A stretch of 64,000 nucleotides of DNA from an uncultured archaeon (GCA_964442255.1 CAYTYC010000004.1:1416-65415), one strand, 5' to 3'. Numbered from the stretch's first letter, positions 1-64,000 are shown. Notes: generated by a model not told the origin, from the sequence alone. Numbers and translations are program-made.

Positions 1-356
1 AGCCGTATTCCTGGTCGGTGTTGGTGATTGTCACGTAAAGGTAGTTTCCCCCGCAGGAGTTTTCTTCATCATGCCCCTCCAAAGTTACGGGCCCTGAAAC
101 ACTTAAATCGTATCCCCCGTTCCCGCAGGGACTGCTGCAGCAGTACTCTTCATCCAATGAGCTGAGCAGTGTTCCATTGCATTCGCCCTCTTCGCAGCCA
201 AAGCCTTCCTGTTCCTGGCAGGTTTTAAGCAGGCATTTTCCGTCAATGCATTTCTCGTTTTCCTTGCATTCCATTCCCTCGCAGGAGTGCACCATTTTTG
301 TCGTGCAGTTAAGCGGGCAGCACCTGTTGGATTTACGATTGCCGAGATTACCGAGA
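1..356 (-). pseudogene. Continuation (different frame) of the Cys-rich modular secreted protein; open to the window edge, and disrupted relative to 357..812 by a frameshift linked to a tandem duplication
   Basis: The minus-strand frame stays open from 356 to 1. It encodes the same Cys-rich module type (..NRCCPLNCTTKMVHSCEG..EEYCCSSPCGNGG..NSCGGNYLYV). A 37-bp perfect direct repeat (295-331 and 371-407) straddles the stop at 357-359. Confidence 0.45.
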
Positions 357-812
357 TTATGTAGACAAAATTTTTGTCGTGCAGTTAAGCGGGCAGCACC
401 TGTTGGAGTCCAGGGAATTAATGTATGCCCCGGTGCAGTATTCTTCCGCTGAACAGATTTCCCCTTCCCTTTCCCCGCATGTTTCAGGGTTTTTTACGCA
501 CGGCCCGGAACAGCATTGGTTGGTGTCAGAGGCGGAAATAAAGTTTTCCGGGCAGTAATTTGCCCCGGTGCAAATTATTCCCCCTTTCCCGGAGCACGTT
601 TTTTCCTTAAAGCATTCCCCGAGGCAGCAGCGAATTGAATCGCTTGTGGCGATTGTGCCTGACTTGCAGCCTGTTTGGCAGATCTTTCCCCCGATTTCAG
701 TGCAGCTCCGTGCGGGGCAGTCCCAGTCAATTGACGCGGTGCAGTTTTTCGGACAGTAATCATCTCCGTTCACGCATTTAGAAACCCCTTCCGGGAACCC
801 CGCCTGTTTCAA
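357..812 (-). CDS. Cys-rich modular repeat protein (probably secreted), likely with an alternative TTG start; apparently a fragment of a longer disrupted gene
   Basis: 151-aa ORF with ~35-aa repeats of the pattern C..YC...(R/Q)CC...C. The listed start translates from TTG. The downstream frame continues with the same modules. Confidence 0.5.
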   Translation of the reverse strand: MKQAGFPEGVSKCVNGDDYCPKNCTASIDWDCPARSCTEIGGKICQTGCKSGTIATSDSIRCCLGECFKEKTCSGKGGIICTGANYCPENFISASDTNQCCSGPCVKNPETCGEREGEICSAEEYCTGAYINSLDSNRCCPLNCTTKILST

Positions 813-880
813 TGGGCGGATGAGGGGTTTTTGCAGGCCGTTTACGGGAAAAAAACCCGGCGGGTTTTAATCCGCCGTAG
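781..880. repeat. Copy A of a ~100-nt repeat element (R1): terminator-like hairpin plus T-run on the minus strand, followed by a conserved 60-nt segment
   Basis: gaaacccCttccgggaaccccgccTGtttCaatgggc...gccgtttAcggg aaaaaaa cccggcgggttttaatccgccgTag is nearly identical to 16366-16470. Both stem-loops are conserved and their loops covary. Confidence 0.7.
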
Positions 881-1086
881 TTTAGTTGTAAGGGTGTTGG
901 AGCATTTTTTTGGGGTTCCACTGCACAAGTCTATTGTTGCCTTGTTTTGGTCGTTGCAGTCCGAATTTTTTTTGCATTCATCCAGGTCAGCCGGCTCTTG
1001 CCCCGGGTTCCCGTTTTCCTGTTCCGTGCACCCAAAAAAAGAAGCAATCCAATCAGGCAAAATGCCGCGGCAATTTTCCTTTCCAT
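842..1086 (-). pseudogene. Small secreted Cys-rich protein with a frameshift in a T7 homopolymer (signal peptide in one frame, Cys-rich body in the +1 frame)
   Basis: ATG at 1086 gives MERKIAAAFCLIGLLLFLG (a signal peptide) and then runs into a stop. The adjacent frame (listed ORF 842..1060) carries ..DLDECKKNSDCNDQNKATIDLCSGTPKKC.. The frames join at cttcttttttt(g). The ORF's 3' end reads through the R1 terminator hairpin. Confidence 0.45.
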
Positions 1087-1138
1087 TTCGGTTTAATAAA
1101 ACGTTTTTTTTTTTTGCTTAATAAGCCTTTTGCTTAAA

Positions 1139-1210
1139 GCCTCTGGCGAGATTTGAACTCGCGGCCTTCCGGTTACAAGCCGGATGCTCTGACCACTAAG
1201 CTACAGAGGC
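1139..1210 (-). tRNA. tRNA-Thr (anticodon UGU), 72 nt, no intron, CCA not encoded
   Basis: Folded by eye on the reverse complement: acceptor GCCUCUG/CAGAGGC, D-arm GCUU-AGUGGUCAG-AGC, anticodon arm UCCGG-CUUGUAA-CCGGA, T-arm GCGAG-UUCAAAU-CUCGC. Confidence 0.85.
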
Positions 1211-1302
1211 ATTAATATTTAACTTTCCGGGGAAAAGCCTTTAAATTTCTGCTTCAGAAAAAAAAAGCGTTAAAAGACCTTTCCTCCTTCAACCTTTTTA
1301 CC

Positions 1303-1932
1303 ATGCCTTTTGAATGCAGGAACTGCGCGGAATGCTGTAAACGGTATTACATAACCCTTTTGCCGGGGGAGGCAGCAAAGCAAAGCGAATTCCTTGGAAT
1401 CCCCTTAAAGGAGTTTGTTTCCCGGCACACGCAGCTTTACGTCCAGTTTTTTCCTTTTCCTTTCTCGAAAAAAAAGCTTTTAATCCACCGGAGAATGGTG
1501 CCAAAAAAGTTTATCTCCAAAATTGACGCCCAATTGGGGGAAATGCACGAGCATTTTTTGGTTTTGCCTTCCATTGCCCTCAAAAAAAACGGCGTCTGCG
1601 CTTTCCTTGAGGGAAAAAAGTGCCTGATCCATGAGGTCAAGCCCGCGCAATGCGGGCTTTTTCCCTTTATTTTCATGGAACCCGGAAAGGATTTGCTGGA
1701 ATTGTATCCCTTTTGCCTAGGGCTTAAGGAAGGCGGGAAAAGGGAGAACGCCTTGCAGGAGTCCCGCGCGCATTACCTGAAAATAAAGGATTACTTTGAT
1801 TCCGTGCGCGAAAAGGGCTTTACTTCACTGTGGAAAGAAATTCCTGATGACGGGATTGCCGCGCTGGACTCCAAGCTTCTTGGAGGAATTTCAAAAAAAG
1901 AGTTCTTTAAGCTGATTGCGCCCTATAAATGA
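1303..1932 (+). CDS. YkgJ/UPF0153-family putative Fe-S or zinc-chelating protein (CxxCxxCC motif)
   Basis: N-terminal CRNCAECC motif and a C-terminal Cys pair typical of PF03692-like proteins; 209 aa. Confidence 0.6.
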   Translation: MPFECRNCAECCKRYYITLLPGEAAKQSEFLGIPLKEFVSRHTQLYVQFFPFPFSKKKLLIHRRMVPKKFISKIDAQLGEMHEHFLVLPSIALKKNGVCAFLEGKKCLIHEVKPAQCGLFPFIFMEPGKDLLELYPFCLGLKEGGKRENALQESRAHYLKIKDYFDSVREKGFTSLWKEIPDDGIAALDSKLLGGISKKEFFKLIAPYK

Positions 1933-1933
1933 C

Positions 1934-2635
1934 TCAAACCTTAAGCAGCCCGTTTAAGTGCAGGAGCTGCAGGGCCTGCACGAATTTTTCCGTTCCTTCC
2001 GAGTTTTCAAATTTTTTTTTCCTGTATTCAATGAATTCTTCCATCAGCGCAGCCGCTTTTTCTTCCACCGCCTCTTTTTTTAGTCCGGCTTCCTCAACCG
2101 CAACCCGAAAGTTTTTGCTTTCGCCCAGACCTGAAGCCAAAACAGTTTCCTTTTTTTCTTCCGCGCTTTCAATCATTTCCTGCGCAATTTCATATGATTC
2201 CTCGCGCGCAAGCAATGCGTTCGCGTTTCCTTCCGTTGCATACTTTAAAAGCACAAAGTATGCGGCCTCCTTTTTTGCCAGTTCATCCAATTCTGTTTCT
2301 GAACCGCTTGCCCTGATTTTTTCCAGTGTAACCGTTTCCTTTCCTTTAATCCACTCCAAGTCCTGGATAAAGGATTCATAAACTTTTTTCAGCAGCTCCA
2401 TTCTTTCCTTTTGATTTCCTTTCAATCCGCTTGAATCCATCTCATTTAACGCCTGCTTTGCTTCATTTAAATTGTTTTCCAGCTCTTGATGCGTTTTTTC
2501 CGCAAAGCTTTTGTAGTGCTGAATTTTTGAGCCGTTTTCCGCTGTAAACGGGTTCAATAAAACTATTCCAATTCCGGCCGCCACTACAATAAAAACCCCC
2601 AAAAAAACCAGTTTTCCTTCTTTAGTCGGTTCCAT
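1934..2635 (-). CDS. Membrane-anchored coiled-coil hypothetical protein
   Basis: 233-aa ORF with an N-terminal TM helix (LVFLGVFIVVAAGIGIVLL) followed by a charged, E/K-rich helical region. Confidence 0.5.
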   Translation of the reverse strand: MEPTKEGKLVFLGVFIVVAAGIGIVLLNPFTAENGSKIQHYKSFAEKTHQELENNLNEAKQALNEMDSSGLKGNQKERMELLKKVYESFIQDLEWIKGKETVTLEKIRASGSETELDELAKKEAAYFVLLKYATEGNANALLAREESYEIAQEMIESAEEKKETVLASGLGESKNFRVAVEEAGLKKEAVEEKAAALMEEFIEYRKKKFENSEGTEKFVQALQLLHLNGLLKV

Positions 2636-3197
2636 TTAGCACCATTTTTTCCTTTACTTCTTCCAGGTTTGCTTCCGTGTCCTTGCATCCGTCCTTTAAC
2701 AGCATTACCCCCTGTGCGGGAACGCCGTATTCAGCCATCTTGCTGAAACCCAAATTCACTTCGTCCTTGCACGCCAGCCCCAAGACTGCTTTGGGTTTGT
2801 ATTTTTCAGCGAGCTTTGCGAGCATGCTTCCCCCGGGAACAATGAACACGTGCCCGTAGCCCAGCTTTTTTGCCTCGTTTCTCATTATTTCAACTGGGCA
2901 GTTTTTGCATGCCGCGGTTTTCCTGCATTCAATTCCTTCTTCTCCGGGTCTTGCCTTGCATCCCTTGGGCTTTTTAAGGCAGTGGGGAAGGAAGAGCATG
3001 CGGTCCTTGAAGGGAACGCGCTTGAATTTGGCTTCATTCAGTTTGTTTCTGAGTTCAATGTGCGTGTAGGAAACAAGCCTGTCGCTTAAGCCCAGTTCTT
3101 TGCCTATTCTTTGCGCGGCGTTTGCCGCGTTTATGTGCGCGCCGGAGTCAATTAGTGAACTGACCGAGTCCCGTATTTGGTCGTAAATGGAGCCCAT
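2622..3197 (-). CDS. DUF116-family Cys-rich protein (predicted metal-binding)
   Basis: FLPHCLKKPKGCKA...C..C..C pattern typical of archaeal DUF116 proteins; 191 aa. Confidence 0.55.
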   Translation of the reverse strand: MGSIYDQIRDSVSSLIDSGAHINAANAAQRIGKELGLSDRLVSYTHIELRNKLNEAKFKRVPFKDRMLFLPHCLKKPKGCKARPGEEGIECRKTAACKNCPVEIMRNEAKKLGYGHVFIVPGGSMLAKLAEKYKPKAVLGLACKDEVNLGFSKMAEYGVPAQGVMLLKDGCKDTEANLEEVKEKMVLNGTD

Positions 3198-3257
3198 ATT
3201 TAACCCTGTCCATGGAACACTTTTAAAAAGGTTTTCAGCCCCATTTTCTGCGAGAGC

Positions 3258-3599
3258 ATGATTTTCATTGGAAAGGTTTTGAAGGTTTTGAAGCCTGACT
3301 CAAAGGACGTGGAGTCCTTTGACAAAACCGTGCAGGTTTTTTGCCACATGTTTGACGGAAACAGCGTTTTTTTGGACGTGCAGCCCTCGCTTTCGGATAA
3401 GGTGAAGCCCGGGGACTTTGTTTTGGCGCGTTACCCTTACCAGAACGAGCCCTTCATAATAAAAATCTTAAAAGGCAAATCCGGCTCGGAGCTTTTCAAC
3501 AAAATGTCTGATTCCCTGAAAAAAAAGCGTGAACAGCAGCAGGCCCAGAAAAGGGCAGCCGCTCCTGTAATGGATTTCCAGAATCCGATGATTCGCTAG
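3258..3599 (+). CDS. Hypothetical protein
   Basis: 113-aa ORF with an ATG start, well separated from neighbouring genes; no recognisable motif. Confidence 0.4.
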   Translation: MIFIGKVLKVLKPDSKDVESFDKTVQVFCHMFDGNSVFLDVQPSLSDKVKPGDFVLARYPYQNEPFIIKILKGKSGSELFNKMSDSLKKKREQQQAQKRAAAPVMDFQNPMIR

Positions 3600-3601
3600 T
3601 T

Positions 3602-3748
3602 ACTGGCTTTTTTCTTTTCCTTTTTTTATTGCGTAATAGCCGAATATTGCAAGCAGTGCCGCGTAAAACGAATTCATTAACGCGAAAACAATAAAGATTG
3701 CGCCAGTAATAACCATCATTTTCTTTTTCGTTTCAGTTGAAACCATGC
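3602..3748 (-). CDS. Small (48-aa) single-TM membrane protein
   Basis: Translated by hand: MVSTETKKKMMVITGAIFIVFALMNSFYAALLAIFGYYAIKKGKEKSQ. Not in the ORF track because it is under 60 aa. Confidence 0.3.
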
Positions 3749-3924
3749 CAAAAAATAGTGTTTTCTGGTATTTAAGGCTTCCGAATCAGCTGGCTCTGTA
3801 GAAATAATTTATAAAGGCAGTTTTTCAGTCTCATAAACTGCAAGCATTTGGCAATTAAACGCGTTTCAAATCCCAAAAATTCACATTTCTACCCCGCCGA
3901 ATCAGCTCGAAAAAAAGAAAAAAT

Positions 3925-4180
3925 TGCCCCGGCCGGGATTTGAACCCGGGTCACGGCCTATCCCCCCACCTGCAAAACCCATATTTATAAGGGATTGAGC
4001 GTAAGCGAAATCCCTTGACGTATGCGCATGTAAACCGACAGTGGCGGTTTCCCTGAAAATTAAGGGAGGTACCGGAACCATAGGTTCTGATTCCCCCGAA
4101 GGGTATCGGAGGTATCGGAACCACGGAGTGGTTCTGATTTTGAGAGGGCCGTGTGCTTGACCGGACTACACTACCGGGGC
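3925..4180 (-). tRNA. tRNA (probably Glu, anticodon CUC) interrupted by a ~184-nt intron at or near the canonical 37/38 position
   Basis: The 5' exon at 4144-4180 reads GCCCCGG-UA-GUGU-AGUCCGGUCAA-GCAC-A-CGGCC-CUCUCA. The 3' exon at 3925-3959 reads A-GGCCG-UGAC-CCGGG-UUCAAAU-CCCGG-CCGGGGC-A. The acceptor and anticodon stems pair perfectly only when the intervening 184 nt are removed. Confidence 0.7.
3979..4052. repeat. Conserved two-hairpin element (copy 1), inside the long tRNA intron; shares a ~70-nt core with 15472..15543
   Basis: catatttataa-GGGATT(N12)AATCCC-ttGACGTATgcgcatGTAAACCGACAGTGGCGGTTTcc is near-identical to the second locus. Hairpin 2 is AAACCG/CGGTTT with a 7-nt loop. Confidence 0.7.
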
Positions 4181-4217
4181 CTCTAAGAAATGGTTCCGGG
4201 AACGCTTTAAATGGTTT

Positions 4218-4880
4218 TTGCTTGTGCTTTCTTTAATGAAGTTTAAGGCTGTTTTCTTTGACTTGGACGGAACATTGGTGGACAGCATTCCCTTGCATGC
4301 CTCTTCCTTTCACGAGCTTTTACGCGAATTGGGTTTGGAAATGCCTTTGGAGGAGCTTGTTCCAATGATTGGCCAGACCAGCCAGCAGATGTTTGAGGAA
4401 TTCAATAAAAGAAAGCCGTTGGGTGTGAGCCTGGAAAAATTTTTTGAAATGCGGAGAACTTACTTCAAGAAAGCGATTGGAGAAAAGGACATCACTTTTT
4501 CCCCCGTGTTCGGGGTTTTAAGCGAACTTAAGGGAAAAATTCCTTTGGCGCTTGTAACCAATTCCAGCCATAAAACCACTTTTAAAATAACCACGAATGA
4601 AAGGCTGAGAAGCTTTTTTGACGTGATTGTCACTGCGGGGGACGTGAAAAAACCCAAGCCAAACCCTGAACCCTTTGAGCTTGCCGCCAAAAAACTGGGT
4701 GTTCCGCTTAAGGAATGCGTTTTGGTTGGCGACGCAGTGCAGGACGCGGAGGGCGCAAAAAACGCGGGAATTCCTTTTATTGCCGTGACCACGGGAATCG
4801 CTTCCAAGGAAGAGCTGGAAAAATTCAGGCCTTTCGCTTTAATTGAGTCCCTGGAAGGGCTTATTCCACTTCTACTTTGA
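4218..4880 (+). CDS. HAD-superfamily hydrolase (subfamily IA; phosphatase or beta-phosphoglucomutase-like)
   Basis: FFDLDGTLVDS motif I, conserved T/S motif II, and a K...GDxxxD motif III (LVGDAVQD); 220 aa. Confidence 0.8.
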   Translation: MLVLSLMKFKAVFFDLDGTLVDSIPLHASSFHELLRELGLEMPLEELVPMIGQTSQQMFEEFNKRKPLGVSLEKFFEMRRTYFKKAIGEKDITFSPVFGVLSELKGKIPLALVTNSSHKTTFKITTNERLRSFFDVIVTAGDVKKPKPNPEPFELAAKKLGVPLKECVLVGDAVQDAEGAKNAGIPFIAVTTGIASKEELEKFRPFALIESLEGLIPLLL

Positions 4881-5169
4881 GTCCGCCCCTGATTTTTGCC
4901 GCCCCATTGTAGAACAGTGCCGCTATGCCTGCAAAGATATATGCTGCCGCGCACAGGCAAATAAGGTAAAAAAGCAAGGCAGCCAATGCGCCCGGCAGGT
5001 CAGCCGGAAATGTGAAAACCATTGGAAACTGAACATTTGCAGGTCTTTTGAAGGCCATCACTTGAATCAATGAAAGCACGCCTGTAATTAGCCCATAGAT
5101 TAGCGCCATATAGAAGCCCACCTTTGAGGCAACAAATGGAGGAACCCTTTTGATTTCCCTTTCAACCAT
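4861..5169 (-). CDS. Hypothetical membrane protein (3 TM helices)
   Basis: 102-aa hydrophobic ORF with an ATG start. Confidence 0.4.
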   Translation of the reverse strand: MVEREIKRVPPFVASKVGFYMALIYGLITGVLSLIQVMAFKRPANVQFPMVFTFPADLPGALAALLFYLICLCAAAYIFAGIAALFYNGAAKIRGGLKVEVE

Positions 5170-5295
5170 GCCAAAGAATACTTTTTTCTTGTTTAAAAAT
5201 CTTTTTCTGCACCCATTATTTGCCCCGAATGAAGAACAGGCTGAGCTTTGAGTTCCGCAAGGAACAATGAAATGGATTATGAGTTCCGAGGGGCT

Positions 5296-5577
5296 TTAAT
5301 TCTTTTTAAGGAACAAGGCGCCTGCGGCCACCACTATTACCCCAAAAACAGCCTTCAAAAAACCGTAAAAGGTGAAAATTCCCGCCAAAACCTGCAGCCC
5401 GGAGAAAACATCAAGTGCGCCTGTTTCCGCGATTGAGCCAAGCGCCTGTATTTCGCTTACCTGCTGCCCAATGAAGCTCCCGAAAAGCCCTCCCGCAAAA
5501 ACGGTCACAAGGCCTTCAACAACAAAAAGCGCCCCAATTAAAACCAATGCAATCCCCAAAAGTTTTTCTTTCTCCAT
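5296..5577 (-). CDS. Hypothetical small membrane protein (Gly/Ala-rich TM helices)
   Basis: 93-aa ORF with 3 predicted TM helices. Confidence 0.4.
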   Translation of the reverse strand: MEKEKLLGIALVLIGALFVVEGLVTVFAGGLFGSFIGQQVSEIQALGSIAETGALDVFSGLQVLAGIFTFYGFLKAVFGVIVVAAGALFLKKN

Positions 5578-5583
5578 TTTTTT

Positions 5584-5988
5584 TCAGCCCCAGTATTTCA
5601 TTCCCTCTTCAACACTTAACATCCGCCACTTTATTTCAGCGTCTTCCTGGAAAACGTACCTGTCGATTGCCTTGTCCGCAAAGTTTTCGTTCACAAACAG
5701 CGCCCAAAAATGCTTTGAATCGGCTTCCACTCCGTCAATTGATTTCATGAACGCGCCGTAAAGCGATTCACTGTAAATGACATCAAATTTTTCTTTCATT
5801 GCCTGCAGCCCGTTTGAGCCTTTTGGAACCTGCACTGTTTCCTCTTTTACTTCCCCGCCGGCTTCCACTGTCAGCTTTATGGTGACTGTTTCGCCTGAGG
5901 AAGGAACTTCAGTCCCCGGACTTGTACATCCTAACGTCAGTGCGCTTACCGCCATCAACACGAGTAATGCTGACCACTTTGAGTTCAT
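5584..5988 (-). CDS. DUF4430-domain lipoprotein
   Basis: Lipobox signal peptide MNSKWSALLVLMAVSALTLGC. The C-terminal W..FVNE....A.D.Y.F.EDAEI.W pattern matches DUF4430 (W..YVNG....Y.L.DGD.I.W). Confidence 0.6.
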   Translation of the reverse strand: MNSKWSALLVLMAVSALTLGCTSPGTEVPSSGETVTIKLTVEAGGEVKEETVQVPKGSNGLQAMKEKFDVIYSESLYGAFMKSIDGVEADSKHFWALFVNENFADKAIDRYVFQEDAEIKWRMLSVEEGMKYWG

Positions 5989-6604
5989 TTTCTTCCCTCC
6001 TGAGTTTTAACAGCGGAGCCGCCATTCTCGCGAAAACCGCGTTGCTTCCAATGTGGGCCGCGGAAAAAGGCAGTGAAGCCATAAAATAAAACGGGATTGC
6101 GAGCAGCCCGAACGCGAGCCCTGTTCCAAGCATGAAGCTTCCTGAAATGTTCATCACAATTTCAAAGAAAACCGTTCCCAGCACGCTTAACACAATTAAG
6201 TCCCGGGTTTTTGGTTTCCTTAGTTTTCCAAACACCCCGCCCGCCGCGCCGGGGAGTGCAGCCCCGAGCGCCTGAAAGATTGTCCACGGCCCCTGAAGCC
6301 CCCAGATAAAAAAGTTGGAGATAATGTAGGCCGCCCCGCCCAGCGCGAAGCCTTCTTTTGCGCCCCAAACCATTCCCGCTGCAATAGCCAAAGGAATGAT
6401 GGGCTCAACGGACGGAATCCATTGCGCGGCAACCCTTCCGCTTACAGCCAGTGAAAGCAATCCGAGAAAAACCGCTAAATTCTTTAATTCCCTTTTGCTT
6501 TTTCCTTTCGCGCGTTCTTTCGAGATTTCCTTAAGTATTTCTTCTTTTTCCAGCTGGAGGGCTTCGGTTTGAGCCGTTTTTTGCTTCAGCCTGCTTTCCT
6601 GCAT
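5909..6604 (-). CDS. Polytopic membrane protein, possibly an ECF-transporter S-component-like protein
   Basis: 231 aa with 5-6 TM helices after a charged coiled N-terminus. Adjacent to the DUF4430 gene and overlaps it by 80 nt in another frame. Confidence 0.35.
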   Translation of the reverse strand: MQESRLKQKTAQTEALQLEKEEILKEISKERAKGKSKRELKNLAVFLGLLSLAVSGRVAAQWIPSVEPIIPLAIAAGMVWGAKEGFALGGAAYIISNFFIWGLQGPWTIFQALGAALPGAAGGVFGKLRKPKTRDLIVLSVLGTVFFEIVMNISGSFMLGTGLAFGLLAIPFYFMASLPFSAAHIGSNAVFARMAAPLLKLRREENELKVVSITRVDGGKRTDVRMYKSGD

Positions 6605-6641
6605 TCTTAAAATATTATGAAAGTAGTTTTATTAAGGGTGA

Positions 6642-6733
6642 TGCCGGTGGAGGGAATTGAACCCTCGACCTCACGATTTCTCCGCTGGAAAGCGTATGAG
6701 TCGTGCACTCTAACCAGGCTGAGCTACACCGGC
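6642..6733 (-). tRNA. tRNA with anticodon CAU (elongator Met or Ile2) carrying a ~17-nt intron at 37/38
   Basis: Reverse complement reads GCCGGUG-UA-GCUC-AGCCUGGUUA-GAGU-G-CACGA-CUCAUA[CGCUUUCCAGCGGAGAA]A-UCGUG-AGGUC-GAGGG-UUCAAUU-CCCUC-CACCGGC-A. The G1-C72 pair argues against an initiator tRNA. Confidence 0.8.
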
Positions 6734-6751
6734 TTGCCAAAAAATTACTGG

Positions 6752-6772
6752 AATGGAACCTTTAAAAAAAGC
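6752..6772 (-). promoter_or_regulatory. Putative archaeal TATA box for the tRNA(CAU) gene
   Basis: On the minus strand, TTTTTAAAGG lies ~25-30 nt upstream of the tRNA 5' end. Confidence 0.4.
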
Positions 6773-6870
6773 TGTTCCACAGCCTTTTCAAAAAAGGCTG
6801 GCGAAAAATGGTTTTCGGTTTTTTCAAAAACCATGCAAAACCTTCGGTTTTGCGTGGCCACGTGACGTTG

Positions 6871-6925
6871 GAAACCTGCAGGTTTCCGACGCGTCGAAAA
6901 ACTGAAAGTTTTTCAACGAGCCTTG
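6871..6925. promoter_or_regulatory. Cluster of three perfect palindromes downstream of rpiA (terminator or protein-binding candidates)
   Basis: The palindromes are ggaaacctgcaggtttcc (18 bp), cgacgcgtcg (10 bp) and gaaaaactgaaagtttttc (8-bp arms), back to back. Confidence 0.4.
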
Positions 6926-6955
6926 CTTCACATGGAGGCTGGCGAAAACCCAAGT

Positions 6956-7618
6956 TCACACCAGCCTGCTTTTCACCAGGATTTTTTTGTTGTGCAATAC
7001 AACCTTGTCCGCGTAACCCAAAAAAAGCCCTGACTCCAGTACTCCGGGAATGTCCTTGGACTGGTACTCCAGGTCCTCCAAGGAATGGATTTCGTCCACC
7101 GCAACATCAACCAAATAGTTTCCTGACTCGGTTTTCATTATCCTGTCGCCTTCTTTCCGCAGGTGTGTTGAGCCAAGGTTTTCCAATTGAATAATGGTTC
7201 TCTTGTAGCCGAAAGGGGTTATCTCGAAGGGAATTACTCCCCCCAGCCTTTCCGCAAACGCCTTTTCGTCCGCCACAATGATTAAGGTTTCAGCGCTTTG
7301 CGCAACCATTTTGTCCCTCACAAGCGAGTGGGAATCCCTTTTAATGTAATTGAAGTCCCGGTCCACCAAATCCGCGAACTCCACAGCCAAATCGATTTCA
7401 TGCTCGTTCAGTGAAGTTAAAGGCAGTTTGAGTTGCGCCGCAATTGTTGTAATGTTTGCGGAGGTTGGGACGACCTTTAAGTCCAGCCCTTTTTCCTCCT
7501 TATGCAATGCGATTTTTTTCAAAAACTTTTCCCCTAACTCGCTTGACCCTATCCCCAAAACCTGCCCGCCTTTAATGAACCGGGACACGAAATCTTCCAT
7601 TCTTTCCTCGGAAAGCAT
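6956..7618 (-). CDS. rpiA: Ribose-5-phosphate isomerase A homologue (divergent)
   Basis: GIGSS near the N-terminus, VVPTS, IDLAVEFADLVD (aligns to the IDxAIDGADEVD motif) and IIVADEKAF; 220 aa. Several catalytic-motif residues differ from the canonical RpiA sequence. Confidence 0.6.
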   Translation of the reverse strand: MLSEERMEDFVSRFIKGGQVLGIGSSELGEKFLKKIALHKEEKGLDLKVVPTSANITTIAAQLKLPLTSLNEHEIDLAVEFADLVDRDFNYIKRDSHSLVRDKMVAQSAETLIIVADEKAFAERLGGVIPFEITPFGYKRTIIQLENLGSTHLRKEGDRIMKTESGNYLVDVAVDEIHSLEDLEYQSKDIPGVLESGLFLGYADKVVLHNKKILVKSRLV

Positions 7619-7662
7619 TTTTTTTTACCACTTAAATATAAAGCCTTTCCCTTAATAATTTT

Positions 7663-8541
7663 TTGCGGCTTAAAGCCGTTTTTCAGGTGATTTTAATGCC
7701 TTTTAAAGCAGAACTCCACTGCCATTCGTTTCACTCGCATGGCACAAAAATCTTTTACGACGGAATTCATTCCCCCAAGCAAATGGTGAAACAGGCAGGC
7801 AACTCGGGTTTGGAGGCAGTTGCATTAACAGACCACAATTCAATTGAAGGGTGGGGCGCGGCAAAAGCCACGGCAAAAAACCTGAACATGGTTTTCATTC
7901 CCGGGGAAGAGGTCAGCTCTTTGGACGGGCACATTCTTGTTTTGGGGTTGAATGAATTCATTTCCCCGCAGCTTTCCGCCGAAGAAACCCTTGACTTAAT
8001 CCGTGAACAGGACGCGGTTGCAATTGCCCCGCACCCTTTTGACATTAAAGGGGACGGAATAGGGAAAAAGTCCCTGCAATGTGGTTTGATTGAATCCTTT
8101 AACCCGTTGAATTTGGACAGGTTAAGCAACTGGAACGCAAAACGCTTTGCAAAAAAGCATTCTTTAATTGAATCGGTTGGCTCGGACGCGCATTCAATGG
8201 AAATGCTTGGCTACAATTTCACTGAATTCAACTGCGAAAAAAGCCTTGACTCCATTCTCTTGGCTTTAAAGAAAGGAGAATTCAAGGTAACAAAAAACTA
8301 CATTCCGTTTAATGTAACCCAAAAATGGGCAATTGAAAAACTCAAGCTTTCTTACCCGCAAACCAAGGAATACATTAACTCTTACTACAGTTTTCCAAAG
8401 AAAATCGTTTCACGCGTCATGCTGGAATTGGTGAGGAAAAGCCCGGGGGACGTGGATTATTTGCTGAAAACCCTTGCATACTTTGGATTGGTGAACGCGT
8501 TTGCCTACTCTTCGTTAAGGCAGTTCAAGCACTGGGTTTAA
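7663..8541 (+). CDS. PHP-domain metal-dependent phosphoesterase
   Basis: ELHCHSFHSHG and ALTDHNS histidine motifs plus HILVLGL. The true start may be the internal Met at 7696. Confidence 0.7.
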   Translation: MRLKAVFQVILMPFKAELHCHSFHSHGTKIFYDGIHSPKQMVKQAGNSGLEAVALTDHNSIEGWGAAKATAKNLNMVFIPGEEVSSLDGHILVLGLNEFISPQLSAEETLDLIREQDAVAIAPHPFDIKGDGIGKKSLQCGLIESFNPLNLDRLSNWNAKRFAKKHSLIESVGSDAHSMEMLGYNFTEFNCEKSLDSILLALKKGEFKVTKNYIPFNVTQKWAIEKLKLSYPQTKEYINSYYSFPKKIVSRVMLELVRKSPGDVDYLLKTLAYFGLVNAFAYSSLRQFKHWV

Positions 8542-9257
8542 TTCTTCCTGAACAAGTGCAGTGAAAACAAGTCACCGTTGCAGCGAGTGTCCATGCCCTT
8601 AACCAATTCCAATCCCTTAAACAATTCCGCGTACTCTTCTTTTTTCCGGAAAATGCTGTACTTTGAGCCGCTTCTCCCGTTTTCTTCCCAAACGTGTTCG
8701 CAGAGAAAAATGTGCCCTCCTTTTCTGCAGATTTCCTTCATTTTTTTTGCGGGTTTCTTCAGTTCCTTTGGATTCAGTATGTGCAGCAATACAAGGGACT
8801 CGAAAACCAAGTCATATTTTTCAGGGGTTTCAAATTCAGTGAGCTTTCCTTTATGCAGTTCAATGTTTGGGGTGTGAAGAAATCTTTGGCTGGATTTTTC
8901 AAACATTATTTCGCTTGGTTCAATTCCTTCAACGCTGTATGCTTTTTTCACGAGCTCCTGCGTCATTCTTCCAGTCCCAAAACCGAGTTCAAAGACTTCT
9001 TTGTCTTCGTAAAATCCTTTCAGGAAAGAAAAAATTGTTTTCTTTAGTTTCCCGGATTCCAGCACGTTCCGCGTCCGGGAATGCCTTAAGCCCATTACCG
9101 CCTGCAATCCGTTTCTCTTTGCCCTTTCCTCCCAGTGCTTCCTTATTTCCTTTTCGGTCAGGCTTTCCTTTTCTTTCCTGCCGGGCTCAGGGCAAGTGTC
9201 TTTTTCTTTTTCGCTTAAACCGTGCACAGGCATTTTTGGTTCCTTCAAAAAAAGCAA
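8538..9257 (-). CDS. Class I SAM-dependent methyltransferase
   Basis: The VFELGFGTGRMT glycine-rich SAM-binding loop, then LHIL... and a type-11-like fold pattern; 239 aa. Confidence 0.7.
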   Translation of the reverse strand: MLFLKEPKMPVHGLSEKEKDTCPEPGRKEKESLTEKEIRKHWEERAKRNGLQAVMGLRHSRTRNVLESGKLKKTIFSFLKGFYEDKEVFELGFGTGRMTQELVKKAYSVEGIEPSEIMFEKSSQRFLHTPNIELHKGKLTEFETPEKYDLVFESLVLLHILNPKELKKPAKKMKEICRKGGHIFLCEHVWEENGRSGSKYSIFRKKEEYAELFKGLELVKGMDTRCNGDLFSLHLFRKN

Positions 9258-9290
9258 GCCTCTGGCGGGAGTCGAACCCGCTTTTGGCTA
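9257..9290 (-). pseudogene. tRNA 3'-half fragment (T-arm plus acceptor 3' strand), no matching 5' half nearby
   Basis: Reverse complement reads ..UAGCCAAAAGCGGGUUCGACUCCCGCCAGAGGC-U. The acceptor matches tRNA-Thr(UGU) at 1139 and the T-arm resembles tRNA-Thr(GGU) at 11084. Confidence 0.5.
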
Positions 9291-9344
9291 AACCCGAACA
9301 AAAACGAAATATATATATATACGTTAAAATATATGAGGTCTAGC

Positions 9345-9950
9345 ATGAAATACTGTGCCTTGATTGGATTGCTTTTTGTTGCTGTTTTGGCTAGCGGATG
9401 CAGCCAGCTTGAGCCCGTAAATTATCCGGTAGCGCAAGGCGTAAAGGTTGACGTTCAAAGCCCTCATCCTTATTCAAACGGGAAAAGCGGCAAAAGCATT
9501 GAAACAATTGTTTGGTCGCATACTTTAAAGCACCCTGGCGCCTCCTCCTTAAAACTGCACTTCAACAGGCTGGATGTTGCAGGGGAGTTAAACGTACCTG
9601 TAGTTTATGAAACAATCAATATTCCTTGTCCGCCTGAAAGTTCCCCGGAGGCAACCGAAGGAGTGCCGAGCGCCGGGGAATTAGTGTACTGCGGAGAGAA
9701 AACAGTAACAAAAGAATTTACGTTGCAGGAAATATTCATTAAAAACTACATCAATGGAGATTTTTTAATGGTAAGAGACTCACAAAACAATATCTTGGAT
9801 ATACTATTTGAGCAGCCGCCTGGAGCTGGCTTTTCCAAAACTTACGATGGTGTAGATGTGGTAGTATTGGAGCTTTACGCAGATGCCTCTGAAAACGCTT
9901 ATGGCGTACATGTGGATGAGTATTTTTATGGATTTGAACATACTGGCTGA
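9345..9950 (+). CDS. Secreted lipoprotein, hypothetical
   Basis: MKYCALIGLLFVAVLASGC lipobox signal peptide. An alternative in-frame ATG lies at 9333. The gene is bracketed by 17-bp direct repeats. Confidence 0.6.
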   Translation: MKYCALIGLLFVAVLASGCSQLEPVNYPVAQGVKVDVQSPHPYSNGKSGKSIETIVWSHTLKHPGASSLKLHFNRLDVAGELNVPVVYETINIPCPPESSPEATEGVPSAGELVYCGEKTVTKEFTLQEIFIKNYINGDFLMVRDSQNNILDILFEQPPGAGFSKTYDGVDVVVLELYADASENAYGVHVDEYFYGFEHTG

Positions 9951-10026
9951 TTCACGGCCATTTAATCTTCTTTGACTGCTTTTTCAGAAAATTAAGGGCA
10001 GGGCAAAAAAATGCAAGCCTCTGGCG

Positions 10027-10044
10027 GGAATTCACAGGAAATCT
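10027..10044 (-). repeat. Second copy of the tRNA 3'-end fragment (gcaagcctctggcggga), a direct repeat of 9254..9270
   Basis: 17/17 nt identical to 9254-9270. The downstream sequence diverges (attcaca versus gtcgaacc). Confidence 0.6.
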
Positions 10045-10089
10045 GCCCCCTTTCCAGCTGATTATAAAGGCTAAAACCGGTATTTTTGC

Positions 10090-11121
10090 GTGAATGATGC
10101 GAGAGTTGAGTTTAGGGACAACGACATTAAGAGGCAGTTTTTTGCTGAATTAAAGGAAGCCGCCAAGGCAAAAAGCTGGAAAAAGCTGGCAAACTGTTTT
10201 GGGGTCAGCCTGAAGACTTTTCAGAGCTACTTGTATGGGGGCTTCACGGTTCCAGGAAATCTCTTCAGTCGATTTATTGAAAATTTCCCGGAAGAAAAAA
10301 AGCGTTTTTATTCAGATAATGTTAATTTAAAAGATAAAAATTGGGGGGCAGTTTTGGGCGGCAAAAGAAACTATCAGCTGCACCCGGAAATTTATGAAAA
10401 AGGCAGAAAAATTGCGGCACTTAGGCGCAAAGGAAAAGAAGAAACTTTTGACTTTGATGTTCCGCTTTCAGAGGATTTGTGTGAATTTATCGGCGCATTT
10501 ATCGGCGACGGGTTTACTAATAGATATGGCCGCCATTATTGGACAGAGTTAACAGGGGACATAAATCTTGATAAAGAATATCTGACAAATGTTCTTGCAA
10601 GAAACGTGTTTTCTTTGCTTGGGGTAAATTCAACTTCAAGGCCGAATAGCGGCAATAATGCTCTAAGGCTGATTTTTCACTCAAAATTTTTGTTTAAGCT
10701 TTTAACCGAGCGTTTCAAATTTCCCGCAGGAGTGAAATGTTATACCGTAAAAATTCCTGAAGAGATAATTAATGCAGGTGGTCCTCTATTGTATGCGACA
10801 ATTAGGGGAATATTTGATACTGATGGTTGCGTTTTTTTCAGCCAAAGAAAAGTCTACAGAAAACCTTATCCAAGGGTTACGTTTCAAACGGCAAGCGAGT
10901 CACTGCATTCACAAGTGAAAGAAATTCTAAGCAAAGAGTTCAGCCTGTATTCATACAAAAACAGGGAAAAGAAGAAATTTGCTGTAGATGTTTATGGCCA
11001 CAACCAGCTTAAAAAGTGGCTTCGTTTGATAGGGTTTTCTAATAAAAGGCATCTTGATAGGTTAAACAGGTTTCAAGATGCTAAGCCCTGGGCGGGGATC
11101 GAACCCGCGACCTCATGCTAG
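10090..11121 (+). CDS. Free-standing LAGLIDADG homing endonuclease (two-motif, single-chain type)
   Basis: Motif 1 is FIGAFIGDGF and motif 2 is IRGIFDTDGCV; 343 aa. The 3' end overlaps the tRNA-Thr(GGU) gene on the opposite strand by ~37 nt. Confidence 0.8.
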   Translation: MNDARVEFRDNDIKRQFFAELKEAAKAKSWKKLANCFGVSLKTFQSYLYGGFTVPGNLFSRFIENFPEEKKRFYSDNVNLKDKNWGAVLGGKRNYQLHPEIYEKGRKIAALRRKGKEETFDFDVPLSEDLCEFIGAFIGDGFTNRYGRHYWTELTGDINLDKEYLTNVLARNVFSLLGVNSTSRPNSGNNALRLIFHSKFLFKLLTERFKFPAGVKCYTVKIPEEIINAGGPLLYATIRGIFDTDGCVFFSQRKVYRKPYPRVTFQTASESLHSQVKEILSKEFSLYSYKNREKKKFAVDVYGHNQLKKWLRLIGFSNKRHLDRLNRFQDAKPWAGIEPATSC

Positions 11122-11172
11122 TTGTCCTCATTAGATACCAAGCATGTATTGCTACCACTAAACTACCAGGGC
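11084..11172 (-). tRNA. tRNA-Thr (anticodon GGU) with a 16-nt intron at 37/38
   Basis: Reverse complement reads GCCCUGG-UA-GUUU-..-CAUGC-UUGGUA[UCUAAUGAGGACAACU]A-GCAUG-AGGUC-GCGGG-UUCGAUC-CCCGC-CCAGGGC-U. Discriminator is U73. Confidence 0.75.
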
Positions 11173-11201
11173 ATACACTATTAATCCATCCAAAAAAAGG
11201 T

Positions 11202-11387
11202 TTAAAAGCAGTCGGCACAGAGTTTTTTTCCTAAATTTTTTGAGGCATTGAGAATTTCAATTCCAAGCAGCTCTTTTCTTTCGCTAAAGTCAACTATGCT
11301 GTCACCAAATTCTTTACTGGCATGGTATTTCCCTTTTTTTGCCTTAATATACATCGCGTCAGCCGATTTATCGTAAGTCACTTTCAT
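11202..11387 (-). CDS. DUF2283-family small protein
   Basis: MKVTYDKSADAMYIK...IVDFSERKELLGIEILNAS matches the DUF2283 pattern (YD.eaDalYi...D...G.l.GIEil.as); 61 aa. Confidence 0.6.
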   Translation of the reverse strand: MKVTYDKSADAMYIKAKKGKYHASKEFGDSIVDFSERKELLGIEILNASKNLGKKLCADCF

Positions 11388-12655
11388 TTGCCTGCGCCAA
11401 CGATTTCCTTCAATTTCTCCAGTTCACTGAATTTTACCTCGAATTCCTTTCTTTTTTCCATGTCCTTTACCGTGAGAACAGATTTTTCCAGTTCTTTTTC
11501 CCCAATGAAAGCAACAAAGGGAAAGCCTTGTTTTAAGGCAAATTCCAGGCTTTTTCCCACGCTTCCTGCCTTTAAATCCAGTTCAGCAGGAACCCCCGCC
11601 CTGCTGCGGATTCTTTGGAGCATTTCCAGGGCTTTTAAGGCAGTTTTCTCCCCAATAGGCACCAAATAAATGCCTTTTTTGGGCTTTAAAGCCAGTTTTT
11701 CCCCCATTAACCCGCAGATTCTTTCCACGCCATAGCTTATGCCCACAGCCTCTTCCGGCCTTCCCCCATACAATTCAATAAGCTTATCGTACCTGCCTCC
11801 TCCGCCCACGCTTTGGCCTTCCCCCACTTTGACCTCAAAAACCGTTCCAGTATAATATTCCAGCCCGCGTGCTATACTCAAATCAAACTCTGCTTGCTTC
11901 TCCAAGCCCGCGGCCTTCAAATATTCCAGCAACTCTTTCACTTCCTTTAATCCCTTTGAATTCACCTTTTTTTCCTTGAACTCTTTCTCGATTTCCCCCA
12001 AGGCTTTTCCGTTCATCCAGCCCAAAATGCTTGAATCAATTTTCTTTTTTTTCAGCTCTTCCCTGACTCCTTTCACCCCAATTTTTTCCAGCTTGTCCAG
12101 GCTCCGCAAACAATCTACAACCTGCGCTTTTTTCACCCCGTTGCAGAGCGCAAGCTCTTCCAAAAGCTTTCTGTTGTTCAGCCTGACTTTTGCTTTCAGC
12201 CCCAGGCGCCTGAAAACTTCAATTGTTGCGCTTATGCATTCCGTTTCCGCAAGCATTGAGCCTGTTCCCGTAATGTCAATGTCCGCCTGTGTAAACTCGC
12301 GGTACCTTCCCTTCCCGGGTCGGTCGTACCTGTAAACCGTTCCAATGCAGTATCTTTTAAACGGCCTTGGAAGCTGCGGGTTGGAAGCCATTACCCTCCC
12401 AAGCGGAACAGTGAAATCAAACCTTAACCCTAACTCTCTTCCGCTTTGGTCCTTAAAGCAGTAGATTTCTTTCCTTATTTCTTCTCCGCCTGCACTCTTT
12501 GCGCTCAACAGCTTAAAGTCTTCTACAACCGGAGTCTGCCAGGGAAGAAAGCCGTACAATTCAAACACCTGCCTGCACGTGTCTTCAATGAACTGCTTTT
12601 TCACCATTTCCTCCGGAAGGTAATCCCGCATTCCGCGAACAGTCTGGAACTTCAT
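11384..12655 (-). CDS. hisS: Histidine--tRNA ligase (class II aaRS)
   Basis: The GMRDYLPEE HisRS signature, class II motif 2 (TVYRYDRPGKGRYREFTQ) and a C-terminal anticodon-binding domain; 423 aa. The tRNA-His gene is immediately adjacent. Confidence 0.85.
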   Translation of the reverse strand: MKFQTVRGMRDYLPEEMVKKQFIEDTCRQVFELYGFLPWQTPVVEDFKLLSAKSAGGEEIRKEIYCFKDQSGRELGLRFDFTVPLGRVMASNPQLPRPFKRYCIGTVYRYDRPGKGRYREFTQADIDITGTGSMLAETECISATIEVFRRLGLKAKVRLNNRKLLEELALCNGVKKAQVVDCLRSLDKLEKIGVKGVREELKKKKIDSSILGWMNGKALGEIEKEFKEKKVNSKGLKEVKELLEYLKAAGLEKQAEFDLSIARGLEYYTGTVFEVKVGEGQSVGGGGRYDKLIELYGGRPEEAVGISYGVERICGLMGEKLALKPKKGIYLVPIGEKTALKALEMLQRIRSRAGVPAELDLKAGSVGKSLEFALKQGFPFVAFIGEKELEKSVLTVKDMEKRKEFEVKFSELEKLKEIVGAGK

Positions 12656-12675
12656 TTTCTCTCACCTGCTTTTAG

Positions 12676-12748
12676 GGCCGTGGGGGGGAGTCGAACCCCC
12701 GTCTTAGGATCCACAATCCCATATCCTGACCGCTGGACGACCACAGCC
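12676..12748 (-). tRNA. tRNA-His (anticodon GUG) with a genomically encoded G-1
   Basis: Reverse complement reads G(-1)-GCUGUGG-UC-GUCC-AGCGGUCA-GGAU-A-UGGGA-UUGUGGA-UCCUA-AGAC-GGGGG-UUCGACU-CCCCC-CCACGGC-C. G-1 pairs with C73, which is the tRNA-His hallmark. Confidence 0.85.
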
Positions 12749-12998
12749 ATTAACTTATTTTTGGATAGCTTTCCCCTCATTTTTTTGTTTGGTTCCCGAA
12801 ATTGAGCCAGCCATTACCTGCACTTACAGCTAAGAATGAAAAGGCTTTTATTATTGCATTCCGCCCGCTACCCAAATCAAAGAAAAAGTTGCCTGAAATG
12901 AACTAACTCACTTTTCATGGTGGACAGCATACTTTCTTTCCGGAAAGGTTTAAATAGGTTTTTAAACCTGAATAAGCCCAAGTATTTTGGTTGATTGA

Positions 12999-13304
12999 AT
13001 GCCTGAAAGAATTAAGAGACTGGTTGTGAAAGGGGGCAAGAAAGCCAAGGGAGGCTTAAAGAGACTCATGTCGGTTTTCTCGGGCGGAGCCGCACGGGTT
13101 GAACTGGAGCCAAAACCAATGGGCCCAGGCATGAAACGCCAGGCGAAAGAAATTAAGGGCGGCCACGGGCACAAAGGCATCAGTGTTTTAAGGAATCTGG
13201 CGGACAAGAAAGAAAAACCCATTAATCCGGAAAAAACCTTAAAACGCATTTTGGAAGGAAGCGGAAGGGTTTCACCTAAAAAAAAGCGTGAAGAAGAAGC
13301 TTAA
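12999..13304 (+). CDS. Hypothetical small basic protein (uncertain)
   Basis: 101-aa K/R/G-rich ORF, convergent with trkA. An overlapping minus-strand ORF (12962..13249) is an equally weak alternative. Confidence 0.25.
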   Translation: MPERIKRLVVKGGKKAKGGLKRLMSVFSGGAARVELEPKPMGPGMKRQAKEIKGGHGHKGISVLRNLADKKEKPINPEKTLKRILEGSGRVSPKKKREEEA

Positions 13305-13954
13305 ATCAAACTTTTTCTGACTTTGTCTGCGACTTCCCTTTTCGCTAAAACCAGTATTTTTGTGTTTGCCTTGATTTCGGCTTCCGGCCCGGGAATCACG
13401 AGCTGGCCGCCTTCGTATAAGGCGATTATTGCGGAACCCGGGGGATGCTGGATGTCCCTGATTTTTTTGCCCACAATTTTTGTGTTTTCCTTCACCAGTA
13501 TCTCCATTATTTCGGCTTCCCCCCGGGAAATGAATGCAAGGTCCAAAACCTCGGGTTTTGTGATTAACTCTTCAATGTAGCCTGCTGCGGCTGCCTCCGG
13601 GTGAATCACAATGTCAATCCCTAATTTGTTTAAAACCCGTTCATCGTATTCCACTCTTCCCAGCCTCACCGCAACAGTTTTTGCCCCAAGCTCTTTCGCC
13701 AAAAGCCCCATGACCATGTTGGTTTCATCCGAGCCGGTTAACGCAACAACCGCGTCGGCTTCCTTTACTCCTGCTGCCTGCAGTGCCTTTATGTCTGTGC
13801 CGTCCGCATGGGTTGCAACAACATCCAATTGCCTTGAAATCCTTTCACAGACCTTTTCGTCCTTGTCAATGACTATTGTGTCGTGGTCTTCTTCAAGCAA
13901 TAACTGCACCAAATAGTAGCCCAAGTCGCCTGCCCCAATCACCACAATATACAT
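13301..13954 (-). CDS. trkA: K+ transport system NAD-binding subunit TrkA (single N+C unit)
   Basis: Rossmann motif VVIGAGDLG, RCK_N and RCK_C architecture; 217 aa. Immediately downstream of trkH. Confidence 0.8.
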   Translation of the reverse strand: MYIVVIGAGDLGYYLVQLLLEEDHDTIVIDKDEKVCERISRQLDVVATHADGTDIKALQAAGVKEADAVVALTGSDETNMVMGLLAKELGAKTVAVRLGRVEYDERVLNKLGIDIVIHPEAAAAGYIEELITKPEVLDLAFISRGEAEIMEILVKENTKIVGKKIRDIQHPPGSAIIALYEGGQLVIPGPEAEIKANTKILVLAKREVADKVRKSLI

Positions 13955-15418
13955 TTACAGTTTCCTCCTTGAAAGCATGAAACCAACCAATGCAAGCACT
14001 GGAATGATTTCCAGCCTGCCAATCCACATGTTTAATATTAGAACTGTTTCGCTTAATAAAGGCATTCCCTGCTGGGAGATTCCCGAGGAAATTCCGACAT
14101 TTCCTTGCGCTGAAGCCACTTCAAACAGCGCGGTCCCCAAATTTGTTCCGTCCAGTGTGAGGAGCGCGGTTCCAATTAAAAGGAAAATGGCGTACAGTAA
14201 AATGAACTGCGTCACCTGTTTTATTTCCTTGTCTTCCACGTCCCTGCCCTCAAATTTTCTTGCAAAAAAGGAATCTTCAGGCAAAACGCTTGCCTTTATT
14301 CTCCAGTAAATTGATTTAATGAAGATAATGAACCTGCTCAGCTTTATTCCGCCTGCAGTGCTTCCGCTTGAGCCCCCAATAAACATCACCCCAATCAAAA
14401 GCAGTTTAATGAAGTCTTCCCATACCCTCACTTCAGTGGGCGACACCAATGAAACGCCTCCCGCGGTTAAAGCCGACACCACATGAAAGAACGCGTACTC
14501 CACTCCAATGTAATTTGAGCCGTAGAATAAAATCATTTTCGGGAGAATAATTAATGAAGTGAGTGCCCCAAGAAAAAGCAGTGCCCTGAATTCAATGTCC
14601 CCAAAAAAAGCCTTTACTTGCTTGCGCTTGAAGAACAGGTAATGCACGGAAAAGCTGGTTGCCCCCAAAATCATCACAACCATTAAACTCAGGTCCAGCC
14701 AGGGGTTATGCCTTCCCACAAGCCCTCCTTCAATGGAATCCATTCCTGTTGTGGAGATTGCGCTCATGGAATAGTTTATTGAATGGAACAAACTTAAATC
14801 CGAGGAAAGGAAAACCAATAGTGTCCCGAAAACTGTGAGAATAACGTAAATTGCCCAAAGGTCTTTCACCATGTTTTTAATGTTTGGGCGAAGCCTTTCC
14901 TGTTTTCCTTCCGCAAGCAAAAACCTTGCGCTTTTCGTGTAGGCTGCAAACACTCCAACCAAAGCCATCACCACTATCCCTAATCCTCCAATCCATGAAA
15001 GAAAGCTTCTCCAGAAAATAAGGCTTTTTGGCAGGTTGCCTATGTGCGGCACCACACTCAGCCCGGTGGTTGTGATTGCGCTCATTGCCTCAAAAAAAGA
15101 GTCAAGGAAATTCATTCCCTGAATTAAAACAAACGGAAAGCCCGCTATTGCGGGAAAAACCAGCCAGATTACGCTTATTGCAATCAGCGCGTGCTTTAAT
15201 TCCGTGTCCTGGTCTGAAGCAAAAATTTTTTTTATCACATAGCCTAAAGCAAAAGAGAAAACGCCCACAAGGGCGTATTTTGCCATTATGTGCACGGGTT
15301 CCAGGAACAGGAGCGCGGCCAGAACCGGAATCGCATAGGCCGCGCTGCTCCACTGCAAAACCGTCCCAAAATCCCTTAGCACAACTTTTAAGTCTTCCCC
15401 TGAAACCCGGATAAACAT
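13955..15418 (-). CDS. trkH: TrkH/KtrB-family potassium uptake membrane protein
   Basis: 487 aa, polytopic, with repeated pore-loop-like TTGL/TAGG/TTGM segments. Gene pair with trkA. Confidence 0.8.
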   Translation of the reverse strand: MFIRVSGEDLKVVLRDFGTVLQWSSAAYAIPVLAALLFLEPVHIMAKYALVGVFSFALGYVIKKIFASDQDTELKHALIAISVIWLVFPAIAGFPFVLIQGMNFLDSFFEAMSAITTTGLSVVPHIGNLPKSLIFWRSFLSWIGGLGIVVMALVGVFAAYTKSARFLLAEGKQERLRPNIKNMVKDLWAIYVILTVFGTLLVFLSSDLSLFHSINYSMSAISTTGMDSIEGGLVGRHNPWLDLSLMVVMILGATSFSVHYLFFKRKQVKAFFGDIEFRALLFLGALTSLIILPKMILFYGSNYIGVEYAFFHVVSALTAGGVSLVSPTEVRVWEDFIKLLLIGVMFIGGSSGSTAGGIKLSRFIIFIKSIYWRIKASVLPEDSFFARKFEGRDVEDKEIKQVTQFILLYAIFLLIGTALLTLDGTNLGTALFEVASAQGNVGISSGISQQGMPLLSETVLILNMWIGRLEIIPVLALVGFMLSRRKL

Positions 15419-15471
15419 TTGTAAATAAAGGGCTTTTTCATTTAAAAGCGTTGAGGGAACGCCCGGAACCG

Positions 15472-15543
15472 CATATTTATGGGGGATTCGACTGAAAGGA
15501 GAATCCCTCGACGTATCCTGGCGTAAACCGACAGTGGCGGTTT
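15472..15543. repeat. Conserved two-hairpin element (copy 2), immediately 3' of tRNA-Leu
   Basis: gcatatttatg-GGGGATTC(N11)GAATCCC-tcGACGTATcctggcGTAAACCGACAGTGGCGGTTTgc. Compare 3979-4052. Confidence 0.7.
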
Positions 15544-15658
15544 GCAGGGGGGAGGATTCGAACCCCCGAAGGCACTAAGCCACAGCGCCTAATCCCAATC
15601 AAACCCGTAGGTTACGATTGTCTGAACGCTGCTCGTTTGACCGCTTCGATACCCCTGC
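15543..15658 (-). tRNA. tRNA-Leu (anticodon CAG) with a ~32-nt intron and a long variable arm
   Basis: Reverse complement reads GCAGGGG-UA-UCG-AAGCGGUCAAA-CGA-G-CAGCG-UUCAGA[C..intron..]G-CGCUG-(UGGCUUAGUGCCUUCG variable arm)-GGGGG-UUCGAAU-CCUCC-CCCCUGC-A. A73 is the Leu discriminator. Confidence 0.75.
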
Positions 15659-15700
15659 TTAAGAAAGCGTTTAATCAAAAACAATAAAAAACAGGAACCT

Positions 15701-16132
15701 TTACCTTAACTCGGTTTTGATTGCTTTGGCTATTTTTTCCGGCAGTTCATCTGGCTTTGTGCTTACTGAGGCGAACCCTGACTCAATTTTTTCGCTTAAT
15801 CCTTTGGAGTCTTTTCGCATTCCTGCAAACCCTTGTTTCATTCCTGTGAAGCCTTCCTGCATTCCTGCAAAACCTTCCCGCATTTCTGTGAATCCTTCTT
15901 TCATTGCCTGATAGCCCAGGGTTTGGTAGCCGATGCCTTTGTCCAGCTGCTCTAAAATCAGGGATTGATTGTATTGTTCACTGTTCGCCAAACTTATGCG
16001 GTTGTCAAATTTTAGCCCTGAAACACTGACTTTCCTTTTTTCTCTTTCCCCGCCAAATTCTATTGCCGAGGGAAAATGCTTTTTCAGGTAGCCGTGAAAT
16101 TCCCTGATGTTTTCTTTTGTTCCCTCAACCAT
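15701..16132 (-). CDS. Hypothetical protein with a tandem heptad (E/Q)GF(A/T)GM(x) repeat
   Basis: ..KEGFTEMREGFAGMQEGFTGMKQGFAGMRKD.. The start is taken at the internal Met (MVEGTKEN) because the listed start at 16249 overlaps tRNA-Arg. Confidence 0.45.
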   Translation of the reverse strand: MVEGTKENIREFHGYLKKHFPSAIEFGGEREKRKVSVSGLKFDNRISLANSEQYNQSLILEQLDKGIGYQTLGYQAMKEGFTEMREGFAGMQEGFTGMKQGFAGMRKDSKGLSEKIESGFASVSTKPDELPEKIAKAIKTELR

Positions 16133-16208
16133 TTTTCTCTTATAGAAAGGGATTGGGATCGTATTTAAGGTTTCCTGTTCGTCAATTACCAACGGAAGGT
16201 TAGTTGAT

Positions 16209-16280
16209 CGGGCCCACGGGGAATCGAACCCCGGTCTGCAGCTCCGCAAGCAACCGTACTGTCCACTATACTATGGGCCC
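16209..16280 (-). tRNA. tRNA-Arg (anticodon GCG), 72 nt, no intron
   Basis: Reverse complement reads GGGCCCA-UA-GUAU-AGUGGACA-GUAC-G-GUUGC-UUGCGGA-GCUGC-AGAC-CGGGG-UUCGAUU-CCCCG-UGGGCCC-G. There is one U-U mismatch in the anticodon stem. Confidence 0.65.
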
Positions 16281-16365
16281 CGGCTTAAAATAATTCCCCT
16301 AAAAGCCTTTTTATTTTCTTGCTTCAGGCGTAAGCCGTTTTTGGTGAAATTTCTAAAAAGTTTTA

Positions 16366-16470
16366 GAAACCCTTTCCGGGAACCCCGCCCATTTTAATGG
16401 GCAAATGAATTGTTTCCATTAAGCCGTTTGCGGAAAAAAAAAAATTCGGCGGATTTTTAGCCCGCCGCAG
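16366..16470. repeat. Copy B of the ~100-nt R1 element (hairpin plus T11 terminator, then a conserved segment), directly after the stop of the membrane-protein gene
   Basis: gaaacccTttccgggaaccccgccCAtttTaatgggc...gccgtttGcgg aaaaaaaaaaa ttcggcggatttttagcccgccgCag. Compare 781-880. Confidence 0.7.
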
Positions 16471-16471
16471 T

Positions 16472-17455
16472 TTAAGCAATTAAAACCTTTTCCAGAATCA
16501 TTGCGTACGGAACCGCAAGAAAGCGGAAAACAAAGTTTCCAAGCAAAAGGAAAACAGAGGTTGCAAGAAAAGCCGACAGAATCCAGAAATAGTCGGTGAG
16601 AAACCCGTACCACGGCATTTGGGTTTTCACTTTTTCGAACACCATTGAAGCCATTTCCTTGTCTATTTTTCCTTCCTGCGCTTTCCTTATTTCCGCCACC
16701 ACTTTTTCCCTGAATTCGGGGGAATTCATTTCCGTTTCCAGTGCGTCCATTCCCAGCAAAAAAACATGAACCCTTTGGTCTTCCACGCCTCTTAAGGCGG
16801 CGTAGGCCGGCATTCTTGTTATGCGCTCAATGGTTTGCTTTTGGTTTTCAATCATTAAGTCCGCGGTGTATTCGTTCAATTGCCTGGTTCCCTGTTGCTG
16901 CAACGCGATGTCCAAAAGCTTTTCTTCCATTTGTTCCTTGAATGTTTCCTGCTGCGGGAAAACAAACAAAATTGTTCCAATAAAAAGCCCTATTGCGGTA
17001 AGGCTCGCCAGCCTTTGCGCCGCTCCGGTTGTAACCCTGAACTGCACCCATTTTTTTAGTTCAAGTTTTTTCAGGTAAACCGTTTCAATCATCAGCCACA
17101 TTCCAAGCAAATAAAAAAGCGCTGCAACCGCAAATTCGCTTAGCCTTGGAAAAAGCAAAAGCAGCACGGCAAACCCCATGAATGACCCCGCCAATGCGCT
17201 CATTTGCGCCTCTCTTTTTGTGAAAAAATTGCAGGATACAACAACTATTCCTATTGTGGACGGGAAAAGCAGGACAAAGAGAATGAATCCCGTTGATTTC
17301 ACGTTTTCAATTGTTTGCGCCAAATCAAAGTTGAAGACTTCGCTTAAAAACAGGTTTGAGGTGCTTAAAAAATAGCCCCAAACTATCACGCTTACCGCAA
17401 TCAACCCGACGAACAGAACCTGCATTTCGGTTTGCTGGCTTAATTTCATCCGCAT
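16472..17455 (-). CDS. Polytopic membrane protein, hypothetical
   Basis: 327-aa ORF with an ATG start and ~6 TM helices around a central soluble coiled segment. Confidence 0.5.
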   Translation of the reverse strand: MRMKLSQQTEMQVLFVGLIAVSVIVWGYFLSTSNLFLSEVFNFDLAQTIENVKSTGFILFVLLFPSTIGIVVVSCNFFTKREAQMSALAGSFMGFAVLLLLFPRLSEFAVAALFYLLGMWLMIETVYLKKLELKKWVQFRVTTGAAQRLASLTAIGLFIGTILFVFPQQETFKEQMEEKLLDIALQQQGTRQLNEYTADLMIENQKQTIERITRMPAYAALRGVEDQRVHVFLLGMDALETEMNSPEFREKVVAEIRKAQEGKIDKEMASMVFEKVKTQMPWYGFLTDYFWILSAFLATSVFLLLGNFVFRFLAVPYAMILEKVLIA

Positions 17456-17484
17456 TTTAATAGGCTTTCAGGGTATTTAAATTT

Positions 17485-18378
17485 TTACTTTAATAGCCGG
17501 ATTATTTTCCCGTTGTCCACAATTATTGTGTTTTCCGCCTGCGTTACGGTCACGCCTTTTTCTTCCCTTAGGATGGGGTGCATTTGGAAAACCTTTTTCT
17601 GCAAAAGCTCCCTTAAGGCGACCTTGAACTTGAATTCGCTTAAACCCTTTTGTATCCACCTTTCCGCGAAAGGCAAAGTCTTGTATTCTTCCGCAGCCTT
17701 TTCCACTATTTTTCTTGCGTCCAGATTCCTCACCGGCTTTAATTCATCCAGTTCGTAAATGTAGGTTTGCGGCGCCTCCCTCACAATTCCTTTTCCGTTG
17801 CATGCAAAGGGCTCAAAGGCGTAAACCCCTTCTTCCTCTATTTCCCGGTCGTCGCTGTTTTCAATGTTTGGAATGCTTGGCGCGATGTGGGTCCTCCACT
17901 TGTCCATTCCGTGCCCGCTCAGGTTTTGGATTGGCTGAAAGCCTTTTCCTTTAATTGCTTTCTCTATTTTTGCGCCCAAATCCTTTAAGGTCATTCCAAC
18001 TTTAACTGAACTCAGCGCGCTCTCTAAACCCAGTTCAGCGGCTTCAGCCATTTTTCCGTGTTCCCCGGAAAAATCCAGTGTAAACGCGGAATCCGCAATG
18101 CATCCTTCAACGTGAACCCCTGTATCAACTTTCAATACGTCCTTTTCCCCGAGCACAGACTCGTCGTTCAGGGGAGGGGTGTAGTGCGCTGCATTATTGT
18201 TTATGGACAAATTAACCGGAAAGGCGGGTTTTCCGCCCAATTCCACGGTTTTCTTTTCAATGCGCTCCGCTATTTCCAGGAGCTTTTGCCCCGGCTTTAT
18301 TTTGGCTTTCTCTATTTTGTGCAGCCGGGAGGCAATTTTTCCTGCCTTTAAATAGTTTTCCTTGTCTTTTTTGTCCAT
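17485..18378 (-). CDS. map: Methionine aminopeptidase, type 2 (archaeal/eukaryotic type)
   Basis: FPVNLSINNNAAHYTP, D..KVDTGVHVEGCIADSAFT and the GHGMDKWRTH metal-ligand motifs; 297 aa. Confidence 0.85.
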   Translation of the reverse strand: MDKKDKENYLKAGKIASRLHKIEKAKIKPGQKLLEIAERIEKKTVELGGKPAFPVNLSINNNAAHYTPPLNDESVLGEKDVLKVDTGVHVEGCIADSAFTLDFSGEHGKMAEAAELGLESALSSVKVGMTLKDLGAKIEKAIKGKGFQPIQNLSGHGMDKWRTHIAPSIPNIENSDDREIEEEGVYAFEPFACNGKGIVREAPQTYIYELDELKPVRNLDARKIVEKAAEEYKTLPFAERWIQKGLSEFKFKVALRELLQKKVFQMHPILREEKGVTVTQAENTIIVDNGKIIRLLK

Positions 18379-18506
18379 TTTTCCTTCACTTTAAGGATTC
18401 TAAAAAGAAAAAGAATTTAAAATCAAACGAATTTTTTTTAAGGGGGTTTTGGAATTCGTAAATGTCAAAAACAGTGATTTAATAAAATGGTTTTCGATAT
18501 CCCCTT

Positions 18507-18986
18507 TCACCGGGTTTTTTTCCTTAAAAGGTACAGCACCACCACAATCAGGCACGCCAAACTTATTGCCCCGATTTCGGGAACATTCACTCCCCTTTCT
18601 TCTTTCACTGAAAAGTGCAGGGTTCTTGAGTCTTCGGATGTAGTGGCTTTGAATGTGTGTTCAGTCCAAGGCTCTAAATTATGTGTTTCCGGGTCTCCAA
18701 TGCCTGAAAATTCGTAGTCTTTGGTTTCTCCGGGGACCAGGTTGCCAAAGGATGTTTGTGCGTCAATCTGGGTTGAATCTAACCACAAAAAAACCGTGGG
18801 AATGGGCTGGCTGCCGGTGCTAATGTTTTTTACGGTCACCCAAACTGTCATGTTTTCGTTTAGCCCCACAACGTTTGACGGTTCAATGCTCATGTCAATT
18901 ATTGCAACGTCTTGCGCAAAAGCAATGGATGCAAGCAGGGGAATGAAGCCGAAAGCCAAAAGCATTTTTCCGTGCACTGGAACCAC
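18507..18986 (-). CDS. Small secreted CARDB/Ig-like surface protein with a C-terminal PEI-x-AI plus TM plus RKK sorting-like tail
   Basis: Signal peptide MLLAFGFIPLLASIAFAQD, a beta-rich ..MTVWVTVKNISTGS.. domain, and C-terminus ..VPEIGAISLACLIVVVLYLLRKKTR. Confidence 0.6.
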   Translation of the reverse strand: MVPVHGKMLLAFGFIPLLASIAFAQDVAIIDMSIEPSNVVGLNENMTVWVTVKNISTGSQPIPTVFLWLDSTQIDAQTSFGNLVPGETKDYEFSGIGDPETHNLEPWTEHTFKATTSEDSRTLHFSVKEERGVNVPEIGAISLACLIVVVLYLLRKKTR

Positions 18987-19026
18987 TTATCTAAAACGTT
19001 TTCCCCCTTTTTAATCTTTTTCTTTT

Positions 19027-21471
19027 TCACCCGAATGCCCCCAGCGTTTGTTGCTTGCCGCCCTGCACCAAATCCTCTTCACTTACGCCCAGTTCACGGA
19101 TAATTTTAATGACGGCGGGAAAAACCTGGTGCTCGATGTAATAGTCCGCGTCATAGTTTCCTTCCTGCACGAACTCCGCCAGTTCAGCGCGGTCGGAAAT
19201 GCTTTTCCCTGAACGCGTCACAATGTATTCAATTATCGTGCCAACCCCTATTCTTTTTCCGCGCTTAATCGCCTTTTTTGCCGCGGCAATGTGCGGGCCG
19301 ATTGACTCATACGATTTAATGGATTTTTTTACCGTTGAAATAATCACCAAATCCTTTTTCTGCACTTTCCCTTCCTTTAAGTCTTTCACCGCTTTTCTCA
19401 CGACCTGAACTGCCTTTTCCGGCTTTCCTTCCTCCAAAACAGCCTGCAAAACCCTGCGCTGCGTGTCTTTTGCAATCCTTGCCCAGTCCCTCCGCACGTA
19501 CTCAAAGCCCACTATGCTTAAATTTCCCCTGAAGTCAATCAACGCGTACCTTTTTTTTGCCGCCCCTCCCTCTCGCCTGGTTACAAACAGCCCTCTTTTG
19601 TATATTCCCTCAAACTCGAGTTCCATTACTCCGGGAAGCCCGGAATTCACTTTTTCCGCAAACTCCAGAACGTCCGCCTTGGTTTTTCCTTTTGGTAACC
19701 CCAGGAATGCGCTGTCCGTGTCGTTGTATAAAAGCCTGAATCCCGCTTTCTCTGCTTTGTGCCCGATGTCCTTCACATAGTGCCGGCTCCACGCCGTCAC
19801 AGACCTCGCGGACTCCAGACTGTACCACCTGCTCCGAGGGTATCCCAGATAACCGTAAAAGGAGTTCAAAAGTATTTTGAGCGCCTGCTGGCGGGCGGAA
19901 AGCGCCTCAAATTCTTCTGAATCTTTTCCGAATTTTTTCATTTCTTTTTTGATTTTTTTCCTGTTTTCCAAAAGCTGTTCAAGGATTGCCGGAATAAAGC
20001 CTTTTTTTTTGGTGCAGAAGTAATCCCCGTCTGGCGCAAGGTTTTTTTTGTTTCCCCTGCAGCAATCGCAGTTCAGTGTTTCCGGGGAAACGTTGTGGGA
20101 AATCATTATGCTTGGGTGAAGGGAACGAAAATCCAATACGGCGATGTTTTCATGCAGCCCGGGCTCCGGGCTTTTCACAAACCCGCCTTTAAAGGACTGC
20201 ATCATTCTTTTTTTCACTTCCCCTTCATGCGGCCTGTTGGGGAGAAGGGTTTTTGTCTGGAAGCATTTGTCCATTAAAAGGAATTCCACCAGAAATCCCG
20301 CGGAGCCGCGGGAAACGTCAAACAGCGTTTGCTTCACCAGCTTGCTTAATTCCACGGCAACAGGCAAAAACCGGTTTCCCAGCCTGTAGGTTTGTTCCGC
20401 GTCCTCCAAATTGTATTCCGCCACTTTTTCCAGCCCTTTTCCTGAATCCCATGATTCCGTGATTTGTGCAGCGGTTATTTTCTCTTTTTTTTCCCCGTAA
20501 ATTTGTTCAACCACCGACTCCAAATCAAATTTAACCAGACTCACTATTCCAAAGCGCACAAAAAGCCTGAGCAATTGGTAGACGTCCAGGTGCTGCATTC
20601 CCACAACCATTACCGCTGAAGCAAATCCGTGCTTTTTTGCCTTTAATCCCGACCCTTCCACGCCAAAATCGATTTCCGCTTTCAGCACGCTTGCCCTTTC
20701 CCTTAAGTAAGGCAGGTCAAACAAGTCGCCGTTGTATGTCATCATGATGTCGGTTTTTTTTTCCCTTATTTCTTCCACAAGCCTTTCAATCAGTTTTGAT
20801 TCGCTTTCCACCAATTCAACGTGTTTTGTTTCCGCTTTTTTGTTTGCGGTGAAAACCTTTTTTTCTTTTCCTGAAACAAACGCCGCCATCAGGATTGCGT
20901 CTTTTTTCGGGTTGCTGAAGCTTTCCCCCGAATAGGTTTCCAAATCAAACGCCGAACTAACCGGCGCAATTCCCGTTTTTTTTTCAATTCGCTTTATTTC
21001 CTGAACCTCTTTTTCTTTTCCTTCCCTGAACTCCACTTCCACTTCCCCCAACGGCTCCAGTCCCTTGTCTATTAGGTATCTGCGGGTGAACACGATGTCG
21101 TGTTCCCTTTTTTCCATTACCCCTGAAATTTTGGTTATTTCTTCCCTTGCTTTCACCAAATCCGAGGTGTTTTTGAAGTAAATTCGCGCGGCGTTTTCCC
21201 GGTATTCTTCCGCTTTTTCCGCTTTTATTGCCTTGCTTTTTTCTTCCCCGAACTCTTTTTCGAGGATTTTTTTTTTCAGTTCCCCGAAACTTCCCTCAAA
21301 TACGGCGTAAAAGTAGGGGTGAAAGTTTTTTTCAATAAAGGACTCCATCCCGGAACGCGTTTTAATGAAAAGCCGGATGCAGGAATTCTTTTCTTTCCCT
21401 GTTTCCGTGGCCAAATCGACGAGTATTCCCTGAATCCGTTTCCCGGGCATAGATATATTTTTAATAGTCAA
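19027..21471 (-). CDS. polB: Family B DNA polymerase with a 3'-5' exonuclease domain
   Basis: Exo I FDLETY, motif A DFRSLHPSIM, motif B KILLNSFYGYLGY, motif C YNDTDS; 814 aa. Confidence 0.85.
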   Translation of the reverse strand: MTIKNISMPGKRIQGILVDLATETGKEKNSCIRLFIKTRSGMESFIEKNFHPYFYAVFEGSFGELKKKILEKEFGEEKSKAIKAEKAEEYRENAARIYFKNTSDLVKAREEITKISGVMEKREHDIVFTRRYLIDKGLEPLGEVEVEFREGKEKEVQEIKRIEKKTGIAPVSSAFDLETYSGESFSNPKKDAILMAAFVSGKEKKVFTANKKAETKHVELVESESKLIERLVEEIREKKTDIMMTYNGDLFDLPYLRERASVLKAEIDFGVEGSGLKAKKHGFASAVMVVGMQHLDVYQLLRLFVRFGIVSLVKFDLESVVEQIYGEKKEKITAAQITESWDSGKGLEKVAEYNLEDAEQTYRLGNRFLPVAVELSKLVKQTLFDVSRGSAGFLVEFLLMDKCFQTKTLLPNRPHEGEVKKRMMQSFKGGFVKSPEPGLHENIAVLDFRSLHPSIMISHNVSPETLNCDCCRGNKKNLAPDGDYFCTKKKGFIPAILEQLLENRKKIKKEMKKFGKDSEEFEALSARQQALKILLNSFYGYLGYPRSRWYSLESARSVTAWSRHYVKDIGHKAEKAGFRLLYNDTDSAFLGLPKGKTKADVLEFAEKVNSGLPGVMELEFEGIYKRGLFVTRREGGAAKKRYALIDFRGNLSIVGFEYVRRDWARIAKDTQRRVLQAVLEEGKPEKAVQVVRKAVKDLKEGKVQKKDLVIISTVKKSIKSYESIGPHIAAAKKAIKRGKRIGVGTIIEYIVTRSGKSISDRAELAEFVQEGNYDADYYIEHQVFPAVIKIIRELGVSEEDLVQGGKQQTLGAFG

Positions 21472-21536
21472 CTCCTATTTTAATTAAGTGGTTTTTTTTG
21501 GCGAGAAGGCATGAGCACGGCGGAAAAAAGTCTTCA

Positions 21537-21959
21537 ATGGTTTTTTCCGACGTAATCCGTGACATCAAGGCGTTGAACAGCAGCGTGCAGATCATCGCCC
21601 AGAAAATGAAGTATTTGGTGAGGAACGAAAAAATTTTGGGCAGAAACCTTATTGTCTTGAACAAAAAGCTCAAGGCGCTGGAGAAGCGCCCTTCTTCCCC
21701 TTCAGCAGGTACAGGAATTTCCGCCCCGGAAATGAATGAAGTGAAGGACGAGCTTGCCGCTGTTTCGGAAAAGCTTTCTTCTTTGGGGCACGAAATTTCG
21801 GAGACAAAAAAAAGGCTCAACCGGTTTGAGGAGTCTTACGCGAAAAAGGAAACCCTGGATGAATTGAAGTACGTTATTGACGCAATCAATCCACTGGAGT
21901 TTGTCACCTTAAGCCAGCTGGAAGACGCGCTTGGAAAAAAGCCGGCAAAAAAGAAATAG
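21537..21959 (+). CDS. Hypothetical coiled-coil protein
   Basis: Charged, heptad-rich ORF. The listed start at 21498 precedes a more plausible Met at 21537. Confidence 0.4.
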   Translation: MVFSDVIRDIKALNSSVQIIAQKMKYLVRNEKILGRNLIVLNKKLKALEKRPSSPSAGTGISAPEMNEVKDELAAVSEKLSSLGHEISETKKRLNRFEESYAKKETLDELKYVIDAINPLEFVTLSQLEDALGKKPAKKK

Positions 21960-22466
21960 CTATTTTTTCCTTAAAACAATTAAAATCCCTGCAACCACTA
22001 AAACCAGGGCAATTGCGCTTATTTCCGGAACGGGCTGCCCCTGCTTCCCGACCGTAAAGCGGGTTTTCATTTTGTTGTTTTCTTTTTCTGTTTCAGCAGG
22101 AACAACAAGGGCTGTTGCTTCCGCGTATGCCGTGTAGTCCTTCCAGTCCTCAAGCCCTGCGCCTGAAAGGTCGAATGCTGTTGTGAATGTGAATTTGTTT
22201 CCCGGGCTTATAATCCTTGATGTGCTGTATACTGCAGTTCCCGGGTCTTTTTCCAGCCAAAACCCCACCGTCACATCAGTGGAGGTTATGCGCAGGTTTT
22301 TCACGGTTGCCTTGAATGTCATTGATCCTTCTTTGTCCACCACAATTGGAACAGCCTCAAATTTAACCATTTCAACGTATTCCTTCGGCGCAGATGCGGA
22401 ACCCGCCGCTGCCGCAAAAAACAGAAGGAAAATAAAACACAAGGCATATGCGGTTTTCATTCGCAT
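21960..22466 (-). CDS. Second small secreted CARDB/Ig-like surface protein with the same C-terminal PEI-x-AI plus TM plus RKK tail
   Basis: Signal peptide MKTAYALCFIFLLFFAAAAGSASA, a ..MTFKATVKNLRITS.. domain, and C-terminus ..PVPEISAIALVLVVAGILIVLRKK. Confidence 0.6.
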   Translation of the reverse strand: MRMKTAYALCFIFLLFFAAAAGSASAPKEYVEMVKFEAVPIVVDKEGSMTFKATVKNLRITSTDVTVGFWLEKDPGTAVYSTSRIISPGNKFTFTTAFDLSGAGLEDWKDYTAYAEATALVVPAETEKENNKMKTRFTVGKQGQPVPEISAIALVLVVAGILIVLRKK

Positions 22467-22495
22467 TATTTGGCCCCTTTCCTGTTTATAAGCCT

Positions 22496-23995
22496 TTATT
22501 TTGTCCCGAGGTGGCTGAGGGTCGGGCGGAGGCTTACCCTGTACTGCTTTCTTTCCGCCAGCTTCACTCCCACGTCGCTCACAGACAAAATGAATATTTC
22601 CGCTTCCACGAGGTCCCGGGCTTCCTTTTTTAGTTCCACAACCCTTTCCGCCCCCAGCGCAAAACCCACTCCAAGCGAATAAAACTGGGAAAGGATTTGA
22701 ATCATTTCATCAACCAAAATTGCGTTGGCGGATTTCCCGAAAAACTGCACCGCGTTTGGGATGAAAACAAACGAGTTAATGCCTTTCACTGCCTTTCTTT
22801 CATAGTGTTTCCTTATTCCCGCAAGCACTGAATGCATCACCATTAAGGCGCTTCTTTCGTCCGTGCCCTGCATTTTTATTATTCCCGCCCTTCCAATGTT
22901 TTTTTCCCAGTTTTTGGACAATTCCTGCACCTCGTTTCCGGAAGCAAACAGGCCTTCATACCTTTTTTCAATCAGCTTCAGCATGCGCACCATTCTCAGC
23001 ATCTGGTTCTGCTTTAATTCCGCCTGCCTGCAGTGGTTCTTGACTGCGCCAATAAGTTGCCCAAAGGAATCAATTTTCTCCATTTTTTCCATAACCTCCG
23101 AGATTGTGCGGGAGGCGGTGTTTTTTCCTGCCCCAAACAGTTCCAGCAATCCCTTTGGGCTGATTAAATTCAGGTCCACTTTGGCGTCCTGTGCTGCAAG
23201 AAATTCTTTCACTGGAAAGCCCATTGGCTCAAGCTCTGCCTGAAACCGGCTTAACTCTTTTTCCTGTTCGGAGGGCTTGTTCATTGAATTAAAGCTTTCA
23301 TTCCAGTCAAACACTACGGCGGGAGAATTGCTTAGCATCACGCCTTCCGCGACCAGCTGCATTGCGTGTTTCCTGTCCTCCGGGTTTTCCCCGAAAATTC
23401 CTGTTTTAAGGAAAAGCTTTAACGGCTCTTTTGCCGGCTTTCCTTCCTTTGTCAGCCCCAGGAAAACTTCTCCCCGTGTTTCAGGCTGCATTTCCCTTTG
23501 CCCCGGGAGAACGCTTTTTCCGCTTACAAGGGGAAGGGAAAGGGGGTCGGTGAAAAAGGCGTTTTTTGTTTCCTCGTCCGCCTTGCTTAATTCGGTTAAC
23601 TCCAAATCATAGGCCCCTGAAATCTGTTTCACAAACTCAACCGAGGCCTCAAGGTTTTTGAGCTGCGAGTTAACGGTTTTCCTGAATTCCTCTTCTTCGT
23701 ACACGCTGTAGGAGGGCCTGGAAGCCAAAACAAAAAATTTGAGGGTCTTGTTTTCTTCGTGTTTAATGAATACGCTTGCTTCCTTGGGAAAGGTTTCCGC
23801 AAACCCTTCTGTTTCGCCTTTCGCGTGGAAAACCTTGTACGCCTCCACAACAACCCCTGAGATTTTGCCTTTTTCCTTCACTTCAATTACAACCAGTACC
23901 ACGCTTTCGGGGTTGGAGTAAATGCTTACCTCGTGGTCGTAAAACATTCCTTCAAACAGCACGTGCCAGGGCCCGTGCGACAGGCTGAAACGCAT
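22496..23995 (-). CDS. Hypothetical 499-aa protein (possible degenerate P-loop, uncertain)
   Basis: Long ORF with an ATG start. FGAGKNTASR is only a weak Walker-A-like segment; no firm family assignment. Confidence 0.45.
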   Translation of the reverse strand: MRFSLSHGPWHVLFEGMFYDHEVSIYSNPESVVLVVIEVKEKGKISGVVVEAYKVFHAKGETEGFAETFPKEASVFIKHEENKTLKFFVLASRPSYSVYEEEEFRKTVNSQLKNLEASVEFVKQISGAYDLELTELSKADEETKNAFFTDPLSLPLVSGKSVLPGQREMQPETRGEVFLGLTKEGKPAKEPLKLFLKTGIFGENPEDRKHAMQLVAEGVMLSNSPAVVFDWNESFNSMNKPSEQEKELSRFQAELEPMGFPVKEFLAAQDAKVDLNLISPKGLLELFGAGKNTASRTISEVMEKMEKIDSFGQLIGAVKNHCRQAELKQNQMLRMVRMLKLIEKRYEGLFASGNEVQELSKNWEKNIGRAGIIKMQGTDERSALMVMHSVLAGIRKHYERKAVKGINSFVFIPNAVQFFGKSANAILVDEMIQILSQFYSLGVGFALGAERVVELKKEARDLVEAEIFILSVSDVGVKLAERKQYRVSLRPTLSHLGTK

Positions 23996-24074
23996 CCCTT
24001 TTTTTCACCGCAACCTTTTAAGCGAAAGTAACATATATAAATGAAGTATTATATAAATAGTTGTGGTTTTTTGA

Positions 24075-24791
24075 GTGGCTGACAGGAAAACGGTTTTGGA
24101 GTCAATCCGCAAAATGCTTGACTCCGGCATAGAGGAAGACGTAATTGAGTCAACCCTTTTGGACATCGGCTTAAGCAAAACCGAAATAGGCGAACTGATT
24201 TCCGAGGTTAAAACCGGGAAAACCGCGGAACAGCCTTCCCCCCAAAAACAGGAAACCCGGGTTTTCCGCGCGGCCCCGTCTTCCGGGCAAAGGCCTTTGC
24301 CTGAAGGGAAAAGCCGGGAGGAAGTGCAGGCGGAAAGCCAGCCGGTTCAGCCCGAAAAAGAGAAAGCAGAGGAAATTCAGAAGGCGCGGGGTGAAGAGGA
24401 AGATGAAGAGGAGGAAAGCCCTCCCGCTGAAGAAGAAGGGAAAACAAAATCCCGGGCTCCTGAAAGCGCAGGTGAAGGCGGGGAAGAGGAAGAGGAAACC
24501 GAAAGCGATGAATTGAGGGAGACCTCGGACAAGGTGGAGTTGGCCGAGCACGCGGAAGAGCTTGAAAAAATGAATGATTCCCTGGAAAACATCCAGAGAA
24601 AAATCGCGCTTTTGTCGCAAAAACAGTTCACTGCCTCGGAGTTCAGGAAAAGCCTTGATTCCCTGGAGGAAAGGGTTGAGGAAACGCGGAAGGATTTGTC
24701 GGATTTAAAGGCGTCCTCCAGCGCTTTGCAGTCGCTTTTAAAGAAACTGATTGAAACAGACAGAAAGCTTTTGGTTCCGGGAAAAAAATAG
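24075..24791 (+). CDS. Acidic low-complexity / coiled-coil protein, hypothetical
   Basis: 238 aa with an E/S/P-rich acidic tract (EEDEEEESPPAEEEG..GEEEEETESDE) followed by a C-terminal coiled coil. Confidence 0.5.
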   Translation: MADRKTVLESIRKMLDSGIEEDVIESTLLDIGLSKTEIGELISEVKTGKTAEQPSPQKQETRVFRAAPSSGQRPLPEGKSREEVQAESQPVQPEKEKAEEIQKARGEEEDEEEESPPAEEEGKTKSRAPESAGEGGEEEEETESDELRETSDKVELAEHAEELEKMNDSLENIQRKIALLSQKQFTASEFRKSLDSLEERVEETRKDLSDLKASSSALQSLLKKLIETDRKLLVPGKK

Positions 24792-24835
24792 CTTTTCCGC
24801 CAGAAATTTGTTCCCGGAAAATTCTTTTTTTTTCT

Positions 24836-25213
24836 TTAATCCCGGAAAATTTTTTTCAATGCATCCAGTAAATTGCCTGAGCCTTTTGCGGCCCTTGGGG
24901 CAAGGTTTTTGGTTTTCCATGTGTGGCTTTCCGGCGCAAAAAAGCCTTCCCCAATTTTTGACCCCAGGTCTTCGGCTATTTTCGTGAACACCTCTCCTTT
25001 TGGCCCTTTTGGCGAGGCTTTTTCAACTTCTTCCCCTATTCCCGCCGAAAAGCCTTTTGCAGTTTCTTTTCCGACTTTTCCGGCTCCGCTGAAAAAGCCT
25101 GCCGAAATTATTAGCGCCCCCAAAATCAGGCTCAAGGCGGCAAGCCACACTATTCCGGTGTACAGGGAAAAAAGCAGGATAAACAGCAGCAAAAGCCAGC
25201 CGAAGGAGTTCAT
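24836..25213 (-). CDS. Small membrane protein, last gene of the giant-protein island's co-directional array
   Basis: 125 aa with two N-terminal TM helices and a Gly/Lys-rich soluble tail. Confidence 0.45.
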   Translation of the reverse strand: MNSFGWLLLLFILLFSLYTGIVWLAALSLILGALIISAGFFSGAGKVGKETAKGFSAGIGEEVEKASPKGPKGEVFTKIAEDLGSKIGEGFFAPESHTWKTKNLAPRAAKGSGNLLDALKKIFRD

Positions 25214-25534
25214 TTAATACCCTCCCAGCAGTCCGCCGTATCCTCCGCCTCCGCCCAGCCCTCCGTACATGTCGGGTTCAGAGGATTTTGTCTTGAATCC
25301 GAAGACAAGCGAAATTGCAATCAACGCTATAACTGCGTACATCATGTAGTCGTCCAGGCCCGCGGACTTTATCCAGTACATTGCGCCAGCCGAAATTATG
25401 AGGAGGATTGTGGTGGAAATTGAGCGCATTGAAAGAATCATTATCGCCACTATCCCGAACACAATCCAGGTTTGGCCGTATTGGATTGCCAAAAACATTA
25501 AAAGCACTGAAACCATGAAGGTAAAGGTGTCCAT
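25214..25534 (-). CDS. Small membrane protein with a Gly-rich C-terminus
   Basis: The start is taken at MDTFTFMV so that it abuts, without overlapping, the gene upstream. It has 3 TM helices and a ..GGLGGGGGYGGLLGGY tail. Confidence 0.4.
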   Translation of the reverse strand: MDTFTFMVSVLLMFLAIQYGQTWIVFGIVAIMILSMRSISTTILLIISAGAMYWIKSAGLDDYMMYAVIALIAISLVFGFKTKSSEPDMYGGLGGGGGYGGLLGGY

Positions 25535-25538
25535 TTTG

Positions 25539-25790
25539 TCAGTCCGCCATATGCATTTTTGAAATGATTTCTTTTCCGAATGTAGCGAAAATGAATACGA
25601 ATACAACAATCCATATGAGCTCCGGGTGCTGGTAGAAGGTGAGGTAAACCACGATTATTGCAAACAGTATTGCGAGTTTGGCGCTTCCCAGCACGCCTTT
25701 CGCCCAGCCGTAAATCAGCACAATGAAGAACAAAACCAGCGCGGCCCAAATGTGTGTTTCGAATTCCGTCATCAGCAAAAGCATTTCCAT
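25539..25790 (-). CDS. Small membrane protein (2-3 TM)
   Basis: 83-aa hydrophobic ORF packed tightly in the array. Confidence 0.4.
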   Translation of the reverse strand: MEMLLLMTEFETHIWAALVLFFIVLIYGWAKGVLGSAKLAILFAIIVVYLTFYQHPELIWIVVFVFIFATFGKEIISKMHMAD

Positions 25791-25794
25791 TTTT

Positions 25795-26115
25795 TTATCC
25801 CTGCCTCATTCTTGTCCCAAAACCCCAGATTATCACTGAAAGGAAGCCTATTCCCAGGAGGGTGTATAAAACGTATAGGGAGGAAAAAATATAACCGTAT
25901 TTGAATACCATGAACCATATCAGGATTCCTGAAATTATTAAGGTCAGCGTTCCTGTCCCCAGAAAGCTTCTCACGGTCATGAAAATCGTGAAAATCAGGA
26001 TTAACTTGAACACTATGTCTGCGGGCTTGTATAAGTACATCACCAAAGGAACGAGCAGGGCTATCGCAAGGATTCCCGCGATAATGAACAGAACCACGCT
26101 TGCCTTTTGGTTCAA
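25795..26115 (-). CDS. Small membrane protein (4 TM)
   Basis: 106-aa hydrophobic ORF that overlaps the next gene's start by 4 nt. Confidence 0.45.
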   Translation of the reverse strand: MNQKASVVLFIIAGILAIALLVPLVMYLYKPADIVFKLILIFTIFMTVRSFLGTGTLTLIISGILIWFMVFKYGYIFSSLYVLYTLLGIGFLSVIIWGFGTRMRQG

Positions 26116-26483
26116 CCCGGGGGCCTCCTTCTCATTTGCTGAACCATTCTCGTCCTTGCGGCCAAGTCAACTCCGCTGCTTACCGGCGACTCCATTCCTT
26201 TTCCTCCTTTGCTTCCTCCGGCTGTCACGAAGAAGAAGTCAATCATGAGGGTGGAGATTCCGAACATCAATAGCATGTACAGCACGTACACCGAACCGAA
26301 AAACATCCATGCGTCAAACAGCACAAACCACCCTATAAAAAGGATTAAGACAACCTGTGCCGGCTTGTTTTCCACGTGGTTCCGGATGAAGCTGATTATT
26401 GTAAGCAAAACAAATATCTTGATTATGAGCTGCAAATCGTTCCAGAACTCGAACAGCCAGAAAAACCCTTCCATAGTAAGCAC
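26112..26483 (-). CDS. Small membrane protein (3 TM) with a basic C-terminus
   Basis: 123-aa ORF immediately downstream of giant protein 1. Confidence 0.45.
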   Translation of the reverse strand: MLTMEGFFWLFEFWNDLQLIIKIFVLLTIISFIRNHVENKPAQVVLILFIGWFVLFDAWMFFGSVYVLYMLLMFGISTLMIDFFFVTAGGSKGGKGMESPVSSGVDLAARTRMVQQMRRRPPG

Positions 26484-26595
26484 TTTCTTTTAACCCCTAT
26501 AAATACTTAACCCGCGGGCTTTGTTTTCCGGGCCTGTTTCCTTTTGGTTCATGCGGGGGATTAACCCGCGGGAGTTTTCTTTTCCGGTTGCCGGC

Positions 26596-29500
26596 TTAAT
26601 TGCCGGTGGTAATGCAGCTTCCTTCCCCGAGCCCGAGCTCGAACTGGTTCAGGCTTTTTTTGCCTGCAGGCGCATAATTCAGGAGCGCGGTTTCATTCCA
26701 GTAAAATCCCGCCTCTGTTGCCGTGTCCTCCATGCAAACTTTTCCTTCTTCCACCAATTCAAACAGCTGTTCCAGTGCCTCTATTCCATGGTTTTGCTGG
26801 TTTAACTCCATTCCCTGCAATCCGTTTAAAACCATGAAATCATTTATTGCCGTATCCGGGGAAAAGAATTTAAGTGAAGCAGGCTTCTGCGCCTTTAACT
26901 CCATATTGGTTTCAGTGGGCGTGTAGAGGATTGTTCCAAGGTATTCGGTTCCGGGAAGGCTTACGGGTTCCCAAACCGTTTTGTACGCGTACTGGAAATT
27001 CAGCGTGTCTTTGGATGTTGCCCGTGAATCCGCCTTGTAAACTATTGCCCTTTGCGCAGGAAGCCCCCCAAAATCATAGCACTGCCCAAGCCCTTTCCAG
27101 TAGGTTAAATTGTCCCCGGCACTTTTTCCTTTCCCTGTTTCTTCCACATGGTAGGCCGCGGTCAAGGGCTTTTCGCTTTTTGTTCCCTGCACTTTCATTA
27201 TCACAGGGGTTGCAAGCGACGGGCTGAAAACCATTCTTTTTTTGTTTCCCGCGCCGCTTATTGCAAGCAGTTTTCCCCTTGTATCTGTTTCCGAGTTCAG
27301 GTAAGCCAAATCCTTTTCTGTGGCTGTTTCCAGTTCAACTGAAGCCATTTCGGCCGGCTGCCTGGTTAAGGGCTCTGTTGAAACAATGTCCCTTGTTTTG
27401 CTTAACTGCACTTCTTCACCTGTGTAAGCGGTTCCATAGCCTATCCTGTCCTCATCTAAATACCCTAACCTGCCGTTGAAGGGGAGGTAGTAGAATATGC
27501 TGTTCGGGGAGGGCTTTTGCAGGCGCTGGAATTCCACTGAAACCGTTGCTTTTGGGTTTCCATCGGCAGTGAAAAGCGCCCAGTCGTCCGCGTAATCTAT
27601 TCCGATGTCCACGGCGTACAGCCCTGCGTCAGGCAGTTCGTATTCATCAAAGTACCTGTTCCTGAAGCTGAACCTTGTCCTGTCATTATAGTATGCACCT
27701 ATTTCCTGCATTGCCTCTGTTCCGACAGCGTCATCAAGTTCAAGTGAAGGAACCTGGAAAAAAGTGCTTGTGGAATAGTATTTCACGAAATCCTTCTGGA
27801 AGTCGGCGGAATACCCGTCCCTGATCAAATATGCCTTGAAGTGCATCAGGTCGTGCATTTCTTGGAGTACCTGTTTTATTTTCTCGGAATCCGTTGAAAC
27901 GCTTTGCCCGCCAAATTTCACGCTTTCCTGGTTAACCAATTCTCCCAAGGTTGGATCAAGGGCGTTCAGGTAAACGTTTAAGGGCTCAAGGTCGTTGAAA
28001 AAAACTGTGCTGGGCTCTATCCAGCAGTTTAGGCTGGCGCTTGAGGAGTTGTTCATTAAACTGAATTCAAAGTACTTGTCGTCCTGTTTGTCCCCTTCCG
28101 CAGTGAGGTGCTCCAGCTGTATCGAGCCGGTGTAAGGGGTTTCGCTTTCCGGAAGTTCTTCAAACCTGCAGCTTGCGGATGCCGTTGCCCCGTTTTTTCC
28201 TATTCCTGTTAATTTCTTTTCGCATTCCGTTTCCCCGTTGTATAGGTATTCAGCTTCTTCCGGAACATTTAGCCTGAACAAAACATTCACGTCCTGAGCC
28301 TCCCCTGTGTTGTTTTTTACCGTTGCGCTCAAAAGCGCGTCACCGCTTTCGCCCAGGGAATTCCCTATCTCGCTTATTCCGATTTTTTCTTCCGGAACGG
28401 AATGGCTTTTGGCTTCCGCGTTTTGTTTTGCGGCTTCACTTTCCCCCGGCAGGTCTGGGCAGGCAAAATCGTATCCGTTTTCTTTCATGAAATCATTTAA
28501 TTTCGCGATTCTTTTCCACATCATTATGCTGAACTGTGTTGCGTCGCAGTAAATTGCTTCCTCATTCCCGGAATCGCATTCATTCCATGCAATTGCCTTG
28601 TCTTCAAACCCCCAGTCCAGCTTTATTTTTGGCGTTATGCCTTCCCCTGTCCTGCCTTTGATTGTTCCGTCACCGGAAGCGCAGGCAAACTGGTTTTGCT
28701 CCAGTTCCGGCAGCTTTTGTTCTTCTACCCGGGTTATAAACCTTAAATGGAATTTTTGCGTTACCTGAAGCAGGCCAAGGTCTTTCACGTCAAACATTGA
28801 GAACTTTGCGTCCGGGTTTTTTCCGTAGCTTGTCGGGTCCGCGTGAATGTGCCTTCTTGCCTTAACAGTTAAAACGTCATAGGCCGGCTCCTTTTGGCCG
28901 AGGGAAATGTTCCTGAAAATCAGCCCAACCGTTTCTTCGCCTGGCGTCTCGGAAATTTCAGGAAGGGTTTCATCCCAGTTCGGCTCCACGTCAAGCACGT
29001 TTTTTCCGTGTTCGCTTAGGCTTAGCCCGTTCCAGTCCCTGGGAATGCCGTCTCCTCCAATGCCCCGCCCGCTGAGGTTTATTGTGTAATCCCCTAATTC
29101 GTTTGTTTCCGTTTCTTTGCAGGGGTCGCTGAGCCAGGCGATTATTTCAGGGATAAAAGAGGCGCCAATGCAGGCAATTCCCCACGGGCCGACACAGAAA
29201 CCCAGCCCAATTGCGCCAAATGCCTTTGCGGCAAAGCCGGCGACAGCCACCGAATATGCCGCTGCCACGTTTCCCGCAGCCACAACCCCCGCGTGTGCGG
29301 CGGTCCATTTTGCGAGTTTTCCCGTGTTTTTCTTTCTTGCCTCATCCCATGCGCACACGCTTGCCTTCACATTAACGGTTGTGAACACGTCACTGTTCAC
29401 AAGCGTTACCGCGTCCTTTGACTCGCCTTTAAGAAGCACATATTCGTAGTTGTTTGGGTTCACCAGCGAAAACGGCTCCTTGTCTTCCGGGTCAACCAGC

Positions 29501-32500
29501 ACGTCAAGCGTTCCCAATTCAACCCAAAACGGGTTTTTTTCCGTGCGGGCCTCCACTTTTACCCCATAGATTCCGGGCACTGTGCCTCTGCTTACGGTTA
29601 CTTCAGCCGAACCGTCCTTGCTTAAGGTTATTTGTGGTGCCCCGAACCTCCCTATTTGGGGGCTTAGGCTTATCCCCCCTTCCGTTGTCCCGCCCCTGCA
29701 GCCGGGGTCATTGTGGCAGAAAATTACGTCAACCCTGGTTTTGCATTCATTGACCACGGAAAAGCTGTCGTAATGTTCGCCTGAATCCACCTTTACCGGG
29801 TTGTTGAACCCTTCCCCGATTTTCAGGCATTCCCTCAAATTTATTGCCCCAAGGTTTGCTGTAAGGGCGTTGCTGTAAACTGTGGAAAGCCCTGAATCCG
29901 TTAAAGCCTCGGCCTGCACTGTTACCTCAAAGTGCGCCTCTTTGGTGTCCTGTTCGGGGGTGAAAATCAGTGTTCCCACGTACTCCGCATCTGCCTCCAC
30001 CGAATTAAAAAAGTAAGCCGGGCGCATTTCCTGCAGTTCGTTTGTAAGGGATTTCCCGTTTTCAATCTTCAATTGTATTGTTCCGTTCGGCGTTCCTGAA
30101 GTCCAGCGTATTCTTGCGCTTAGGTTGCGGAGCGCAAGGGGCGTGTGCGTGTTTTTTTCCAGACACCCGTTGGTTATGTAGAAGTTATGTGTTATTGTTT
30201 CACTTTCTTCAATCAACTCCTCCCAGCTTGCCCCGTCAATCCCCAAACAATCATTGTTTTCCAGTTCCGCGCCTGTTCCAATGTTTGCGTTAAACCCGAC
30301 ATCAAAGCTCCAGTCAAATGTTCCGTCAGTAACCACAATATTGTACACTCCGTTCACTGACCCTGTTTCCTCTTCAGGAAGGCCTTGGTTAATTGCCGCA
30401 TAAAACTGTATCGGCGGGTCCGCAAGGCTTTTTTTGGGAATAAGCTTTCCGATGAAGCCGCTTGCCTCAATGAACCTGTTCATGCCCTGCAAGTCCAAAT
30501 AATACCCGAGATAGCTCCTTGGAAACTTTTTTCCGATGAATTCAATTTCCTTTATCGTTAGGTTGCGGTTGATTTGGTTGAATAATTCAATGTTTTCCCT
30601 GTGGCTTTTTTTCCCGAACTTTTCCAATGAAAAGCTGAGGGTTTTCGGGCTTACATCCAGAATGTTTGCGTCAACCCTTATTAGGGTTTCCGCGGGCTCA
30701 AACCCGAATTTTCGTGTCGTAAAGTAAAGCCTTGCCCCGGGGCGCATCTCCTGCGTTAACGTGAAAACGGCCTTTCCGTAATTGTCTGTCTCCAGCTCCC
30801 CGCGCTGGCCCATCAGCGCGCTCCTGTATCCGTCGATTTCCTTGTCCACGTAAACATTCGCGAACCTTACAGGAAACCCGTCTTCATCCAGCACAGTCAC
30901 CCTTATTCCCGGCCTTGTGAAGGAAAAAATCTGCGCAGGCTCAACCTGCACTTCCATTTCCTGCATTGAATCAACATCTATTTCCGCGTAATGCCCAAAC
31001 CTTTCCTCCGCTCCCATGTCTGTGAGCTCAAAAATCTTTAATGCAATCGGAACATTTCCCGAGGGAAGGAGGGCCTTGAATTTGAGCGTACCGGTTATTT
31101 TTTTTCCCTTTGAAAAATTCCCTAACTCAATTCTAGGCAGCTTATTGGTTTCATTTATTGGATTCAGTGAGCTTTTTATTGTTCTCCCGCTTGCGTTTGT
31201 CAGGGTGTACTCCAAAAACTCCAGCGCATTCAGTTCTTTCCCTGTTTTGCTTGAATTGGAAACATAAATTTTTGCGTTTTCGTAAACTTTTTCGCCGTCA
31301 TTCAGCACCTCAAACCTGTACTCATATTCCCCGTTCACTGTTGCATTAAAATTGTCTTCCGTGAAAATGTACGGCTCTTCATTCAGGTCCTTTAACCCTT
31401 CAAATGTTACGCACACGCCTTCCTGCCTGTCCGGGCTGCAGACTGGCTCTGCAGCCGGGCCGTCCACGGGAATCTCCGGCTCATCCCCTCCGCCTTCCCC
31501 GCCTTGCGGAGCGCGGACCTCAAACTCCTCGTCAAATGTTAAGGCATACAAAGGCTGTTTTCCCGCAATCCCTTCATCTTCCGGTTCCCTGTCAAGGGCC
31601 TTGTTTTCTTTTTCCCCCCACGCACGGTAATGGAAGCTTATTTTGTCCCCTGCCTCCAAACCCTCTTTTATCCTGAATTCCACCGCAATTTCGTATTCCC
31701 CTGCCTCGGCCGGAATCCAGGTAATGTTAACCCATTTTGCGTTTGAATTCGTTAAATTGTCCAATGCCAGGTCCAGGGCTTCCCCGTCAGGCGGATGATA
31801 GGAGGAACCCATAACCGAAAAGTTTCTTCCCCCCGCACTGTATCCTGTGATAAGGAGATTGTCGTTTTCAACCCTCTCCGAATCGCCTGTCCGGAAATGC
31901 ACTCCAGCCTTCCTGTAACCCGAATTTTCGGGAATGCGGAGCTTCAATACCGCCCTATACTTTTCCCCTGCGCGCAGGGAATTCACCCTGTTTTCCCCGG
32001 AATAAAACTTTATTCCTTTCTCCAGCCCGAGCTTTTGCCCCGGAACTTTCTTCAATTCCAGTTTTATGTTGATGTTGTGTGTGTAGTTGGGCTTCAGGTA
32101 GTATTCTTTGCTTATTCCTGTCTCGTAATCCTTGTGCGTTGCCTTGACGTAAATGCTTTTTCCGGCCGGAAGGCTTAACGCAATCTTCCCTTCAGGGAGC
32201 GTATGGGTTTCCTTTTCCCCTGACTTGAATACAGCCTCTATTTTTGCTCCTTTAATTGTTTCCCCGAATTCGTTTTCCACGCGAATGTTCACGTTTGCGT
32301 TGTCCATTTCCATTTTCACAAGATAGGCGACAATTGAATCCTCCTGCACACTCTTCACCGCACTTTCCCCCCTGTAAAAGCCTTTTTCCGCGTACGCGTA
32401 ATAATTCCCGGATTCAACCGCCTCAAAGACCGCAACCCCGTCCGCGTTTGTGTCTTCAGGATGGTTTCCGGAAATTCTTCCGCTTTCAACTGTCCTTCCG

Positions 32501-33957
32501 TCCTCGTACTTCAGCCAAATTTTTGTCCCCTGCACCCCTTCACCTGACTCTTTTTCCCTTGCCTCAACAACAATTACCCCTTTTTTGTGCCTCACAGGAA
32601 CAAACGGTTCATCTGGTGCAGGAGGGCAATCGGGAATCCTCTCTAATTCAACCACCCGGTTTCCGTCCGAAAAGAAAATGTTTTCCATGAAAGGGTAAAA
32701 GCATTCCGCGGAAACACTTAACTCGAGTTCTTCTTCCGGAACAACGAATTCCACGTCTCTTCCCGTGTTGCGCGTGTTTTTTGTCCCAAGGTTTTTTCCG
32801 CTTTCCGCGCCCTTCAGCAAAACCAAGGCATTTATGACCCTTTCCCCTGAATCAATGTCAAGGACAGTTATTTTCAGTATTCCCGCAACGCTTTCATGCC
32901 CTTCCGGTGGGCCGTCTGCAGGCTCTCCTCCCGTGCCGTCCCCGCCTTCGGGCGGAACAAAAGCCTTTTCCAGAACAATTCTTTTTGACTTTTCGTCCCT
33001 TGCCCCGAGGTAGATTCCTTTAACCTCTTTCTGCACGTACTCTAAGTCAGGATCGCTTACCACTACATCGTATTCCCCGGGGTCGAGCCCAAAAACAGCT
33101 GTGCCAATTGAATCAGTCCAGCCTTCCCCAATTTTTGTCCCGTACTTGAATACTTCCACAAGCATTCCCTGGAGTGCAGCGCCCTCAAAATCTTCTGCCT
33201 CAATGTAAAGCTTTCCACTTAAATCCGGATCGTTTCCATTCAACGGCTTCAGCAGAATGTCTTTCGGGTTTCCGTTTACCACAGTGCGGGAATTGAATGA
33301 CTCATATCCCGCAATTTCCGCTTTTTCCACAACCAGTGTTCCGCAGCCTTCCGGAACCTCCGCCAAAATTTTTCCGTCGTAATCCGTGTCCCTTAATACT
33401 GGTTCATCCAGTTCTTTCCCTGAACTGCATGAAACGTAAACGGTTATGCTTTTTCCTTTTATGAGCCGCGAGTCCCCCGAGTCCTTGAACTGCAATAAAA
33501 CCTGCGTTGACTGCGGTTTAATCAGCCGCAGCCTTACCTCAAATTCATGGTCCTCCAGAACAGCGTATTCTTTTTTGAAGCCCTCAAAATTTTCTGTTCC
33601 CCTTATTTCCAGGGAAATTTTTGTTCCCGGCTTGGCGTAAACGGTTGCGGTGCCGTTTTTCCCTGTCTCTTTAACTGTTTCCTGCCCGTCAATTTCCAGC
33701 CTTAATTCTATTCCCCTTAACGGGCTGTCAGCCTGGTCAACCACCTTAAAGGTCGCAATTGCCTCCAATGGCTGGATTTCCGAAGGAAAAAGGAATAAGA
33801 TTCCAAGCCCCGCAAGGGCAATAATCGCTGCAATAAATAGAACAAGCGACGGAATTACCCTGTCTATGGGGTCTATTACCTTGTATACCGGCACTTTGGC
33901 GTTTATTTTGTCCAGTAACGCGTACCATTTGTCCTCTAAGGAGGAATAAAAGCCCAT
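26596..33957 (-). CDS. Giant surface protein 1 (2453 aa): conserved cytoplasmic N-module, one TM helix, many CarboxypepD_reg/Ig-like repeats, and a C-terminal head homologous to that of giant 2
   Basis: N-terminus MGFYSSLEDKWYALLDKINAKVPVYKVIDPIDRVIPSLVLF plus TM. Repeated V.V.D..G.PL.G..V.L...G beta-sandwich modules. A Gly/Ala-rich hydrophobic segment sits at ~29140-29300. The C-terminal block carries YCDATQFS, YLIRDGYSADFQKDF and YYLPFNGRLGYLDEDRIGYG. Confidence 0.85.
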   Translation of the reverse strand: MGFYSSLEDKWYALLDKINAKVPVYKVIDPIDRVIPSLVLFIAAIIALAGLGILFLFPSEIQPLEAIATFKVVDQADSPLRGIELRLEIDGQETVKETGKNGTATVYAKPGTKISLEIRGTENFEGFKKEYAVLEDHEFEVRLRLIKPQSTQVLLQFKDSGDSRLIKGKSITVYVSCSSGKELDEPVLRDTDYDGKILAEVPEGCGTLVVEKAEIAGYESFNSRTVVNGNPKDILLKPLNGNDPDLSGKLYIEAEDFEGAALQGMLVEVFKYGTKIGEGWTDSIGTAVFGLDPGEYDVVVSDPDLEYVQKEVKGIYLGARDEKSKRIVLEKAFVPPEGGDGTGGEPADGPPEGHESVAGILKITVLDIDSGERVINALVLLKGAESGKNLGTKNTRNTGRDVEFVVPEEELELSVSAECFYPFMENIFFSDGNRVVELERIPDCPPAPDEPFVPVRHKKGVIVVEAREKESGEGVQGTKIWLKYEDGRTVESGRISGNHPEDTNADGVAVFEAVESGNYYAYAEKGFYRGESAVKSVQEDSIVAYLVKMEMDNANVNIRVENEFGETIKGAKIEAVFKSGEKETHTLPEGKIALSLPAGKSIYVKATHKDYETGISKEYYLKPNYTHNINIKLELKKVPGQKLGLEKGIKFYSGENRVNSLRAGEKYRAVLKLRIPENSGYRKAGVHFRTGDSERVENDNLLITGYSAGGRNFSVMGSSYHPPDGEALDLALDNLTNSNAKWVNITWIPAEAGEYEIAVEFRIKEGLEAGDKISFHYRAWGEKENKALDREPEDEGIAGKQPLYALTFDEEFEVRAPQGGEGGGDEPEIPVDGPAAEPVCSPDRQEGVCVTFEGLKDLNEEPYIFTEDNFNATVNGEYEYRFEVLNDGEKVYENAKIYVSNSSKTGKELNALEFLEYTLTNASGRTIKSSLNPINETNKLPRIELGNFSKGKKITGTLKFKALLPSGNVPIALKIFELTDMGAEERFGHYAEIDVDSMQEMEVQVEPAQIFSFTRPGIRVTVLDEDGFPVRFANVYVDKEIDGYRSALMGQRGELETDNYGKAVFTLTQEMRPGARLYFTTRKFGFEPAETLIRVDANILDVSPKTLSFSLEKFGKKSHRENIELFNQINRNLTIKEIEFIGKKFPRSYLGYYLDLQGMNRFIEASGFIGKLIPKKSLADPPIQFYAAINQGLPEEETGSVNGVYNIVVTDGTFDWSFDVGFNANIGTGAELENNDCLGIDGASWEELIEESETITHNFYITNGCLEKNTHTPLALRNLSARIRWTSGTPNGTIQLKIENGKSLTNELQEMRPAYFFNSVEADAEYVGTLIFTPEQDTKEAHFEVTVQAEALTDSGLSTVYSNALTANLGAINLRECLKIGEGFNNPVKVDSGEHYDSFSVVNECKTRVDVIFCHNDPGCRGGTTEGGISLSPQIGRFGAPQITLSKDGSAEVTVSRGTVPGIYGVKVEARTEKNPFWVELGTLDVLVDPEDKEPFSLVNPNNYEYVLLKGESKDAVTLVNSDVFTTVNVKASVCAWDEARKKNTGKLAKWTAAHAGVVAAGNVAAAYSVAVAGFAAKAFGAIGLGFCVGPWGIACIGASFIPEIIAWLSDPCKETETNELGDYTINLSGRGIGGDGIPRDWNGLSLSEHGKNVLDVEPNWDETLPEISETPGEETVGLIFRNISLGQKEPAYDVLTVKARRHIHADPTSYGKNPDAKFSMFDVKDLGLLQVTQKFHLRFITRVEEQKLPELEQNQFACASGDGTIKGRTGEGITPKIKLDWGFEDKAIAWNECDSGNEEAIYCDATQFSIMMWKRIAKLNDFMKENGYDFACPDLPGESEAAKQNAEAKSHSVPEEKIGISEIGNSLGESGDALLSATVKNNTGEAQDVNVLFRLNVPEEAEYLYNGETECEKKLTGIGKNGATASASCRFEELPESETPYTGSIQLEHLTAEGDKQDDKYFEFSLMNNSSSASLNCWIEPSTVFFNDLEPLNVYLNALDPTLGELVNQESVKFGGQSVSTDSEKIKQVLQEMHDLMHFKAYLIRDGYSADFQKDFVKYYSTSTFFQVPSLELDDAVGTEAMQEIGAYYNDRTRFSFRNRYFDEYELPDAGLYAVDIGIDYADDWALFTADGNPKATVSVEFQRLQKPSPNSIFYYLPFNGRLGYLDEDRIGYGTAYTGEEVQLSKTRDIVSTEPLTRQPAEMASVELETATEKDLAYLNSETDTRGKLLAISGAGNKKRMVFSPSLATPVIMKVQGTKSEKPLTAAYHVEETGKGKSAGDNLTYWKGLGQCYDFGGLPAQRAIVYKADSRATSKDTLNFQYAYKTVWEPVSLPGTEYLGTILYTPTETNMELKAQKPASLKFFSPDTAINDFMVLNGLQGMELNQQNHGIEALEQLFELVEEGKVCMEDTATEAGFYWNETALLNYAPAGKKSLNQFELGLGEGSCITTGN

Positions 33958-33985
33958 CAGTTTTCAACCCTTTTTTCCGGCTTAA

Positions 33986-36900
33986 TTATTGAATACAGGT
34001 TTCTTCTATATTAAGCTTTTGTATCACCGGTTCAAGGGGTTCCGCAACCGTTTCAGGATTCCACCAGAATTCCGCCAGCACTTCACTTTTCGTGTCAGTC
34101 AGGCACACCTTTTCCTGTTCCATTAAGTCAAACAGGTCTTCAACTGTCTTGACTTCATCTGACCTGAAGCCTGAAAGCGTTGTCGCGCCTGTAATATTTT
34201 CCTCCACGGCTGTGTGGAATTTCAGGGTTCCGCTTTTTCTTGCAACACTTAATTTTGAAACCGCTTCCTGCGGGGTGAAGAAAATGGTTTGCATGAACAC
34301 TTTCCCGTACTTCACCGGGTCATTCCAATGGAAACCGTATTCGTACAAGTCGCGTGAAAGAGGGGTGGAGCTTCCATGGGTGTCGGGAACCTCAAACAAG
34401 TCGTTTGGCGCATCGCCGAAATCCCTGCACGCGTTTTCCCCTTCCGGAAGGCCAACCCATTTTGTTAAGCCGTTGTCTCCCAGGTTTTGCGCTTCCCCGT
34501 CAACTGTTGCGGTGTAGAAAGCGTAAACTGACTCTGTTCCCGTGTCCTCTATTTCCATTACAACCGAGGTTGCCTTGGACGGCGAAAAGTCCATTGAAGT
34601 CAGTTCATCGTTGTTTCTTTTTACTTCCAGTATTACTCCCCTTTTATCCATGTTTAAAGCCTTAAGCGAGTCCTCCACCTTTGTTTCCAGCGTGTGCACT
34701 TGGGCCTGCCCCTGCGCGCTTGATGTATGCACAACATCCCCTGTGTTGTTTATGTTTATTTCTTCTCCGCTGAAATTCACTCCATAACCTATCCTGTCGT
34801 TGTCCATTCCAATCCTTCCGTTGAATGGAAGGTAATAGAACGGGGAGGGAGGCCATGCGTCCGCCTTCTGGTTCAGGTGAACCGTTATTTTCGCGTTCGG
34901 CTGCCCGCCAACAAACAGGGTGTAGCTTTCGTCGTTGAAGCTGATTTCAATTTCCACTTCATACAGGCCGGGCTTCCTTATTGGGGCGTTTACGCTCAGC
35001 ATTTTTGCCGCGTAATCGAATTCAAACAGGCTTGGGTTGTTGAAGTATGCCCCCAATCCTTCGTTTCCCATGTAGAATTCCGGCGCCTCAAAGAATGCGG
35101 AGGTTGTCGCGTATGAATGGAAGTCTTTCTGGAAGTCTGCGGAATAGCCGTCCCTTATAAGGTATGCGTTGAATTTGTACAACTGCCTTGCCTTTTCCTT
35201 TTGAATCGGGTCCAAAACTTCCCCTGATTTTTCCATTTCCTCAAAGAATTTCGGCAAAGTCAGCGTGGAATAAGCGCCGCATATTGCCCCGCTTGGGCAG
35301 TACGCCCCCATTGTTTCCAGCACCCCGTTTTCTCCAACGAGTTTATTGATTTTTTTCAGTATTTCCGTGCTTAACTGTGTTGCGTCGCAGTAAATGTAGT
35401 CCTCGTTTCCTTCATCGCACCGGTAGTCGCCGGTTTCCGCGTTATGCAAATCCCAGCGCCAGTCAAACTTTACCCTTGGAACAGCGTTTGCCCCTGTGCT
35501 TCCTGTCTTGTTTCCGAGCCTGCATTCCCCGTAGCCCTGGCCGTGGACCGGAATGTCGCTTTCATCATATGAAAGGAACTCCAGATTAAAGTATTTGTCA
35601 ACTTTTTCTGTCCTGTCCACAAGCCTGTTTGCAAATTCATCCAGCCTGTTTTCTGCAGACATTTCCTCAAAGTCTTCCAGGTCGTCTTCATCCAGTTTTG
35701 CGTTGTCCTTGTGCTTGTAGAAGAACTGGGTTCCCGTGACTTCCAGAACCCTGAACAAAGGCCTTAACGGGTCTTCTTGCTTAAGGTTTCCTGTGTTAAT
35801 GAATTTTAACTCTATTTCTTCAAATGTTTCCCCGCCTTCCACCGTGTTTTCCCCCACAAAAGAGGCTTTTGTGTCCCCGCGTTCTACTGTGATCCCGTCT
35901 TCCACTATTTTTTCCGGCAAAACCTGCTTGAATAACTCCCATTCATCCTGTATTTCCACATCCGCCTGCAGTGAATTAATTATCACCGGTTCCTGGTTAA
36001 TGTAATTAATTACTGTATTGGTTGCAAACCCGATTATCCCTGTCCATATTGGCCCCAAACCGGTGCTAAACCCTGGAAGCGCCCCAAGAATGTTTCCAAC
36101 CAACGGAATCCCTGAAAGCAGTTCAGTGACAAACATTCCGGTCGGCTGAACCGTGGCGGAAACCAGTCCTGTTGGTTGTGGGGATTCTTTTGGTGCAACA
36201 CCGCTTTCCGGAGGGCTTTCACCCGATTCAGTTTCTTCGCTGCCACTGTCTCCGCCACTTATGGCGGCTCCTTCTTCCGTGCTTTTGGTGTCAGGCGACC
36301 CTGTTGAAGTTTCCCCTGTTGTCGTGCTTGTAGTTGAACTTGTTCCACCTGGAGGCCCGTGCTTGTCTGGATCTGTTTCACCCACGGTTAGACCTAAGTT
36401 TGGGTTGGTTAGGGATGGATTGCTTTCTGGAATTTCCGGAAGGTCTAGGTTAATCGGCGTTCTACCACGTGAGTCTGGCTCCACAACTTTTTCCTTGCCA
36501 TTCTTGCCTAAGTCTGCTTCCCTGGGTTTTTTTGTTCCATTCAATTTGTTTTGAATGAAGTCCGTGGCAATGTGCACCCCGACTCCAATCAGTGTCGGGA
36601 TTATTGCGTCTTTCATTGCTTTCCAGATGCTTTTAACGTCAAACTCCAGTTCAACTTCTTTTGAATGGCAGTAATTCTGGACTGTAAGCGTGTCATAACC
36701 GTCGTACATTACATCCGGGTCGTCGTAAATGTCCAAAAAGTATTTGCTTAGCCTGATGCAGCCAATTCCCTCCAGCTCCGCGTCAATTCTCTGGATTTCC
36801 CTTCCGCTCACCTCCCCCGCGCCTGTAACTTTCACGTAAATCGGGTAAAGCCCCGGAAACTTGCCTGAATCATGGAAAACCGTTACCTCCTGTTCGCCTG

Positions 36901-39900
36901 TCGCGGGCAGTTTCACTTCCTGCCGGCTTAAATGCAGCGGGCTTTCAAACTCAAACCTTGTTTCTCCCCCGCATTCCTTTGTTTTCACAAGGAAAGAGTC
37001 TGTTCCTTCCACCGGAATCTTCAAATAATTCTTTGAAACGGACACGCAGTCAAGGATGTTGTTTACGGTAATGCTGGTTGAAAGGAAGTCTTCAACCCAT
37101 TCATCTTCCCCTTCCACTTCATTTCTTGCCCTGAAGTCAACCCTTGCCTTTGCCGTGCCCTGCATTCCGCCAAGGGGAGTGAACTCCAAAAAGCCCACGA
37201 TTTTTGCTTCCGGTTCAATCCTTCCCACAAGCTTCCTGTAATAATTGTTCCTTAACTCCATTGGCGTATCTGCGGCCGTGAAACTGAAAACGCCTATCTG
37301 GTTGCTTTCCCATTCAACTTTTGCCTCCAAATCCTGAATCATCACAGGCCTTCCGTCAACCGTGCAGTTGTTTTGAACCTCAAGGCTTAAGGTTATCGGG
37401 TCTCCCTCTGTCCTGCCGCTCCATGCGTTCTGCGTAACATTCAGGCAGCCCGGCTCATCCACTTCCCCGCCTATTCCCACTGAAACAATTAACGGAATTT
37501 CAAACACCCATTCCGATTCATTCGAGCCAAGCCTTACTTCAACCTGCCCTTTCATCTGGAACCTGTTGGAGAGGGTTCTGCCCTCGTTTGAAAGCATTAC
37601 CCCGACTTCAAATTCCTTGCTGTCCCCGCTCCTTAAAATTCCGCCCGCGTAATTTCTTTCCAGCGAATTATTCATTGTCTCCGTGTCCAGGATTCCGCGG
37701 AAGTTTCCCGTCACCCCAATGCTTCTTACTTCCAAGTCAAACTGCACCAAGCTCTCCAATTCAAGCAATTCAATTGACGAAGGCTTTTTCGCCGTGTTCA
37801 GGGAGGAACTCATTTTTTTCGGCGAAAAGGACACGATGTTTCCGTCCACCCACACGCTGTGCTCTACCGGATTAAAGCCCTGTTTTTCTGCCTTTATTTT
37901 CAGCCTTGCGCCCGGTTCCTGTGGGGGAATAACCAAATCAATGTTTCCCCTGTCCGGGAGTTGGCTGGAAGTAAAGCCTTCATCCAGAATGGTGCCGAAT
38001 TTGTCCATTGCCTTTACGAACACGTCTCCTTCTTCCAGGCCTGTTTCAAGGTCTTTCACTTCCACGGTGATTGTTTCCTTTATTCCTGAGGCAATTGTTT
38101 CCGGCTCAACATTTATCCCCAAATTTTTTGCCGCGTCAATCTCAATCCAGTTTTCATTGAAGTAAACGACTTTTCCTCCTTCCCCGCGCTGTTCAACCAA
38201 CCTTATCCTTAACCCTGTTTCAACCGGATTTAGTGTGGTAAAGGTTAATGAGCCGCTGATGCTTTTGTTTGGGCTGAAGTCAGGCAATTCAATCAACGGT
38301 AGCCGGGATTTTTTTTCCGCGTTTCCCCTTACCGGCTGGTTGTTGGGTTTGGTGATTGAGTATTCCCCGAAGCCCAAATCTTCCCCGGGGTTGTCTATGC
38401 GGAGCGTGGCGTTTGTGTAAATTCTTTCCCTTTCATTGTTCACCAAACTGAAAACAAATTTGTATTCTTTCAGCAGTTCCGCGTTGTAGGGCTCTTCCCC
38501 CACGTCTTCCGTCAAACGCTCGCCCAAATCAATTATTGTCGCGTTAAAGCAAAACCTGTCATCGCAGAGAGTGTCGCCTTCCCCGATTGAATAGATTTTT
38601 TCTTTTGCCTGCGCGTACAGTTCCTCTTCCACAACCCCCGGCGCGGGGTCCCTTACAGTCTTTCCGCCTGTTTTTCCCCATGCCCTGTAATACAGGTTCA
38701 CCGTGTCTGAGAGTGAGGCAAAGTCTTTTACCTGGATTTTTATTTTCGCGAAGTAAGTCCCCTCTGTCACTCCCCTGCCGGCGTTTGTCCAAACAATGTT
38801 CGCCCACTTCGCATCCTCGCTTGTCACGCTCCTTAAATCTTCTTCAACGTTGTTTCCCGTGTACTTAGTGAAAAGCATTACCTTGTCCGCGGTGGAGTTA
38901 ACTGTCTTGATTTTCACCACATCGTTTTCCATGTACGCCTCTTTTCCTGCGCGGAAATGCAGCCCGATTTCATCGAATGACTGGTTTTCCGGAACCTTTA
39001 ACTTGAATTCCGCGTAATAGCTTTCGCCCGGCGCAAGCACGTCTTCCACAACCCTGTCGTCTATTGTAAGCCCCAAAAACTCCATTACAATTTTGTCTTC
39101 TGTTGCAACAACAAGCCTGTCCAGTATTATTTCCCTTCCTTCCAGGCTGTTTGGAATTACCCCGATTTTTTCTCCCCGGTAGGTCGCGTATCCGTCCATT
39201 GTCACCTTGAAGTAAACCGTTTTTCCCGCCTTTGTTGTGTACAGGGAAACGCCTTCCGCGTTTGTCGGCACGGTTTCCAGCTCCGAATCATCAGCTGAAT
39301 CATAGAAAGTCACAAAAGCGTTCGCGATTGCCTCGCCTTCCTTGTCTTTTACCTTAACCCTTATTGCGCCTTCAGGCAAAACCATTGCCACAACCAGTTC
39401 AAAGTCTTCCGCAATCCTTCCCGTAAAGTATCCTTTGTCGCTCCACCCGTGCAGGTTTCCGTATGAGGCGTATGCCATGTAGGTGCCGTCCTGTATTCCC
39501 TTGAATGTCACGTAGCCGTTTGAATCGGCGTCAACCCTTTGCCTTTTTGCGGTCACCGGCTTTTGTTCCTCGTCAAACAAACTCACCAATGCGCCTATGA
39601 CAGGCTTTCCTGTGCCTTCATCTATTACCCTTACCTTTAAATCCGCGCCGTTCACGCGCGGAATGTACCTTGTCAGCTTGAGCACGTAAATTCCGTCGGA
39701 AACCTTGAACGGCCAGTCATCGTAAATCAGGTAATCCTCGTGTTCAACCTTTACCCCGTATTCCCTGCCGGTGTCTTCAACCAAAAACTTTACTTTTGCA
39801 AGCTTGTCTTTTTCTGTTGTGCGCTGGTCTATCAGCGCTCCCGCATCATTGTACAGGCTGACTAATGCGCCGTCAATCGGCTTGTTTATGCCGGTTTCCT

Positions 39901-41290
39901 GCACCTGCATTGTAATGTATCCTGAGCCTGGCCCGATAATGCAGTCCGGGTCATCCCCATCAACATAACCGTCCAAATCATCATCAACGCCGTTGTCGCA
40001 GATTTCTGTTCCCCCAACACAATCCGGGTCATCCAGGTCAATGTAGCCGTCGCCGTCATCGTCTTCGCCGTTGTCGCATATTTCTGTTTCATCTTCCGGG
40101 CAGTCCTCCCAGTCGTCAAAGTCCGTGTAGCCGTCTCCGTCGTCGTCCAAGCCGTTTCCGCATATTTCTATGCCCCGGCAGTCCTCGTCATCCAAATCCG
40201 TGTACCCGTCTTCGTCGTCGTCTATTCCGTTGTCGCAGATTGTCTCCTTGTCGGGCGTGTTTCCCGGGTCTTTGGCAGTGCGCATGTAAATTGTTTCAGT
40301 GGCTGTCTGCTCCGCCCTCACAACAACCTGCACAAGCTCCGGCAAATAGGCTGGAGTGTCCTCCGGGTCTGTGACGCTCACGTAATAGCTTCCCGCCGGA
40401 ATGCCGTCAAACACGTATTCCCCGTACATCGTGTAGCCGAACCTTCCTGTTGAAAGGTAAACGCTTTCCATGAGTTCAACTTTCAGCCCGTCAATTTCTT
40501 CCCCTTCGTAAACAGCCCTTACCACCAGTTTTCCTGATGATTCTTCCGGGGCGTCTGCCTGCAGTTCAATTATTTCCGGGTCTCCCCTTGCGGAATGTGA
40601 AAGCACGGGGTTAAATCCTGCTCCTTCCACGCTTACGAGAAGCGTTCCGCAGTCTTTTGGCTCCGATACAATGGTTTTTCCGGTGTAAACTGTCGTCCTT
40701 TCGGGGGCAGGGCTTGCCCCTGCTTTGGTGCACTGGAACCTTAAAATAAGTTCTTCGCCTGAAAGCAGTTTTCCTGTTTCCTTGTCAACCAATTGGATTG
40801 TTCTTCTTATTGGCGCGTCTTTGCCTTCTTCTGTTTTAAGCGTTATTTCCACAGGCAGTTCCATGTCCGGGGAAATGAAAATCGTTCGGGCGAGTTTTTC
40901 GTATCCTTTGTGCTCTATGCTCAAGTCAATTAATGCGCCTTCGTTTGCTTCCAGTTCCGGGCTTAATCCTAAGGCATTTGTTTTTCCCGCTTCAAGCGTT
41001 GTTCCGTCCGCGCTTAAATTGAGTTCAACTCCTGAAAGCGGGGTGTTCGTGCTTTTGTCCAGCACCTTGAGCTGGAATGAAACCTTTTGCGGGGAAATTA
41101 TTTCCGGGAACGCCAGAAAAGTTATTCCAAGGAATAGCAGCAAAACAATTATTATGAGGAAAAGCAGGAAAGAGGGAATTACTTTGTCTATTTTGTCCAC
41201 GAGCCGGTATACTGGTATTTTTTCGTTTATTTTGTCGAGAAAATTGTACCATTTTTCTTCCAAGCCGTAGTAGGCTTCCTTTAGGCCCAT
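33986..41290 (-). CDS. Giant surface protein 2 (2434 aa): the same N-module plus TM, CarboxypepD_reg-like repeats, four tandem Asp-rich Ca-binding repeats, a Ser/Thr linker, and a C-terminal head paralogous to giant 1
   Basis: N-terminus MGLKEAYYGLEEKWYNFLDKINEKIPVYRLVDKIDKVIPSFLLF. Four tandem (E)ICDNGxDDDxDGYxDxDDxDC repeats. A TSSTTSTTTGETSTGSPDTKSTEE linker is followed by a hydrophobic Gly-rich segment. The C-terminal head carries YIYCDATQLS and YLIRDGYSADFQKDF. Confidence 0.85.
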   Translation of the reverse strand: MGLKEAYYGLEEKWYNFLDKINEKIPVYRLVDKIDKVIPSFLLFLIIIVLLLFLGITFLAFPEIISPQKVSFQLKVLDKSTNTPLSGVELNLSADGTTLEAGKTNALGLSPELEANEGALIDLSIEHKGYEKLARTIFISPDMELPVEITLKTEEGKDAPIRRTIQLVDKETGKLLSGEELILRFQCTKAGASPAPERTTVYTGKTIVSEPKDCGTLLVSVEGAGFNPVLSHSARGDPEIIELQADAPEESSGKLVVRAVYEGEEIDGLKVELMESVYLSTGRFGYTMYGEYVFDGIPAGSYYVSVTDPEDTPAYLPELVQVVVRAEQTATETIYMRTAKDPGNTPDKETICDNGIDDDEDGYTDLDDEDCRGIEICGNGLDDDGDGYTDFDDWEDCPEDETEICDNGEDDDGDGYIDLDDPDCVGGTEICDNGVDDDLDGYVDGDDPDCIIGPGSGYITMQVQETGINKPIDGALVSLYNDAGALIDQRTTEKDKLAKVKFLVEDTGREYGVKVEHEDYLIYDDWPFKVSDGIYVLKLTRYIPRVNGADLKVRVIDEGTGKPVIGALVSLFDEEQKPVTAKRQRVDADSNGYVTFKGIQDGTYMAYASYGNLHGWSDKGYFTGRIAEDFELVVAMVLPEGAIRVKVKDKEGEAIANAFVTFYDSADDSELETVPTNAEGVSLYTTKAGKTVYFKVTMDGYATYRGEKIGVIPNSLEGREIILDRLVVATEDKIVMEFLGLTIDDRVVEDVLAPGESYYAEFKLKVPENQSFDEIGLHFRAGKEAYMENDVVKIKTVNSTADKVMLFTKYTGNNVEEDLRSVTSEDAKWANIVWTNAGRGVTEGTYFAKIKIQVKDFASLSDTVNLYYRAWGKTGGKTVRDPAPGVVEEELYAQAKEKIYSIGEGDTLCDDRFCFNATIIDLGERLTEDVGEEPYNAELLKEYKFVFSLVNNERERIYTNATLRIDNPGEDLGFGEYSITKPNNQPVRGNAEKKSRLPLIELPDFSPNKSISGSLTFTTLNPVETGLRIRLVEQRGEGGKVVYFNENWIEIDAAKNLGINVEPETIASGIKETITVEVKDLETGLEEGDVFVKAMDKFGTILDEGFTSSQLPDRGNIDLVIPPQEPGARLKIKAEKQGFNPVEHSVWVDGNIVSFSPKKMSSSLNTAKKPSSIELLELESLVQFDLEVRSIGVTGNFRGILDTETMNNSLERNYAGGILRSGDSKEFEVGVMLSNEGRTLSNRFQMKGQVEVRLGSNESEWVFEIPLIVSVGIGGEVDEPGCLNVTQNAWSGRTEGDPITLSLEVQNNCTVDGRPVMIQDLEAKVEWESNQIGVFSFTAADTPMELRNNYYRKLVGRIEPEAKIVGFLEFTPLGGMQGTAKARVDFRARNEVEGEDEWVEDFLSTSITVNNILDCVSVSKNYLKIPVEGTDSFLVKTKECGGETRFEFESPLHLSRQEVKLPATGEQEVTVFHDSGKFPGLYPIYVKVTGAGEVSGREIQRIDAELEGIGCIRLSKYFLDIYDDPDVMYDGYDTLTVQNYCHSKEVELEFDVKSIWKAMKDAIIPTLIGVGVHIATDFIQNKLNGTKKPREADLGKNGKEKVVEPDSRGRTPINLDLPEIPESNPSLTNPNLGLTVGETDPDKHGPPGGTSSTTSTTTGETSTGSPDTKSTEEGAAISGGDSGSEETESGESPPESGVAPKESPQPTGLVSATVQPTGMFVTELLSGIPLVGNILGALPGFSTGLGPIWTGIIGFATNTVINYINQEPVIINSLQADVEIQDEWELFKQVLPEKIVEDGITVERGDTKASFVGENTVEGGETFEEIELKFINTGNLKQEDPLRPLFRVLEVTGTQFFYKHKDNAKLDEDDLEDFEEMSAENRLDEFANRLVDRTEKVDKYFNLEFLSYDESDIPVHGQGYGECRLGNKTGSTGANAVPRVKFDWRWDLHNAETGDYRCDEGNEDYIYCDATQLSTEILKKINKLVGENGVLETMGAYCPSGAICGAYSTLTLPKFFEEMEKSGEVLDPIQKEKARQLYKFNAYLIRDGYSADFQKDFHSYATTSAFFEAPEFYMGNEGLGAYFNNPSLFEFDYAAKMLSVNAPIRKPGLYEVEIEISFNDESYTLFVGGQPNAKITVHLNQKADAWPPSPFYYLPFNGRIGMDNDRIGYGVNFSGEEININNTGDVVHTSSAQGQAQVHTLETKVEDSLKALNMDKRGVILEVKRNNDELTSMDFSPSKATSVVMEIEDTGTESVYAFYTATVDGEAQNLGDNGLTKWVGLPEGENACRDFGDAPNDLFEVPDTHGSSTPLSRDLYEYGFHWNDPVKYGKVFMQTIFFTPQEAVSKLSVARKSGTLKFHTAVEENITGATTLSGFRSDEVKTVEDLFDLMEQEKVCLTDTKSEVLAEFWWNPETVAEPLEPVIQKLNIEETCIQ

Positions 41291-41473
41291 TGGTTTTACC
41301 TCGCAGAGTGAAGACCGTATATATTGTTCTTTGGACTCTTTTTATTACTTTCTTTCATTATGCCGCAGACTTTAGTGAACCTTTTTTTTAACAAAAAGGG
41401 CCTGAGGACTGAATTGTTATAAATAGAGTTTTGCCATTTAAAAGCCTTTGCCTTTCTTTTTGGGTGTTGGCGG

Positions 41474-44400
41474 CTATTTGCTGGCTTCCAGCTTTGCCAG
41501 CAAAGCCTTAAGCTCTGTGCTCACTTTTTCCTTGTTCCAGCTCAGCTCAAGGCCTGTGGCGTATCCGTCCCTTACGTCCAGCGGCTCAAAGCAAACCAGC
41601 TCGTTTTTAATCCTGTCAATCATTGCCTTGATTGTTTCCCCTGAAAGGTTTGCATTGCTTAAAACGGCTTCTTTTGGCTGGGTTCCGCCCGGGTGCGTGA
41701 TTTCGCGCGGGTTTTTGTTGAAGAAGTCGACAATGCTTGCTTCTGCCCTGCCCTGCGAGCACAGCACGGAAAACTTAAGCTGCCCTTTCATTGGCACAAA
41801 GGCAAGCGCCAAAAGCCCGGTTGTGCCTGTGCTTTTCTCCGTGCTTATTACAACACTGTGCCTTTCCTCTGTTGCGCCTGCGCAGAGCTCCGCCATGTTC
41901 CTTATCCTGTCCTCGAACTGGCCTTCCGCGCTCAGCCATTCAACCATTGGCTCCAGTTCCTCGCCCACTTTGTGGCCGGAGATGTCCGTTATCTCGTAGT
42001 AGAATCCTTTTCCTTTTTCCCCTCCTTCCAGTTCAGCCTTAATGTTCACGGGATTTGAGGGCGTGTACTTAATTAGCCCGCTTCCGCCTGTTCCGCCGTA
42101 TTTTTCAATCCTTAAAAGCGTTCCTGTTTTTGTTTCTTCAAGGCTTTGCGGGAACTCAACCCTGAAGTGCATCACTCCGCCCACACCGGTCTTTAATGGG
42201 GCTCCGTCCATAAGCTCCACTTCCGGGGCTCCGCTGTCAGCGTTGTCTGTGAAGACGCCGTAATCGTATATTGTGACAGGCAAGATGGAGCTTGCGGGCG
42301 TTGAGCTGAATCTTCCGTCAACCTTTCCGTCGAACGGCATTTCAAACAGGAAGTTTTTCACATATTCCTCCATTCCTTCAATGTCTTTCAGCAAGTTCAG
42401 CCTCTCGAAGGTAATCTCAAACTTTCTTTTGTCTTCTTCCGCCTTTCCCCAAAGGTAGTTTACGTTCACCTTGTATTCGCCTGCGTTGATTTCTTTTGGG
42501 GGAAGTTTTTCAACGTTTTTTCCGTTAAGCGTTGTATCTGGCGCACCAAGCCCGCCGATGTTCTTGTATGTTGACGCAAAGTCCCCGAACAATGATTTTG
42601 TGTAAGCTTCGTGCATTAAGTAGGAGTTAACCGTAATGTTTTCGTTGTAGAGCCTGTCTATTTCGTCTGTTGTTATCCCTGAAACCTTTTTCCCTTTCTT
42701 GATTATCTCGTTTTTCATTTCCTCCTCTTTTTCCCCGAAATCCTTGTTCCTTGTGCCGAGCTTGAATGAGGTTCCCTTGTAAAGCTTTTGCAGGAACTGG
42801 GCGGCAATTGGCGTGTCAATGGCTTTGGCTATCTTGCCGTCGTCTTCCACAATTATTGCAATCCTGCATACGGTTGCGTTTTCTTTAAGCGCGTCGCAGC
42901 ACCCGCTTGGCGGATAGGTCGTGGTCGGGGTGCTGCGCCAGTCCGCGCATGCCGCCCTGTCATCTTCCATTGCATTTTCAAGCCTGTCATGCATTGCCTT
43001 GAATTCGTTGAATGTGAGCACGTAATATTTTCCGGTTATCTGCTCTGCCCCAAGGTCTTTCAATGTTTTAATTTCATCTCCGGTGAAGCCTTTGGTGTTC
43101 ACTTCAGCCACTATGTCCAGATGGTCAACTGCCGGCGCGCTTTTCATTTCGCTTAAAAGCCTTGAAGCCCTTTCAACAGTGGCGTCTGCCTCTTCCGGCA
43201 TGTCCCCTGCGGTTGCAAGCACTGCTTCCGCGAATTCTGTGTCCAGCACGCCCTCAAGTTCAGACGGCCTCAGGGGTTTTGGCTGCCTTAGGATACGCCC
43301 TGTTTCACCGTCCAAAAAGAACGCCAACTGTGTCCTTCCGCCTTCAGGGTCGTCGTCGGTTATTGCCTTCTGTGCCGCCGCAAACCTGTACAAATTGTTT
43401 GAGTTTTTTTCGCAGACCTTTGTTTCGCTCCACTCATCCTCAATGCAGTCGTTGTTTTCAACCTTTTCCGTGAATTCCTTTATGGTTTTGGCTTTCTGGT
43501 CAAGCGAAACCGCGTACTGCGCCCCGTCGCAGAACATTGCGTTTTCGTTTACCGAACTGTCGCAGATATTTTTGCCCAGCGTCTCCAAGTCCCCGTAATC
43601 CCATTCAAACAACAGCCTGTCAAAGCCGTATTTTGTTATTACCCCGCTTCCTGTTTCAGCGCCCTCCTTTTCACAGCCTGCAATTTTTTCCCTGAGCTCC
43701 TGCTTCAGCAGCTCTATTTTTGCTTGGCGTTCTTCCGGTGTAAGCCCTCCAAGCTCTTCTTCAACTGTTTCCCTCACTTTTTCTTTCTCTTCTTCGGGAA
43801 GCTCGCATTCCTTCAGTTTTTTCATTATTTCATCAGCTTTTCCTTCAATTTCGTCCAAACGTTTATTTGCTTCGTCAAGCACTCTCTCATAACAGTCCTG
43901 TGTTTTGTCTTCCCATTCGCCTGGCCCTTCCCCGTCGCCTTTCACGTTTACCTTGAACGGCATAATCACGTCCGCAACCCTTGCCGGGTTTGGCCTTATG
44001 ACTTTCACGTGCAGGCTGCCCTCAAACCCCACCATGTCTCCCTTCGTTTTCCCGAGCTTTTTCACCATGAGCTCAATGTTTTTTCCGCCGTCCACTTCCT
44101 CAAATGAAACCCTTATGTTGTCTTTTTCAAACGCCTTTTGCCCCCAAATCCGCAGCCTGTCCTGTTGCCCGCATTTTTCTGCGTCCCTTTCGGTTATCAG
44201 CACCGGTGGAGAGGGCTTCCACTTGAATGTGCCCCCGTCAAAGTAGTACTCGTCTATTGTGAATCCGAGCTCGAATTCAAACCGGTTCCTGATGCATTCT
44301 TCCGGGGAAACATCCGGGTTTCCGTAGTAAACCCTTCCGCTCAGCCCTGAAGCCAGTTCCCATAAGTCTTCCACCGTAATCCTGAACGGCACGTAATCCT

Positions 44401-47400
44401 CAAACCCGTAGCGGTTTGTGAAGTAAACCTTGAGCATTGACGGAGTCCACGCCCTGTAATAAAGGTCGGATAACTCCCACCTGAACCTTAAAAGCTTTCC
44501 AATTGGGTCCACGTTGTCTTTAATGGATTTTTCCACGCTTTTCTGGTACTGCGTGGGGTCCTGAACTTTTATCAGGCTGAAAACCATTTCTTCGGTTGCC
44601 TGCCCGTTTGGCCCGATTTTTGTTCTCGGGGGCTCGTCTATTATCACGTTGTCCGCAATCAAGTACTCCTGAATTGTGGTCGGCGTTCTCCCTGCTGCAG
44701 AGACCCCTGCGCCTTCCCTGTAGCCGCGGTCGCTTAAATTGGATTCAAAGAAGCTCAAGCCTTCCACTTTAATTGGCCTGTCCCTCTTTAAAATAACCCC
44801 CTGGTTGAAGCACGTGTTTGTGATTATTCCCTGCTGCGGTTTCGGGAAAAGGCTGTTGAACTGAAAGGTTCTCCTGTTCAAGGTGATGCAGTCCGAGTAA
44901 TCCCGTATGTATTCTGACTGCACAAGGTAAAGCAGTGTGTCAATGTCTTTCTTGGTTTCCTCCGATGCAGCAAGCCCTGCCCTTATGTGCACAGGGTATT
45001 CCCCGAAAAAGTAAGCGGGCTGGACAGTGAATTCCGTTTCCTCTTTTGGCTCAAGCGTCCCTGAATCCGGGCTGACCATTAAATTTTCTGAATCCACTTC
45101 AATATCCACTGTTGCCCCGCAGTTGTTTATTGCCTTGAATTTTCCCTGGTTTGCCATTCCGTATCCGTGTAATCCGCTGTAAGCCGGATCCATGTATCCG
45201 CCGCCGTAAAAGGGCTGCTGGTATCCCCCGTAAGGGAAGCTTAACTGGTTCCAGTTGTTGTACAAAATGTCGCTGCTTCTTCCCGCGCTTCCAATTGAGG
45301 TGTTAGCGTAATAGGAGCTGGAATACCAGTCCGGGTTGTCCATGTTGCTTAACCTGTAAAAGTTGTTGTAAGAGTTTGGGTTCTGGTAGTATGCGCCTGT
45401 TGAAAGCGGATTGTATCCAAAATAGTTTTGGTGCATTCCGTAACCCAAATTGTATGGGCCGAATTCCAGCCTCTGCGAACCGATGGCGCGGATTTCCATG
45501 CATTCAAGTATGTCGTTTATTGAAACCTCTGCCTCAATCTCAGCCTTTATTTCCTGCAATCCCTGTTCTGTGGGGTTTGTTGCCTGCACAATAAGCCTTG
45601 CGGTTCCCTTTGCGCTCTTCAATACATCCGGGTCAAATGTGAAAGCAAGGCTTGTTTCACTGTTCGTGGGCAGTGACTCCGAGAGCCCCCTGAACTTTGA
45701 GGTTAAGTCAACGCGCCGGCTTCCCTGAATGTCCGCGTCCACGCTGAACTCTCCCACAGGGTTTTCGTTCCATAAAACTTTTGCCTGCAGGTTTTTGAGT
45801 GCAATGCTTTTTCCGTCAACAGAGCAGTTGTTTATGAGCACAATGCTTTGCCCCACTGTTTCTTTTCCGGTTAAAATATTCCATTTTTCTTTTGTCAGCA
45901 CCAAACACTCCAAATCATCCACTTCTCCCCCAAGGCCGATGAACACTTCAATTGGAACCTCTATGCTGAACGATTTTTCTGTTTCCTGGTTTGCAAGGTA
46001 TGCGAGGATTTTTCCTTTAACAGTCCTAACCTCATTTAACGCCTTTCCTTTCGGGCTTAAGCTCAACCCGAAAGCAATGCTGTAATCCAGGCCTTTCACT
46101 ATTTCAGCCCCAACGTATTGCTCCAACAGCCTGAACCTCAAATAGTCGGTGAAGTCCCCGGAAAACTCGATGGCTTCAATTGTCAGCGGCAAGTCCGTGA
46201 GGCTTCTCACCACAACATCCCTTTGCACTTCAAAGTCTTCAACCACGCTCAGGCTTTCCGTTATCTCTTCCGGAGTGAAGCTTAAAACATTCGGCTCCAG
46301 CTTAACAGTTTGCTCCACTGTTTTGTATCCGTTTTTTTCCGCTTTTATTGTAAGTTCCGCGCCGGGCTCAAGCCTTTCCAGCGTTAAAGTGTAAACGCCT
46401 TCACTGTCGCTTACTCCGCTGTAAGCCATTTCCCCGTTCACCTTGATGTCCACCCTCACCCCGGGAATCCCTTTTCCGCCGCTGTCCGTGAAGCGCAGGA
46501 TTACGTTGTTTTTAATGAACGGGACAACCATTAAGGGCAGCATTTCCAGTTCCATTTCCTTTACCGCTTCAACCTTTACCCTGAAGTTTTTGGAGAAAAC
46601 CCTGTTTTCCCCTCCCGCCCCGCTCGCAACAATCTGGAAGTTCAGGTTGTTTGTCCCTTCCTTCATGGTTTTAAAGTTTACCCATCCCTGCACGGTGTCG
46701 CCTTTGCTTATGTTCCCCATTGGAGCTGTTAGCTCAAACCTGTCCGCGTTTCCCGCGCTTTTCGCTGAGGTGACGTCTATGACCTCGTATTCCCCGAACT
46801 TCAGCCCCTCGTTTTCGGATTTTATTTCCAGTTTTGCGTCCGGGCTGTATTCTTCCCCCACGCTTGTCAGGCTGAATTTTAGCCGGTAGTTTCCGCTTAT
46901 TTCCGCGGGATAGCTTTCCACAACCGTTGTTTCGCTTCCTGTTTCAATGTTTGCCATGGTGAAGCTTGAGCAAAAGCTTTTTCCGCACAAATTGCTTGGG
47001 CCTAAAGTGTAAACCTCTGTTTTAACCCTTGCATAAAGCGCCTGTTTTTCGGAGTTTTCCTTTGAGGCGCCCAAAACAGAGTCCGACGGAAAGCGGAGAA
47101 CGCTTTCCCTTTCTCCCCACGCGCGGTAATGGATTTCAAGCTTTTCCCCGCTTCTTGCCGCGTCCCTTACCTGTATTTCCGCTTCAATCTCCATTATTCC
47201 TTCATCCACGTCCATCCACTTGATGTTAGCCCATTTCGCGCTTCCGCTTGTCGTGTGCTGGCTGTCAACCGCATGCCCTTTTGGGGGATTGTATGAAGTG
47301 CCTTTCAGGATTACTGCGTCCGATGCCGTGGCGCTTTTAATGTGCAGGGAATCCTTTTCGATTATGTTGTTTGTGTTGTCCGCGCTTTTTCCTGTGCGGA

Positions 47401-49336
47401 GGTGCACGCCCGCTTCATTGAACCCCGAGCCCTTTGGAACCCTTAACTCGAGTTTTGCGGTGTATTTTCCCCCGGCATCCAGGAAATCCTCAGCCTGCAG
47501 GTTGCCTAACCACAATCCTTTCCACACGGCCTCAAACCTTTCAACCGCGCCGCTTAAAATTATTTCCTTTTCCATTACCGCGTCGTCCACCGCCTTGAAG
47601 GGCAGTGTCCTGTATGTTACGTATTCGTCTCCGCCAACCAAAAGGTAAACCGTTTTGTCCGCCCTTATGGAAGTGATTTCCTTTTTTCCGGTGGAGTCTG
47701 TCACTCCCCTCAAATTTGACAGTTCTTCGTCCGTGGAAGCGTCAAACACTTTTACTGTGACTCCCTGCAGCGCTGTTCCGGACTCGTTTTTCACGTTCAC
47801 TCTCACTGTTCCGCGGCCGATGCTTAACTGCAGAGTAACCTGTTTTACTTCCCTTTCCCTGAGGCTTACTTCTTTGTTGTTTCCCTGAAAGCCGGGTTTT
47901 TCCGCGTACACGATGTATGCGCCCGGCTGCACGCCCTCAAACCTGGCTGTTCCGTCAAAGCCTGTTGTAAGGACTTCCCCGACCAACGCGAATTCGTCCG
48001 CGGTTTTAAGCATTACCTTCACGTTTTCAACGGCTTCACCCTCTTCGTCCACCACCTTGGCCTCGATTGCCTGCTTAACCCCTTCCGGAACCGGCGTCAG
48101 TTCAACTGTAACTTCATCGTATACTTTTAGCCCGGCCAGGGTTTCCTTGTAGTAGCCGATTGCGTCAATGCTTGCATTGAATTCCTTGTCGTCCGCAACC
48201 GGAAATTCAACGGATCCCAAGGAATTAGTGTAGCGTTCGGTGAATATTCCGTCCCCGCTTTCAAATATTACTTCCGCCCTTTCAATTGCTTTCCCTGTTT
48301 CGGCGTCCAGAACCCTTACAGTTATTTCGCCGTTTACTCCTGCCCCAAGCATTATTTTCGGGAAGTGCTGGTAAAGGTTTCCGACAACTATTTCAACGTA
48401 TTCCTGTCCTTCTTTTTCGGAGTTAAAGCTTGCGTAATCCTTTGCGTTGTACGCGAAAACCCAGTAGGTTCCCTGGGAAATGCCTTCAATGAAGCAGCCT
48501 CCGCTGTAGTCTGTTTCGCAGAACCCCACGGAAATGCTTCCCCCCCTTTTCCTCAGGTTAACCGTTATTCCTTCCAATGGGCTGTCGTTTTCGTCCACAA
48601 CGTAAAAGTCAATGCTTCCTTTTTCTTCCCGGATTTCTTCTTTCAGGTAAATTGCCGGATTTGAGTCCTCCAATCCATAAGAGCAGGTGCCTTCGCATTC
48701 AAAGCCCGCCGGCTTTGCTGTAATCTTTCCGCAGTCTTCGGGCACGTCTTCCAAAGTCATCTGCCCGTTTGTCGTGGAAAGCCTTTCAAAAAACCCTTCG
48801 TTTTGCGAGCACGAGAATTCCGCGGCAATATAGCCTGTGTAAAGGGTCTGCGTGTTTCCCTTGTAGACCCTGAAAACAATTGTTTTCAGGCCCACTGCCT
48901 TCAATTCCACCAGTGTTTCCGTTTCGCTTAACGTGACTGTTTTTTCGGAGTAGCCTGTTGCGCTTACCGTGGCTTTTGCCTGTTTTCCTGCTTCGGCTTC
49001 AAATTTGATTGTTCCTTCCGCGTTTGTTGCGCCGGATTCCTTCATTTTGCCTTCAACGTATAGCGTGACCTTTGCGCCGGAAACAGGGTCAGCGCTTTCG
49101 TCCACAACTTTTATGAGATAGCTTGCGTTGAATCCCGGCAAACCGAATCCGAAGAAAAGGAAATATATTCCCATTGCAATGAGAACCCACATTAAAATGA
49201 ATAAAGGAAAGCTTGGAATGTTGCGGGACTCAAAAACGTCTATGAGCTTGAATACAGGGATTCCTTTCTTGTCCAATGCATCCATTAATCCGTAGTATTT
49301 GTCTTCCAGCCCGCGGTAAAAGTCCTTCAAGCCCAT
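41474..49336 (-). CDS. Giant surface protein 3 (2620 aa): the same N-module plus TM, CarboxypepD_reg-like repeats, a Tyr/Gly/Asn-rich prion-like tract, and coiled segments
   Basis: N-terminus MGLKDFYRGLEDKYYGLMDALDKKGIPVFKLIDVFESRNIPSFPLF. ~100-aa tract GYGMHQNYFGYNPLSTGAYYQNPNSYNNFY..YGGYQQPFYGGGYMDPAYSGLHGYG. The C-terminal part is partly alignable with giants 1 and 2 (FCDGAQYAVS). Confidence 0.85.
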   Translation of the reverse strand: MGLKDFYRGLEDKYYGLMDALDKKGIPVFKLIDVFESRNIPSFPLFILMWVLIAMGIYFLFFGFGLPGFNASYLIKVVDESADPVSGAKVTLYVEGKMKESGATNAEGTIKFEAEAGKQAKATVSATGYSEKTVTLSETETLVELKAVGLKTIVFRVYKGNTQTLYTGYIAAEFSCSQNEGFFERLSTTNGQMTLEDVPEDCGKITAKPAGFECEGTCSYGLEDSNPAIYLKEEIREEKGSIDFYVVDENDSPLEGITVNLRKRGGSISVGFCETDYSGGCFIEGISQGTYWVFAYNAKDYASFNSEKEGQEYVEIVVGNLYQHFPKIMLGAGVNGEITVRVLDAETGKAIERAEVIFESGDGIFTERYTNSLGSVEFPVADDKEFNASIDAIGYYKETLAGLKVYDEVTVELTPVPEGVKQAIEAKVVDEEGEAVENVKVMLKTADEFALVGEVLTTGFDGTARFEGVQPGAYIVYAEKPGFQGNNKEVSLREREVKQVTLQLSIGRGTVRVNVKNESGTALQGVTVKVFDASTDEELSNLRGVTDSTGKKEITSIRADKTVYLLVGGDEYVTYRTLPFKAVDDAVMEKEIILSGAVERFEAVWKGLWLGNLQAEDFLDAGGKYTAKLELRVPKGSGFNEAGVHLRTGKSADNTNNIIEKDSLHIKSATASDAVILKGTSYNPPKGHAVDSQHTTSGSAKWANIKWMDVDEGIMEIEAEIQVRDAARSGEKLEIHYRAWGERESVLRFPSDSVLGASKENSEKQALYARVKTEVYTLGPSNLCGKSFCSSFTMANIETGSETTVVESYPAEISGNYRLKFSLTSVGEEYSPDAKLEIKSENEGLKFGEYEVIDVTSAKSAGNADRFELTAPMGNISKGDTVQGWVNFKTMKEGTNNLNFQIVASGAGGENRVFSKNFRVKVEAVKEMELEMLPLMVVPFIKNNVILRFTDSGGKGIPGVRVDIKVNGEMAYSGVSDSEGVYTLTLERLEPGAELTIKAEKNGYKTVEQTVKLEPNVLSFTPEEITESLSVVEDFEVQRDVVVRSLTDLPLTIEAIEFSGDFTDYLRFRLLEQYVGAEIVKGLDYSIAFGLSLSPKGKALNEVRTVKGKILAYLANQETEKSFSIEVPIEVFIGLGGEVDDLECLVLTKEKWNILTGKETVGQSIVLINNCSVDGKSIALKNLQAKVLWNENPVGEFSVDADIQGSRRVDLTSKFRGLSESLPTNSETSLAFTFDPDVLKSAKGTARLIVQATNPTEQGLQEIKAEIEAEVSINDILECMEIRAIGSQRLEFGPYNLGYGMHQNYFGYNPLSTGAYYQNPNSYNNFYRLSNMDNPDWYSSSYYANTSIGSAGRSSDILYNNWNQLSFPYGGYQQPFYGGGYMDPAYSGLHGYGMANQGKFKAINNCGATVDIEVDSENLMVSPDSGTLEPKEETEFTVQPAYFFGEYPVHIRAGLAASEETKKDIDTLLYLVQSEYIRDYSDCITLNRRTFQFNSLFPKPQQGIITNTCFNQGVILKRDRPIKVEGLSFFESNLSDRGYREGAGVSAAGRTPTTIQEYLIADNVIIDEPPRTKIGPNGQATEEMVFSLIKVQDPTQYQKSVEKSIKDNVDPIGKLLRFRWELSDLYYRAWTPSMLKVYFTNRYGFEDYVPFRITVEDLWELASGLSGRVYYGNPDVSPEECIRNRFEFELGFTIDEYYFDGGTFKWKPSPPVLITERDAEKCGQQDRLRIWGQKAFEKDNIRVSFEEVDGGKNIELMVKKLGKTKGDMVGFEGSLHVKVIRPNPARVADVIMPFKVNVKGDGEGPGEWEDKTQDCYERVLDEANKRLDEIEGKADEIMKKLKECELPEEEKEKVRETVEEELGGLTPEERQAKIELLKQELREKIAGCEKEGAETGSGVITKYGFDRLLFEWDYGDLETLGKNICDSSVNENAMFCDGAQYAVSLDQKAKTIKEFTEKVENNDCIEDEWSETKVCEKNSNNLYRFAAAQKAITDDDPEGGRTQLAFFLDGETGRILRQPKPLRPSELEGVLDTEFAEAVLATAGDMPEEADATVERASRLLSEMKSAPAVDHLDIVAEVNTKGFTGDEIKTLKDLGAEQITGKYYVLTFNEFKAMHDRLENAMEDDRAACADWRSTPTTTYPPSGCCDALKENATVCRIAIIVEDDGKIAKAIDTPIAAQFLQKLYKGTSFKLGTRNKDFGEKEEEMKNEIIKKGKKVSGITTDEIDRLYNENITVNSYLMHEAYTKSLFGDFASTYKNIGGLGAPDTTLNGKNVEKLPPKEINAGEYKVNVNYLWGKAEEDKRKFEITFERLNLLKDIEGMEEYVKNFLFEMPFDGKVDGRFSSTPASSILPVTIYDYGVFTDNADSGAPEVELMDGAPLKTGVGGVMHFRVEFPQSLEETKTGTLLRIEKYGGTGGSGLIKYTPSNPVNIKAELEGGEKGKGFYYEITDISGHKVGEELEPMVEWLSAEGQFEDRIRNMAELCAGATEERHSVVISTEKSTGTTGLLALAFVPMKGQLKFSVLCSQGRAEASIVDFFNKNPREITHPGGTQPKEAVLSNANLSGETIKAMIDRIKNELVCFEPLDVRDGYATGLELSWNKEKVSTELKALLAKLEASK

Positions 49337-49443
49337 GCAATTCCTTCTGCAGAGTGAACCAATTAATTATTATGTAATGGTTTCTTTATTTATATATCTT
49401 TTTGTTGCCTTCCATTAATATTTCTTTTCTTTTTAAATGGGGT

Positions 49444-51318
49444 TTAATTTGGGTTTTCGTTGGGTGAACAGCCTCCCGGGCCCATATCTCCTATGTTTGC
49501 AGTTTCAAATAGGGAATAACAGGTCCACCCTTGGTTCGCATTGCATGCGGCTGTCGGGTTGTCTTTTGCGTCTTTGTCTAATGCGCAGGTGCCTGTATCC
49601 ACCCTTGCATAATAGTTTGGGTTGAATGGCTCAAATGTGTCCTTAAGCCTTATGTTGTATGCTACCCCTGTTTCGGCTTTATTTTTGTTGACAATATATT
49701 TTGGGTTTTTTTCCACAAACCTGAGGTTAACGGTTATCCTGTCCAGCTCTTCGCAGAATGCCTTCGGCTGATTTGTGAACCCTGTGCACTTAAATTCCGT
49801 TATATTTGGGTGGGTTATTTTGTCGTCTTCAGTGAGGAAAACCCCGACATCCTTATTGTAGGGGGTCATCGGACAGCCTGCATTTGTTTTGCCGTAGGGG
49901 TAATTTATGTTAAGGTAGTTTCCTTGCGTGGAGGGGGCCTGGGCTAAACTTATTTCAGAAGTGCTGACACTGTTTCCAGCCTGCTTAATTACTTTTGAGG
50001 GGGTTTGGTCAGTGGAAATGCTTATGCCGTAAAGAGGGCAGTTTTCCAGATATTCGTTCACGCCTGCTGCAAGTATGTCCCCCCCATTTATTTCCGTTCC
50101 GTTTCTTCCAATTAAAATATATCCGTCATCCTTGTCCGCGTTAAGGTATTCTCCCGTGTTATAATTTTCCACCGCAAGGTTGCAAAGCCTTCGCACAACC
50201 ATTTGTTTGATTGCATCCTCGGTAAGCATTGTGTCTGGCTCAAGGTTTCCTTGCACTTGGCTGAAAGACGCCTTGTCGCCTGGAAAGTAATAAAGGAAAA
50301 AATTCCCCACAATATCGCACATTCCAAGCGCTTTTAGTTCCTGGGTGCATGTTATGCCTGCTTGCATTATCTCTTCTGAGGGCGTGGTGGCAAACCTTTG
50401 GTCTCCCGGGCAGTATGCTCCGCTGCCTATTTCCTTTTCACTTGAGCTCAGGTAAGGGTGTTCGCGCCACCTGCAGCTGTCTATATCGCACAAGCCTAAA
50501 CGCATTTCCTCAAGTTCATTGTGAATGCGCGGGGAAAAAATTCCGTAGTTTTGTTTCCAAAGCGTGCCGGTTTCCCTGTTGTGCTCTATTGCCAGCGCCC
50601 TTGCCTCCGCAAACGCCTTGAATATTCTTACAGGCACGTAGATGCGCAGGTTTGTTCTCGGCATTATCGGCTCTTCTATCACCCGGTTTGTGCGAGTGTT
50701 TGTTACCTTTATTTTTGGGAACGCGTAATAGTCTTCAGCGCTCAGGTTTCTGGGATTCAGGTTAATGTAAAAGGTCCCAATGCATTTTTTGGGGTCGCCG
50801 TCTTCGCATCCCACGACCTCAATGAAGCTTTCTTTTGATTTGAGCATTTTATTCAATACTTCTTGAACTTTTCCCCTTTCCGCCTGGGTTGTTCCGGTAA
50901 GCTCTATCTGGAAAACCCCCACCTGCCTTTTGTACTGGTATCCTTTCACCAGCTCTTGGCTGAGAAAATATGTTAACGCCTGGGTGCTTTCATCTTTTTC
51001 GTTTTTCAGGCCAAAAAAAAAGGTTCTCGTGAACTGTTCCACCAATTCATCCCATGTGAGTTCCTGGAACGCAAAGCTTGCCCCGTTTGTGCTGAGCCAG
51101 TCCTCTATTTCAAACCTGACCTGGTAGTTGAAGAGCTGGATTGCGTCCGCCCTTGTCAAGTCCACGATTGCCTGCATTTCGCTTTGCTCTTCAATGTCTG
51201 AAATCAGCGCAAGCTTGTCTGCCTCCGCTTTCACCATGCTTTGCACAACGACAACACTCAAAACAATCAGCACAAAAGCCACCAATGCGGTGAACAAGGT
51301 GAAGGCTTTTTCTTTCAT
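49444..51318 (-). CDS. Large (624 aa) pilin-like protein with an archaeal class III (prepilin) signal peptide; Cys-rich globular body
   Basis: N-terminus MKEKA|FTLFTALVAFVLIVLSVVVV: a K-A at -2/-1 followed by a ~20-aa hydrophobic stretch, as in PibD/FlaK substrates. At least 8 Cys pairs. Embedded between giants 3 and 4. Confidence 0.6.
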   Translation of the reverse strand: MKEKAFTLFTALVAFVLIVLSVVVVQSMVKAEADKLALISDIEEQSEMQAIVDLTRADAIQLFNYQVRFEIEDWLSTNGASFAFQELTWDELVEQFTRTFFFGLKNEKDESTQALTYFLSQELVKGYQYKRQVGVFQIELTGTTQAERGKVQEVLNKMLKSKESFIEVVGCEDGDPKKCIGTFYINLNPRNLSAEDYYAFPKIKVTNTRTNRVIEEPIMPRTNLRIYVPVRIFKAFAEARALAIEHNRETGTLWKQNYGIFSPRIHNELEEMRLGLCDIDSCRWREHPYLSSSEKEIGSGAYCPGDQRFATTPSEEIMQAGITCTQELKALGMCDIVGNFFLYYFPGDKASFSQVQGNLEPDTMLTEDAIKQMVVRRLCNLAVENYNTGEYLNADKDDGYILIGRNGTEINGGDILAAGVNEYLENCPLYGISISTDQTPSKVIKQAGNSVSTSEISLAQAPSTQGNYLNINYPYGKTNAGCPMTPYNKDVGVFLTEDDKITHPNITEFKCTGFTNQPKAFCEELDRITVNLRFVEKNPKYIVNKNKAETGVAYNIRLKDTFEPFNPNYYARVDTGTCALDKDAKDNPTAACNANQGWTCYSLFETANIGDMGPGGCSPNENPN

Positions 51319-51333
51319 CAGCTAAAACCTTTC

Positions 51334-54300
51334 CTAAGAGACTGCGCCTTCAATTGATTTGCCCTCGTTTTTGGCAATGCTGCCCATTTTGCTTAACACT
51401 GTTGTGGAGTATTCTATTGCGGCGTTTTTGATGATTTTGCATTTTTCTATTGCCCCTGTGCCCCCGTGGTATGCCCCTATCGCCAATGCAAGGGGGTCGT
51501 CGCAGCCCTTTATGTCATCTTGCTGCAGCAGGTGCTTCACAATATCTGTTCCGACTTCAATGTTTACGGTCTCATCAAACCACAATTCTTTTGGAATTGC
51601 CTTGCCTTTTCCTTTGTAGTTTACCCTTGCAGGAAATGTCTTAACTCCCGGAACTTCAATTATCATTGTGCCTGTGTCACGGTAGCCGTAAGTGTCTTCC
51701 CCGTCTTTTGCGTACTTTTTGACTGAAGGCAGGCTTGTGTCGTTGAACCAGTAAGGCATTATCTGCATTAACCCCGTTGCCCCTGTTTCCGTGTTTACCG
51801 CAAACCTGTTTCCGCTGCTTTCGGTTTCAATAATGCTTTTAATCAAGTCCTCGCTTACTCCCGCGGCCTTTGACGCGCTTTTGGTTTTCGCATCCTGGCT
51901 TGAGGTTGTCCTGTTTATTTCCATTTCCTTTGCTTCAAATTCGTTCCCGCACTTGTCCAGCCTGTTGCTTGTGCTTTGGATTTCGTCACTGCTTGTCACC
52001 AGCCAGAACTGCAGGCACTTGTCTTTTCCTTCCAGATGCCTTACCCCGTAAGTGAAGTTTTTCTGGAACTCGAATTCTTTGGCTGTAAGCTCAACCGGCA
52101 CTCCGTTTATGGTTTGCAGCCCGGTTGGTTCGCAGTATCCTCCCGGGCTTTGCACTCCTTCCGCGCCCCAATACCATTTGAATGCCTCGTATCCCGCGGC
52201 TTCTCCCGCCGCCAGGCACCCGAATCCGCGGATGAATCTTGAAAGGTTTGGGTGGTTTGCCCAGAGCCTTCTCCACCTGCTCACTTCCGCGGCTTCTCCC
52301 CGCACAATCCATTTCTTGCTTTTTCCGACCTTTTTTGCTACGTCTTCAAGCCCGTCTGCCGCTGTTGTGTAGTTCCTGTTTCCAACCTGGTCCGTGACTG
52401 TTTTCATGGACTTCCTGATGCTTTTTTCCCCGTCCATGTTTGTGTGGTCCAAAATTTCCTTGAGCTCGCTTGCCTCCCTGTTCAGGTTGCTTATCACCGC
52501 GTTCCTTGCGTCATCCACTGCAACCGTTCCAACCAAGTCCCCTTCCTTCAGCAAGCCTTTTTTTACCAGGTCGTCTACAACCCCTTGGTGGGCTCTTGAA
52601 GCGTTTTTAAGCCTTCCCGCTTCGTCCACCAGGTTGTCGTACTGGGTTTGCATTTGGGGGCTGATTGCCTGCCTCCCCCTCCCTTGGGTTAAGTTATCCA
52701 TCTGTGTTTTTAGGGCTGCTTCCTGTTTTTCAAGGGATTCAAGGCCTATTCCTGTGTTGTCAATCAGGGTGAATTTTCCCCCCGCATCCGCTGTTATATT
52801 CATGTACTGTCTTCCGGTTACCGGGTCGGTGAAACCGCCAAGCTTGGCGTTAATCCCTGACGCCACTTTTGCCCCGCCCTGCAGGCTTTCAAGCCTGCCT
52901 TTGATTGCGTCTTTGGCAAACTCTGACGGCGCCAGAACCTGGTCAACGCCAGGGCGAATTGTTTTCCATGCCTGCCTTGTGCCCCCTGTGGCCAGGCTGG
53001 TTGAAACCATGTCTTCAATGATTTCTTTTCCCGTGTCATCCAAATTTCCCACCAAAAAGTCAGGCAGCCAGGAGTTCCCTCCCTCGGCTTTAACCGCTTC
53101 ATCAAGTATGAGCTTTTCCTCCCCTTTAACGAAGTTAACCAAATCCTTTATCTTGCCCCACGTGAAGTCCACGATTTTGTCAAAGCTCAAGTCAACGTTC
53201 AAGTATTCTTTAATCAGGCCTACCGCTACAGGCGGCCCGCAGGTGAGCAGCAGGCAGTCCACAACCGCGCCCGGAATAAACCCCAGCTTTGTAATTACGG
53301 CGCACCCTCCGCAGCCCACAAAGCATCCTGCACCCCATGCGGCTATGGACGTCACCCTTTTGCTGCTCTCCGCCTTAATGAGTTCGCTTTTCGGGTCAGT
53401 TAATTTGTTTTTCCTTAACTGCGAGTACACGTCAGCCAAGTTTACCTTGTCGTCCCCGCCGTCCCACACAAGTGTCGCGTAATAAGGCTCTTCTCCCACA
53501 GGAGTCTTGTATGCTTCCTCCAAAAACTCTAATGGAGTCAAACCGCACAGCATTAAGTCTATTTCCCTGAATTCTTCCATTGAATAAGGTCCATGCAGGT
53601 CCTCTGCCTTCAATTTAATGCTTTTTTCGGTTGCCTCCTGGAAGTCCGCCCCTCCCCTGATGCACAACTGGAAGTGATAATAGTAGCGCTTGCTTGCCTT
53701 GTCAAACTTTGCCAAATTAACCGTAAAATCGCGGTCTGTTTCAGTCAGCCTGAATGCAGGCTTTTCGCCTTTCCTTTCATATTCCCAGACAATTTTTTCC
53801 CCTGTTTTGGCTTCCTCGCCTTCCTTCGGCGCCTCTGTTTTTTCCGCAGTTTTTGCAGTTGTCTTAACCTGTTTTGCGCTTGCATCCCACACTTCAATGT
53901 ACTCCAGCCCAGGAATTTTCGCGCTGTCTTCATCAAACACCAAGTCAAATTCCCCTGAGGAAAGGTTTGACAGCACTCCATTAACGCAGGTTTCCTGCAT
54001 TGAAACCTGCATGCTTCCCGGAACCTCCAAACGCGGAACAAATTCTTCAACCCTTTCTGCGCTGCTTACAACAAAAAAGCTTTCATCCCTTGAAATGCAC
54101 GCATCACCCAGCTTTGAATTCCATAGGTTTCCCAGAATTCTTGCGGTTTCCTCTATCAGCTTGTCTTCCCCGCCTTCAACGCTTTCCGAGGCTTCAACTG
54201 ATTTCCTGCTTACCGTGACATACACTTTTTTCGGGTTTTCAGCCGAAAAACCCGGCTTCACTTCAATCTTCATCAGCCCGTTGAAGGGCACTTCCCCCAA

Positions 54301-57300
54301 CTCCAGTTCAACCGTGTTTCTGCTTCCCCCCCCGCCGAGCCGGCCCTCGCTTTTTCCGAAAAGCTTTTCCGCAAACTTTTCCTCAAATTTTTTGGTTGAA
54401 GAATCTTTTCCGTCAACCATTGTCAGCCAGCTTTCGTATGCGGACTCTGAATTGTATTTTTTGTCCAAAGGCAAAAAGTTCGGGGCATTCTGCGCAACGC
54501 TCTTGCATTCAGGGGTTTCATCGGCGTCAACCAGCCTGAACACGACAACAATTGATTCGGTGTCCAGCCTGTCTCCTTCAACCCCCACCGCGCCTGTTGT
54601 CGTCAGCTTGTATCTTCCGCATCCCGCCAAATCCCCGGGAATGTAAATCCTGCTCAAAAGCCCGATTCCTGCAACCCCAAAATCGCCTTCCCCGTACCTT
54701 ACATCAAAGTTTTCAAACTCGCTTGACTTTAAATCGTCGATTTCTTTTTTCAGCATTTCCCTGCTCAAATTGTCGTGCGAAAGGAAAACCTCCAGGCTGT
54801 CTGCCTGAATGTTCATTGACTCAAACGTGCAGTAGCCCTGCCTTGGGTCGCAGCCCTGAACATTTAATGTGGTGTTTGCGAGTTCGGTTACCCTTCTCTT
54901 TGCCTGCACTATCTTGTCTTTTGCCTTCTTTGCGATGTAACCCGCCATTCCCTGCGCGTCACAGTATCCTTCATGGCAGTCTGTTGAAAGCTTGGGGAAG
55001 CTTATTTTTTTTGTTTCAGAGTCCCGGTCCTCGCATATTGGCACCTCTATTTCAGGCATTGCCCTGCATTTTCCGCCGGAACAGCTTGTCGCGCTTTCCC
55101 CCACCTTCAATGAAATGTTCACGGGCTCTGATTTAATGAGTTCGCGTGTCACCTGCCCTACTCCCAGAACGGAAACAGGCCTGCTTACGTCAATGCTTTC
55201 TGAAGGGTAAACAGTTAATTCGAAATCGTCCCTGCCTGTCTGGGGCGGCAGCACTTCCCCGTCCGGGTAAATTTCAATGTAATTGTTTCCAATGTACTTG
55301 GGCTCCATTTCCCCTATCACAACGGGTTCCTGGCAAAAGTTTTTGATGCTAACAAAGCGGGTGATTGCCTCAAACGACTTTTTTGTGTCTGTCTCAAAAT
55401 TCAATGGCTCCCCGGGAAGGGTTTGAAGGGAGAGGCAGTGCCAGTCCGACACATGGAAGTAAACCGGAACGCTCCAAAGGTTTGTGTAGTGCCTGCCCTC
55501 AATGTTTCCGTTTATAACAAGGTTTCCGAGATGGGTTGAGCTTTTTTCAGTGTTTGCTGTTGCCACAACGTATGCGGGGGGAATGGATTGCCCTTTTTTC
55601 AGCAAAGGAAACTCGTTCCTTGGCTCTATTTTGACGTCCACTCCCGGAATGTGCTGCTCCAATGCCATTGTAATCTCTGAAACATCCGCGTTTCCGCGGT
55701 TTGAAATGAACAGCATTGCCCTGCCTATCCCTGTTTTTTGCCTTTGGCTTTGAGTAATCCATATGTGCAGGTTGTCGGGCACAAACAACGCAATCTTTGG
55801 GTTCCATAAAATGATTTTCAGGGGAATGCTTTTACTTATCTGCGGGCTTTTAAAGAACACATCATAGTTGTACTGCTGCTGGAGGTCAAACATCGTGGGG
55901 AAAGTGCTCACCAGCTCCAAACTGTACTGGTGGGGTTTTCCGTCCGCCTCCAAACGGAAGGTTCCAGCGTAAACCTCAACCCCCGGCGCCTCTTTTCCTT
56001 TTGGAAGGGCTTCCGGGGAAAAATTCAATGGAACCCCGCAATTGTTTTTCATCAGGATGTCCAAAGTTTTCCGGTTTCCCTCCGCCCCGACCAGGTAAGC
56101 CTGGAGTTCGCTTGAGTCAAACTCCAAACAGCTTTCCTTGAGCCTTTGATTGTAGTTAACCTTTACCCTTGTTTTTGCGGCTACAACGTATTCCCCGTTC
56201 ACGAGCCCCGTGAATTCAACGTCTGCCTCGCCGTGCACTATTTTTTCCTCGTTTCCCGTGTATTCCGCGGTGAACCCAATTTTTCCTGTTTCCCTTGGGC
56301 CTAATTCCGCCGGGGGAAGCGCGCTTAAAATGAGTTCATCCGGCCAGTTTTTCGCGGGAACCACTTCAGCCGCAATCCCGCTCACCGGAAGGGTTAAGGT
56401 GTTCCTTATTGTTTCCTCAATTCTCACAACCTTTTCCCCGAAAGGCATGTTCAACAAAATTTTTTCCTCAATCTTTAATCCTTCTTTTGCCCCGACCATG
56501 AACCCTTTTTCCACGGGCCTGAATCCCGGTGCCTCAATTCTTGCGGCGTATTTTCCGGGTTCCAGTGAATTCTTGAACCTGTACACCCCGTCCCTTCCGT
56601 TTCCGGTTGAGCCGTCCCCAAGCATTTCCGCAGCGGTTTCCCCGTCAGCCGAAATTATCCGGATTTTCGCGTTTTCCACCGGCCTTCCAAGGGAATCCTT
56701 AAGCGTTATTTTGATTTCTTCTCCCGCATTCACGAAATCCTCCAGCTCAATGTCCAGTTCCGCTTCCCTGAACACAGCGAAAAACAATTCATCTTCAATG
56801 CCTTCGTTTCCTAATTTGGCTTCGCTTCTGATGAAGGCCTCCCCTTCCTTTATTCCCTTGAAATAGAATCTCGCGGTTTTAGGGGTTCCCCGTGAAAGCG
56901 AAATGTTGTTTGCGGTGAGCGCCTGCAAAGGGTTTTCGTTGTCCGCAAAATTGGATGCGCCTGAAAGGCTGTAGGAAGTGAAAACAACTTTTGGCACGGA
57001 GTCAGATGTTGAAACCCTCAAATTGACTGAAAGGTTTTCCGCTGCCACCATTTCCGCTTCAAGCGCGTACACTTCGCCCAAGCCCGCGGAAAACTCTTTT
57101 TCCCCGAACCTTCCGCCTTCTTTTGTCAAAAACATGTGGGTTATGCACAGTTTTTCCTTGCACAACGGCTCGGACTCAAACACGCTTACTTTTTCTGAAA
57201 TTGTTTCCGCATACAACGCGGATTTTTCCCTGCTTACTTTTTCGCTTCCCAGCACCTGGTCTTCGGGAGTCCGGGCAGTTAGGCCGTTGAATTCCGCCCA

Positions 57301-59529
57301 CGTGCGGTAGTTTACTTCAAAGCTCTCTTCCCCAAAGCCTTCCCTTGCCTTCACCCTTGCCCTCACAATTTTTGTTCCGCCCGGGTTTTCAAAGTAAAGC
57401 TCCAGAAACTTGCTGAATTCCCCTGCTTCTCCCTCGTTTCTCCTGTCAATGGACTCGTTTCCGGGCGAAGGAAAGGGCTGGTATGTCTGGCCGAAGAAAA
57501 AGTTGTCCGCAACCGCGTCAAATCCCGTCACTCCAACCGTGTCGGATTCAATGTAAGGGACCGTGTCGTTTCCCACGCGCACATGCATTCCGCCTTTGTA
57601 TTCGCCTTCAATCCACTGCGTTTCAAATTCAAGGTAATAGTCTTTTCCTTTCACTATTCCTTTCACTTCGTTTCCGTCCTCGTCCAGTATCCTTGCAAGC
57701 CTTATCTTCGGCTTTAATTCAAGGTGCTGTTCTTTGTTCAATTCCATTTCCAGTTCCCTGTTTTTCCCTATCTGCCTTAATTCCGAGTGCGTTGTCCCGT
57801 CGGGCAGCGAAACCTCCACCACCGCCTCATTGTAGCCTATTGAGTCAAACACAACTGACCCCTCTTCGATTGGGCCGTCAAACAATACTGTGCCGTCTTT
57901 TGCGCTGACCAAAACGTTTCCGTCTTCAATCACATTCCCGTTTTCGTCCTTCAACACCAGCGTTTTCACGGTGTCAGGCACCTTTAACTGGATTATCAGC
58001 TCATTCAGTTCCGGTTCAATTGTTTTCTGCGCCTCCCCTTTTTCCAGTTTCCAGAACCCTTTTACCCTGATGTTTTTTCCTGCTTCCATGGTGGTTTCAT
58101 GGCTTCCGTCCAGCCCTGTGCTCGCAATTCCCAGGCCCAAGGGAAACTCTTCCTGTTCTTCCCCTTTTAGTTCATAGAACTGCAGGGTTGCATTCACCGC
58201 GGGCTTTTGCCCGGAGGTTATGGCGTGCACAATCAGTTCAGCCGAATTTTCAATTGTCGCCTTTTTCAATTCAATGTCCGCGCTTTCCTGCGCCAACGGA
58301 ATCACTTCAATCACTTTTGGAAGGTAGCCTTCCTTCACGGCGCCGATGAAGTATTTTTCGTTGACGTTCAGTCCCCCGAATTCCACGAAGCCCCCGAAGC
58401 CGGTTTCCTTTGTTTCCAGCACCTTGTTTTCCAAGCCGTAAAGAGTCACTTCCGCGGAGTGCAAAAGGGTTTTTGTGTCTTCGTCCATTACTGCGACAGT
58501 AAATTGTTCTCCGCCTTTTTCCAGGAAAATTTCTTTCACTGTTTCCTCTCCGCGCAATGTAACAAACTCTTCCTCTGAATCCTCGTATCTCACATACCCG
58601 TCCTTTTCAACACTTACCATTACCACTGTGCCTTTTTTCAGGTAACTTGAATAGATTCCGTCGTCGTCTTCCTCCGATTCATCCAGTTTCTTGAAGCTTT
58701 CCCCGTCAAAAATTCTGATGTTTGCGCCTTCCACCAGGCTTTTTGTTTCCGAGTCAAACACTTTTACTATCAAATTGGTTTCGCCCTGGAGTTCCGCGGG
58801 TTTCGGCGCAAGGGAAATTGTCCTTAACTCCGTTGACTCAAAGCGGATTTTCTGGCTTAAATCCTCATACGAATCGGCGGTGACCTCAACCAGTATTTCC
58901 TCTTTTTTAGGCAGGTTCACCAGTTCCGCGATTCCGTCTCCTCCGCTTACCGCGTTCCTTACCTCGGCCTTCCAGCTTGCCGTCACCAAAACGCCTTCAA
59001 TTGCCGTGTCTTTTTCCGAGTCAATGAACCGCAGCTTTCCGTTGATGTAGCCGGTTTCCATTCTTTCAAGGAAAAGGTTTGCGGTTACGTTCACCGAATC
59101 CAGGTCAAGCAGTTCCGAGTCTTTTTTAAATCCCTCTTTTTCCGCTTCCACGGTTACAGTGCTTCCGATTGGAATTCCTTCAAGCAGTATCGCTCCGCCG
59201 TTTGACCCGGGTTCAGGGCCGTAAATGGTTTTCCCGGTTTCGTTTTTCACGGAAACCATCGCCCCGCTAAGCCCTTTTCCTTCGTCGTCCACGATGTTCA
59301 TCGCGATTGAAACGTTTGCCGCCGCAAAATTAAAGTAAAAAAACCCAAGCAAAATGAACAGGATTATCGCAATCAATGCGATGAACACAGGGAAAAAGGG
59401 AATTCCGCGGTTCTCGAACAGGTCAACGATTTTGTATACCGGCAATCCCTTGTCGTCCAGGAAATCCATTCCCGCATAGAATTTGTCCTCTATTTTTGCG
59501 TACACTTCCGCAAGCTTGCCTGAAATCAA
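51334..59529 (-). CDS. Giant surface protein 4 (2731 aa): the same N-module plus TM, CarboxypepD_reg-like repeats, coiled region, and a C-terminal family-1 lytic transglycosylase (SLT/GH23) domain; TTG start
   Basis: N-terminus (TTG)ISGKLAEVYAKIEDKFYAGMDFLDDKGLPVYKIVDLFENRGIPFFPVF plus TM. C-terminus ..ETESSGNRFAVNTETGATGLMQIMPYW...AIGAYHGGTG matches the SLT catalytic motif (ES..N..A.S..GA.GLMQIMP...AYNAG). Confidence 0.85.
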   Translation of the reverse strand: MISGKLAEVYAKIEDKFYAGMDFLDDKGLPVYKIVDLFENRGIPFFPVFIALIAIILFILLGFFYFNFAAANVSIAMNIVDDEGKGLSGAMVSVKNETGKTIYGPEPGSNGGAILLEGIPIGSTVTVEAEKEGFKKDSELLDLDSVNVTANLFLERMETGYINGKLRFIDSEKDTAIEGVLVTASWKAEVRNAVSGGDGIAELVNLPKKEEILVEVTADSYEDLSQKIRFESTELRTISLAPKPAELQGETNLIVKVFDSETKSLVEGANIRIFDGESFKKLDESEEDDDGIYSSYLKKGTVVMVSVEKDGYVRYEDSEEEFVTLRGEETVKEIFLEKGGEQFTVAVMDEDTKTLLHSAEVTLYGLENKVLETKETGFGGFVEFGGLNVNEKYFIGAVKEGYLPKVIEVIPLAQESADIELKKATIENSAELIVHAITSGQKPAVNATLQFYELKGEEQEEFPLGLGIASTGLDGSHETTMEAGKNIRVKGFWKLEKGEAQKTIEPELNELIIQLKVPDTVKTLVLKDENGNVIEDGNVLVSAKDGTVLFDGPIEEGSVVFDSIGYNEAVVEVSLPDGTTHSELRQIGKNRELEMELNKEQHLELKPKIRLARILDEDGNEVKGIVKGKDYYLEFETQWIEGEYKGGMHVRVGNDTVPYIESDTVGVTGFDAVADNFFFGQTYQPFPSPGNESIDRRNEGEAGEFSKFLELYFENPGGTKIVRARVKAREGFGEESFEVNYRTWAEFNGLTARTPEDQVLGSEKVSREKSALYAETISEKVSVFESEPLCKEKLCITHMFLTKEGGRFGEKEFSAGLGEVYALEAEMVAAENLSVNLRVSTSDSVPKVVFTSYSLSGASNFADNENPLQALTANNISLSRGTPKTARFYFKGIKEGEAFIRSEAKLGNEGIEDELFFAVFREAELDIELEDFVNAGEEIKITLKDSLGRPVENAKIRIISADGETAAEMLGDGSTGNGRDGVYRFKNSLEPGKYAARIEAPGFRPVEKGFMVGAKEGLKIEEKILLNMPFGEKVVRIEETIRNTLTLPVSGIAAEVVPAKNWPDELILSALPPAELGPRETGKIGFTAEYTGNEEKIVHGEADVEFTGLVNGEYVVAAKTRVKVNYNQRLKESCLEFDSSELQAYLVGAEGNRKTLDILMKNNCGVPLNFSPEALPKGKEAPGVEVYAGTFRLEADGKPHQYSLELVSTFPTMFDLQQQYNYDVFFKSPQISKSIPLKIILWNPKIALFVPDNLHIWITQSQRQKTGIGRAMLFISNRGNADVSEITMALEQHIPGVDVKIEPRNEFPLLKKGQSIPPAYVVATANTEKSSTHLGNLVINGNIEGRHYTNLWSVPVYFHVSDWHCLSLQTLPGEPLNFETDTKKSFEAITRFVSIKNFCQEPVVIGEMEPKYIGNNYIEIYPDGEVLPPQTGRDDFELTVYPSESIDVSRPVSVLGVGQVTRELIKSEPVNISLKVGESATSCSGGKCRAMPEIEVPICEDRDSETKKISFPKLSTDCHEGYCDAQGMAGYIAKKAKDKIVQAKRRVTELANTTLNVQGCDPRQGYCTFESMNIQADSLEVFLSHDNLSREMLKKEIDDLKSSEFENFDVRYGEGDFGVAGIGLLSRIYIPGDLAGCGRYKLTTTGAVGVEGDRLDTESIVVVFRLVDADETPECKSVAQNAPNFLPLDKKYNSESAYESWLTMVDGKDSSTKKFEEKFAEKLFGKSEGRLGGGGSRNTVELELGEVPFNGLMKIEVKPGFSAENPKKVYVTVSRKSVEASESVEGGEDKLIEETARILGNLWNSKLGDACISRDESFFVVSSAERVEEFVPRLEVPGSMQVSMQETCVNGVLSNLSSGEFDLVFDEDSAKIPGLEYIEVWDASAKQVKTTAKTAEKTEAPKEGEEAKTGEKIVWEYERKGEKPAFRLTETDRDFTVNLAKFDKASKRYYYHFQLCIRGGADFQEATEKSIKLKAEDLHGPYSMEEFREIDLMLCGLTPLEFLEEAYKTPVGEEPYYATLVWDGGDDKVNLADVYSQLRKNKLTDPKSELIKAESSKRVTSIAAWGAGCFVGCGGCAVITKLGFIPGAVVDCLLLTCGPPVAVGLIKEYLNVDLSFDKIVDFTWGKIKDLVNFVKGEEKLILDEAVKAEGGNSWLPDFLVGNLDDTGKEIIEDMVSTSLATGGTRQAWKTIRPGVDQVLAPSEFAKDAIKGRLESLQGGAKVASGINAKLGGFTDPVTGRQYMNITADAGGKFTLIDNTGIGLESLEKQEAALKTQMDNLTQGRGRQAISPQMQTQYDNLVDEAGRLKNASRAHQGVVDDLVKKGLLKEGDLVGTVAVDDARNAVISNLNREASELKEILDHTNMDGEKSIRKSMKTVTDQVGNRNYTTAADGLEDVAKKVGKSKKWIVRGEAAEVSRWRRLWANHPNLSRFIRGFGCLAAGEAAGYEAFKWYWGAEGVQSPGGYCEPTGLQTINGVPVELTAKEFEFQKNFTYGVRHLEGKDKCLQFWLVTSSDEIQSTSNRLDKCGNEFEAKEMEINRTTSSQDAKTKSASKAAGVSEDLIKSIIETESSGNRFAVNTETGATGLMQIMPYWFNDTSLPSVKKYAKDGEDTYGYRDTGTMIIEVPGVKTFPARVNYKGKGKAIPKELWFDETVNIEVGTDIVKHLLQQDDIKGCDDPLALAIGAYHGGTGAIEKCKIIKNAAIEYSTTVLSKMGSIAKNEGKSIEGAVS
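51337..51870 (-). other. SLT (soluble lytic transglycosylase, GH23) catalytic domain at the C-terminus of giant protein 4
   Basis: E-S catalytic dyad context ..IIETESSGNRF.., the GLMQIMP motif, and the downstream AYHGG motif. Confidence 0.75.
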
Positions 59530-59574
59530 CCTTTCACCCGTTCATCTGCACAGCCAAATCATAAGAATTACTTC

Positions 59575-59595
59575 ACGCAAATATATAATTATTCT
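59575..59595 (-). promoter_or_regulatory. Putative TATA box upstream of giant protein 4 (candidate island promoter)
   Basis: On the minus strand, AATTATATATTTG lies ~50-60 nt upstream of the TTG start at 59529. Confidence 0.35.
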
Positions 59596-59647
59596 TCTTT
59601 TAGAAATAGTGTTCCATGCTATTTAAGCCTTTTGGCTTGCGCCCGGC

Positions 59648-59962
59648 TTAAATTGTAATGCCGCTTTTCAGGGCTTCGCTTACAATGGAAACCTGCCTGC
59701 TCAATTTTTTGAATTCTTCCGGGGTGTAGCAGAGGAAGTCAACCGGATAATCTAAACGCCAGTGCCTGTGCAGGCCTTCTGCTCTTCCGAATTTTTTTCT
59801 CTTAAAATAAGGGGAAACAATTATTAGGTCTACATCGCTGTCTTTGCGGTGCCTTTTCCCTGCCCTTGAACCAAATAAAATGACCCTTTCCACTTTCCTT
59901 TTTTCAGATACCTCTTTTTTGAATTTTTCTATCCCTTTGATTAAAGCTTCTCTTTCGCCCAT
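59648..59962 (-). CDS. Nucleotidyltransferase (MNT) antitoxin-like protein
   Basis: ILFGSRAGKRHRKDSDVDLIIV matches the minimal nucleotidyltransferase motif G[SG]..x9-13 D.D; 104 aa. Confidence 0.7.
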   Translation of the reverse strand: MGEREALIKGIEKFKKEVSEKRKVERVILFGSRAGKRHRKDSDVDLIIVSPYFKRKKFGRAEGLHRHWRLDYPVDFLCYTPEEFKKLSRQVSIVSEALKSGITI

Positions 59963-60294
59963 TTCAACACCTTTTCGGATTTTCTTATGGCTTCCTGCAC
60001 GCTTGTTTTTTCAAATTTGGCGTAAGTGTCCGGGTACCTTGTTTCAATGTAGAACGAGCTGATTTCATCGCAGATGTCCAGCAAATGTTTGGGGACTTCA
60101 ACTTTTTTCCCAAGGAAATAGAGGTCATGGGTTTTGAACAGTTTCCTGAATCTTTTGATGTACAAAGCCTTTAACGCTTTTTCAACTGCCTGCTGGCAGA
60201 AAAAAGCCGCGGCATCGAAAACATTTTCCCTGAAATTAATCTTTGCGGTATTCAAATCGTGCTCTGCTTTTTCCATCCATTCCTTTGGCTCCAT
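59941..60294 (-). CDS. HEPN-domain protein (toxin-like partner of the MNT gene)
   Basis: 117 aa, all-helical, with the ETRYPDTY motif in the HEPN R-x(4-6)-H position. Overlaps the MNT gene by 22 nt. Confidence 0.65.
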   Translation of the reverse strand: MEPKEWMEKAEHDLNTAKINFRENVFDAAAFFCQQAVEKALKALYIKRFRKLFKTHDLYFLGKKVEVPKHLLDICDEISSFYIETRYPDTYAKFEKTSVQEAIRKSEKVLKWAKEKL

Positions 60295-60339
60295 TTTTTT
60301 CCCCTTCAGCGCCTGCTATTAAAAGGGCAAAAGCGGTTT

Positions 60340-60915
60340 TTAAGCCTTTTGGCTTCCATTAATTCCGCGCCTGCGCTTGCGCGGCTTTTTAACCTTTTTC
60401 ACTCCGGCGGCAAGCCAGTACCATGCCCCATAAAACCCCGCAATAACAACAATCAGTGAAACCCTGAACAAAACATCGTGCGTGAAAACCGCTGTCTCAA
60501 CACTTGAATTAATTAAAATATTTATGCTCACAACAATCCTGGCCAAATTAAAAATGTTGACTCCAACAAACGCCGCAACAGCCCCGTACAGTTTTTTTCT
60601 CCATGAAATAAATGGAGTCGCAGCAATTGCGGAAACCAAAACAACCAACTCCAAAATTCCTGTGCACAATTCCCCTATTTCCACCTTAAAATCCCGGAAA
60701 TCAATCAGCACAGGCTCTGCCGCAGAGGCAATTGTGCCGTGCGCCCCAAACAAATTCATCAAAAAAATCACGGCTTGTGCAACCGCAAGCTCGCTCCACT
60801 CCAGCGGAACAACAAAATAGAAAATTCCGTACAGTACGGCAAAAACCGCCATGAGAAAAACCAAAAACTTTGCCCCGCGGAGCACTTCTTCTTTGCTGAA
60901 ATCCATTTTCACCAC
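60340..60915 (-). CDS. Small archaeosortase/exosortase-family membrane protein
   Basis: 191 aa with ~5 TM helices. Cys in a TM helix within EIGELCTGILEL (the C-[ST]-G motif), conserved Arg (NLARIV), and a basic C-terminal tail. Confidence 0.5.
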   Translation of the reverse strand: MVKMDFSKEEVLRGAKFLVFLMAVFAVLYGIFYFVVPLEWSELAVAQAVIFLMNLFGAHGTIASAAEPVLIDFRDFKVEIGELCTGILELVVLVSAIAATPFISWRKKLYGAVAAFVGVNIFNLARIVVSINILINSSVETAVFTHDVLFRVSLIVVIAGFYGAWYWLAAGVKKVKKPRKRRRGINGSQKA

Positions 60916-60934
60916 ATAATAACGCCTTAAGTGC

Positions 60935-61168
60935 TTATTTTTCTTTTTGCTTTTCCCTGAATTCCCTTAAAACCGGCAAAAATTTTTCGGCTCCTTTCCT
61001 TGTGAGCTCGTAATTCATTCCGTGCGCTGTGGGGTGCTTGTACAGGAGGCCTTCCCTTATGAAATCCTTCAAAACAAAGAAAGCATTTTTGCGCTTGTCT
61101 TTCGCGATTCCGGAAAGAAGGGGTTCCTTTTTTGAATGCCTTTTGCTGTAGTGTTCCGCGCAAGCCAA
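60935..61168 (-). CDS. PadR-like winged-helix transcriptional regulator (possibly frameshifted relative to the overlapping ORF 60927..61250)
   Basis: GLLYKHPTAHGMNYELTRKGAEKFL resembles the PadR recognition helix and wing. The overlapping alternative frame encodes a PadR-like N-terminus (EEFRKVVALAIVKKIG). Confidence 0.35.
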   Translation of the reverse strand: MACAEHYSKRHSKKEPLLSGIAKDKRKNAFFVLKDFIREGLLYKHPTAHGMNYELTRKGAEKFLPVLREFREKQKEK

Positions 61169-61328
61169 TTTTTTTGACTATGGCTAATGCCACAACTTTC
61201 CTGAACTCTTCCGAATCTTCCTTTTTCACAATTAACCTGCGAAAAGGCAAAGAAATAAGAAGGCTTCAATACTGCAATCAACGAAAAAACAATACAGTAT
61301 ATGCTCTAAAGTTATATTTTTAGGGTTT

Positions 61329-61667
61329 TTGGCTTTTGTCCTTTTCATGTATGCAACCCAAACCCTTAGCGCAGTCCAGGTGCTGCGCTTTAACGGGGAA
61401 AAAGCCGAGCTTGAGCTGCTTAAGGTTATTCACTCTTTTCCGGGCTTGAGCGTTTACTCCCTTTCCCAGAAAGCCTCCTGGACCTGCGGAAAAACCCAGC
61501 AGGCTGTGGAAAGGCTGCACAAAAAAGGTTTGGTGGAATTTGGGGAAACAGTTGAAAGTTCCCGTGTTCAGAAAAAGGTGTTTGAAACCCCTGCAACAAA
61601 GCTCATCAGCTTCCGGAAAAAAGAGCTTGAGCTCATGGAAAAATTCCTGAAAAGGAAAGCGGAATAA
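61329..61667 (+). CDS. Winged-helix DNA-binding protein (MarR/TrmB-like), hypothetical
   Basis: LELLKVIHSFPGLSVYSLSQKASWTCGKTQQAVERLHKKGLVEF fits a helix-turn-helix plus wing; 112 aa. Confidence 0.45.
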   Translation: MAFVLFMYATQTLSAVQVLRFNGEKAELELLKVIHSFPGLSVYSLSQKASWTCGKTQQAVERLHKKGLVEFGETVESSRVQKKVFETPATKLISFRKKELELMEKFLKRKAE

Positions 61668-61693
61668 TCTTTTATCGCACTTTCTGCCCGGCC

Positions 61694-62335
61694 TCACTCC
61701 GCCAGCTTATTTTTCAGCGCTTTTGTGGCACCAATGTATTTTTGGTATTCTATTGGGCCCATCAATCGGTGCATCTGAACCTCAAGCAAATCTGCATAGA
61801 ATTCTAATGTGCCGCTTACGGAACCGCCTTTTGACAGGCTTAAACTTTCTTTTTGTGTGTCCTCCAACTCCCTTATTGCCGTGTCCAAGCTTTTAATCTC
61901 TTTTTTTGTGTTTTCCACTCTGCCTCTTTGCGGAAGGCTTTTTTGGATTTGCCTCACTTCTTTGAGCAGCTTTGCCAAAGAAGAAACACTTACAGGCTGC
62001 CCCCTAGCAGTATCCAGCCTTATTTTGCCCGCTATCAGCCAAAGGTTCACCAGCTTCCCAAGCTTTCCTTTTGTTGAATTTGGAATCTTCAACCTACTAA
62101 TAATTTCATTAGAGAGAACTGCTTCATAATAAGCCAACTGGCTTGTTTTTTCTCCTTCACTCAAGGGCCTTTTTGTTGACACAATTTTTTTGGCTTCTTC
62201 CATGAGGCTTTGCATATCAATAGAGTCAACAATCCTTTTTGTTTCTCTTTTTATTTCCTCTTGAATTGCATTCCTTGTCTTGCTTGATATTTCTTTTCGC
62301 CTTGCTTTGGAAGGGCTTCTGCCTCTTGCTTTCAT
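61694..62335 (-). CDS. Hypothetical basic/coiled protein
   Basis: 213-aa ORF with an ATG start, divergent from the ATPase gene. Confidence 0.4.
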   Translation of the reverse strand: MKARGRSPSKARRKEISSKTRNAIQEEIKRETKRIVDSIDMQSLMEEAKKIVSTKRPLSEGEKTSQLAYYEAVLSNEIISRLKIPNSTKGKLGKLVNLWLIAGKIRLDTARGQPVSVSSLAKLLKEVRQIQKSLPQRGRVENTKKEIKSLDTAIRELEDTQKESLSLSKGGSVSGTLEFYADLLEVQMHRLMGPIEYQKYIGATKALKNKLAE

Positions 62336-62449
62336 GCAAACACATGTCCTTCAAGCCGCATAAAAGGCTTTCGCCCTGTTTTTGTTTCACGGTTTTTCCT
62401 TTACAGTAATGAATTAATATAACTTTCACCTATTTTTAATGGATTTTTC

Positions 62450-64000
62450 ATGAAGATTGGCGGATTCAGGGTAGGCGACTATGCAGTCAAGGAAGAAGGC
62501 GGAAAACGCCACCTGATTTTTGACTGCAGGGACTGCGTGTACGGGACTTCAATTGCCGATGATAAGGCGTGCAGGTTTCATGCAATAAAGGTTTTGGGCC
62601 GGGTTGAAGCAGACCTCCTCGTGCTTGCGGACGTCTATGAAAGGGTTTACGGCAAGGAGCAGACCTCTGAATTGATTGAACTGGGAAACCTTGCCGCAAA
62701 GTTTGAGCTTGAAACCCCTTGGAGTTATTCCCATTTGGGCTACGATATTGGGGACACGCAAAAGCATTTTCCGCAAAGGCATGACACAATTGTTTCCATT
62801 ACACAGGAGCTTGTCGGCTTTGACCCTGTGCTGGGGTACCTTTCCTGCCTCCGGGAAATCAAGAAAGAGAAACTGCTGTTTGAGCAGTCTTCAGGGGATT
62901 ACGCGGAAGCCACAAAAGCATACCTCACCACCCTGCTTGGAATAAAGAAGTCTTTTGAGGAAACTTCGCTGATTAAAAAAGTGAAAAACTGGCTGATTAA
63001 GTTAAAGGAAATCCCGGAAACAACCCAGCTTTACCACACCTTGTTTGAGGCGGAAATAAAGCCTTCCTTTATCGGCTCAAGGCTGATGTTTGAGAAAACC
63101 GAGTCGCTTGAGCTTTTGGACGAATACACCGTTAAAAAGGCAACCGTGCAGGTTTACGCGCACCCCAACAAAACGGAAAAGCTTTACTTCATTAATCCCC
63201 CTGAATATTCCCTTCCGCCCGAAAAATACTTTGTTTTAAGCAAAACCAAGGAGGTTGTCGCGGGCTACAAGCCGGGAAAAACTTCTTTAAGCCAGATAGC
63301 GAAAAGCAGGAAATACTTTGAAAGGGTTTATGAGGCAACAATCTCTGACATCGCGCAGGAAAACAGCATTTCCTTAAGCAAGGCGGAAGTAAGGGAGCTT
63401 GCCGGAATTGTCGCCCGCTACACGGTGGGATACGGAATCCTTGAAATCCTTTTAAGCGACAGAAAGCTGACAGACATTTACATGGATTCCCCGATCGGGC
63501 AAAAGCCATTGTATGTGGTTCACGCTGACTTCGGGCAATGCCAAAGCAACGTGCTTTACACTGAAACAGAAGCCGACGCCCTGGTTTCAAAGCTCAGGGC
63601 AATGAGCGGAAGGCCTTTTGACGAGGCCCACCCTGTTCTGGATTTTGACCTCCCAAACCTTGAAACAAGGGTTGCTGTCATTGGCGAACCCCTTTCCCCT
63701 GACGGGGTTGCATTCGCTTTCCGTTTGCATAAGGTAACCCCGTGGACTTTGCCGCAGTTCATTGACGTCAAATACCTTTCCCCGCTGGCTGCAGGCTTAA
63801 TGTCTTTTTTTGTGGACAACCAGGCAACCATGCTTGTGACAGGCTCCAGGGGTTCGGGAAAAACCTCCATGCTCGCTTCACTCATCCTTGAAATTCCCCA
63901 GAATTCCCGCATTCTGGTGCAGGAAGACACACTTGAGCTTCCCGTGAATTACATGAAGGAAATTGGCTTCAACATCCAGCGCCTTAAAACCAGGTCCCCT
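62450..64000 (+). CDS. FlaI/GspE/VirB11-family secretion ATPase (archaeal type IV filament assembly ATPase), 5' portion; it continues past the window end
   Basis: Translated by hand with no stop for 517 codons. Walker A is LVTGSRGSGKTSML and the Asp box is ILVQEDTLEL. The ORF is absent from the track only because it lacks a stop within the window. Confidence 0.75.
   Translation, partial: MKIGGFRVGDYAVKEEGGKRHLIFDCRDCVYGTSIADDKACRFHAIKVLGRVEADLLVLADVYERVYGKEQTSELIELGNLAAKFELETPWSYSHLGYDIGDTQKHFPQRHDTIVSITQELVGFDPVLGYLSCLREIKKEKLLFEQSSGDYAEATKAYLTTLLGIKKSFEETSLIKKVKNWLIKLKEIPETTQLYHTLFEAEIKPSFIGSRLMFEKTESLELLDEYTVKKATVQVYAHPNKTEKLYFINPPEYSLPPEKYFVLSKTKEVVAGYKPGKTSLSQIAKSRKYFERVYEATISDIAQENSISLSKAEVRELAGIVARYTVGYGILEILLSDRKLTDIYMDSPIGQKPLYVVHADFGQCQSNVLYTETEADALVSKLRAMSGRPFDEAHPVLDFDLPNLETRVAVIGEPLSPDGVAFAFRLHKVTPWTLPQFIDVKYLSPLAAGLMSFFVDNQATMLVTGSRGSGKTSMLASLILEIPQNSRILVQEDTLELPVNYMKEIGFNIQRLKTRSP

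Follow-up and report, generated by a model that had tools for sequence, protein, structure and literature searches.

The described systems closest to the locus considered here are GspE of Archaeoglobus fulgidus (afGspE, 2OAP/2OAQ), the archaellum motor FlaI/ArlI (4IHQ/4II7; NF058587), and TadA/CpaF of Tad/Flp pili (8RJF, 9E24; TIGR03819). In DPANN archaea, type IV pilus (T4P) loci have been reported to retain FlaI and TadC, together with pilins that are unrecognisable (Makarova et al., 2019, PMC6393860). DPANN is not mentioned in the survey of archaeal type IV pili by Makarova, Koonin and Albers (2016, PMC4858521), and type IV pili have been reported for Diapherotrites reference genomes (PMC8561730). 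Large lytic-transglycosylase proteins have also been described in Pacearchaeota and Woesearchaeota and were reported to be specific to these lineages (Castelle et al., 2021, PMC8204110).

We herein describe an ATPase gene cut by the edge of a 64-kb window, this window being the whole stretch of DNA that was analysed. With a probability of about 0.8, we consider the ATPase to be the assembly motor of a type IV pilus-like system, and neither an archaellum motor nor a conjugative VirB11. An earlier note on this DNA, made from the sequence alone, had suggested an assembly or secretion motor for surface structures; the platform and class III signal genes found in relatives bear out this suggestion and point to a pilus-type rather than an archaellum-type machine. 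The locus resembles the “dark matter” islands of DPANN type IV pili (PMC6393860) in combining an ATPase, a TadC-like platform and small proteins with class III signals. In the literature searched, which included few subscription journals, we found no account of the 760-aa architecture of this ATPase or of its N-terminal domain, nor of the conserved association of its gene with those for an exosortase-like protein and for giants.

The ATPase gene, its relatives and its superfamily

As the earlier note had read it, translation from the ATG at 62450 on the plus strand is open for 517 codons, up to the window edge at 64000, and contains a Walker A motif and an Asp box at the residues listed below. 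By a rough estimate, a random open run of 517 codons has a probability of ~1e-12 at the local GC content of ~46%. We take the ATG at 62450 as the true start because more than 100 relatives open with the same MKIGGF. The frame is indeed missing from the mechanical ORF list, as had been pointed out, because that list omits ORFs running past the end of the window. As a gene call, this is an ordinary secretion-superfamily ATPase, cut by the window edge and correctly spotted. The gene and its parts are as follows:

62450..64000, plus strand: predicted assembly ATPase gene, 5' 517 codons (~68%) of ~760 aa (open frame, T2SSE, relatives)
62450..63058, plus strand: family-specific N-terminal domain, residues 1-203 (AF2 model, profile search)
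62525..62581, plus strand: CxxC-x11-CxxH cluster, C26, C29, C41 and H44 (conservation among relatives)
63059..63769, plus strand: FlaI/GspE-like N-terminal region of the ATPase, residues ~204-440 (FlaI model, Foldseek, secondary structure)
63833..63874, plus strand: Walker A/P-loop LVTGSRGSGKTSML, residues 462-475 (translation and alignment)
63911..63940, plus strand: Asp box ILVQEDTLEL, residues 488-497 (translation and alignment)
62336..62449, no strand: divergent intergenic region 5' of the ATPase gene (read from the sequence)

Among the aligned relatives, GSRGSGKTS (G465-S473) and VQEDTLEL (residues 490-497) are invariant, and Walker B (DSALVLGEVRS) and the His box (GTIHGDS) are found in all of them just beyond the position of the window edge. 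As for an early stop downstream, a possibility raised in the earlier note, the full-length relatives reach ~760 aa stop-free; this holds for relatives only, and the window's own copy would be expected to continue past the edge as they do, though it may carry an intein, a frameshift or an early stop there. Exact DNA scans of a metagenome collection with the last 27-66 nt of the window gave no match, and neither did an exact look-up of the 213-aa neighbour protein, hence no sequence beyond 64000 was recovered. The HEPN and 624-aa proteins encoded nearby match Logan contigs of SRR7048218, which are 3-4 kb long and end short of the window edge. In the divergent intergenic region, the AT-rich TTAATATA at 62414-62421 lies ~30 nt 5' of the ATPase ATG; it is possibly an archaeal TATA box, and the ATPase mRNA may be leaderless or have a short leader. 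A sigma-70 promoter and terminator scan of the window relied on models that are not applicable to archaea.

A protein database search returned at least 120 proteins of 756-770 aa with 63-72% identity over 100% of the fragment. The named relatives are entered as “type II/IV secretion system ATPase subunit” of Candidatus Diapherotrites or Micrarchaeota, and one source labels a relative “Flp pilus assembly complex ATPase component TadA”. When one genome per species was scanned, a relative of the ATPase was present in at least 574 species genomes, of which the best 80 belong almost without exception to Ca. Iainarchaeum/Diapherotrites, the complete AR10 genome (CP010424.1) and I. andersonii being among them; the few relatives titled Chloroflexi or Falkowbacteria most likely represent mis-binned contigs. 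The window carries a family B DNA polymerase (PolB), HisRS, TrkAH and tRNAs. It is chromosomal and archaeal, and an Iainarchaeum/Diapherotrites (DPANN) archaeon is the best explanation of its host. One tRNA of the window seems to hold an intron.

The protein is a member of the T2SSE superfamily. The fragment scores 31 bits against Pfam T2SSE (PF00437; gathering cut-off 24.9), its ATPase domain being cut by the edge, the relatives bear the precomputed PF00437 annotation, and more distant carriers reach 67-88 bits. At the family level, the top NCBIfam models for the fragment are FlaI (94 bits, with the alignment beginning at residue 287) and TadA (93.6 bits). Full-length relatives score 134-146 bits with the FlaI equivalog NF058587 and 127-130 bits with TadA/CpaF TIGR03819, below the respective cut-offs of 550 and 373, and the VirB11/TrbB models (TIGR02788, TIGR02782) give 45-77 bits across the fragment and its relatives (65-77 bits for full-length relatives alone), missing the cut-offs of 250 and 305.

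Sequence and fold comparisons with the PDB used P0001, a full-length relative 72% identical to the fragment, whose AlphaFold2 (AF2) model has a mean pLDDT of 80.9. By sequence, P0001 is closest to 2OAP (3e-33), followed by CpaF/TadA (1.6e-26) and FlaI (1.5e-20), with PilT and VirB11 at ~1e-8. By fold, the model matches 2OAP and FlaI (4II7/4IHQ) at E ~1e-27 with a target TM of 0.72-0.74, CpaF at 1e-21 and VirB11 at 1e-12. The Foldseek alignments to 2OAP and 4II7 span 520-585 columns, and the superposition of the two-lobed NTD-CTD fold on these structures holds for the model of this relative. On such sequence and model comparisons, the protein is placed in the FlaI/archaeal-GspE/TadA clade, its likeness to VirB11, PilT and PilB being far weaker, and is the equivalog of no curated family. 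The earlier assignment to the FlaI/GspE-family secretion ATPases agrees with this placement, T2SSE being above its cut-off and 2OAP, FlaI and TadA being the best matches by sequence and fold. Grouping with a conjugative VirB11 in a plasmid-like context had been named there as the outcome that would speak against it; VirB11 stands at 4e-8 versus 3e-33 by sequence and at 1e-12 versus 1e-27 by fold, and the context (PolB, HisRS, tRNAs) is chromosomal.

Compared with the individual systems, afGspE is the best PDB match both by sequence (over residues 295-681 of the relative) and by fold (E 2e-27, target TM 0.72), and shares both the NTD-CTD architecture and the four motifs (Walker A, Asp box, Walker B, His box). 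However, the identity is only ~22%, and the Iainarchaeum protein exceeds afGspE by ~250 aa, having an additional 200-aa N-terminal domain and an ~85-aa C-terminal helical extension. FlaI/ArlI, which provides the top NCBIfam model and a fold match at E ~4e-27 with a target TM of up to 0.74, is also similar in that the ATPase of Iainarchaeum relatives pairs with a probable FlaJ/TadC-class platform, but the equivalog cut-off is missed, the N-terminus is different, and no archaellins or FlaF/G/H were found among ten proteins encoded downstream in one relative. TadA/CpaF is second-best by sequence and matches by fold at 1.6e-21. It differs in that the Iainarchaeum platform is one ~770-aa protein instead of TadB plus TadC, and a secretin and other Tad outer-membrane parts are lacking, as expected in an archaeon.

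Family-specific domains and inteins

Members of this ATPase family exceed FlaI and afGspE in length by ~250 aa. Residues 1-203 are strongly conserved in the family, and an AF2 model of this N-terminal domain alone (pLDDT 89, pTM 0.86) predicts a small beta/alpha module followed by a helical bundle. Foldseek found no solved-structure counterpart of the domain in the PDB, the best E being 0.47. A profile search against 1.84 billion (1.84e9) representatives returned 188 clusters only, in which the matches always sit at the extreme N-terminus of the protein, and the T2SSE ATPase was present in six of six carriers scanned against Pfam. Within the domain, the CxxC-x11-CxxH cluster is invariant in 10 relatives and at least 90% conserved in 59, and is missing in a few family members. 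This pattern suggests a putative structural metal site rather than a catalytic one, because the cluster is invariant in close relatives yet missing in those few members. At the other end, the model of P0001 has a C-terminal helical extension of ~85 aa. The N-terminal domain and this extension most likely serve in regulation or docking.

Carriers of the domain that exceed 1,200 aa represent this ATPase with one or two LAGLIDADG inteins, which are inserted in relatives inside the Asp box (QED|T) and past Walker B (GEVRS|). The window's copy has no intein at QED|T, and the GEVRS| site falls past the edge.

Neighbouring genes in the window and in relatives

The earlier note had proposed to look for an adjoining FlaJ/TadC-like polytopic gene, and such a gene is found in relatives. 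In three long relative contigs, the ATPase gene is followed by one for a 763-780-aa membrane protein and then by seven small genes, and a ~770-aa membrane protein is encoded 3' of the ATPase, on the same strand, in 72 of 84 relative loci. Nearly all members of this platform family (30/33) match T2SSF (PF00482) at E<=0.01, with a best E of 2.4e-6. Against Pfam T2SSF the platform scores 22.2 bits for a cut-off of 25.2, most members likewise falling below the gathering score. It has about ten hydrophobic segments, and a search with the family profile found no relative among PDB sequences. From its sequence, we regard the platform as a probable divergent FlaJ/TadC-class (T2SSF) protein.

Further downstream, the small proteins have class III-type N-termini that include NSRGQEFAGFKLLIGAI, NEKGQAYSAFKLLIAAII and NKGQESAPFELLIAVII. 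Three to seven downstream ORFs with class III-like N-termini, called by a simple motif count ([KR]GQ, then a hydrophobic helix), occur in 30 of the 41 loci having enough flank. No curated pilin family in Pfam or NCBIfam was matched above threshold by the pilin-like genes, and no archaellin or archaellum accessory family (FlaF/G/H/CDE/X) was found in the ten downstream proteins of one relative locus (L002). In the 64-kb window, no ORF of 150 aa or more contained the A24 prepilin peptidase motif G-x-G/A-D-x-K/R; prepilin peptidases (A24: PibD/FlaK/EppA) are often encoded away from the pilus locus. Read in relatives, the downstream gene set is laid out as is usual for type IV pilus-like systems of archaea.

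On the 5' side of the ATPase gene, the window contains a series of genes for membrane and surface proteins, all on the opposite strand:

60340..60915, minus strand: exosortase/archaeosortase-family membrane protein, 191 aa (TIGR04178)
51334..59529, minus strand: giant N-anchored surface protein, 2731 aa, with Ig-like/CarboxypepD_reg repeats and a C-terminal SLT domain
49444..51318, minus strand: 624-aa protein with a class III (pilin-like) N-terminus and a weak ComGF pilin N-terminal match
26596..49336, minus strand: three paralogous giants, 2453, 2434 and 2620 aa, with a shared N-terminal motif and TM anchor and Ig-like repeats

The exosortase-like protein matches the TIGR04178 signature with 38.4 bits against a cut-off of 23, and scores below the cut-offs of the named subfamilies (XrtH 29 vs 86, ArtD 23.6 vs 125); its Cys, N-x-x-R and His are invariant in 59 homologues. 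In 52 of 69 loci, the exosortase-like gene lies 5' of the ATPase gene, divergent and within 4 kb. Between the two genes, the window has a 77-aa ORF, a MarR-like wHTH gene and a 213-aa ORF, which, together with a HEPN/MNT pair, proved specific to the window's organism in a synteny comparison. No exosortase-type C-terminal sorting signal was found on the giants or the pilin-like proteins. Such a signal was seen on only two small unrelated proteins, ~40 kb off.

The nearest giant ORF (51334-59529) starts 2.9 kb away from the ATPase gene, in keeping with the ~3 kb to the island start given in the earlier note. The nearby class-III-signal protein mentioned there corresponds to the 624-aa product of 49444-51318 (-), whose gene comes directly after this giant and which begins with the class III-type, pilin-like MKEKAFTLFTALVAFVLIV; its homologues lie just past the giant in six loci, namely all those whose flank extends that far. 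The C-terminus of the nearest giant is an SLT lytic transglycosylase domain, and the giants of relatives have Amidase_2 or Glucosaminidase in this place. ORFs of at least 1000 aa are located 5' of the ATPase gene and divergent in 35 of 44 loci. A search for the giant N-terminus found it 5' in 36 of 54, and giants are co-directional and 3' in four more. The closest relative (L001) has no giant within 10 kb 5' of the ATPase gene. The N-terminal 400 aa of the giants, comprising a well-conserved cytoplasmic motif and a TM anchor, were recovered in 42 loci, whereas no locus matched their C-terminal end.

The 2731-aa neighbour resembles the proteins of Castelle et al. (PMC8204110) in its SLT domain and in its size range, which extends there up to ~3000 aa. 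Those proteins were not linked to a pilus locus, whereas the present ones occur in Iainarchaeum-type genomes, beside a T4P-like operon; giant transglycosylases tied to a pilus locus were not found in the literature searched. This conserved linkage suggests a joint action of pilus-like machine, sortase-like enzyme and giants at the cell surface.

Proposed function and alternative readings

If the ATPase is a pilus-type assembly motor, its ORF would be the first gene of a chromosomal operon encoding a FlaI/TadA-class ATPase, a FlaJ/TadC-class platform and pilins with class III signals. If the analogy to FlaI, archaeal GspE and CpaF holds, the ~760-aa ATPase would assemble into a hexamer at the cytoplasmic side of the membrane and bind the polytopic platform encoded alongside. 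ATP hydrolysis would, via the platform, pull peptidase-processed pilins from the membrane into a growing surface filament. Hexamer formation and ATPase activity are expected on that same analogy, and the product is presumably a filament; no report of an observed filament for the Iainarchaeum lineage was found in the literature searched. The most likely role of the filament is adhesion to surfaces or partner cells, which we favour because giant adhesin-like neighbours with cell-wall-degrading ends are conserved.

A more far-reaching proposal, which we put forward tentatively and consider rather unlikely, would have the ATPase drive a module for cell contact or attack, present throughout the Iainarchaeum lineage, that reaches and breaches bacterial cell walls. 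Such a module would combine the pilus-like machine and its unique N-terminal domain with the archaeosortase-like enzyme, the 600-aa class III protein, and N-anchored giants bearing swappable peptidoglycan hydrolase ends (SLT here; amidase or glucosaminidase in relatives). If this were true, these archaea would interact with bacterial hosts or prey, in a manner comparable to CPR type IV pili in episymbiosis.

It is improbable, in our view, that the locus encodes a T2SS-like system instead of an adhesive pilus, in which a short pseudopilus would export or position the giants with their peptidoglycan-degrading ends, and the giants would be recognised through their conserved cytoplasmic N-terminal motif, either by the ATPase's N-terminal domain or by the platform. 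The position of the giants, mostly 5' and divergent and in four further loci 3' and co-directional, would suit such a system, as would the conservation of their cytoplasmic motif beside variable C-terminal ends, the large class III signal protein after the giant in six loci, and the confinement of the ATPase N-terminal domain to its own family. On the other hand, a signal-anchor N-terminus such as that of the giants normally uses Sec or YidC, no secretin-like or further export component is evident, the closest relative is without a giant in the 10 kb 5' of the gene, and gene order by itself does not establish functional coupling.

DNA uptake by a competence (Com-like) pilus would be of use to an organism with a reduced genome that scavenges nucleotides, and weak ComGA-, ComGC- and ComGF-type matches are found for the ATPase and two class III proteins. 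We think this very unlikely, as those matches are far under the cut-offs and reflect only a generic pilin N-terminus and P-loop, and no ComEC- or ComEA-like gene was found in the loci examined. An archaellum motor of the FlaI/ArlI type, powering swimming, has as slim a chance: although the FlaI equivalog ranks first among the NCBIfam models and FlaI structures stand near the top by fold, archaeal GspE and CpaF outscore FlaI by sequence, and the protein is 250 aa longer with a different N-terminus. This candidate was rejected on the missed equivalog cut-off and the absence of archaellum genes from the L002 downstream set. The weak model matches and the HEPN/MNT toxin-antitoxin genes close by could be cited for a conjugative reading, in which a mobile element would encode a type IV secretion system with a VirB11/TrbB-type ATPase. 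This reading is effectively refuted by sequence and fold scores for VirB11 that lie far under those for GspE, FlaI and TadA, by partners in relatives that are a T2SSF platform and pilins and not VirB4, VirD4 or a relaxase, by the lineage-wide occurrence of the gene with stable synteny, and by the chromosomal setting.

Type IV pilus-like machines are a leading candidate for host attachment by ultra-small symbionts. To our knowledge, the contact apparatus of DPANN archaea is known only in a few cultivated lineages. In Saccharibacteria of the CPR, type IV pilus-like machines have been shown to act in host attachment (PMC9894109). As for the present locus, the ATPase motor is known in kind, and its lineage-specific architecture and conserved neighbours are the novel part. 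Iainarchaeum-type archaea appear to retain a distinctive pilus motor that bears an additional N-terminal domain; in most relatives examined, the motor is physically linked to an archaeosortase-like gene and to giants with ends that degrade bacterial cell walls. For these archaea, which may be free-living or symbiotic, the locus is a concrete candidate for host or prey interaction.

Inteins and gene neighbours of the ATPase

LAGLIDADG inteins, one or two per protein, occur in some members of the secretion ATPase family (relatives P0123, P0134, P0168, P0163 and P0003), where they are inserted within the Asp box, between QED and T, and after Walker B, directly behind GEVRS. The Asp-box site corresponds to window position 63926/63927, at which the ATPase copy studied here is without an intein, and the GEVRS site lies past the window edge. 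Three contigs bearing this archaeal ATPase (L012, L013 and L017) come from MAGs labelled 'Chloroflexi bacterium', 'Chloroflexota bacterium' and 'Candidatus Falkowbacteria bacterium', and one NCBI protein is labelled '[bacterium]'; these labels probably reflect binning errors rather than horizontal transfer.

Between the giant surface proteins and the ATPase, to either side of the exosortase-like gene, lie these genes.

59648-60294, minus strand: overlapping HEPN and minimal nucleotidyltransferase (MNT) genes (HEPN, 105 bits)
within 60927-62335, minus strand: 77-aa basic protein
61329-61667, plus strand: MarR-like winged-helix protein (weak matches only)
within 60927-62335, minus strand: 213-aa lysine-rich, coiled-coil-like protein

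The HEPN/MNT pair, placed between a giant and the exosortase-like gene, was found at this position in this organism only (two matches, one being the window itself and the other its Logan twin contig). The stretch 60927-62335, from the exosortase-like gene to the ATPase, is likewise an organism-specific insertion, and its three proteins are absent from all 84 related loci.

In related loci, the end of the pilin array is marked by a protein on the opposite strand, with homologues in 27 loci.

18788-20521 of related locus L002, minus strand: protein encoded where the pilin array ends

Proteins of this conserved family (250-750 aa) carry a TM region at the N-terminus, a long central part rich in lysine and glutamate and, at the C-terminus, a double zinc-ribbon or RING-like motif.

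tRNAs and other ORFs of the window

6642-6733, minus strand: tRNA, 92 nt (Rfam, 60.6 bits)
10090-11121, plus strand: free-standing LAGLIDADG-type homing-endonuclease-like ORF (PF14528, 30.9 bits)
11084-11172, minus strand: tRNA-Ser, adjoining that ORF
357-812, minus strand: 151-aa repeat protein rich in cysteine (about 25 Cys)

Introns are common in archaeal tRNAs, and the tRNA matched by Rfam was missed by ARAGORN probably because it contains one. The 3' end of the homing-endonuclease-like ORF overlaps the tRNA-Ser gene on the opposite strand. Pfam gives no match for the cysteine-rich protein.

Candidate exosortase substrates and giant proteins

18507-18986, minus strand: small secreted protein
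21960-22466, minus strand: small secreted protein, its paralogue

The C-termini of both paralogues read VPEI[GS]AI, a TM helix and RKK. Because of this tripartite sorting-signal shape, which resembles PGF- or PEF-CTERM, both are candidate substrates of the exosortase-like protein (60340-60915). Across the ±10 kb flanks of the 84 related loci, no sorting signal of this kind turned up.

In the giants of the window (26596-59529, minus strand) and of loci including L002, L003 and L005, a cytoplasmic N-terminal motif (...YxxLEDKFYxxLDFLxxKGIPVY...KGIPAFP), followed by a TM anchor, is conserved, whereas the C-terminal ends are without conservation and carry differing peptidoglycan hydrolase domains (SLT, Amidase_2, Glucosaminidase). 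With this constant N-terminus and differing ends, the giants resemble polymorphic 'payload' proteins.
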